Of a DNA stretch of 32,000 nucleotides, positions 1 through 32,000 are shown piece after piece (position 1 is the stretch's first letter; every line of letters starts with the position of its first letter). The notes beneath the pieces were generated by a model. The model was given only the letters and a program-made list of their open reading frames with translations, had not been told where the DNA came from and ran no database searches. The DNA comes from Candidatus Electronema halotolerans (GTDB lineage Bacteria > Desulfobacterota > Desulfobulbia > Desulfobulbales > Desulfobulbaceae), in assembly GCA_942493095.1 (NCBI GenBank), contig OW818675.1:2730001-2762000 (forward strand), written 5' to 3'. Position numbers and translations under genes: made by a program.

Positions 1-467
1 TCCTTGCTCAGACCGGCCTTGGCCAGCAGGGTGTTCATCACAGTCTCGTCGTTGCCGCCAAAAGTCACGCCAATATTCCTGTCTTTCAGGTCAGCCAAGG
101 TTTTGATTTCCGGCTGATCAGCTCGGTAAATCCACTGCATCGGGCTGATTTGAAATATCTGCGCCAGCACAACTAATTTCGCCCCTTTCTCCAAGGCGCG
201 GACGACCTGATCCGCTGAAGCGCAGCCAAAATCAGCCCGGCCCAGCTCCAGTTCCCTGATTGCATTTTTCTCCGGGCTGCCTTCCTTGACGTTGACCTTC
301 AAACCAGATTTGGCGAAAAAGCCGCCGCTGTCCGCATAGATGTCGCCAGCCGCGCCGATGTTGAACAGCCACTTGAGCCGATAATTCAGCTCTGTCTGTT
401 CAGCCTGCGCAGCAATTGCGAAAAAGAGCAGAAGAATGGCCGCGATAATTGCGCTGATTCTGTTCAT
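1..467 (-). CDS. ABC transporter substrate-binding protein, NMT1/THI5-like (NitT/TauT family); 3' end runs off the window
   Basis: Absent from the ORF track because it is truncated by the window edge. My own minus-strand translation from the ATG at 467-465 gives MNRISAIIAAILLLFFAIAAQAEQTELNYRLKWLFNIGAAGDIYADSGGFFAKSGLKVNVKEGSPEKNAIRELELGRADFGCASADQVVRALEKG... This has a Sec signal peptide followed by the W..AG.Y.A...G.F...GL.V pattern typical of this SBP family. It is the last gene of the same-strand ATPase/permease operon. Confidence 0.75.
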   Translation of the reverse strand, partial: MNRISAIIAAILLLFFAIAAQAEQTELNYRLKWLFNIGAAGDIYADSGGFFAKSGLKVNVKEGSPEKNAIRELELGRADFGCASADQVVRALEKGAKLVVLAQIFQISPMQWIYRADQPEIKTLADLKDRNIGVTFGGNDETVMNTLLAKAGLSK

Positions 468-482
468 GAAATGCGTCTCCTT

Positions 483-1232
483 TTATGTGCCGGACCATAT
501 CTGGGTGATCCGTGCGCCAATGGTTTCAAGCAGGCCCTGATAGACGGTAATGACAATGCCGATCAGAAACAGGGCTGTGAGTATTTTGGCCATGTCGCTT
601 TGATACAGCGCAGTGCGGATGCTGTAGCCAATGCCCGCGTCCGCAGCAATGAACTCGGCGACAATGGTTCCAGCCAAGGCCAAGGATGCACTGCCGGAGA
701 TCACGGTGCTCAGTTTGCTCAGGTTTTCAAAGGCCCGGATTTTCACCTCCAGCCGCCAGTTCATCTGCCCTGTGGCGTGATAGAAATGCTCGATGTCCTC
801 GACTGGCGCGGTCATGATGCCGAGCACCGAGAGAAGCAGCGGGAAGTAGCAGATCATCGAGGCGATCAAGAGCCGGGACAGGAAGCCGTCGCCGAGAAGA
901 ATGAAGATGATCGGAGCAAGGGCGACAATCGGGTAGGACTGGATGCTGTAGGCTGCGGCTCTGATCAGCGAGCCGAGCCAGGAGGATTTGCGCCCTGCGA
1001 TGCCCACGGCAAAGGCTAGGGCGATGGAGATGAACTGGCCGAGCACGGTCACGGCCAAGGTGCTGAACACAGCGGTCACGTATTCTTTCACCACTTGGCC
1101 TGCGGTGCTGAAGAGCAAGGCAATGTCCGGCAGAACATAGTTGGACAGGCCGAGAGCATACTTCAGGCCGAAGAGAAAGGTCAGGCCGAGGCAATAGATA
1201 AAGAAAAATTGGCCGAGTTTTCTAACAAGCAT
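483..1232 (-). CDS. ABC transporter permease (NitT/TauT-type, BPD_transp_1-like)
   Basis: 249-aa ORF that is hydrophobic throughout, with about 6 predicted TM segments. It overlaps the upstream ATPase gene by 11 nt and lies 13 nt upstream of the SBP gene. Confidence 0.85.
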   Translation of the reverse strand: MLVRKLGQFFFIYCLGLTFLFGLKYALGLSNYVLPDIALLFSTAGQVVKEYVTAVFSTLAVTVLGQFISIALAFAVGIAGRKSSWLGSLIRAAAYSIQSYPIVALAPIIFILLGDGFLSRLLIASMICYFPLLLSVLGIMTAPVEDIEHFYHATGQMNWRLEVKIRAFENLSKLSTVISGSASLALAGTIVAEFIAADAGIGYSIRTALYQSDMAKILTALFLIGIVITVYQGLLETIGARITQIWSGT

Positions 1233-1905
1233 TCATGATCTCCAACATGACGGCATCAAGTTTGCTTTTATCGAGGACATAATTCTGTCTGTAGTCTAAT
1301 CCGTGCAGCACCCGGTAGCTGGCAGCATCAAGCAGGACGACAACATCTTTGCAGAATTTGGCCACTTCAAGCAGGTTGTGAGATATGCAGAGAAACATCT
1401 TGTCCGGGAAAAGCTGCTTGATGTGCAGAATGATGCGCTCGCGCAGCTTTTCATCAACATTGGCAAGGCTTTCGTCCATGATCAGCAGATCGAAATCTTG
1501 CAGCAGATAGCGGAGGAGATTGATGCGGTTGCGCTGGCCCAAGGAAAGCTGGGAAAACTTGGCCTGCATAAGGTTGCGCAGGCCGAAAATTGCTGTCAAT
1601 TCCTGCCGCAGCTCTTCTTTGCCCGGCGGAGCTGCTTCGTCCAAATGCTGCTCAAGCGTTGCCCAGCCCGGCAGCCGCTCCAAGTTGTAGGAATAGAGAA
1701 TTGTGCTGATGCCTTCTGTCCTGATTTCACCTGCGGAAGGGGCAATGCTGCCCGCCAGAATGCGGGCCAAGGAGCTTTTGCCGACCCCAGAAGGCCCGAA
1801 GACCGCGTTGAAGCCCGGCTCATGCAGGGAAAAGCAGAGATTGTTCAGCACGTCAGCGCGGCTGTCCGGGTAGGTGAAGCGCAGCTCCTTGCATTCCAGC
1901 AGCAT
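1222..1905 (-). CDS. ABC transporter ATP-binding protein
   Basis: Walker A GPSGVGKSS, signature variant LSLGQRNR, Walker B LLIMDES and H-loop ISHN are all present in the 227-aa ORF. Confidence 0.9.
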   Translation of the reverse strand: MLLECKELRFTYPDSRADVLNNLCFSLHEPGFNAVFGPSGVGKSSLARILAGSIAPSAGEIRTEGISTILYSYNLERLPGWATLEQHLDEAAPPGKEELRQELTAIFGLRNLMQAKFSQLSLGQRNRINLLRYLLQDFDLLIMDESLANVDEKLRERIILHIKQLFPDKMFLCISHNLLEVAKFCKDVVVLLDAASYRVLHGLDYRQNYVLDKSKLDAVMLEIMNAC

Positions 1906-2182
1906 GATGTTTCCTTGGCAAGAGTAACTGCAACAGGCAGTTCTTCATGGGGAGAAAGCAGGCCGAGCCTTCTTGAGGCAAGGCATATTTTCTGGACTTT
2001 TTCACTGAAATCATATCAGTGCATGGCCTCTGCAAGGGACTGCCATGCAGAAACATCTTGGACAAAACAAGACTCAGGTGTATTCTGGAAGCAGTCACCA
2101 AACCATTTCCAGAGGTTACGATGAGTCACCAGCGCCTGGCCTTGCCGGGAGGTACTATATCCAAGTGGAGCGAAAAAAGAAA

Positions 2183-2251
2183 GTGTCTCTGAACAAAACC
2201 GCCCAAGCAGCCGGACGCTCTCAAGGTACAATTTTTCGTGAACTTAAAAAT
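2183..2251 (+). pseudogene. Relic of an IS30-family-type transposase N-terminal helix-turn-helix (second half of the HTH only)
   Basis: Translation VSLNKTAQAAGRSQGTIFRELKN resembles the recognition-helix half of IS30-type HTHs (pattern ..S...IA..LGRS.STISRELKRN; IS30 InsI has GSKPGTIF). A stop follows 5 codons later, and no transposase catalytic domain follows. Confidence 0.35.
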
Positions 2252-2253
2252 AG

Positions 2254-4362
2254 TTGGCACCCATCTTGAAAAATCTTGCGTTTGATCATTCCGGCAAATC
2301 AGGCCGCTTGCTGCTCAAGCTGCTCCTCTCTCTTGGCACCTCCCTGCTCCTCCTTGGCCTGCTCCTCCAAGGCTTCAGCAGTTCAGCGGAAGAGGCTGTC
2401 CGCCCGCGCTTATTCTCCATTTTAACAGGGACATCTCTTGTCTGCGTCGGTCTGTACATCCTAACAAGTCTGAGCCAAGCATTCTTTCGGATGCTCCGCT
2501 ACCGGGCTGTGTTGGCCGCTTCGGTCAAAAACGACCAGCTTCCCAGTGTTTTTCATCTCTTCATTGTCACCTTGAGCAGGAACATGTTTGTGGACATGCT
2601 CCCAGCCCGGCTTGGTGAACTGAGCTACGTGGCCATGCTCAACAAGGGCTGCAAGATCGGCGCAGATGCCTGCCTGTCCTCGCTGGCAATTTCTTTTGTT
2701 TTCGATCTGATCGCACTGGCCCTGCTTCTGCTGGCCGTCATGGCGCAGCAATTGCTGACCGCAGAGTTCCAGCCGTGGCTGATCAGCGTGTTTCTGGTGA
2801 TCTTGGCGGCCAGCGCGGTCATGCTTCTATTTTTATATCCTGTTCTGCAATGGGCTGGCAAAAGGCTGCACCGCTTCGACAGCAAAGGCTGGCTGGGAAG
2901 GCTCATCAAATTAGCAGAGGACACTGCTGTTGCTTTGGAACAGGCCCGGCAGGCTGGCATTGCCGGTCGAGTGCTGGCATTATCTTTGGCAGTGCGATTC
3001 TTCAAATATCTTGGCCTGTATCTGCTCTTTCTCGGCGTGGCTGTGCCGTCCTTTCCTGACCTCAGCCGAGAGCCTGCCGCTGTCCTGATCGCCTTGGTCA
3101 GCGCAGAAGCAAGCAGCGCCTTGCCAGTGCCATCGTTCATGAGCTTCGGCACCTACGAGGCAGGCGGCGCATTGGCCCTGACCGTGCTTGGCGCGGCCAA
3201 AACCTCCTCAGTGCTTGTCATGCTGGCCCTGCATATCTGGAGCCAAATTATTGACTACAGTCTCGGCATCTGCGCCATGATTCTGTTCATTTTCACAGTC
3301 GGCAAAACAGAGTTTGCGGCATCTGGCCGGAGCGGCGGGCAGAAAAAATTGCTTCTGACCGTCGGAACCGTGCTGACCGTCGGTCTGCTGCTCTTTGCCT
3401 GGCAGATATGGGCGGTCAAAAAAATGGGTGCCTTTATTCCGCCCAAGCCGGGCCAACCAGTGCCAGCTACTGCGGAGGAAGAGCAGGAAAGTCCCATCCT
3501 TGCCACGCTGCGCGGCTTTGTTATCTGGAGCAGCAACCGTTTCGGCAACCACGATTTGGTCATGCTGACCCTGCCAGACCGCAAACTGAGCCGCCTGACC
3601 ACAGACCCGCACACAGAATATTTTTCCCGCATTTCGCCGGACGGCAGCAAGGTGGTCTTCTGCCGCTCGCAGGAGCCGTGGGTTTCGCAGCGCAACAAAT
3701 ACCCGTGGGACACATGGCTGCTCGATCTGCCCACTGGCAAGACCCGCCTCTTGGCCAAAAACGCCAATGTGCCCACGTGGTCTGCGGACGGCAGCAAGGT
3801 CTATTTTCAGCGCAACGCGAATCAGTTTGTTGAACATGCGCTTGCCACTGGCAAGGAAACTGTGATATTTGAGACAGGAAAAAATCTGCCCCTGCCTGCG
3901 TCGCAGCAGTTGGAAACCCCTGTTTGGAGCGAGGCCCGGCAGACGCTGGCCGTGACAATGCGGGTCAACGGTCCGGTTTACACCTACATTATCGGGCCGG
4001 ACAGAAGTGTGCGGCAGGTCAACGAGGGCTGCGAGCTGAACTGGTCGCCGGATTCCTCGTTCCTTTATCATGTCGGCCATGACAGCCGAGACCGAAGCAA
4101 CAATGTGTTTTACAAGATCAACCCTGACACGCTGGAGCGGACGCTCTGGTTTGACTCGCCGGGCGCGTACAGTCACGAGTATTTTCCCAAGATTTCCAAT
4201 ACTGGCAAAGTGCTGGTTTACGGAGCCAGCACTGGCGGGCATGAGCACGACACAGCGGATTACGAGATTTTCCTCTGGCCGATTGGCTCACCGATGAGCA
4301 ACACAGCCCGCTTGAGCTATCACACCGGCAACGACAATTGGCCGGATGTATTTTTATATTAA
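2254..4362 (+). CDS. Membrane protein fusion: N-terminal multi-pass flippase-like/LPG-synthase-TM-like (UPF0104-type) domain plus C-terminal TolB-like PD40 beta-propeller
   Basis: 702-aa ORF. The N-terminal ~390 aa has many TM helices. The C-terminal ~300 aa carries repeated PD40-type motifs (ISPDGSKVVFCRS, WSADGSKVYFQR, WSPDSSFLYHV, ISNTGKVLVYG). The start is uncertain: the track start is TTG, and the first in-frame ATG lies about 80 codons in (MLRYRAV). Confidence 0.75.
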   Translation: MAPILKNLAFDHSGKSGRLLLKLLLSLGTSLLLLGLLLQGFSSSAEEAVRPRLFSILTGTSLVCVGLYILTSLSQAFFRMLRYRAVLAASVKNDQLPSVFHLFIVTLSRNMFVDMLPARLGELSYVAMLNKGCKIGADACLSSLAISFVFDLIALALLLLAVMAQQLLTAEFQPWLISVFLVILAASAVMLLFLYPVLQWAGKRLHRFDSKGWLGRLIKLAEDTAVALEQARQAGIAGRVLALSLAVRFFKYLGLYLLFLGVAVPSFPDLSREPAAVLIALVSAEASSALPVPSFMSFGTYEAGGALALTVLGAAKTSSVLVMLALHIWSQIIDYSLGICAMILFIFTVGKTEFAASGRSGGQKKLLLTVGTVLTVGLLLFAWQIWAVKKMGAFIPPKPGQPVPATAEEEQESPILATLRGFVIWSSNRFGNHDLVMLTLPDRKLSRLTTDPHTEYFSRISPDGSKVVFCRSQEPWVSQRNKYPWDTWLLDLPTGKTRLLAKNANVPTWSADGSKVYFQRNANQFVEHALATGKETVIFETGKNLPLPASQQLETPVWSEARQTLAVTMRVNGPVYTYIIGPDRSVRQVNEGCELNWSPDSSFLYHVGHDSRDRSNNVFYKINPDTLERTLWFDSPGAYSHEYFPKISNTGKVLVYGASTGGHEHDTADYEIFLWPIGSPMSNTARLSYHTGNDNWPDVFLY

Positions 4363-4444
4363 GATGTCAGCCTCTTGCCATACAGCACTTCAGCACTTTT
4401 CAGGGCTTATCATCAGCGACTTGACAGGTAGCTCGACAGGCAAT

Positions 4445-5887
4445 TCACACAAATTCAACGCTCACCGGGCAGTGGTCTGATCCCGTGATTGCATCGTGAA
4501 TTCCTGCCGCCCGCACCCGGTGCTGGCTTTTTGCATCGACAAGAAAATAATCAATCCGCCAGCCGACATTCCGTTTCCGGGCCGCAGTGCGGTAGCTCCA
4601 CCAGCTATAGCGGTGCGGCTCCGGGTGAAAAAGGCGGAAGGTGTCTGTATATCCGGCCTCAAGAATGGCCTCCAAGCTGGCCCGCTCTTCGGCGGAAAAG
4701 CCCGGATTGCCGACATTCTCCTTGGGCCGGGCAAGGTCAATCTCCTTGTGGGCCACATTCAGATCACCGCAGAGCAGCACGGTTTTGGCAGCCGCTAATT
4801 TGTTAAGATGCGCGAGCATGGCTTGGTTGAAATCCAGCTTGAAATTCAGCCGCCGCAGGCCGTCCTGGGCATTGGGAAAATAGGCAGTGACAAAATAAAA
4901 ATCGGCAAATTCAAGGGTCAGCACCCGGCCTTCCTGATCAAATTTCTCTTGGCCCAGTCCGTACAAGACCTTGAGCGGCTCCTTGCGGCTGAAAACCGCC
5001 ACCCCGGAATAGCCTTTCTTTTTCGCCGGATGCCAGAAGACCTGCCAGCCGGGAATATTCCGCACCTCATCCGGCAATTGCTCTGGCAGGGCCTTGATTT
5101 CCTGAAGGGCAAAAATATCCGCATCCAACTGCTGAAAGGCATCAAGAAAGCCTTTTCCCAGCGCAGCCCGCAGGCCGTTGACATTCCACGAGACACAGCG
5201 CAACGTGTTAGATTTTATTTCTTGTTTGCCAGGCACCTTGCGCGGGGTGACATCGAGGCGGGGACACAACTTCTCCAGCACGCAGCGGTCGCAATGGGGA
5301 AAGCGGGGCTTGCAAGTGCCTTGACCAAAAGCGACCAACAGGGAATTGATGTCAAGCCAGTGCTGCTGCGGCAGTTTGGCCCGCAGAGCCATTTCTGTTG
5401 CCAAGGGCGTTTTGGTCCGCACATAGCCCCAGATGTTCATGATCCGGTGGACATGGGTATCCACGCAGATGGCAGGCTTCTGAAAGCCGACAGTCACGAC
5501 CAAGTTGGCGGTCTTCCGGCCCACGCCCGGCAGCCGGACCAACTCTTCCACCGTGTCCGGCACTTGGCCGTTGAATTCTTCAGCCAAGGCGGCGGGCAGC
5601 GCGGCCAAGTATTTCGCCTTGTTGCGGAAAAAGCCGACCGGATAAATCAGCTTTTCAAGCTCGGCAACTGAGAGCAGTGCCAGAGCCGCTGCGCTGTCCG
5701 CCTGAGCAAAAAGCCGCCGCGCTGCCGCTGCTGTCACTTCATCCTTGGTGCGGGCGGAAAGCATGGTCGCCACCAGCACCTTGAACGGGTCTTGGGTCTG
5801 GGCGGCGATCAGATCAACCACCGGCACCTTGTATGCAGCCACTTCCTTGCGCAGCAGGGCGACAGCGGCATCAATGGGAAAGGTCAT
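4445..5887 (-). CDS. Fusion protein: endonuclease III (HhH-GPD DNA glycosylase/AP lyase, 4Fe-4S) plus exodeoxyribonuclease III (AP endonuclease)
   Basis: N-terminal half: HhH motif LPGVGRKTANLV, catalytic Asp context VDTHVHR, and Fe-S loop CKPRFPHCDRCVLEKLC (C-x6-C-x2-C-x5-C). C-terminal half: ExoIII motifs SWNVNG, LQEIK, GDLNVAH, WRIDY and GSDHCPV. Homology to Nth begins at MTFPIDAAV (ATG at 5887), so the track extension to 6040 (TTG) is probably not translated. Confidence 0.85.
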   Translation of the reverse strand: MTFPIDAAVALLRKEVAAYKVPVVDLIAAQTQDPFKVLVATMLSARTKDEVTAAAARRLFAQADSAAALALLSVAELEKLIYPVGFFRNKAKYLAALPAALAEEFNGQVPDTVEELVRLPGVGRKTANLVVTVGFQKPAICVDTHVHRIMNIWGYVRTKTPLATEMALRAKLPQQHWLDINSLLVAFGQGTCKPRFPHCDRCVLEKLCPRLDVTPRKVPGKQEIKSNTLRCVSWNVNGLRAALGKGFLDAFQQLDADIFALQEIKALPEQLPDEVRNIPGWQVFWHPAKKKGYSGVAVFSRKEPLKVLYGLGQEKFDQEGRVLTLEFADFYFVTAYFPNAQDGLRRLNFKLDFNQAMLAHLNKLAAAKTVLLCGDLNVAHKEIDLARPKENVGNPGFSAEERASLEAILEAGYTDTFRLFHPEPHRYSWWSYRTAARKRNVGWRIDYFLVDAKSQHRVRAAGIHDAITGSDHCPVSVEFV

Positions 5888-6194
5888 GAGCAGCTCATGT
5901 TGGTTTGCATGGAATTTCACAGTGAAAACCAAGTGATTATACCTGCGCTGCTGACCGCCTTCAAGGTTCTTTTCGGATAATCCGCCAGCGAAGCCGACAT
6001 AATTGCTGGGCAAGCAAAAAGACGCTTGCCTGTCCTGCAAAATTTTGGCACTGTGTGTTTTGAATGGGGAAATGAAGAAGGGTGAAGGGTGAAGATTTTT
6101 CGTGAGAGAGCATTATGTTGTATGGATTCAGCGAAACTGGAGATGAGCAGATGCGGGAAGGTGCGGCGTTGGCTTGCGGTGATTCGGAGGAATT

Positions 6195-7541
6195 GTGAGG
6201 TGCTGGGTTATGGGGAGTGAGTGGAGAAAAGTTACTTGGGGAGACCTCGCAACTCTTGAATATGGCAAAGGATTACGAGGATATCAAGACACAATAGGAA
6301 ATTTTAGAGTTTTTGGTACAAATGGTCCAATAGGTTGGCACAACGAACCCCTTTGTACTTTTCCAAGTGTGATTGTTGGCAGGAAAGGTGCTTACAGAGG
6401 AATTCATTTTTCTCCAGAGCCATTTTTCGTTATTGACACAGCTTTTTATTTAAAACCTAAAGAAGATTTTGACATTAAATGGGCTTATTATGAACTTTTA
6501 ACCCATGACATAAACAGCATGGATTCTGGTTCAGCAATTCCATCAACAAGCCGATATTCGTTTTATACATTGCCTGTACTGTTGCCTTCTAAGGATGAAC
6601 AAAAAGCCATTGCCCATATCCTTGGTTCCCTTGATGACCGAATCGATTTAAACCGGCGGATGAATGAAACCTTGGAAGCAATGGCGCAGGCCTTGTTCAA
6701 GAGCTGGTTTGTTGATTTTGAACCGGTGATTGACAATGCCCTTGCCAGCGGCAAGGAAGTGCCGAAAGAGCTTGCGGGACGTGCTGCCGTTCGTGCTGAA
6801 CTTGGTGACAAACGCAAACCTCTGCCTGCTGAAATCCGTGCTCTTTTCCCTGATGAGTTTGTGTACAGCGATGAAATGGGGTGGATTCCCAAGGGGTGGA
6901 GAATTTCAGAAATTGGCAACGAAGTAGATGTCGTTGGAGGGGGAACACCAAGCACAACGAATCAAGATTTTTGGGAAAATGGCAATTATCATTGGACAAC
7001 CCCAAAAGACTTGTCTGGCAAAAAAGATAAAGTTTTGCTGAAAACGGAAAGAAAAATTACCGAAGCTGGTTTAAAAAAAATAAGTTCCGGGCTGCTGCCA
7101 GTTGATACCGTTCTTCTTTCGTCTCGCGCACCGATTGGGTATCTTGCTTTGGCAAAAGTGCCTGTGGCAGTGAATCAAGGATACATTGCTATGAAATGCA
7201 ACAGGAATCTTCCTTCTGTATATATTTTACAATGGGCAGATTCTTTTATGGATGATATAAAACGGCGAGCAGGAGGAACAACGTTTGCTGAAATTAACAA
7301 AAAAAATTTCCGCACCATTACCGTGTTAGTACCAAACGAAAAATCCTTGAATGCGTACAAAAATATTGTGAACGGATTTTACGATAGCATTTCGGAATCA
7401 ATAGCTATATCATTTTCTCTCGCAACCATCCGCGACACCCTCCTCCCAAAACTCCTCTCCGGCGAACTGCGCATTCCTGATGCGGAAAAACTCGCAGCAG
7501 AGGCTGTGCTGCCCAGTTCCTCCAAAATTCTTTTCCGATAA
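6195..7541 (+). CDS. hsdS: Type I restriction-modification system specificity subunit HsdS (solitary)
   Basis: Two target-recognition domains are separated by the conserved central helix DEQKAIAHILGSLDDRIDLNRRMNETLEAMAQALFKSWFVDFEP. The C-terminal conserved region is IRDTLLPKLLSGELRIPDAEK. A GGAGG sits 4 nt before the GTG at 6195; an alternative ATG is at 6210 (MGSEWRKV). No hsdM or hsdR is present in the window. Confidence 0.85.
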   Translation: MRCWVMGSEWRKVTWGDLATLEYGKGLRGYQDTIGNFRVFGTNGPIGWHNEPLCTFPSVIVGRKGAYRGIHFSPEPFFVIDTAFYLKPKEDFDIKWAYYELLTHDINSMDSGSAIPSTSRYSFYTLPVLLPSKDEQKAIAHILGSLDDRIDLNRRMNETLEAMAQALFKSWFVDFEPVIDNALASGKEVPKELAGRAAVRAELGDKRKPLPAEIRALFPDEFVYSDEMGWIPKGWRISEIGNEVDVVGGGTPSTTNQDFWENGNYHWTTPKDLSGKKDKVLLKTERKITEAGLKKISSGLLPVDTVLLSSRAPIGYLALAKVPVAVNQGYIAMKCNRNLPSVYILQWADSFMDDIKRRAGGTTFAEINKKNFRTITVLVPNEKSLNAYKNIVNGFYDSISESIAISFSLATIRDTLLPKLLSGELRIPDAEKLAAEAVLPSSSKILFR

Positions 7542-7591
7542 TTCGCCCGCTTTCAGTCCCAGCTTGACGCAGCCCTGCCGAGCCGATAAAA

Positions 7592-7605
7592 TTGACCACG
7601 GTCAA
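7592..7605. promoter_or_regulatory. Palindrome TTGACC-AC-GGTCAA, 36 nt upstream of the RND pump start; possible operator
   Basis: Perfect 6-2-6 inverted repeat read directly from the sequence, in the hsdS-RND intergenic region. No regulator gene is adjacent, so its function is a guess. Confidence 0.2.
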
Positions 7606-7640
7606 CATTTTAGCCAGAAAACTCCAAACGAGCTTCCTTC

Positions 7641-10600
7641 ATGATCATTTCCGACACTGCGGTCAAACAGAACATTGCTGTGATGGTGCTGGGGGTTCTG
7701 ATTCTGATCATCGGCACCTACAGCTACATGACCCTGCCCCGCGAGGCCGAGCCGGATGTCAGCATTCCCCATGTCTTTATTTCGACAAATTATCGCGGCG
7801 TGGCTCCCGGCGACATGGAAACCTCAATCACGATCAAGATTGAGAACAAGCTCAAGGGGTTGGATGGGGTGAAAAATATCAAGTCGGTCAGTGCTGAGGG
7901 CGAGTCAATGATTGATGTCGAGTTTCTCACCGGCATTGACATTGACGACGCGCTGCGCAAGGTCAAGGACAAGGTGGATGAGGCTAAAGGCGACTTGCCT
8001 ACGGATTTGGAAAACGACCCCGCCGTCTTTGAGGTCAACATCTCGGAAATGCCGATTCTGATTTACTCGCTCTCCGGCACCTGCGGCCTGCACTGCCTGA
8101 AACAGATTGCTGATGATCTGGAGGATGAGATTGAGGCCGTGCCCGGCGTGCTGGAGGCAACTGTCACTGGCGGCCAGGAGCGGGAAATCCGCATTGAAGT
8201 TTCTGCGGACAAATTAGCCTATTACGGCATAGCCATCAACACCCTCCAAGCTGCGGTGCAGGGCGAGAACAGCAACACCTCCGGCGGAGCGGTGCATCTT
8301 GGCGACGGCAAGTTTCAGCTCCGGGTGCCGGGCGAGTTCAGCAGCCCGGAGGAGCTGTACGGGCTGGTCGTGGCCTCGCACAACGGTCAGCCGGTTTATT
8401 TGAAAGAGGTGGCCACGGTCTTTGACGGCTTCAAAGAGGAAAGCAGCCGCTCGCGCATGAACGGCCTGACTGCGGTCAACATTGCCGTGAAAAAACGGGT
8501 CGGCGAGAACATCATCGCCATTGCCAAAGAAGTGGAGAACATCATTGCGAAGCGGCAGCCGACTTGGCCGAGCGGCACCGATATCACCAAGGTCATGGAC
8601 AAGGCTAAGGACACAGAAACTATGGTTGCGGACCTGGAGAACAACATCCTCACCGGTTTGGTCTTGGTGCTGGCAGTCATCTTCTTTGCTATGGGCTTCC
8701 GCAATGCGGTGATGGTCAGCTTGGCGATTCCCTTTTCCATGCTGCTTTCTTTCACTATCCTCCAGATGATGGGCATCACCCTGAACATGGTTGTTCTGTT
8801 CAGCCTGACCTTGGCCTTGGGCATGCTGGTCGATAATGCGATTGTCATTATTGAAAACATCTATCGCTTTATGGAACAGGGAGCAGGCCGGGTGGAGGCG
8901 GCCATGAAAGCCACTTCGGAAGTGGCTCTGCCGGTGATCGGCTCAACCCTGACCACCTTGGCCGCCTTCTCGCCCATGCTCTGGTGGCCGGGCATCATGG
9001 GCGATTTTATGAAATATCTGCCCCTGACCCTGATCATCACCCTGTCCGCCAGCCTCTTTGTCGCCTTGGTGATCAATCCAGCCTTTGCCTCATTGTTCAT
9101 GAAAAGCCCGGCCAAGGCGGCGCAAAGCCAAAGCAAAGGGGATTCTTGGGAGCAGCCGATTGAAATCAAAGGGCCGCTGCTGCGTTCGTACAGCGGCCTG
9201 CTCCGCTTCTGTCTGCGCCATCCTCTGGTGCTGCTGGCCAGCGCAGTGTTTGTAATGATTTTCATGATTCAGGCTTGGCTGCTGCGGGTGGGCCTGAAAA
9301 CGCCGGTGGAGTTCTTTCCCAGCACAGAGCCGAAGGGCATCTATGTCAACGCTGACATGCCGGAAGGTGCTGATTTGGATTATATTGACAGGATTTTGGA
9401 GCAGGTGGAGCAGGCTGTTGCAGGTGATGACCGTCGTAGGGGCGAAAGATCTTTCGCCCCTACGACAACATCTCTTGCCCCTACAGACGGCCCCAGCGAC
9501 TTGAAAAACGTCAGAATCATCTACACCAAGGCGGTCTCAGCCAGCACGGGCAGCTCGGAATTTGAAGCCAACACGCCCAATCATGTCGGCATCCGCTTCC
9601 TTGATCTGGCCGAGCGGGCCGAATCCAGCCGCGCCACTGTGGAGCAGATCAGAAAGCGGATTGCCGAGATACCCGGAGCAAAGCTGACTGTGGCCTTGGA
9701 GGCGGAAGGGCCGCCCACTGGCGAGCCGATCAACCTTGAAATTGCCGGCGACAGCTTTGCCGTGCTGGGCGAGATTGCCAAAGAAATCAAGAAAGCCTTG
9801 GCCAAGCTGCCGCATGTTGAGGACATCCGCGACAACTTTGTTGAGGGCACCCCTTCAGTGCGGGTGCGGATTGACCGGCAGAAGGCGGCCCGCTTCGGCC
9901 TGAGCACCGGCAGCATCGGCTTTGCTCTCAAGGCAGCCTACAACGGCCTGATTGTCTCCTCGTTCCGCGACGGCAGCGACGACTACGACATCACGGTGCA
10001 GCTCCCGGAAAAAGACAGGCAGGTCACGGACGTGCTCCGCAAGCTGCTGATTCCCGCACCCAATGGCACGACTGTGCCCCTCTCCACCTTGGCGGATATT
10101 GACATCACCGGCTCAATGGGCAGCATCAGCCGGATCAACGGCGAGCGGGTGGTGACGGTCAAAGCCAATGTTGATGAGACGAAAGTGACCGGCGCGGTGC
10201 TGCGGCAGCAGGCTGAGAAGCTGCTTGCCCAGATGCCGCTGCCGCCCGGTTATCGCGTCACCTTCACCGGCGAGAACCAGGAGCAGCAGGAGTCTCAGGA
10301 TTTCCTCAGCAAGGCATTCGCTGTGGCCCTGCTTCTGATCTTCCTGATTCTTGTGACCCAGTTCAACTCGGTCAGCCAGCCCTTCCTGATCATGACCTCG
10401 GTTGTCCTGTCTATGGGCGGAGCCTTTCTCGGCCTGATGCTCTACAAAATGCCTTTCGGAGTCATCATGACCGGCATCGGGGTGATTTCGCTGGCAGGCG
10501 TGGTGGTGAACAACGCCATCGTCCTGATCGACTACACCAACCTGCTGCGGACACGCGGCATTTCTGTGCGCGAGGCCGTGGTTGCCGCTGGAGCCACCCG

Positions 10601-10898
10601 CCTGCGCCCTGTGCTCCTGACGGCAATCACCACCATTCTTGGCTTGGTGCCTATGGTCACAGGCGTATCCTATGATTTTCGCAATCTGGCGGTGTCGTGG
10701 GTCAGCGAATCAAGCCAGTTTTGGCAGTCAATGGCTGTGGCCGTCATTTTCGGCCTGATGGCCGCCACCTTCCTGACGCTGGTGGTCGTTCCGGTGCTCT
10801 ACTTCCTGCTGGAGCGGGGCAAGGAGCGGATTGCGGCTGGACGGGAGGCGGTGGAGAGAAAACGGCTGGAGCTGTATCAGGTGCTGGCGGGAGAATGA
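7641..10898 (+). CDS. RND efflux transporter permease, AcrB/AcrD/AcrF (HAE1-like) family
   Basis: 1085-aa ORF with the typical 12-TM, two-large-periplasmic-loop layout. Conserved TM4 region LALGMLVDNAIVIIENI and the matching second-half motif GVVVNNAIVLIDY are present. No membrane-fusion or outer-membrane partner gene is adjacent. Confidence 0.9.
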   Translation: MIISDTAVKQNIAVMVLGVLILIIGTYSYMTLPREAEPDVSIPHVFISTNYRGVAPGDMETSITIKIENKLKGLDGVKNIKSVSAEGESMIDVEFLTGIDIDDALRKVKDKVDEAKGDLPTDLENDPAVFEVNISEMPILIYSLSGTCGLHCLKQIADDLEDEIEAVPGVLEATVTGGQEREIRIEVSADKLAYYGIAINTLQAAVQGENSNTSGGAVHLGDGKFQLRVPGEFSSPEELYGLVVASHNGQPVYLKEVATVFDGFKEESSRSRMNGLTAVNIAVKKRVGENIIAIAKEVENIIAKRQPTWPSGTDITKVMDKAKDTETMVADLENNILTGLVLVLAVIFFAMGFRNAVMVSLAIPFSMLLSFTILQMMGITLNMVVLFSLTLALGMLVDNAIVIIENIYRFMEQGAGRVEAAMKATSEVALPVIGSTLTTLAAFSPMLWWPGIMGDFMKYLPLTLIITLSASLFVALVINPAFASLFMKSPAKAAQSQSKGDSWEQPIEIKGPLLRSYSGLLRFCLRHPLVLLASAVFVMIFMIQAWLLRVGLKTPVEFFPSTEPKGIYVNADMPEGADLDYIDRILEQVEQAVAGDDRRRGERSFAPTTTSLAPTDGPSDLKNVRIIYTKAVSASTGSSEFEANTPNHVGIRFLDLAERAESSRATVEQIRKRIAEIPGAKLTVALEAEGPPTGEPINLEIAGDSFAVLGEIAKEIKKALAKLPHVEDIRDNFVEGTPSVRVRIDRQKAARFGLSTGSIGFALKAAYNGLIVSSFRDGSDDYDITVQLPEKDRQVTDVLRKLLIPAPNGTTVPLSTLADIDITGSMGSISRINGERVVTVKANVDETKVTGAVLRQQAEKLLAQMPLPPGYRVTFTGENQEQQESQDFLSKAFAVALLLIFLILVTQFNSVSQPFLIMTSVVLSMGGAFLGLMLYKMPFGVIMTGIGVISLAGVVVNNAIVLIDYTNLLRTRGISVREAVVAAGATRLRPVLLTAITTILGLVPMVTGVSYDFRNLAVSWVSESSQFWQSMAVAVIFGLMAATFLTLVVVPVLYFLLERGKERIAAGREAVERKRLELYQVLAGE
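9433..9484. repeat. Perfect 34-bp palindrome (9433-9466) plus a third degenerate arm (9470-9484), in frame inside the RND gene
   Basis: GTCGTAGGGGCGAAAGA/TCTTTCGCCCCTACGAC is its own reverse complement, with a central AGATCT. A third arm, ATCTCTTGCCCCTAC, matches arm 2 at 13 of 15 positions. Together they encode RRRGERSFAPTTTSLAPT within the pump. Confidence 0.85.
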
Positions 10899-10985
10899 TG
10901 AAGATGTGGATTCAAGTTCCAAGTGCAACTTTTTGGCAGGCTCCCAAGAATAGCTGTCAAGACCCGGATGGTTGACGGGTGCCGG

Positions 10986-11126
10986 TTAAGCTGCAAGGCT
11001 ATAGCGGATGGCTTGCAATCCTGCTTGCTTCAAAGCGTAAATCTGGTTACGTTCTGATTCGGTGAGTTGTGTGGCGATTCTGCATGCGCGCTCCTCTTGC
11101 TTGGCGGTAAGAAATGAGCCATCATG
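10986..11126 (-). pseudogene. Relic of an IS30-family-type transposase N-terminal HTH (first half only); no start codon
   Basis: Minus-strand frame reads (TAG) HDGSFLTAKQEERACRIATQLTESERNQIYALKQAGLQAIRYSLAA(stop). LTESERNQIYALKQAG resembles the LT..ER..I..L...G start of IS30-type HTH motifs. No ATG/GTG lies after the upstream TAG, and the only TTG lies within the motif near the 3' end. Confidence 0.35.
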
Positions 11127-11200
11127 CTACCACAACTCACTCTTTTCTCAAACCAGCAAAAGTTGCACTTACAACTTGAATTCACCGTTTCCAAACAACA

Positions 11201-11983
11201 ATGGAACTCCTCGCCGACACTCATCTGCATCTCTATCCCTGCTATCATTTCGACCACGCCTTTTCCCTTCTGCTTGACCGGCTGGCAGGACAGAATCCGC
11301 AGGCAGTCTTTGCTGCCTGTCTTGCCGAGCGTGCCGACTGTCATCTGTATGACCTGTTGCTGGCAGGCAAGGCGGTTCTCAAGGATTTCAGGCTGGAACA
11401 GGCAGACAGGCAGCAGCTTGTCCTGCGGCGCAGCAGTGACGGCAGGCTCCTGCATCTGCTGCCAGGCCGCCAAATTGTGGCGGCGGAGCGAATCGAAGTG
11501 CTGGCACTCTGCACAGACGCGCTCTTTGCGGATGGCCTTCCAGCAGCAGAGCTGATCCGTTCCATCCAAGAAAAAAACGGGGTGCCAGTGCTGCCTTGGT
11601 CGCCGGGCAAATGGCTCTTCCGGCGCGGCAAGGTCATTGCCGCCTTGCTGCGAGATTTCACCCCGCAAGACCTGCTGCTCGGCGATGTCAGCCTACGGCC
11701 TCAAGGCTGGCCGCTGCCGTTGCTGATGCGCCGGGGCAGACGGCTTGGTTATGCAATCATCAGCGGCTCTGATCCCCTGCCATTCAGCGGCGAGGAACAG
11801 CAGTTCGGCCTGTGCGGCTCCCGGCTTGTCTCGACAGAACAGAATGTCACGCCCGGCGAGCTGCTGCGCCACCTGCTGACAGGCAAAGCGGCGGCTGCGA
11901 ATTTTGGCCGCCGTTCCAGCCTGTTTGCAGTGTTGCGAAGGCTGCGCTGCAATGCCGCCGCAAGCAAGCACTCTCTCTCTTGA
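11201..11983 (+). CDS. Hypothetical protein, possibly a PHP-like metal-dependent phosphoesterase
   Basis: 260-aa ORF starting MELLADTHLHLYP (D-x-H-x-H metal motif at the N-terminus), with a later GSDPLP reminiscent of the last PHP motif. No clear Shine-Dalgarno sequence. The assignment is weak. Confidence 0.5.
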   Translation: MELLADTHLHLYPCYHFDHAFSLLLDRLAGQNPQAVFAACLAERADCHLYDLLLAGKAVLKDFRLEQADRQQLVLRRSSDGRLLHLLPGRQIVAAERIEVLALCTDALFADGLPAAELIRSIQEKNGVPVLPWSPGKWLFRRGKVIAALLRDFTPQDLLLGDVSLRPQGWPLPLLMRRGRRLGYAIISGSDPLPFSGEEQQFGLCGSRLVSTEQNVTPGELLRHLLTGKAAAANFGRRSSLFAVLRRLRCNAAASKHSLS

Positions 11984-12003
11984 GCCATGCGCCACGCAAT
12001 AGG

Positions 12004-12576
12004 TTAGCCGCAAGCACCCCCGGCATCGTTGTCTTTGTTATTTCTTGAGGAGGACTGGCCGAAAAAATAGCCGAGAATGACTAAAAAGCCGTTGCTGAGA
12101 ACCTGAGATTCCCAGCCAAAGACCATGCCGACGATCAATGAGAACGTGAGCAGAAGCAGAACAACTGCCCCGACAATAGAAGCAGCGGATTCGCGCTGAA
12201 GAAAGGACAGCCAGATTTTTGATTTGCGCTCAAGGCCGTCAAGTCGTTGCTGCTCAAGTTTTATTTGGCTATCTAATTCTTGCCGTTCTTTTTGATAACG
12301 CGATGATTCTGCTCGTAATACATCAAGCTCTTGAGTTAATTTTTCTTTTATTCCGCCTTCAGGGAGCTGTTCTATTAGCTCTTGGAGATTTTCAACCTTT
12401 TCGCTTGATAAAGTATTCTGGATTTGATCTAGAATTGTCTTTTTCTGTTCAAGAAAAGCATAATTATTATATATATGCACTTCTCCTCCGCCAATAATAT
12501 CAATACCTTTATGCTTGGCACTCTCAGAAGAGATAGAATTGCTGCTTTCATCGCATACTTCAATTTCTTGCCCCAT
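12004..12576 (-). CDS. Hypothetical coiled-coil protein with a C-terminal 2-TM anchor (AT-rich gene)
   Basis: 190-aa ORF. AGGAGG sits 6 nt before the ATG, 12 nt after the htrA stop. The central part is heptad-like and charged (QELIEQLPEGGIKEKLTQELDVLRAESSRYQKERQELDSQIKLEQQRLDGLERK). Two hydrophobic helices follow (IVGAVVLLLLTFSLIVGMVFGW and NGFLVILGYFFG). It is visibly AT-richer than its neighbours. Confidence 0.7.
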   Translation of the reverse strand: MGQEIEVCDESSNSISSESAKHKGIDIIGGGEVHIYNNYAFLEQKKTILDQIQNTLSSEKVENLQELIEQLPEGGIKEKLTQELDVLRAESSRYQKERQELDSQIKLEQQRLDGLERKSKIWLSFLQRESAASIVGAVVLLLLTFSLIVGMVFGWESQVLSNGFLVILGYFFGQSSSRNNKDNDAGGACG

Positions 12577-12588
12577 AGTTCTTCCTCC

Positions 12589-13697
<1,109 letters not shown>

Positions 13698-13698
<1 letters not shown>

Positions 13699-13784
13699 CA
13701 GAGCCTGAGCAGATAGAGAAGAAAATACAGTCCTGCAATAATCAGCAGGGCCACGGCATGAGAAAGATGAAAGGAACGCATCAT
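13698..13784 (-). CDS. Possible 28-aa hydrophobic micro-protein bridging mgtE and htrA
   Basis: MMRSFHLSHAVALLIIAGLYFLLYLLRL. Its ATG begins 1 nt after the mgtE TAA (TAAcATGATG), and its TGA overlaps the htrA ATG (ATGA). It forms a single predicted TM helix. There is no homology evidence. Confidence 0.3.
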
Positions 13785-13785
13785 G

Positions 13786-15189
13786 TTAGAGATTGAGCAG
13801 ATATTTGGCCACCCAAAAATAAAGCGTGATGCTGAGAACGTCAATGGTGGTGGTGTTGAAAGGGCCGGTGGCGATGGCCGCGTCAATATGGAGCCGTTTG
13901 AGAAGAATGGGCACAGCACTGCCAAGACTGGCAGCCATGATCATGACCGTGCAGACAGAAATGCCCACCACCACCCCAAGATAGGCCGAGTCAGTGTATT
14001 TGAAAATGGCAGTCAGGCCGAGCAGTGCCCCGAAAAGCACACCCATAGAGATGCCGAGGAGAAACTCTCGGCCCAGAATTTGAAAAAAATGGGAAATGTT
14101 GACCCGGCCCGTGGCCATGCCCCGAATAACAATGGTGCTGGACTGGTTGGCGATATTGCCGCCCATGCCTGCGATGATCGGCATGAACGAGGCCAAGGCC
14201 AGCACCTTTTGCAGCTCCTGCTGAAAGCTGCTGATGATGAACATGGCCGAGACCCCGCCGATCCACGAGGCAAAAAGCCACGGCGCACGGAGGATGATTT
14301 TCTGATGCAGGGGTTTGAACAGGATTTCATTGTCCTTGCCTGCGCCCGCCATCTGGAAAAATTCTTCCGTGGCTTCCTCGCGGATGACATCAATCACGTC
14401 ATCCACAGTGATGATGCCGACCAATCTGAACGAGGCATCCACCACTGGAATGGCGAGCAGATTGTATTGGGAGACAACATGGGCCACCTCGCTTTGGTCC
14501 GTGTCTGTGGTCACAGAGATGACCTTGGTGTTCATGATGTTTTTGAGCTGGCGGTGCATGGGGTGGAGGAGCAGCTCGCGCAGGGAAAGCACTCCGGCGA
14601 GCTGGCCGTCGCCGTAGGTGATGTAGAGATAAAAGACCATCTCCTTGTCCTCGCTCCGTTTCTGCACCCTGCTGATCGCCTCCTCAACAGTCAGCTCCTC
14701 ATCCAGATACATGAAGTCCGGCGACATGATGCCGCCTGCGCTGTCAGGATCGTACTTGAGCAGCTCCTCGACTTCGTCCCGGTGGTCGCGTTGGAGACAG
14801 GTCTGGACTTCGGCGGCCAATTCCTCCGGGATGGCGGCCAGCAAGTCGGCGGCATCGTCCGGGGCCATTTTGCCCACCACTTCGGCAAGGTAGGCAGGCG
14901 TGACATCTTCGACCAGCTCCAGCAGAATGGAATCATCCAGCTCGCTGAAGAAGTCGGCCACCAAATCCGTGCCAGCTATGACTTCAAAAATCGTCTTCCG
15001 TTCCGCCGGAGCCAGGGAGCGAAAAACCCAAGACAGATCAGCGGGATGGGTCTTGAGCACCAGTTTGAGAATATTCTCGGTCGCACCCCGGCGCTGGAGG
15101 CGGCGCAGGGTGTCAAGCAGCACCTTGCCCTCAAAGCCGATCATTTCCCGTTTTGTCGTTTTTTCCATGAGCATTTTCTGCCTGCGCAT
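13786..15189 (-). CDS. mgtE: Magnesium transporter MgtE
   Basis: 467-aa ORF with an MgtE_N-like acidic N-domain, a CBS pair (VISVTTDTDQSEVAHVVSQYNLLAIPVVD) and a C-terminal 5-TM domain carrying MPIIAGMGGNIANQS and GPFNTTTIDV motifs. Confidence 0.9.
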   Translation of the reverse strand: MRRQKMLMEKTTKREMIGFEGKVLLDTLRRLQRRGATENILKLVLKTHPADLSWVFRSLAPAERKTIFEVIAGTDLVADFFSELDDSILLELVEDVTPAYLAEVVGKMAPDDAADLLAAIPEELAAEVQTCLQRDHRDEVEELLKYDPDSAGGIMSPDFMYLDEELTVEEAISRVQKRSEDKEMVFYLYITYGDGQLAGVLSLRELLLHPMHRQLKNIMNTKVISVTTDTDQSEVAHVVSQYNLLAIPVVDASFRLVGIITVDDVIDVIREEATEEFFQMAGAGKDNEILFKPLHQKIILRAPWLFASWIGGVSAMFIISSFQQELQKVLALASFMPIIAGMGGNIANQSSTIVIRGMATGRVNISHFFQILGREFLLGISMGVLFGALLGLTAIFKYTDSAYLGVVVGISVCTVMIMAASLGSAVPILLKRLHIDAAIATGPFNTTTIDVLSITLYFWVAKYLLNL

Positions 15190-15348
15190 AATAAAGTTCC
15201 TAGACAGGTTTTATGGGCAGACACAACTGACAACCCTTGCCCGCCATTTTTTTTGAGGCACTGATTGGAACGGGCTGGTGCAGGAGAAAACTTGCAGAAA
15301 CGAAAGCAGAAACTGCTGTCAATTTACGCAGCCATCATGCCCTCCCAG

Positions 15349-15549
15349 TCAGTCGAACAGCCCGCTGCGCCGGGCCACATAACAAAGCAGCAGACCTGCG
15401 CCCAAGGCGGTCAGGCCCATCATCCGCAGCCGGTCCGGCTCCATCTCGGCCAATTGCCTGAGCCACTGCTGCATGGCTTCCGGCCAAGCCACATAAGGCA
15501 GTCCTTCGAAAATCAGCACCAAGCCGACCAACGTGATCAGTGTTTTCAT
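15349..15549 (-). CDS. DUF2065-family small membrane protein
   Basis: 66 aa: MKTLITLVGLVLIFEGLPYVAWPEAMQQWLRQL...GLTALGAGLLLCY. The two TM helices and the FEGLPY..P motif are typical of DUF2065. Confidence 0.7.
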   Translation of the reverse strand: MKTLITLVGLVLIFEGLPYVAWPEAMQQWLRQLAEMEPDRLRMMGLTALGAGLLLCYVARRSGLFD

Positions 15550-15659
15550 GTCAGCAGCCTACCAAAAGAAGCATCTGCTTGCAATCCCCATGCAAAGATA
15601 TTGACAAGCAGGGCAAAAAAAGTAATGTTGACAAGCCGCTGTTCCGGCGGCAGGGGCAG

Positions 15660-15675
15660 TGGCACGGCTGCTGCT
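15660..15675 (+). promoter_or_regulatory. Sigma-54-like -24/-12 element (TGGCACG-N4-CTGCT) 30 nt upstream of purM
   Basis: TGGCACGGCTGCTGCT has the correct GG-N10-GC spacing, with one mismatch to TTGCW. An unexpected regulon for purM, so this may be chance. Confidence 0.2.
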
Positions 15676-15705
15676 TTTCCACGACTTCAGGCATATCAGC
15701 AACAA

Positions 15706-16779
15706 ATGACAACTTCAGAAAAGCCAGTTTCCCGCTACAGCGGGGCCGGGGTTGATATTGACAAGGGCAACGCCTTTGTCTCGCGGATCAAAAATCTTGT
15801 CAAGGCCACGCACGGGCCGCAGGCGCTTGACGACATTGGCGGCTTTTCCGGCTTGTTCAGCCTTGGCGGAAACGCGCTGCACGAGCCGGTGCTGGTGGCC
15901 TCCACCGACGGCGTGGGCACCAAGCTCAAAATCGCCCAGCTCTGCGGCAAGCACGACACCATCGGCATTGATCTGGTGGCCATGTGCGTCAATGACGTGA
16001 TCGTCTGCGGGGCCAAACCGCTTTTCTTTCTCGACTACTTTGCCTGCTCCTCGCTTGATCTGGAAGCGGCGGAAGACGTGGTCAAGGGCATTGCCGCTGG
16101 CTGCAAGCAGGCTGGCTGCGCCCTGATCGGCGGCGAGACCGCAGAAATGCCGGGTATGTATCAGCCGGGCGACTACGACTTGGCAGGCTTCACAGTCGGA
16201 ATCTGCGAGCGGGCCGCGATCATTGACAAGAACAGCATTCAGCCGGGCGACAAGATCATCGGTCTGGCCTCCTCCGGCCTGCATTCCAACGGCTATTCCT
16301 TGGTGCGCAAAATCGTTTTTGAGGAGCTGGGCCTGCACGTGAGCGATCAGGTGCCGGAGCTGGGCTGCACCCTTGGCGAGGAGCTGCTCAAGCCGACCCG
16401 CATTTACGTGGCTCCGGTGCTGCAAGCCTTGGCCCGCTGCAAAATCAGAGGCTTGGTCCATATCACGGGCGGCGGCTTTTTTGACAACATTCCCAGAGTG
16501 CTGCCCAGCGGCTGCAAGGCCGTGATTGACAAAGGGAGCTGGGAGGTGCCGAAGATTTTCTCCTTCCTGCAAGAGAAAGGCAGTGTTGCTGAGGCGGAAA
16601 TGTTCCGCACCTTCAACATGGGCATTGGCATGATGGTCGTGGTTGCCAGCGCGGATGCCGAGCCGCTCATGGAGCAATTCCGGGCCGCAGGGGAAACGCC
16701 GTTCCTGCTCGGCGAGATGCAGACTGCTGAGGCAGGAGAAGCGCAAGTGCTGATCAACGGCCTGAACAGTTGTGATTGA
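15706..16779 (+). CDS. purM: Phosphoribosylformylglycinamidine cyclo-ligase (AIR synthetase)
   Basis: Starting at MTTSEKPVSRYSGAGVDIDKGN, the sequence shows GGFSGLF, VASTDGVGTKL, DLVAMCVNDV and GGETAEMPG. The 147-codon upstream extension in the track overlaps the DUF2065 gene and is not PurM-like. Confidence 0.92.
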   Translation: MTTSEKPVSRYSGAGVDIDKGNAFVSRIKNLVKATHGPQALDDIGGFSGLFSLGGNALHEPVLVASTDGVGTKLKIAQLCGKHDTIGIDLVAMCVNDVIVCGAKPLFFLDYFACSSLDLEAAEDVVKGIAAGCKQAGCALIGGETAEMPGMYQPGDYDLAGFTVGICERAAIIDKNSIQPGDKIIGLASSGLHSNGYSLVRKIVFEELGLHVSDQVPELGCTLGEELLKPTRIYVAPVLQALARCKIRGLVHITGGGFFDNIPRVLPSGCKAVIDKGSWEVPKIFSFLQEKGSVAEAEMFRTFNMGIGMMVVVASADAEPLMEQFRAAGETPFLLGEMQTAEAGEAQVLINGLNSCD

Positions 16780-16869
16780 AGCGCAGTCGCGGAATGGGTA
16801 AGATGATGCAGTCTGCGGCAGCAAGGCCGTCCATTGCAACCACATACTTGATTGAACGGAGGTTCTGCC

Positions 16870-17244
16870 ATGCGGCGGATGATTATATTGTTTTTCTCTT
16901 TGCTGCTCTTGTCCAGCTGCTCCTACAAGCCGGTGCGCCATCTCGCCTCGGACGCAGCCCTGATCAAGGCGGGCAAATCCACCCGCGAGGACGTGCTGCG
17001 CTATCTGGGCGAGCCGGACAACCGCCGCACTATCGGGCCGGACGAGGAGGAATACCTCTACGCCGAGACCCGTAAAGGCGCACTCGGCAGCATGCCGCTC
17101 TTTGGCAAATTAGTGGATCCAGCCAGTCAGGAAATGGTGATTGTCACCCTGAAAGGCGGGACAGTGAGCAACTGCGAGTTCCGCCTCTTGCGCAAAGATG
17201 ATCAGGCGTGGCGGAAAGATGCGGACTGGGAAAAGGTGGAATAA
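16870..17244 (+). CDS. BamE/SmpA-OmlA-like outer-membrane lipoprotein
   Basis: GGAGG sits 7 nt before the ATG at 16870. Signal peptide with lipobox MRRMIILFFSLLLLSSC. KAGKSTREDVLRYLGEPD matches the G.t...V...LG.P core of SmpA/OmlA. Confidence 0.65.
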   Translation: MRRMIILFFSLLLLSSCSYKPVRHLASDAALIKAGKSTREDVLRYLGEPDNRRTIGPDEEEYLYAETRKGALGSMPLFGKLVDPASQEMVIVTLKGGTVSNCEFRLLRKDDQAWRKDADWEKVE

Positions 17245-17303
17245 GGCCTGAGCGGCTGGCACGAAGACGTGCAGACTGATGATCAGCACAGGAAGGTTAT
17301 AAA

Positions 17304-17930
17304 ATGATTGCCCATCTTTCCGGCATCCTCCTCAGCAAAGACCCTGCCGCGCTGGTCATCAACGTGCAGGGGGTCGGCTATGAGGTGCATGTCTCCAGCA
17401 GCACAGCCCGCAGCCTGCCGCCGCCTGGTGAAACAGTCTCGCTCCACATTCACACCAATGTGCGCGAGGATGCCATCACGCTGTACGGCTTCCCGGACAG
17501 CAGTCAGAAACGGCTTTTCCTCCTCCTCAACAGCGTCTCCGGGGTCGGCCCCAAGCTGGCCTTGGCCATTCTCTCCGGCATGGAGCCTGCCGAATTGTGC
17601 AATGCGGTCAACCTCAAGGATGTCAAACGCCTGACCGCCCTGCCCGGTGTGGGCAAAAAGACGGCGGAGCGGCTCTGTATGGAGCTGGCCGACAAAGTTG
17701 CCGCCTTTGCTGTGGAATTTGGCGGCCAAGCTGCGCTCAAGCCGCCCGGCCCAGTGCCGGTCAGCGAGGGCTTTGCCATGCAGGACGCAGCCTCAGCCTT
17801 GGTCAATCTCGGCTATCCGCAGGAAACCGCTTGGCAGGCCCTGCGCACTGTGCAGCAGGCTGATCCGGTCGCAGCAGCGGCCATGACAGCGGGCGAGCTG
17901 ATCCGCGTCGCTCTGCGCTCCTTGGCCTGA
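17304..17930 (+). CDS. ruvA: Holliday junction branch migration complex subunit RuvA
   Basis: MIAHLSGILLSK...VINVQGVGYEVHVS, tandem HhH region LLNSVSGVGPKLALAIL / LTALPGVGKKTAERL, and a C-terminal domain III. No ruvB follows. Confidence 0.92.
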   Translation: MIAHLSGILLSKDPAALVINVQGVGYEVHVSSSTARSLPPPGETVSLHIHTNVREDAITLYGFPDSSQKRLFLLLNSVSGVGPKLALAILSGMEPAELCNAVNLKDVKRLTALPGVGKKTAERLCMELADKVAAFAVEFGGQAALKPPGPVPVSEGFAMQDAASALVNLGYPQETAWQALRTVQQADPVAAAAMTAGELIRVALRSLA

Positions 17931-17951
17931 AGCGGGCTGCCCGAGCTGAGT

Positions 17952-17980
17952 CGCAGGTCACGGCAAACGCATGACCTGCG
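17952..17980. terminator. Hairpin between convergent ruvA and recD (9-bp stem CGCAGGTCA/TGACCTGCG, 11-nt loop)
   Basis: Perfect inverted repeat read from the sequence, located between two convergent stop codons. No clean U-tract on either side. Confidence 0.35.
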
Positions 17981-18014
17981 GATGCAAATCCTGTCAACAA
18001 AAGTGATACTGTGA

Positions 18015-19760
18015 TCACTTGCAGAAAAACAGCTTCTCCTCAAGCCCGGAATGCCGTCGGGTGCGGGAGCGCACTGCCGCTGCCAGTGTTTCGTGGTCAG
18101 CGCAGAGAATCAGCCTGCTTTTGGCGCGGGTGATGCCGGTGTAGAGCAGCTCCCGGCTGAGGACGCGGTTCTCCTCTTCTGGCAGGAGGAGCAACACCTG
18201 ATCAAACTCCGAGCCTTGCGCCTTATGCACTGTGACCGCGTAAGCAGTCTCGTGCTCTGGCAGCAGGGTGGGCGTGACCGGATGCAGGCTGTGGTCAGGC
18301 CGCCGGAACCACGCTTTAAGCCTGCCGTCTTGGTCGCGCCAAAGCAGGCCAGTGTCGCCGTTGAAGAGCTTGAGGTCGTAATGATTGCGCAGGATGATGA
18401 CAGGCCTGCCCTGATAGTCGCTGTCCCAGTTGATCAGCCCGGCCCGGCGCAGCACTTCCTCAGCAAGCCTGTTGACCGCCTCGGTCCCATTCGGCCCCTT
18501 ATGCACCGCACAGAGGAAGCGGAACCGCTCCATTGCCGCGAAGCCCTCTTCCAAGGATTTTGCTCCAGCCATGCCCTGAAAACCGGGCAGCATCTGCTTG
18601 CGCAGCCATGCCTCGCGTTCTTTGCCGGTGCAGTGTTCCAGCTCCAAATCAGCAAAGCCTGCGGCCAGCACCGCCTCAACCTCTTCCGGCGCGCCGTTGT
18701 TCACGGCTGCGGCCAGTTTGCCGATGCCGCTGCCTGCGTGAAAGCGATGGCCGGTGCGCAGCAGAATGCAGGAGTCGTCCATTGGCCCGCCTTGCCCTGC
18801 TGTGGCCGGAACATGCGCAGTGCCGGTGAGTTGTTGTAATTCTTTGCAAAGCTGGGGCGACCAAGCAGGTTCACCGCTGCCGCAGAGGTCGGCAAAAAGG
18901 CTGCCTGCCTCGACTGAGGCAAGCTGGTTGCGGTCGCCGAGCAGAATCAGCCGGGCTGACAGCGGCAGGCTCTCCAACAGGGCCGCCATCAGCATCACAT
19001 CAATCATTGAAGCTTCGTCCACAGCCAGCAGGTCAAGATCAAGGAGATTGTCGCGGTTGTGTCGGAATTCCTCAGCATCGGGCCGGGCACCGAGGAGCCG
19101 GTGCAGGGTCTGGGCCTGCTCCGGCACGTGGCGGCCCAGTTCATCTGGCAGGGCATGGCGGGCGGCGCGGATGGATTCCTCCAAGCGGGCTGCGGCCTTG
19201 CCAGTCGGGGCGGCCAAGGCCATGCGCAGCGGTCTCGACCCATTGTGCGTGGCTTGCAGCAGGGCAAGAATGCGGGCCGCTGTATATGTCTTGCCTGTGC
19301 CTGGCCCGCCGGAAATCACTAAGAGCGGCTTGAGCAGGGCCATTGCGGCGGCTGTTTGCTGCAAATCCGGGCGGTCGGCTGAATGCGGAAAAAGCCGCTC
19401 CAGCAGAGGCCGGGCGGTCTGCGGATCAGCCAAGCTGGTCTCCTTAGCCCGCCGGAGCAGCTCACAGGCAATCAGCTCCTCCGCCTTATGAAAACGATGC
19501 AGATACAGGCGGTTCTGCTGATCAAGAATCAGGGGGGCAGTCTCGCCGGGCTGGCCGACCACGCCGCTCCGCAGCAGACTGCGCCGCCACTGCTGCGGCT
19601 CCGGCAGAAGAGCGGGCGGCAGGCTGAACGGCAAGGCCTCGCGCTCGGCCAGCGGCCAGCAGACATGACCGCTGCCTGCCGCCGCGCTGGCAAGGGTTGC
19701 GGCAAGGAGCAGCTCAGGTTCTTTCCTGCTTTGGGCCGATTTGCCAGCCTGCTTTTCCAA
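18015..19760 (-). CDS. recD: Exodeoxyribonuclease V alpha subunit RecD (true start probably upstream; see finding)
   Basis: GSGHVCWPL, Walker A GGPGTGKTYT, LAAPTGKAAARL, AVDEASMID, LLGDRNQLASVEAG, RFHAGSGIG and AVTVHKAQGSEFD follow E. coli RecD along the whole length. The track start is a TTG, and RecD-like sequence continues upstream of it. Confidence 0.9.
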   Translation of the reverse strand: MEKQAGKSAQSRKEPELLLAATLASAAAGSGHVCWPLAEREALPFSLPPALLPEPQQWRRSLLRSGVVGQPGETAPLILDQQNRLYLHRFHKAEELIACELLRRAKETSLADPQTARPLLERLFPHSADRPDLQQTAAAMALLKPLLVISGGPGTGKTYTAARILALLQATHNGSRPLRMALAAPTGKAAARLEESIRAARHALPDELGRHVPEQAQTLHRLLGARPDAEEFRHNRDNLLDLDLLAVDEASMIDVMLMAALLESLPLSARLILLGDRNQLASVEAGSLFADLCGSGEPAWSPQLCKELQQLTGTAHVPATAGQGGPMDDSCILLRTGHRFHAGSGIGKLAAAVNNGAPEEVEAVLAAGFADLELEHCTGKEREAWLRKQMLPGFQGMAGAKSLEEGFAAMERFRFLCAVHKGPNGTEAVNRLAEEVLRRAGLINWDSDYQGRPVIILRNHYDLKLFNGDTGLLWRDQDGRLKAWFRRPDHSLHPVTPTLLPEHETAYAVTVHKAQGSEFDQVLLLLPEEENRVLSRELLYTGITRAKSRLILCADHETLAAAVRSRTRRHSGLEEKLFFCK

Positions 19761-19928
19761 AAAGAGGCCAAGGTGCAGATCGAGCGGACGGATTTCTCCC
19801 TGCTCGCAGGCCTGCTCCAGCAGAAGAGAGATGAGGAGAGTGCTTTTCAGGGGAGCTTGTTCTGAGGGAGGAAAGACAGACAGCGGGTCCCGGCTTGGTC
19901 AGCCAAGACCCGCAGGCGGGACAGCGGC

Positions 19929-20180
19929 TTACTTCTTTTTCTTGCCAGAAGCCCGCTTGGCTGCCTTGAGCGGATTGAGCTTGACTACAGCCACTTGGAT
20001 TTCCGGCTTGGCGTGGGTGGCCAAGTTGCAGAAACCCAGCCGCCATTTTGCCGCCGGTTTCATGAAGGTGCCGCAGTACTGGCTGCCGCCCTCTTCAACC
20101 ATGCGGTCGCAGCCGCTGCATTTTTCAATGACCGGCTGAAAGCCGCCGGAGCTGTATTTTTTCGCGCTGCTGCTCTGCAT
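19929..20180 (-). CDS. PxxKW-family cysteine-rich small protein
   Basis: 83 aa from MQSSSAKKY, with GGAGG 8 nt upstream of the ATG at 20180. Contains CSGCDRMVEEGGSQYCGTFMKPAAKWRLGFCNLATH with the PAAKW signature, and a lysine-rich tail. Confidence 0.7.
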   Translation of the reverse strand: MQSSSAKKYSSGGFQPVIEKCSGCDRMVEEGGSQYCGTFMKPAAKWRLGFCNLATHAKPEIQVAVVKLNPLKAAKRASGKKKK

Positions 20181-20263
20181 TGGGTGAACCTCCTGAAAAA
20201 ATATATATTTTCCTTGAACAGAGAAAGAATCTTGCATACAATAAGAAAATCTGTGACAGAGAG

Positions 20264-20277
20264 CCATTTATAAATGG
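20264..20277. promoter_or_regulatory. Perfect 14-bp AT-rich palindrome CCATTTATAAATGG in the divergent PxxKW/pilC intergenic region
   Basis: Self-complementary sequence read directly. It lies 59 nt upstream of the pilC ATG. Candidate operator or bending-protein site. Confidence 0.2.
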
Positions 20278-20335
20278 TATTGAGGCGACTGTCAACAGTT
20301 TGTCCTGAAAAACACATCACTCTGGAGTCTGAGCA

Positions 20336-21541
20336 ATGCCGGTCTATGTCTGGAAGGGAAAGAACTCGCTTGGCAACAAGATCAAAGGCGAGCTGGAGGC
20401 GGTCAACGAGGCAGGGGCGCAGGGCCAGCTCAAGCGGCTGCGCATTCAAAATCCAATCATCAAGGAGAAGCCCAAGGACCTGTTCGCCAACGTGGCCTTT
20501 CTCCAGCCGAAAGTCACTGGCAAGGACATTGTCGTCTTCACCCGGATGCTGTCAACCATGATTGACGCGGGCCTGCCCTTGGTGCAGAGCCTCCAGATTC
20601 TTTCCAAGCAGCAGGACAATGCCTCTTTCAAACGGGCGCTGACCGAGATACTCAGCGATGTCGAAACCGGCATGACGCTGGCCGACGGCATGCGCAAACA
20701 TCCAAAAATATTTGATGATTTGTTCGCCAACATGATTGAGGCCGGTGAATTAGGCGGCATTTTGGACACCATCCTCAGCCGCTTGGCAGGGTTCAAGGAA
20801 AAGTCCATGGCCTTGCAGCAAAAGATCAAAGGCGCCATGACCTATCCGGTCATCGTCATTGGCGTTGCCATCCTTATTGTCGGCATCATCATGGTCTTCG
20901 TCATCCCGGTTTTTCAGGAGATGTTTGCCAGCATGGGCGGCGCGCTGCCCATGCCGACCCAGATTGTTGTTAATATAAGCGAGTTCTTAAAATCGAATAT
21001 TATCTATATAGGAATTGGGCTTTGGCTGCTCGCTTTTGCGGTTAAGAAATATTACGGCACGGAAAAAGGACAGATGCAAATTGATGCCATGCTGCTGCAG
21101 GCACCGGTTTTCGGCCCGCTGATCCGCAAGGTGGCAGTGGCCAAGTTCACCCGCACCCTGAGCACCATGCTGGAAAGCGGCGTGCCGATCCTTGATGCCC
21201 TCCAAGTTGTGGCCAAGACTGCGGGCAACAAGATCATCGAACAGGCCGTTGTCCATGTGGCCAACTCGATTGCTGAAGGCCGCCCGATTGCCGAGCCGCT
21301 GGAGGAATCCGGCGTGTTTCCAACAATGGTGGTGCAGATGATCAATGTCGGCGAGTCAGTCGGCGCGCTTGATTCCATGCTGTCCAAGATCGCCGACTTC
21401 TATGACGAGGAGGTTGATCAGGCCGTGGAAAACATGACCGCCATGATCGAACCATTCATGATGGTCTTTCTCGGTGTCACCATCGGCACCTTGGTTGTGG
21501 CCATGTATCTGCCGATCTTCAAAATGGCGGGCAATCTCTGA
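20336..21541 (+). CDS. pilC: Type IV pilus assembly platform protein PilC / type II secretion system F family
   Basis: 401 aa starting MPVYVWKGKNSLGNKIKGELEA (typical PilC N-terminus), with two T2SSF repeats (TRMLSTMIDAGLPLVQSL and TRTLSTMLESGVPILDAL) and 3 TM segments. Confidence 0.9.
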   Translation: MPVYVWKGKNSLGNKIKGELEAVNEAGAQGQLKRLRIQNPIIKEKPKDLFANVAFLQPKVTGKDIVVFTRMLSTMIDAGLPLVQSLQILSKQQDNASFKRALTEILSDVETGMTLADGMRKHPKIFDDLFANMIEAGELGGILDTILSRLAGFKEKSMALQQKIKGAMTYPVIVIGVAILIVGIIMVFVIPVFQEMFASMGGALPMPTQIVVNISEFLKSNIIYIGIGLWLLAFAVKKYYGTEKGQMQIDAMLLQAPVFGPLIRKVAVAKFTRTLSTMLESGVPILDALQVVAKTAGNKIIEQAVVHVANSIAEGRPIAEPLEESGVFPTMVVQMINVGESVGALDSMLSKIADFYDEEVDQAVENMTAMIEPFMMVFLGVTIGTLVVAMYLPIFKMAGNL

Positions 21542-21587
21542 TGGCGGCAAAAAAAAGCGACCGGTTGCCGATCATTCTTGATAATGA

Positions 21588-21616
21588 TTGACATTCCCAT
21601 TAATTTCCCGTACTGT
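21588..21616 (+). promoter_or_regulatory. Sigma-70-like promoter TTGACA-17-TACTGT upstream of the IHF/HU gene
   Basis: -35 TTGACA at 21588-21593, a 17-nt spacer, and -10 TACTGT at 21611-21616. GGAGA RBS before the ATG at 21661. Confidence 0.4.
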
Positions 21617-21660
21617 TGCAGCAGGTTGCAGATCAATAACATCGACAGGAGAACACGTTC

Positions 21661-21945
21661 ATGACCCTGACAAAAGCAAATCTGATTCAAGCTGTCTATA
21701 AGAAGCATCCCGGCCTGACCAAGACGCAGGCCGCTGATTCGGTTGAGACCTTCATTCAACTGGTCAAGGAGTCCCTGATCAGCGGCGAAGACCTGCTCCT
21801 CAGCGGCTTTGGCAAATTCAATGTCAAGGACAAGAAGCCCCGGCGCGGGCGCAATCCGCAAACTGGCGATGAGCTGATCTTGGATGCCCGGCGGGTGGTG
21901 ACCTTCAAACCGTCCGGGATACTGCGCAGCAAGATCAATCAGTAG
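21661..21945 (+). CDS. ihfA: Integration host factor alpha-like / HU-family DNA-binding protein
   Basis: 94 aa: MTLTKANLIQAVYKK...GFGKFNVKDKKPRRGRNPQTGDELILDARRVVTFKPS, the canonical IHF/HU beta-arm motif. Its 3' end overlaps the convergent ribD by 11 nt. Confidence 0.88.
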   Translation: MTLTKANLIQAVYKKHPGLTKTQAADSVETFIQLVKESLISGEDLLLSGFGKFNVKDKKPRRGRNPQTGDELILDARRVVTFKPSGILRSKINQ

Positions 21946-23041
21946 AAGTGACTCGTATTGGCTGCTCCTGCACCAGACCGTGCAGGAGCAGATCGTTGCC
22001 CAGTGTTTCCGTCTTGATTTCCTTCAGCAGCACCTCCGGCGCACTGCCTGTGAAAAGCGGTGTTCCGCGCTCGCCAAGAAAATGTGGAGCCAGAAAAAGA
22101 AAGGCCTGGTCGATCAGTCCAGCCCGCAGAAAGGCTCCATGCACTGCCGCGCCTCCCTCGACCAGCACTGATGTGATATCCCTCTGTCCCAGACAGCGCA
22201 GCACCTGACGCAGGTCAAGCCGTCCATCTTGATTCGTGTCAATTGGATGGATCACTGCGCCTGCCTGTTCCAGCAGGCTTCGCCGTTCAAGAGGAGCATC
22301 CTTGCGGCAGAAAATCCATGTTTGCGCTGCTGATTCCTGCTGCAGCATCTGAGCATCCGGCGGCAGGCGGAGCTGACTGTCCAGCACCACCCGGAGTGGA
22401 TCGCGGCCATCTTCCAAACGGCAGGTGAGATTGGGATTGTCAATCAGAGCAGTGCCAATGCCGATGAGAATGGCATCCAATTCGTTGCGCAGTTCATGCA
22501 CCCGCTGCCATGACTCCGGCCCGGTGATGGCTCCGCCTTGGCCTCGTTCCCGGCTGATTCTGCCGTCCAAGCTCATGCCCGCCTTCATCACTGCCCACGG
22601 CAGACCAGTGCGTGAATGCTTGAGAAAAGGATAGTTGAGCTGGCGGCATTCCTGTTCCAGCAAACCGATTTCCACAGTCACGCCTTGACTGCGGAGAAAG
22701 TCCACCCCGCCAGCGGCAGCAGGATTGGGATCGGCCATGCCGACCACCACCCGCTGGATGCCTGCGGCCAAAACTGCCCGACTGCACGGCGGGGTTCTGC
22801 CAGTGTGATTGCACGGCTCCAAGGTGACGTAGAGCGTGGCTCCGGCGCAGGCCGCTCCGGCATCAGCAATGGCATGAACCTCAGCATGAGCTGTGCCAGC
22901 TTTTTGATGCCAGCCAGTGCCGATCACCTGCCCGTCCTGAACCAAAACTGCCCCGACGCAGGGATTGGGCGCAGTCCGGCCTTTGCCCTTCTTGGCCAGC
23001 TCCAAGGCCAAGCGCATGAAACGGAGATCAGCTTCGCGCAT
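21935..23041 (-). CDS. ribD: Bifunctional riboflavin biosynthesis protein RibD (pyrimidine deaminase / uracil reductase)
   Basis: From MREADLRFMRLALELAKKGKGRTAPNPCVGAVLV: deaminase zinc motifs HAEV and PCNHTGRTPPC, then a RibD_C-like reductase half. The 35-codon upstream extension in the track overlaps nrdR and is not RibD-like. Confidence 0.9.
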   Translation of the reverse strand: MREADLRFMRLALELAKKGKGRTAPNPCVGAVLVQDGQVIGTGWHQKAGTAHAEVHAIADAGAACAGATLYVTLEPCNHTGRTPPCSRAVLAAGIQRVVVGMADPNPAAAGGVDFLRSQGVTVEIGLLEQECRQLNYPFLKHSRTGLPWAVMKAGMSLDGRISRERGQGGAITGPESWQRVHELRNELDAILIGIGTALIDNPNLTCRLEDGRDPLRVVLDSQLRLPPDAQMLQQESAAQTWIFCRKDAPLERRSLLEQAGAVIHPIDTNQDGRLDLRQVLRCLGQRDITSVLVEGGAAVHGAFLRAGLIDQAFLFLAPHFLGERGTPLFTGSAPEVLLKEIKTETLGNDLLLHGLVQEQPIRVTSTD

Positions 23042-23501
23042 CACCCTTGTTTTTGTCGAGCACGTGCTTGAGTTCATCCATGAATTCGCTGACATCCTTG
23101 AACTGCCGATAAACCGAGGCAAAGCGGACATAGGCAACCACATCAAGATCAGGCAGGGCCTCCATCACCCATTCGCCGAGCTGGGAAGTGGGCACTTCCT
23201 TGCCGCCGGTGTCCTGCAGCCTGCGTTCGATCTGATCAACAAAGGCATCAAGCTGCTCCATGCTCACGGGCAGCTTTTCGCAGGCTTTTTCAAGACCAAG
23301 CAGCATCTTGCCCCGGTCCCACGGCTCGCGGCGGCCATCCTTTTTCACCAGCATGGGCATGGTCATCTCAATGCGCTCATAAGTGGTGAAACGCTGCTCG
23401 CAGGAGAGGCAGTGCCGCCGCCGCCGGGTGATGGTGCCGTCCCGGCTCAGGCGGGAATCAATCACCCTGTTGTCCAAGTTGCCGCAGTAAGGGCACTTCA
23501 T
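23028..23501 (-). CDS. nrdR: Transcriptional repressor NrdR
   Basis: MKCPYCGNLDNRVIDSR...RRRRHCLSCEQRFTTYE zinc ribbon plus an ATP-cone. Starts 1 nt after the glyA stop. Confidence 0.93.
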   Translation of the reverse strand: MKCPYCGNLDNRVIDSRLSRDGTITRRRRHCLSCEQRFTTYERIEMTMPMLVKKDGRREPWDRGKMLLGLEKACEKLPVSMEQLDAFVDQIERRLQDTGGKEVPTSQLGEWVMEALPDLDVVAYVRFASVYRQFKDVSEFMDELKHVLDKNKGDARS

Positions 23502-23502
23502 G

Positions 23503-24762
23503 CTACTTGCCCTCCTTGTCCCGCACCATCTCAGGATAAAGGGGAAAGACCTCGCAGAGCTGGCGCACTTCCTGCCGCACTGTGCTGATTTCCGCCGGGC
23601 TTCTTGCAGTCAAAATACGGTTGATCCAGTCGCCGATTTGACGCATTTCCGGCTCCTTCAGACCTCTGGTGGTCACAGACGGGGTGCCGATGCGGATGCC
23701 GCTGGTGACAAAGCGCGGCTGGGTGTCAAACGGAATGGCGTTCTTGTTGACTGTCAGCCCGGCCTCTTCCAGCAGATGTTCCGCGTCCTTGCCAGTCAGC
23801 CCCTTGCTGCTCAGATCGATGAGTATGAGATGGTTGTCCGTGCCGCCAGAAACTATGCGGAAGCCGTGCTCCTTGAGCCGTTCAGCCAGCACCTTGGCAT
23901 TGGTGACAACCTGCTGCTGGTACTGGCGATATTCCTCAGTCATCGCCTCCTTGAAGCCAACCGCCTTGGCCGCAATCACATGGACCAGCGGTCCGCCCTG
24001 AATGCCTGGGAAGATGTTGGAATCTAATCCCTTGGCATATTTTTTCTTGGCTAAAATCAGGCCGCCGCGTGGCCCGCGCAGGGTTTTGTGGGTGGTGGTG
24101 GTGACAAAGTCAGCATAAGGCACTGGCGACGGATGCACTCCGGCAGCGACCAGCCCGGCAATATGGGCCATATCCACCATCAGCAGCGCGCCAATCTGGT
24201 CGGCAATATGGCGGAAGGCTTCAAAATCAATGAGGCGCGGATAGGCACTGGCCCCGGCCACGATCATTTTGGGCCGATTCTCAAAGGCGACCCGCTCCAC
24301 CTCAGCCATATCAATGGTTTCAGTGTCGCGCTTCACACCGTAGGAAAGGAAGTTGAAGAGCTTACCGGAAAAGGAAACTGCCGCGCCGTGGGTGAGGTGA
24401 CCGCCGTGCGCCAAGTCCATGCCCAGCACTTTGTCACCCGGCTTGAGGGCGGAAAAATAGACGGCCATGTTGGCTTGGCTGCCGGAATGCGGTTGGACAT
24501 TGGCGTATTCAGCACCAAAAATTTCCATTGCCCGCTCAATGGCCAACGATTCCACCTTGTCGGCGTAGTCGCAGCCGCCGTAGTAGCGTCTGCCTGGATA
24601 GCCTTCAGCGTATTTGTTGGTGAAAATAGAGCCTTGCGCCTCCAGCACCGCCGGAGAGGCTATATTTTCCGAGGCGATCAGCTCCAGCTGGTTGGCTTGG
24701 CGTTCCAGCTCATGCTGCATACACTGATAAACATCCGGGTCTGTTTCTTTTAATGCAGTCAT
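23503..24762 (-). CDS. glyA: Serine hydroxymethyltransferase
   Basis: 419 aa with [23 protein letters not shown] and the PLP-lysine context [14 protein letters not shown]. Confidence 0.95.
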
Positions 24763-24892
24763 AAAGATAACTCTTTGGAATTACGCTGTATCTGAAGCAG
24801 GATAGGATAAAATGAGTGACTGCATGGCATCCATGCTTGCCGTTGGTCACTAAAACAGAGCAAATTCTTTCAGCTTCGCATTTAAGGTGCCA

Positions 24893-24921
24893 ATAATACA
24901 AAAATTGCTTTATCCTGTCAA
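24893..24921 (-). promoter_or_regulatory. Sigma-70-like promoter TTGACA-17-TATTAT for the glyA-nrdR-ribD operon
   Basis: Minus strand reads TTGACAggataaagcaatttttgTATTAT. It would give a ~125-nt leader before the glyA ATG at 24762. Confidence 0.45.
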
Positions 24922-24951
24922 CTTGTCTGATGTTTTTTTGCAGGTGCAATC

Positions 24952-25719
24952 TCAACCGGCAAGATCGCGCCGGAGCCGGTCAAAGAAGCGGCCAACTTGG
25001 CGCGGATGATGAGCATCAGAACCGACGATCAGAGGAATGCCCATTGCTGCGGCCTGTCTGATGATGTCCAAGCGGGGATAAGGCTGAGGACGGATTTCAT
25101 AGCCGGAGGTGTTCACCTCCAAGGCAATGCCTTTGTCCCGCATGAGCCGGAGCAGCACGCTGATCTGCTCCTGATGGCGGCTGCTGAGGCGGATATCTGG
25201 CAGATGGCGCAGGGCTGCGTCAAGATGGCAGAGCTTGTCGCAGGGAATTTCGGCGCAGGCTTGAATCAGGCTGCGGAAATAGTCCTCCAGCACTTTGTCC
25301 GGGTTGAGCACCAGCAGCGCGTCAATATGCTGCTGTCTGCTGCTGAGAAGATTGAGATGGCGGCTGCCGTCAAAATAGAAATGACAGGACAGCCCCCGGT
25401 GCTCAAAGGGAAAGCGGTCTAAGACCGCCCGCAGCTCATCCGCAGCGGCAGCGTTCCAGCCGATCTCCACTCCCAATCTGATCGTGATCTGATCAGCATA
25501 TTGCACCCGCAGCCGCTCGCCTTCCTGAAAATAACCAATGAACAGCTCCGGCGTGAGCCATATCTGCTGCTCATAATGAAGACCGCATTCCAGATGCTCC
25601 AGAAAGGTCAGGGCGCGAAAGCCCTTGTTCAGCGCAGCTTGGACATAGTCCTCCATTTCGCCGGAGGCATGATTGCAGAACTTGGTATGAACATGGTGAT
25701 CACCGCTGAGGTCAGGCAT
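24952..25719 (-). CDS. HisJ-family PHP-domain histidinol-phosphatase-like protein
   Basis: DHHVHTKFCNHASG, FLEHLE and a C-terminal GSDAHHP are PHP/HisJ motifs. GAGG sits 8 nt before the ATG at 25719; the track start at 25728 is GTG. Confidence 0.8.
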   Translation of the reverse strand: MPDLSGDHHVHTKFCNHASGEMEDYVQAALNKGFRALTFLEHLECGLHYEQQIWLTPELFIGYFQEGERLRVQYADQITIRLGVEIGWNAAAADELRAVLDRFPFEHRGLSCHFYFDGSRHLNLLSSRQQHIDALLVLNPDKVLEDYFRSLIQACAEIPCDKLCHLDAALRHLPDIRLSSRHQEQISVLLRLMRDKGIALEVNTSGYEIRPQPYPRLDIIRQAAAMGIPLIVGSDAHHPRQVGRFFDRLRRDLAG

Positions 25720-25755
25720 GAGCAGCACCTCAGCGGCGGGAAGAGAAACAGGGCA

Positions 25756-25953
25756 TCAGGCATTGCCCTTGGGGAAAAAGTGAATCACCCCGTCAATATC
25801 CGAGGTGTCGCAGACATCGCCGAATTCCATCTCAAAATTGAACATCTCAACAATATCGTTCATTTCCATGGAAAAGGACGGGCCGTCAGGAAGATGATAG
25901 ACCAAGGTTTCAACTTTGCTGAAATCTATTGGTCTGGCAAATATTTTTTTCAT
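25756..25953 (-). CDS. Hypothetical small acidic protein (65 aa)
   Basis: MKKIFARPIDFSKVETLVYHLPDGPSFSMEMNDIVEMFNFEMEFGDVCDTSDIDGVIHFFPKGNA. It lies downstream of a TTGCTT-16-TATAAT promoter and 36 nt upstream of the PHP phosphatase gene's preferred ATG (25719). No recognised family. Confidence 0.45.
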   Translation of the reverse strand: MKKIFARPIDFSKVETLVYHLPDGPSFSMEMNDIVEMFNFEMEFGDVCDTSDIDGVIHFFPKGNA

Positions 25954-26026
25954 CAATAGTCCATACGTTAATGGTTGATCAGCTCGGCTCCAGTGACAGT
26001 CCGCAGCAGCATCTGGCTCTGGTTAA

Positions 26027-26054
26027 ATTATAGTTTCTTTTCCTGAAAAAGCAA
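26027..26054 (-). promoter_or_regulatory. Sigma-70-like promoter TTGCTT-16-TATAAT for the 65-aa ORF and the PHP phosphatase gene
   Basis: Minus strand reads TTGCTTtttcaggaaaagaaacTATAAT, with a perfect -10. It lies immediately downstream of the hairpin that ends the kinase operon. Confidence 0.4.
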
Positions 26055-26072
26055 GATGCGGCATGTTCATGC

Positions 26073-26112
26073 GCGCTGCGGCAAGGGGTGAACCGCTGCC
26101 GTGCCGCAGCGC
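26073..26112 (-). terminator. Stem-loop directly after the last gene of the kinase operon
   Basis: 11-bp perfect arms GCGCTGCGGCA / TGCCGCAGCGC (26073-26083 and 26102-26112), beginning 7 nt past the stop at 26119. No strong U-tract follows. Confidence 0.4.
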
Positions 26113-26118
26113 AACAGA

Positions 26119-27123
26119 TCAGAATTGCAACGTATGCTCGTAAAGCTGCTTGTGGCCGTCATCCAAGGTGACTTCAGCTTTAAGCTGGAACACGCCCCAG
26201 CCGATGGCGGTCAGAGGATGGCCCAGCTTGGAGTTGTCGCCCTGCTGCACCGCAGGTTTGAATGAGGGGTGCAGATAGTAGATGACCGAGCTGATCCGGC
26301 GGAGAAAGGCGGGCGGGCCGTCAATATAGGCGGTCCACTCCCAGCGTTTTCTGTCGAGCTGACGGGCCGTGTTGGTCAGCGACAGCGCATTGAAGACCTC
26401 AGCCGAGCTGGCCTTTTTGAACTGTTCCTGCGACGGCGGCACCTGCTGGGGGGTCACAGGAGCTTCCGGCGATTGCTGCCAGCGGTCATCCTGATCCCCT
26501 CTGCTGCCGCGCCGCTCATCTTTGTTCCAGCGGTGGTCGTCGCGGCTGTCCCGATCCCGGCTGCGGCGGGGATGATCGTTCTTGGCCCGGATGCCGACAT
26601 AGGGCACAAAGAGCTGTTCTGATCTCCGCCGACCCTGCCAGTGGTCATCCCTGTCTCTGTCCCGGCGGCGGCTGCGGTCTCTGTATTCCATCAGACCAGC
26701 CTTGAGTTCCAGCGTGTCCAAATCCTTCAGCTCCTCACCCGCCAGCTGGCTGCGCAGCAGCCCCCGGATGGTGCGGATGGTGAACCTGCGGGCCTGAAAC
26801 TGCTCCTTCCGGTCCAGCTCGCGGGCTGTGCGGCGCGGCAGCAGGGCAACAGCCTGCCGGACTAAAGAATCAGCCCAGTCATGCACGGCATCCATGTCCC
26901 TGCCGCCCCGTTCAGCGTACAGAGAAACGCCGGGCGCAACAAGTCCCTGCACCGCCTCCTGCTCGGTCAGCTCATCGCTGTAGGCAACCTGCCAGCCGCC
27001 TGTTTCCACCCCTTCTTCTGCCGCTTTCCGGCTGCTGTTCTCAGAACGCGCCCAGACTGCTGTTGCCGCTGTCATGGCGAACAGCAGCACCAAGGCTGCC
27101 AGCATTGGTTTTGCCGCTTTCAT
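26119..27123 (-). CDS. Secreted protein with an Arg/Asp-rich repeat linker and a C-terminal prokaryotic-YEATS-like (pYEATS) domain
   Basis: GGAGAG-TAA-tgat-ATG context supports the start at 27123. Signal peptide MKAAKPMLAALVLLFAMTAATAVWA/RSE. The C-terminus, WEWTAYIDGPPAFLRRISSVIYYLHPSFKPAVQQGDNSKLGHPLTAIGWGVFQLKAEVTLDDGHKQLYEHTLQF, matches my recollection of the pYEATS pattern (W.....I.V.Y.LHP.F....GWG.F.....V.L.DG). The domain call is unverified. Confidence 0.75.
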   Translation of the reverse strand: MKAAKPMLAALVLLFAMTAATAVWARSENSSRKAAEEGVETGGWQVAYSDELTEQEAVQGLVAPGVSLYAERGGRDMDAVHDWADSLVRQAVALLPRRTARELDRKEQFQARRFTIRTIRGLLRSQLAGEELKDLDTLELKAGLMEYRDRSRRRDRDRDDHWQGRRRSEQLFVPYVGIRAKNDHPRRSRDRDSRDDHRWNKDERRGSRGDQDDRWQQSPEAPVTPQQVPPSQEQFKKASSAEVFNALSLTNTARQLDRKRWEWTAYIDGPPAFLRRISSVIYYLHPSFKPAVQQGDNSKLGHPLTAIGWGVFQLKAEVTLDDGHKQLYEHTLQF

Positions 27124-27127
27124 ATCA

Positions 27128-27637
27128 TTACTCTCCTGGTTTGGGTTCAACTGCTTTGCGGGCAAACTCGATGATGCTTTTTTCCACGTTGGCAAAGACC
27201 TCCGGGCATGCTGCCGCCGCCGGACTGCTGCGGCAGATCACCTCCTTTGTCTTTTCTCCATCCCGGACAAGGATGCGGTGCGGATAGCTGCGCTCTTCCC
27301 TCCCGGCCCCGTAGGCCTCCTTGAGCCGATCAAAACCGCTTTCCCGGATCAATTGCAGCAGTTCATCCGCCTCGGCTTCTGATACGCGGGCTGTTTTCTC
27401 CACCTTTGTCATCTTTGACGGCACAGCAGAGACCGGATTGTCATATTCCGGCATTTCCTCAATGTCAGAAAGGAGGAAGTCAGCAGTCAAAGCAATATGC
27501 CGAAAAGGAGCTGCGTATTCAATCAGCAGACCGCTTTTCTCCTTGGCCTTTGGCTGGCTCTCTGCCGGACAGGCAGTCAGCAGGAACAGCAACATGACCG
27601 GCCAGACGAACTGTGCATGTCTCATGTGGATTTTCAT
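27128..27637 (-). CDS. Hypothetical lipoprotein
   Basis: 169 aa with signal peptide and lipobox VMLLFLLTAC. Its start lies 3 nt after the upstream stop. No recognised domain. Confidence 0.7.
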   Translation of the reverse strand: MKIHMRHAQFVWPVMLLFLLTACPAESQPKAKEKSGLLIEYAAPFRHIALTADFLLSDIEEMPEYDNPVSAVPSKMTKVEKTARVSEAEADELLQLIRESGFDRLKEAYGAGREERSYPHRILVRDGEKTKEVICRSSPAAAACPEVFANVEKSIIEFARKAVEPKPGE

Positions 27638-27640
27638 TGG

Positions 27641-28582
27641 TTATTTGCCATCATTGTCCTTGCCCCGAACTGTCGCCTCTTGAGGCGGCGGGAGCAATTC
27701 TCCGGCAATTTGGTACGGTTCCCAGTTTGTCGTTGAGGAGACAAAGGCATCGTTGACGACTTTTCTGACTGTGGTCAGCAGCTCCTGCGCCTTAGCATAA
27801 CTGGAGTTGCTGGCTAAAGTAATAAAATACATACCGCTCTTTGCCAGATAAACAACCGGCTTGCCCAAATCCTGCTGGTTCTTGGAGGCGGCAGGTTGAA
27901 TTTTCTCCATCAAAGCCTGTGTGATGTCATTGAGCTGCTCTTTACTCTTTGTGCTGTGAATCACCACTGCAAAGATGCCGGGAATGTCAGGACTCTGTTT
28001 CTCCTGCGTTTCAATCAGCGACTTCACCTTCTCGATGTTATCGACCGCCTTGCGGCTGCCAAGCTGCTTTGCCTGCGTAAATTCCTGCAAGGATTCTTCA
28101 TAGCGGTCAGCAAGCATCAGGGCATAGCCAGTGTTGTTGCGCAGCTTCATCTGGGTGGCATCTGCAAGCAGATCATATATTTTTGGAGCAGCCGCTGTTT
28201 TGAAGCACTCTATGGCCTGATCAAAATCTCCCAGCATGATATGCACATAGCCTATGGTGTTGTAAATTGATGGATCAGGAATCTGTCCCCGGCCTTCTCC
28301 TGTCTTCAGAGCTGCTGCCAGAACTTCCGCTGATTTCTGATATTCCTTCATCTGCGCCAGAAGGCGGCCATAATTGTAGGCAATGGTAAAGCTGTTCGGA
28401 TATTTCGTCCGCAGCCCGGAATATATCTGCTGGCTCTGCTCAAATTGATTCTGATCTTTATAGGCTTCCGCTGCGGCAAATTGCGCCGCAGCCTCTGCTG
28501 GAACATCAATCTGGACAGCCTCTTGAGCCGCAACTGTCTGCATCAGCAGAATAATGAAGAGAAGCTGCGCCAGCACTCTCAT
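27641..28582 (-). CDS. Secreted TPR-repeat protein with a C-terminal SPOR-like domain
   Basis: Signal peptide MRVLAQLLFIILLMQTVAAQEA. TPR-like repeats (AEAYKDQNQFEQSQQIY, YNYGRLLAQMKEYQKSAEV, NTIGYVHIMLGDFDQAIECF, GYALMLADRYEESLQEF). The C-terminal beta-alpha-beta-beta-alpha-beta pattern (IFAVVIHSTKSKEQLNDITQALMEKI...VVYLAKSGMYFITLASNSSYAKAQELLTTVRK) is SPOR-like. GGAGG RBS and an ATGA overlap with the upstream gene. Confidence 0.75.
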   Translation of the reverse strand: MRVLAQLLFIILLMQTVAAQEAVQIDVPAEAAAQFAAAEAYKDQNQFEQSQQIYSGLRTKYPNSFTIAYNYGRLLAQMKEYQKSAEVLAAALKTGEGRGQIPDPSIYNTIGYVHIMLGDFDQAIECFKTAAAPKIYDLLADATQMKLRNNTGYALMLADRYEESLQEFTQAKQLGSRKAVDNIEKVKSLIETQEKQSPDIPGIFAVVIHSTKSKEQLNDITQALMEKIQPAASKNQQDLGKPVVYLAKSGMYFITLASNSSYAKAQELLTTVRKVVNDAFVSSTTNWEPYQIAGELLPPPQEATVRGKDNDGK

Positions 28583-29052
28583 ATCCCCGCCTCCTCTGTC
28601 TGCCCCGCCTCATGAAAGATGTTTTGCGCCTGCCGCGCTTTCAGATTCTTCAGCTCGTTGCTGGCTCCGGCAGAACTTGATTCCATGAAATTCAGTCTTT
28701 TATACAAAGCAAAAAGATTGATGGACACTTCGTTCTCATCCTGCATCGGCACGTCTTCTCCATTGATATCCACTTTCTTTCCAGCCGCTTTCACTACAAG
28801 ATCATGAGCAATCTCTTCCGGTGTGACATCAAACTTGATATTGATTTTCGGGTCCAGCAAGTCCCATGTCATGCCGACAAGAATCACGCCAAAAGACATG
28901 AGCATGAAAAGTCTGATCTCCCGGCATCTGATTGTCAGATTTTCCCCTTCAAAATCCTTGGATGCCATCACCTTTTGCAGCAGAAGATAAGAAAGAATCA
29001 AGATGGCAGTCGCGAATCCAAGGAATCCTAATTTTACCAGCTCCACAATCAT
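28579..29052 (-). CDS. Hypothetical 2-TM membrane protein
   Basis: 157 aa with TM helices LGFLGFATAILILSYLLL and LFMLMSFGVILVGMTW, then a soluble C-terminal region. Its ATG overlaps the kinase TGA (TGATG), with GGAGAA upstream. Confidence 0.7.
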   Translation of the reverse strand: MIVELVKLGFLGFATAILILSYLLLQKVMASKDFEGENLTIRCREIRLFMLMSFGVILVGMTWDLLDPKINIKFDVTPEEIAHDLVVKAAGKKVDINGEDVPMQDENEVSINLFALYKRLNFMESSSAGASNELKNLKARQAQNIFHEAGQTEEAGI

Positions 29053-31955
29053 CAGCGTTCTCCTTTGTCAGAAGGGCATAACCTCTGCTGTCCGCGTCTG
29101 CGGTCCAGCGCGGCTCGGACGGTCCGGGCCAATTCCTGCTTGCTGAATGGTTTCATTAAAAGACAACAGGCACCCAGTGCCACTGCTTTTTGCTCGTCAA
29201 TCAGCTCGCTGAAGCCGGTGCAGAGCAGCACTGGCAGATCAGGCCGCAGGGCGAGAATCTTGCGCATCAGTTTGGCTCCAGTCATCTCCGGCATGGTCAT
29301 GTCAGTGAGCAGCAGATCAAAATAATCCGGCTGCCGGGCAAAAAGGGCAAGCGCCTTGGCACTGGAATGAAGCACTGTGACCTGATAGCCGAGGCTTTTG
29401 AGAATGCTGCTGTTTGTGCCGGCAACACCTGCATCGTCATCAACAATCAGCACCCGTTCCTGGCCTGAGGGCGGAGGCGCGGCATCCTCCTCCTGCCGCT
29501 GCTCCGCCTCGCTCCTGATGACCGGCAGATAAACTTGAAAGGTGGAGCCTTTGCCAAGCTCGCTGCGCACAGTAATGTCGCCGCCGCAGCTGAAGACGAT
29601 GCTCTGCACGATGGCCAGCCCCAGCCCTGTGCCGTCGCCTTTGGCCTTGGTGGTGAAATACGGCTCAAAAATTTTATCCAGCATGTCTTCGGACATGCCG
29701 CTGCCTGTGTCCCGCACTTCCAGCCGCAGCCATGAGCCTGGAGCAAGCCGGGTTTGCTCGTGCTCGGACAGGCTGGCAGCCGGAAGCTCAACCTGCCGCA
29801 AGGAGACCTCCAGCAGGCCGCCGTTTTTCCGCATCGCATGATAGGCATTGGTGCAGAGATTCATGATCACCTGATGAATCCGGGTCGGATCAGCCAGCAC
29901 CATCCCCCAAGCCGGGTCAATCTGCTTGCGGATTTCAATGGTGGCAGGCAGGGAGGAGCGCAGGAGCTTGAGGGTTTCCTTGACAATGGGCCGGATGCTT
30001 ATGGGCTGTAGCTCCTGCTGCTCGCTCTTGCGGCTGAAGGCAAGTATCTGCTTGACCAACTCCTTGGCCCGCGTTCCGGCCCGCCGCACCTCCTGCATCC
30101 AGTCGGCAATGGTGCTGTTTTTAGGCAGGGCTTCGATGGCCATGTCTGTGTAGCCGATGATCGGGCCAAGAATGTTGTTGAAGTCGTGAGCGATGCCGTT
30201 GGCCAAGGTGCCGATGGCTTTTATTTTTTCCATCTGGAGCAGCTGGGCCTCCAGCTTCTTCTTTTCCAGCTCCGCCTTTTTCCGTTCTGTGATGTTGCGC
30301 ATGATGGTCCTGACAGACACCACCTCGCCCTGTTCAAGCAGCGGCACAGCACTGACCTCGACATCAATCCGCAGGCCGGTCTTGGAGATCAGGGCGGTTT
30401 CGTAGCTGCGCAGACAGCTACCCGCAGCGAAAATTTGTTCGAGAGCGCGGGCGGTCCGGGCCTTGCAATCAGGATGAATGATGTCCAGCAGGGGCGCGCC
30501 GACCACTTCCTCCCTGCCGCAGCCCAAGGTCAGCAGCTCAACCGGATTGACATCAACAATCTTGCGTTCCTTGTTGACAATATGAATCATGTCCGGCGCA
30601 TCATTGAACAGGCTCCAGTACTTGCTTTCGCTGCGGCGCAGGGATTCCTCCATCTGCTGCCGCTGCACGGCCAAGGCGAAGACTGCGGCCAGCCGCTCCA
30701 CGGCTTCCCGGTCATGGGCCTGAAAGCCTTCCGGCTTGCCGGTCAGCACGATCCGGCCTGCCATGCGGCTGTCAAGGCGGGCCGGAACATGGAGGGCATC
30801 CGGGCTGAACTGCCGTCCAGCCGCCCGGCCTTCGAGCACGGTTTCGGCTGACTCGCAGCCGGTCAGCTCCTGCGCCGCCCTAGCGATCAGCTCGCCGGTC
30901 TCGTCGATGGAAAACGAGCGCGAGAGCAGGGCATCGGAAACTTCAGCAAGTATCCGGTTCACCGCTAATTCCCAGAGCAGCTCCTCCTCGGCCTTGCGCC
31001 GTTCCGCCACCTCAGCCTCCAGACTGTCCGTGTTTTTCTGGAGGGCTGCCGTGCGTTCCCGCACTTTGCCTTCCAGCTCCTCCCGGTGCGCGTGCAGCTC
31101 CCGGAAGAGCATGTTGTAGGGCTGGGTCAGGCCAGTTTCGATCACAGCCCGGTAAATGGCATAAAAGGAAAAGATGCGGAAAAAATGGCCCAGAAAGTTG
31201 GCAAGGTCAGAAGTCGTGACATAGCGGGTGAAACACAGCTCTGCGGCAATGGTGAGCAGAATTGCTGTCTGCATGAGCCGGAGGACATGCGGATCAAAAC
31301 AGGCACTGTTTTTCCGCAGCAGCAGGAGAGAGCCGACTAAGAGGAGAATGACAAGATACTCGCTGTTTTTCTTGAAGGCAGTCAGCCCGCTGCCTTCAGC
31401 ATAGCATTCCGGGAAAACAGGACAGGCGAAAATGATCAGCAGCACTATGGCGGTGACTGACAGATAGCCAGACAGAGCCAGACAGGTGTTCACTCTTCTC
31501 CGCAGAAAAAAAAAGGCCAGCAGCAGCGAGAAGCCTTCCATGCAGCGGGCCGCGATCCAGAGCTGACTGGAAGTATCCTGACTGTCAATCCACGGAAAAA
31601 TGGCCATGTCCTTGTAGGACAGGCAGTGGGCCAGATCGAGCATGCCGATGAAGAGATAGGCAATGCCGATGAGGAGAAAAAAGTGATTTTCTTGAATCTG
31701 GCGGGTGTTCCACGCGAAAATAAAAATTGCGCAGGCAACCGTGACGCTGAAGAATTCCGCCAAGGTATGGAAGAGCAGATTGTTGCACAGGCTGATCAGG
31801 TGCAGGCCCAGCCCGATGGCAAGCAAGGCGAGGAAAGGAAGAAAAAAACGGGGTCTGGCGATTTTTTTGGCTCTGGCTTCCATATTCTTGGACAGAAATG
31901 GCTCCCAAAAGGGATGTTCTCCCTGCGTTGCCGCAGGGACTGCCATAGATACCAC
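29052..31955 (-). CDS. Hybrid sensor histidine kinase: multi-pass (MASE3-like) membrane domain, coiled coil, GAF-like, PAS, HisKA, HATPase_c and a C-terminal receiver
   Basis: About 8 TM helices in the first ~280 aa (LFHTLAEFFSVTVACAIFIFAW). PAS region (SKYWSLFNDAPDMIHIVN...). H-box ANGIAHDFNNIL, N-box NLCTNAYHAM, G-boxes DTGSGM and GTGLGLAIV. REC domain VLIVDDD...LLLTDMTMPEMTG...K. The start is uncertain: GTG 31955, ATG 31946 or ATG 31883. Confidence 0.9.
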   Translation of the reverse strand: MVSMAVPAATQGEHPFWEPFLSKNMEARAKKIARPRFFLPFLALLAIGLGLHLISLCNNLLFHTLAEFFSVTVACAIFIFAWNTRQIQENHFFLLIGIAYLFIGMLDLAHCLSYKDMAIFPWIDSQDTSSQLWIAARCMEGFSLLLAFFFLRRRVNTCLALSGYLSVTAIVLLIIFACPVFPECYAEGSGLTAFKKNSEYLVILLLVGSLLLLRKNSACFDPHVLRLMQTAILLTIAAELCFTRYVTTSDLANFLGHFFRIFSFYAIYRAVIETGLTQPYNMLFRELHAHREELEGKVRERTAALQKNTDSLEAEVAERRKAEEELLWELAVNRILAEVSDALLSRSFSIDETGELIARAAQELTGCESAETVLEGRAAGRQFSPDALHVPARLDSRMAGRIVLTGKPEGFQAHDREAVERLAAVFALAVQRQQMEESLRRSESKYWSLFNDAPDMIHIVNKERKIVDVNPVELLTLGCGREEVVGAPLLDIIHPDCKARTARALEQIFAAGSCLRSYETALISKTGLRIDVEVSAVPLLEQGEVVSVRTIMRNITERKKAELEKKKLEAQLLQMEKIKAIGTLANGIAHDFNNILGPIIGYTDMAIEALPKNSTIADWMQEVRRAGTRAKELVKQILAFSRKSEQQELQPISIRPIVKETLKLLRSSLPATIEIRKQIDPAWGMVLADPTRIHQVIMNLCTNAYHAMRKNGGLLEVSLRQVELPAASLSEHEQTRLAPGSWLRLEVRDTGSGMSEDMLDKIFEPYFTTKAKGDGTGLGLAIVQSIVFSCGGDITVRSELGKGSTFQVYLPVIRSEAEQRQEEDAAPPPSGQERVLIVDDDAGVAGTNSSILKSLGYQVTVLHSSAKALALFARQPDYFDLLLTDMTMPEMTGAKLMRKILALRPDLPVLLCTGFSELIDEQKAVALGACCLLMKPFSKQELARTVRAALDRRRGQQRLCPSDKGER

Positions 31956-32000
31956 AATTCCGCAGGCGGCTGCAACCTTTCTGGCCGCAGAAAAACAGTC

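Follow-up and report, generated by a model that had tools for sequence, protein, structure and literature searches.

Gene order suggests a two-module composition for an envelope gene cluster beside a MASE3 hybrid kinase in the cable bacterium Candidatus Electronema halotolerans

Comparison of cable-bacterium loci indicated that an apparent five-gene system was a composite of two separately inherited envelope modules beside a sensor kinase. The cluster was located in a window of 32,000 nucleotides (the whole stretch of DNA that was analysed) from the cable bacterium Ca. Electronema halotolerans. According to the original prediction, no described system had this combination of genes; likewise, our literature search found no paper on the five-gene cluster, which was an undescribed arrangement assembled from known parts. 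As the best explanation, we tentatively considered it a lineage-specific Electronema envelope cluster in which a core pair and a facultative 2-TM/TPR pair stand behind a MASE3 kinase, a reading that may be right, together with the mechanism proposed for it below. The features of the cluster were as follows.

29052-31955, 28579-29052, 27641-28582, 27128-27637 and 26119-27123, minus strand: five tightly packed co-directional ORFs
29052..31883, minus strand: MASE3-PAS-HisKA-HATPase_c-REC hybrid sensor histidine kinase (Pfam)
28579..29052, minus strand: membrane protein of 157 aa, TM helices predicted at about residues 6-26 and 46-64
27641..28582, minus strand: 313-aa secreted protein with a signal peptide and N-terminal TPR (about residues 30-175; TPR_2 E = 4e-13 and other TPR models)
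27128..27637, minus strand: exported protein of 169 aa, L-T-A-C lipobox; constant partner encoded upstream of pYEATS
26119..27123, minus strand: gene, including the stop codon, of a 334-aa secreted two-domain protein (ATG at 27123)
26569..27027, minus strand: N-terminal domain of the 334-aa protein, residues 33-185, an undescribed alpha+beta family
26422..26568, minus strand: disordered linker, residues 186-234 (pLDDT < 50), highly charged, rich in Arg and Asp and interspersed with Trp
26122..26406, minus strand: C-terminal pYEATS domain, residues 240-334 (Pfam pYEATS E = 8e-15, YEATS 5.8e-7)
26073..26112, minus strand: stem-loop with an 11-bp G+C-rich stem, 7 nt past the pYEATS stop codon

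The packing of the five genes, their coordinates, overlaps and gaps were all borne out by the sequence. Namely, the kinase stop and the 2-TM start overlapped by 1 nt in TGATG, the 2-TM and TPR genes overlapped by 4 nt in ATGA, and 3 nt separated the TPR stop from the lipoprotein start (TAA-cca-ATG), all read directly from the sequence. The lipoprotein stop and the pYEATS gene start were 4 nt apart (TAA-tgat-ATG), with GGAGAG upstream. Overlaps of 1-4 nt are ordinary in operons; the part that went beyond chance expectation was the conservation of these junctions across genomes. The predicted export or anchor signals on all four proteins after the kinase were visible in the translations, those of the TPR and pYEATS proteins being Sec-type signal peptides. 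Moreover, no DNA-binding response regulator was found within the cluster or adjoining it, again as predicted, and the kinase had its own Response_reg domain. A hairpin and a fresh promoter had also been proposed to delimit a single transcription unit. The position of the hairpin (26073-26112) was exact, but scanning this stretch for consensus signals yielded no terminator and no -35/-10 promoter. There was no U-tract adjacent to the hairpin. The 86-nt stretch that contained it (26040-26125) had a dG of -34.5 kcal/mol (z = -2.5 versus shuffles), and a TATAAT was present at 26027-26032. Judging from the sequence, the hairpin was a plausible transcript end or stabiliser.

All Electronema loci of sufficient length (L001, L003-L006, L009, L012-L014 and L037) had the AAA+ gene first, followed by the genes of the kinase, the ~170-aa protein and the pYEATS protein. 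The original prediction that all five genes formed one conserved unit failed at the 2-TM and TPR genes, which were missing from 8 of the 12 Electronema-type arrangements examined, closest relative included, and were free-standing in three Ca. Electrothrix loci (L028-L030). It was thus unlikely that the five genes constituted one dedicated novel system for envelope signalling or defence with every component required. Indeed, the window, L014, L037 and L038 all had the full order; these four diverged lineages, the only ones with the pair in the cluster, had TPR proteins just 47-58% identical, and all four junctions in the window were overlaps or gaps of at most 4 nt. On the other hand, the pair was missing even in L006, where the kinase was 82% and the pYEATS protein 79% identical to those of the window, a protein search gave no TPR homologue from the pair-less assemblies, and Electrothrix retained the pair without the other three genes nearby. 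Additionally, PADLOC returned only three marginal matches (each < 16 bits, E at least 0.002) and no known defence family, so that nothing backed the proposed defence role.

The core pair, consisting of the ~170-aa and pYEATS genes, had a fixed chromosomal position between the glyA and PHP phosphatase genes across the genus and was not found in Electrothrix by searches of limited sensitivity. An OmpA-family gene was the conserved divergent neighbour of the cluster. This neighbour would suit a role of the cluster in the envelope architecture of cable bacteria (for instance the shared periplasm, cell junctions or conductive-fibre assembly) with the TPR and pYEATS proteins as scaffolds, and so would the exported or membrane-bound nature of four out of four products and the fact that all named homologues of the 2-TM, TPR, ~170-aa and full-length pYEATS proteins were cable-bacterial. 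Nevertheless, we regarded such a role as very doubtful: the same fibres are built by Electrothrix, in which the searches did not find the core pair, the pair common to both genera was dispensable in many Electronema species, and the literature searched offered no proteomic or localisation evidence.

Wherever the 2-TM and TPR genes occurred together, they overlapped by 4 nt. The 2-TM protein had zero matches in Pfam, NCBIfam or PADLOC; it was 67-68% identical to Ca. Electrothrix proteins, and its first 65 residues were almost invariant. Its partner was a secreted TPR protein, as had been predicted from the sequence, with a Sec-type signal peptide and a conserved C-terminal alpha/beta domain at about residues 200-290. 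The protein search gave 22 homologues of it, and all organism-named ones belonged to Electronema or Electrothrix. The suggestion that this protein was a SPOR-like peptidoglycan-binding candidate was not backed by sequence. Similar to the SPOR proteins FtsN, DamX, DedD and RlpA, its C-terminal ~90 residues were periplasmic, alpha/beta and of comparable size. In contrast to them, the window protein gave no SPOR match, 3 of 17 homologues had sub-threshold matches only, hhalign against the SPOR domains of E. coli gave a probability of 4.5% in a shifted register, and a PDB profile search returned nothing, including no SPOR structure.

The kinase was of the MASE3-like hybrid type originally predicted (Pfam E: MASE3 1.5e-79, HATPase_c 1.3e-24, Response_reg 2e-21, PAS_9 2e-12, HisKA 3e-7). 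Although its ORF reached GTG 31955, the most likely start was Met25 of the ORF (31883) because all homologues began there (MEARA or MDARA). The NCBIfam family NF047874 (MASE3_PAS_HK) has the same full-length MASE3 membrane domain, PAS, HisKA and HATPase_c, whereas the window kinase had an extra C-terminal receiver and scored 338 bits, under the subfamily cut-off of 560. It also differed from MASE3 kinases in its conserved partners, which were an AAA+ ATPase, encoded just upstream of the kinase beyond the window end, and periplasmic proteins, with no response regulator. Every Electronema locus with a kinase match had, at the equivalent position, an orthologue 60-82% identical to the window kinase. 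In other genomes a spacer of 45-220 nt separated the kinase from the next gene, compared with the 1-nt overlap in the window, and consequently any regulatory tie to the periplasmic genes was based on conserved adjacency. This spacer, as well as the lack of a linked response regulator or Hpt gene, would be expected if the kinase were functionally unrelated to the genes downstream, its adjacency being an inherited order and the small periplasmic pairs being the only functional units. We found this improbable, given that the kinase and AAA+ genes co-directionally preceded the core pair in almost all of the loci examined, the farther flanks being different, and that the window kinase stop overlapped the next start. 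The sole exception was L010, which had no kinase match above the 300-bit filter used in the ortholog comparison.

The 334-aa protein matched 'YEATS family protein [Candidatus Electronema halotolerans]' at 100% identity, and its AlphaFold2 model contained two confident domains. The YEATS-like nature of the C-terminal one was confirmed: it scored above the Pfam gathering cut-off, and the best 50 Foldseek matches in the PDB were without exception YEATS structures (E about 1e-5, probability 1.0). It shared the Ig-like beta-sandwich fold of the eukaryotic readers YEATS2, AF9, Taf14 and GAS41, along with their acyl-amide clamp and hydrogen-bond residues H-x-S-[FY] and W-G-x-F. The predicted acyl-amide pocket consisted of H285, S287, F288, W309, G310 and F312, which a profile alignment placed on H259/S261/Y262/W282/G283/F285 of YEATS2, residues required for Kcr binding (PMC4856769). 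Across 16 homologues these pocket residues did not vary, except that 287 was S or T, indicating that the periplasmic domain retained an intact predicted pocket. No ligand of prokaryotic YEATS domains was found in the searchable literature. In contrast to its eukaryotic counterparts, the window domain was exported to the periplasm as the C-terminal part of a secreted bacterial protein, without a chromatin context. It had been proposed that an extracytoplasmic pYEATS was unusual. Among the best 150 matches, 84 of the 113 pYEATS-only representatives had a signal-like N-terminus; secreted pYEATS proteins were therefore common and the claim of singularity failed. Like most of its nearest relatives among PF20305 pYEATS proteins, the window protein combined a signal peptide with a C-terminal pYEATS domain. 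The secreted relatives included M10 and C1 peptidases that carried pYEATS repeats at the C-terminus, and by analogy such appendages would fit an accessory binding role. Unlike the secreted tandem-pYEATS proteins, the window protein had one pYEATS copy, and unlike the peptidase fusions, it had this copy joined to an N-terminal domain (N-domain), in place of a peptidase or further repeats.

The combination of N-domain and pYEATS was found only in Electronema-type sequences. All named homologues of the full-length protein were from Electronema, where 8 species-level genomes carried it. The linker varied in length and composition among homologues, and its long form was confined to the halotolerans clade. 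Modelled alone, the N-domain reached a pLDDT of 86.6 and a pTM of 0.81, and its ~150 residues had no match in the PDB (best E 0.32), BFVD (best E 0.07), Pfam or NCBIfam. The models thus describe it as a separate folded unit without a known relative. It had the motifs GGW, G-V-x-x-G-V-S, W83, K141-x-G143 and P174-Y175 and no recognisable catalytic or pore-forming signature. In other proteins, related N-domains were joined to the beta-rich binding modules Hemopexin, PLAT, DUF7477 or DUF1036, and a stand-alone N-domain paralogue was located directly downstream in most Electronema loci.

Homologues of the ~170-aa partner were found only in Electronema-type loci, each directly 5' of the pYEATS gene with a spacing of -4 to +4 nt throughout. 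The only Met conserved among them was Met5 (27625), and translation of the 169-aa protein may start there. The protein had been called a lipoprotein, and the window copy did have the lipobox. As a family trait this did not hold, since the Cys was confined to the halotolerans clade and the remaining homologues had SPase-I type signals. Of 15 homologues, 13 had sub-threshold matches to DUF6438 (best 4.6e-5) and 6 to Emfourin (best 4.9e-4), all under the Pfam cut-offs; residues 80-155 were possibly a distant DUF6438/Emfourin-like domain. Similar to Emfourin-protealysin operons (PF20242) and DUF6438, a small exported protein was coupled here with an adjacent larger secreted one, and the weak profile similarity extended over about 60-75 residues. 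In contrast to these systems, a PDB profile search with the ~170-aa family gave nothing, and its partner was no M4 peptidase.

The Emfourin similarity, Emfourin being a protease inhibitor, might suggest that the core pair was an effector-immunity or toxin-inhibitor system, in which pYEATS would aim a secreted N-domain effector at the envelope of a target cell and the ~170-aa protein would protect the producer. Consistent with this, the ~170-aa protein was strictly coupled in translation with its partner, the binding modules C-terminal to the N-domain differed between proteins (PLAT, hemopexin, pYEATS), as is often the case for toxin targeting domains, and one distant N-domain gene (L036) was located among caspase-like Peptidase_C14/WD40 giants. 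We nonetheless gave this little credence. The genus-wide fixed position between the housekeeping genes glyA and PHP phosphatase pointed to vertical inheritance rather than a mobile defence island, no known toxin fold was present, the core pair had no PADLOC match, the ~170-aa family was not found beside N-domain genes outside Electronema, and many N-domain proteins had no signal peptide.

For the lineage-specific Electronema cluster that we preferred, we infer the following function. Its constant core would be the translationally coupled ~170-aa periplasmic protein and secreted N-domain/pYEATS protein. As a targeting module, the pYEATS domain would bind an N-acylated amine of the envelope or periplasm, for example an acyl-lysine or comparable amide, and thereby place the N-domain, the putative working part of the protein. 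The co-translated ~170-aa partner would bind the pYEATS protein one-to-one and either inhibit it, chaperone it or act as its adaptor. The state of the membrane is probably sensed by the MASE3 kinase and the AAA+ ATPase, with signals probably passing via the receiver of the kinase itself to partners whose genes lie elsewhere. The facultative second module, consisting of the 2-TM membrane protein and the periplasmic TPR protein, would serve Electronema as an optional envelope scaffold.

The best-supported reading of this locus was a genus-specific envelope cluster with a constant core pair of genes (encoding a ~170-aa protein and the pYEATS protein), constant AAA+ and MASE3 kinase neighbours, and a facultative pair encoding the 2-TM and TPR proteins. 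Taken together, the cluster consisted of known kinds of parts and one undescribed domain family. The original prediction had treated five minus-strand genes of the window as one envelope signalling or defence operon. ORF calls and direct reading of the junctions confirmed these ORFs as described, with the following features at their boundaries:

29050-29054, minus strand: kinase/157-aa junction, TGATG, in which TGA and the next ATG had one base in common
28579-28582, minus strand: 157-aa/313-aa junction, ATGA overlap
Minus strand: 313-aa/169-aa junction, TAA-cca-ATG
Start at 27123, minus strand: junction of the 169-aa gene with the last gene, TAA-tgat-ATG with GGAGAG upstream
26073-26112: stem-loop, 7 bases past the last stop, with a G+C-rich 11-bp stem

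Folding of the 86-nt stretch around the stem-loop gave a dG of -34.5 kcal/mol (z = -2.5). An intrinsic (Rho-independent) terminator, defined as a G+C-rich stem with a U-tract directly behind it, was not assigned here: the stem was present, the U-run lay about 20 nt further rather than directly after it, and a consensus scan at the stem-loop found no terminator and no full promoter. Comparison with homologues suggested two corrections of the gene starts. The ORFs were real, but the longest form of the kinase ORF opened at GTG 31955, and all orthologues began at a methionine that corresponded to position 31883 (Met25). Thus, the kinase probably started at Met25, and the first 24 codons of the originally proposed kinase were probably an untranslated leader. 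The same comparison indicated that the 169-aa protein possibly started at its Met5.

Several other features of the window were recorded. No tRNA genes or Rfam families were found in it. An apparently orphan gene for the specificity (S) subunit of a type I restriction-modification system occupied 6195-7541, next to an AcrB-family RND transporter gene (7641-10898). This S-subunit region had the lowest GC of the window (0.445 vs about 0.56 elsewhere) and was possibly foreign DNA. Additionally, two long ORFs of 493 and 467 aa lay on opposite strands of one stretch (13783-15264, plus, and 13786-15189, minus); the plus-strand ORF had no Pfam match at E <= 1e-5.

The first gene was correctly recognised as a MASE3 hybrid histidine kinase. 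Pfam identified MASE3 (E = 1.5e-79), PAS, HisKA, HATPase_c and receiver domains, and MASE3, HisKA, HATPase_c and the receiver each exceeded their own Pfam cut-offs. The whole protein scored 338.5 bits against NCBIfam NF047874 (MASE3_PAS_HK), below the cut-off of 560, and was not placed in that family. Directly upstream of the kinase, all Electronema loci of sufficient length encoded a ~753-aa cytoplasmic protein. An AAA+ ATPase domain (Walker A GPPGSGKS) formed its C-terminal part, and its 450 N-terminal residues belonged to no family; the protein had no match in PDB or NCBIfam. In the loci that we compared (labelled by L numbers), examples of its gene were located as follows:

L014 (UBA5173), 2509-4770: ~753-aa AAA+ gene
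L006, the closest relative of the window, 621-2885: ~753-aa AAA+ gene
Window, beyond the end (>32000): the halotolerans AAA+ gene, which would lie just past it

In several loci an OmpA-family gene was placed divergently upstream of the AAA+ gene, on the opposite strand.

Ca. Electronema halotolerans is a cable bacterium, and the cluster followed its genus closely. In the protein search, all 28 full-length homologues of the pYEATS protein with a name (28/28) came from Electronema, with one entry still bearing an earlier Desulfobulbus name. When 185,579 species genomes were scanned by pattern, eight contained full-length relatives (six named Electronema genomes and two Desulfobulbaceae MAGs without classification), and the remaining matches were to the pYEATS domain alone. 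In all Electronema loci that were long enough, the order was AAA+ gene, MASE3 hybrid kinase gene, ~170-aa gene and pYEATS gene. The ~170-aa and pYEATS genes were always separated by 1-4 nt or overlapped by 4 nt, and they were the sole invariant coupled pair of the cluster. The overlap of the kinase stop with the next start was found in the window only; elsewhere a spacer of 45-220 nt followed the kinase gene. Such spacers would suit a kinase unrelated to the downstream genes, a reading to which we gave lower probability beside the constant company of kinase, AAA+ gene and core pair.

The 2-TM and TPR genes behaved differently from the core pair. In the window, L014, L037 and L038, they separated the kinase gene from the ~170-aa gene, but they were absent from eight arrangements (Electronema sp. 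V4, PJ, KV, JC and JM, E. nielsenii F5, E. aureum GS and L006, whose kinase and pYEATS protein were 82% and 79% identical to those of the window). The protein search returned no TPR homologues from the eight assemblies lacking the pair. In Ca. Electrothrix (Rat3, E. scaldis and a metagenome contig), the two genes occurred by themselves in a different neighbourhood, with the same 4-nt overlap as in the window and 63-70% identity to the window copy. Since the pair was stand-alone in Electrothrix and facultative in Electronema, we considered it an independent module of both cable-bacterium genera, which some Electronema lineages carry inside the cluster and others have lost from it. The tight junctions of the window would fit a true five-component system, as originally proposed, yet the eight arrangements without the pair and its separate existence in Electrothrix made this less probable than the modular reading. 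In all three Electrothrix loci, a convergent efflux operon with OEP and AcrB-type RND genes followed the pair (L028 11033-15765, L029 10988-15660, L030 11082-15739).

For the 2-TM/TPR pair, mean identity was 67% between halotolerans and Electrothrix, 51% between halotolerans and freshwater Electronema, and 50% between Electrothrix and freshwater Electronema, an unrooted comparison that fits transfer and a fast freshwater branch alike. On these identities alone, replacement of the pair in the window by recent transfer from Electrothrix would be compatible with the data; the presence of the pair at one and the same site in four diverged lineages speaks rather for an ancestral place in the cluster and repeated loss. 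With respect to the proteins themselves, the 157-aa product had two clear hydrophobic helices and no Pfam family. The 313-aa product carried a signal peptide and TPR repeats in its N-terminal half (TPR_2, 48.7 bits vs a cut-off of 27; several further TPR models also passed), and TPR profiles matched 17/17 of its homologues, in agreement with its description as a TPR repeat protein. Its C-terminal ~90 residues were highly conserved and belonged to no Pfam family. The suggestion that this region was SPOR-like failed in all sequence tests: PF05036 did not match the window protein and reached only E >= 0.006, under the 21-bit cut-off, in 3/17 homologues; a profile of the C-terminal domain found nothing among PDB sequences; and hhalign against the SPOR domains of E. 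coli FtsN, DamX, DedD and RlpA gave a probability of 4.5%. NCBIfam added nothing for the four non-kinase proteins.

The 169-aa member of the core pair had a lipobox at residues 17-23 (LLFLL-T-A-C), whose L-T-A-C matched the pattern [LVI][ASTVI][GAS]C as predicted. The lipobox cysteine was confined to the halotolerans clade, and most Electronema orthologues had ...A-S-G-S-K instead; therefore, lipid anchoring was not a family trait. The window protein scored below the cut-offs for Emfourin (15.3 vs 27 bits) and DUF6438 (13.9 vs 30 bits). Among 15 homologues, similarly weak matches at residues ~80-155, all sub-cut-off, were found to DUF6438 in 13 (best 4.6e-5) and to Emfourin in 6, and the family profile retrieved nothing from PDB sequences. 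The ~170-aa family was found solely directly upstream of the Electronema pYEATS gene. Such strict pairing might be expected of an effector-immunity pair, an alternative that we ranked lower. No ~170-aa partner was encoded at L035 or L036, two contexts of related N-terminal domains outside cable bacteria; a metagenome scan for further such neighbours yielded just two short, uninformative contigs.

The pYEATS protein (334 aa) combined a signal peptide with a C-terminal pYEATS domain (Pfam E = 8e-15). It passed the cut-offs of both PF20305 (54.9 vs 26.9 bits) and PF03366 (29.8 vs 22 bits). The AlphaFold2 model showed a confident N-terminal part (33-185), a disordered linker (186-234) and a confident C-terminal part (240-334, pLDDT ~90). 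For the C-terminal domain, each of the 50 best-scoring PDB structures was a YEATS domain with the Ig-like beta-sandwich, at target-normalised TM values of 0.36-0.63. In a profile alignment to human YEATS2, residues H285/S287/F288/W309/G310/F312 corresponded to H259/S261/Y262/W282/G283/F285, which mutagenesis showed to be required for crotonyl-lysine binding (PMC4856769). Because these residues were invariant in 16 homologues (S or T at 287), the predicted acyl-amide pocket was conserved, and the domain shared with YEATS2 the aromatic sandwich and the H/S/G pocket residues for predicted acyl-amide binding. Thus, cut-offs, fold and pocket residues all upheld the pYEATS assignment. The Arg/Asp-rich linker (window 26422-26568) was highly charged, with Trp and His interspersed regularly (RDRSRRRDRDRDDHW...DRDSRDDHRW...DQDDRW), a composition unusual for a periplasmic protein. 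The halotolerans clade alone had this long form, in place of which the other Electronema species had short Pro/Gln-rich linkers.

The N-terminal domain (residues 33-185) constituted an undescribed domain family. Modelled alone, it reached a pLDDT of 86.6 and a pTM of 0.81, and it belonged to no Pfam or NCBIfam family. Neither PDB (best E 0.32, TM < 0.3) nor BFVD contained a significant match to the model, and none was better than E 0.07 in either. HMMER found related domains in other proteins (E 1e-15 to 1e-26), with or without a signal peptide. There, the fusion partners were Hemopexin repeats, PLAT, DUF7477 or DUF1036, and one of these fusion proteins was from Ca. Electrothrix gigas. The conservation of the domain next to exchangeable beta-rich binding modules suggests a division of labour, with the N-terminal domain as the working part and pYEATS as the targeting part. 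A structural role specific to cable bacteria was less probable in our estimation; the restriction of full-length proteins to Electronema would accord with it. In most Electronema loci, a secreted ~200-aa paralogue consisting of this domain only directly followed the pYEATS gene:

L001, 11091-11687: N-domain paralogue
L003, 8977-9582: N-domain paralogue
L009, 11018-11605: N-domain paralogue
L012, 11081-11674: N-domain paralogue
L013, 10848-11459: N-domain paralogue
L014, 10917-11510: N-domain paralogue
L037, 10386-10988: N-domain paralogue
L005/L008, 7197-7894: N-domain paralogue

The paralogue was missing from the window, L004, L006, L010 and L038, and in E. nielsenii F5 it was split over two reading frames, probably as a pseudogene or an assembly error. 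On the metagenome contig L036 (1-13422), a distant N-domain protein (P0154) was encoded behind two genes of similar size (474 and 434 aa) without a match to the N-domain HMM, and the flanks encoded very large Peptidase_C14 (caspase-like)/WD40 proteins. Surroundings of this kind are typical of predicted systems for conflict or cell death.

The secreted form of pYEATS was not singular, contrary to the original prediction. HMMER, run in full against 1.84 billion representatives, returned 1316 matches, of which the best 150 were classed by domain HMMs and a hydrophobicity test. Among these 150, a signal-like N-terminus was found in 84 of 113 pYEATS-only proteins and was absent from 29, a proportion that may be biased because the matches were ranked by similarity to a secreted query. 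It was clear that many secreted pYEATS forms exist. Inspected examples had textbook signal peptides. Among them were a tandem-pYEATS protein of 217 aa from the myxobacterium Pyxidicoccus fallax, and secreted matrixin-like (M10) and papain-like (C1) peptidases that carried two or three C-terminal pYEATS copies. Cytoplasmic proteins with an N-terminal pYEATS domain formed a further class in the genome scan. A literature search on cable bacteria together with these domain types, or on prokaryotic YEATS alone, found nothing relevant, in line with the expectation that the cluster was undescribed. The suggested role in defence gained nothing meaningful from a PADLOC-DB scan of the five proteins, the upstream AAA+ protein and the downstream paralogue. 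It gave three marginal matches (each < 16 bits, E >= 0.002), namely the kinase receiver to PDC-M60B, the TPR protein to a generic TPR model, and the AAA+ protein to mad8.

From domain logic and gene order, we infer a mechanism in which the protein with the new domain would be localised via acyl-amide recognition by pYEATS, the small periplasmic protein would be its stoichiometric partner, and the MASE3 hybrid kinase would supply the input. It is conceivable, if rather unlikely, that the Electronema core pair forms an extracytoplasmic reader, in which the YEATS-type domain in the periplasm would bind to acylated lysine, or another acylated amine, of a filament envelope component and so localise the effector domain of new fold, while the small co-translated partner would restrain this effector and the MASE3 kinase and AAA+ ATPase would tune it.

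The value of the cluster is that of a lead rather than a result. To our knowledge, cable bacteria are not yet genetically manipulable, and most of their lineage-specific genes are without annotation. The cluster offers a neighbourhood, conserved across the genus, that ties periplasmic proteins to a sensor kinase of the membrane and to an AAA+ ATPase. It also contains a confidently folding domain of ~150 residues without a Pfam, PDB or BFVD relative, which other bacteria combine with binding modules such as hemopexin and PLAT. Moreover, the YEATS-type domain in the periplasm has its acyl-amide pocket intact, which, along with the many secreted pYEATS proteins, suggests that extracytoplasmic acyl-amide recognition is common and unstudied. 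If the extracytoplasmic reader were true, it would be the first assigned function of a bacterial YEATS domain outside the cytoplasm and the first handle on a widespread uncharacterised domain family.
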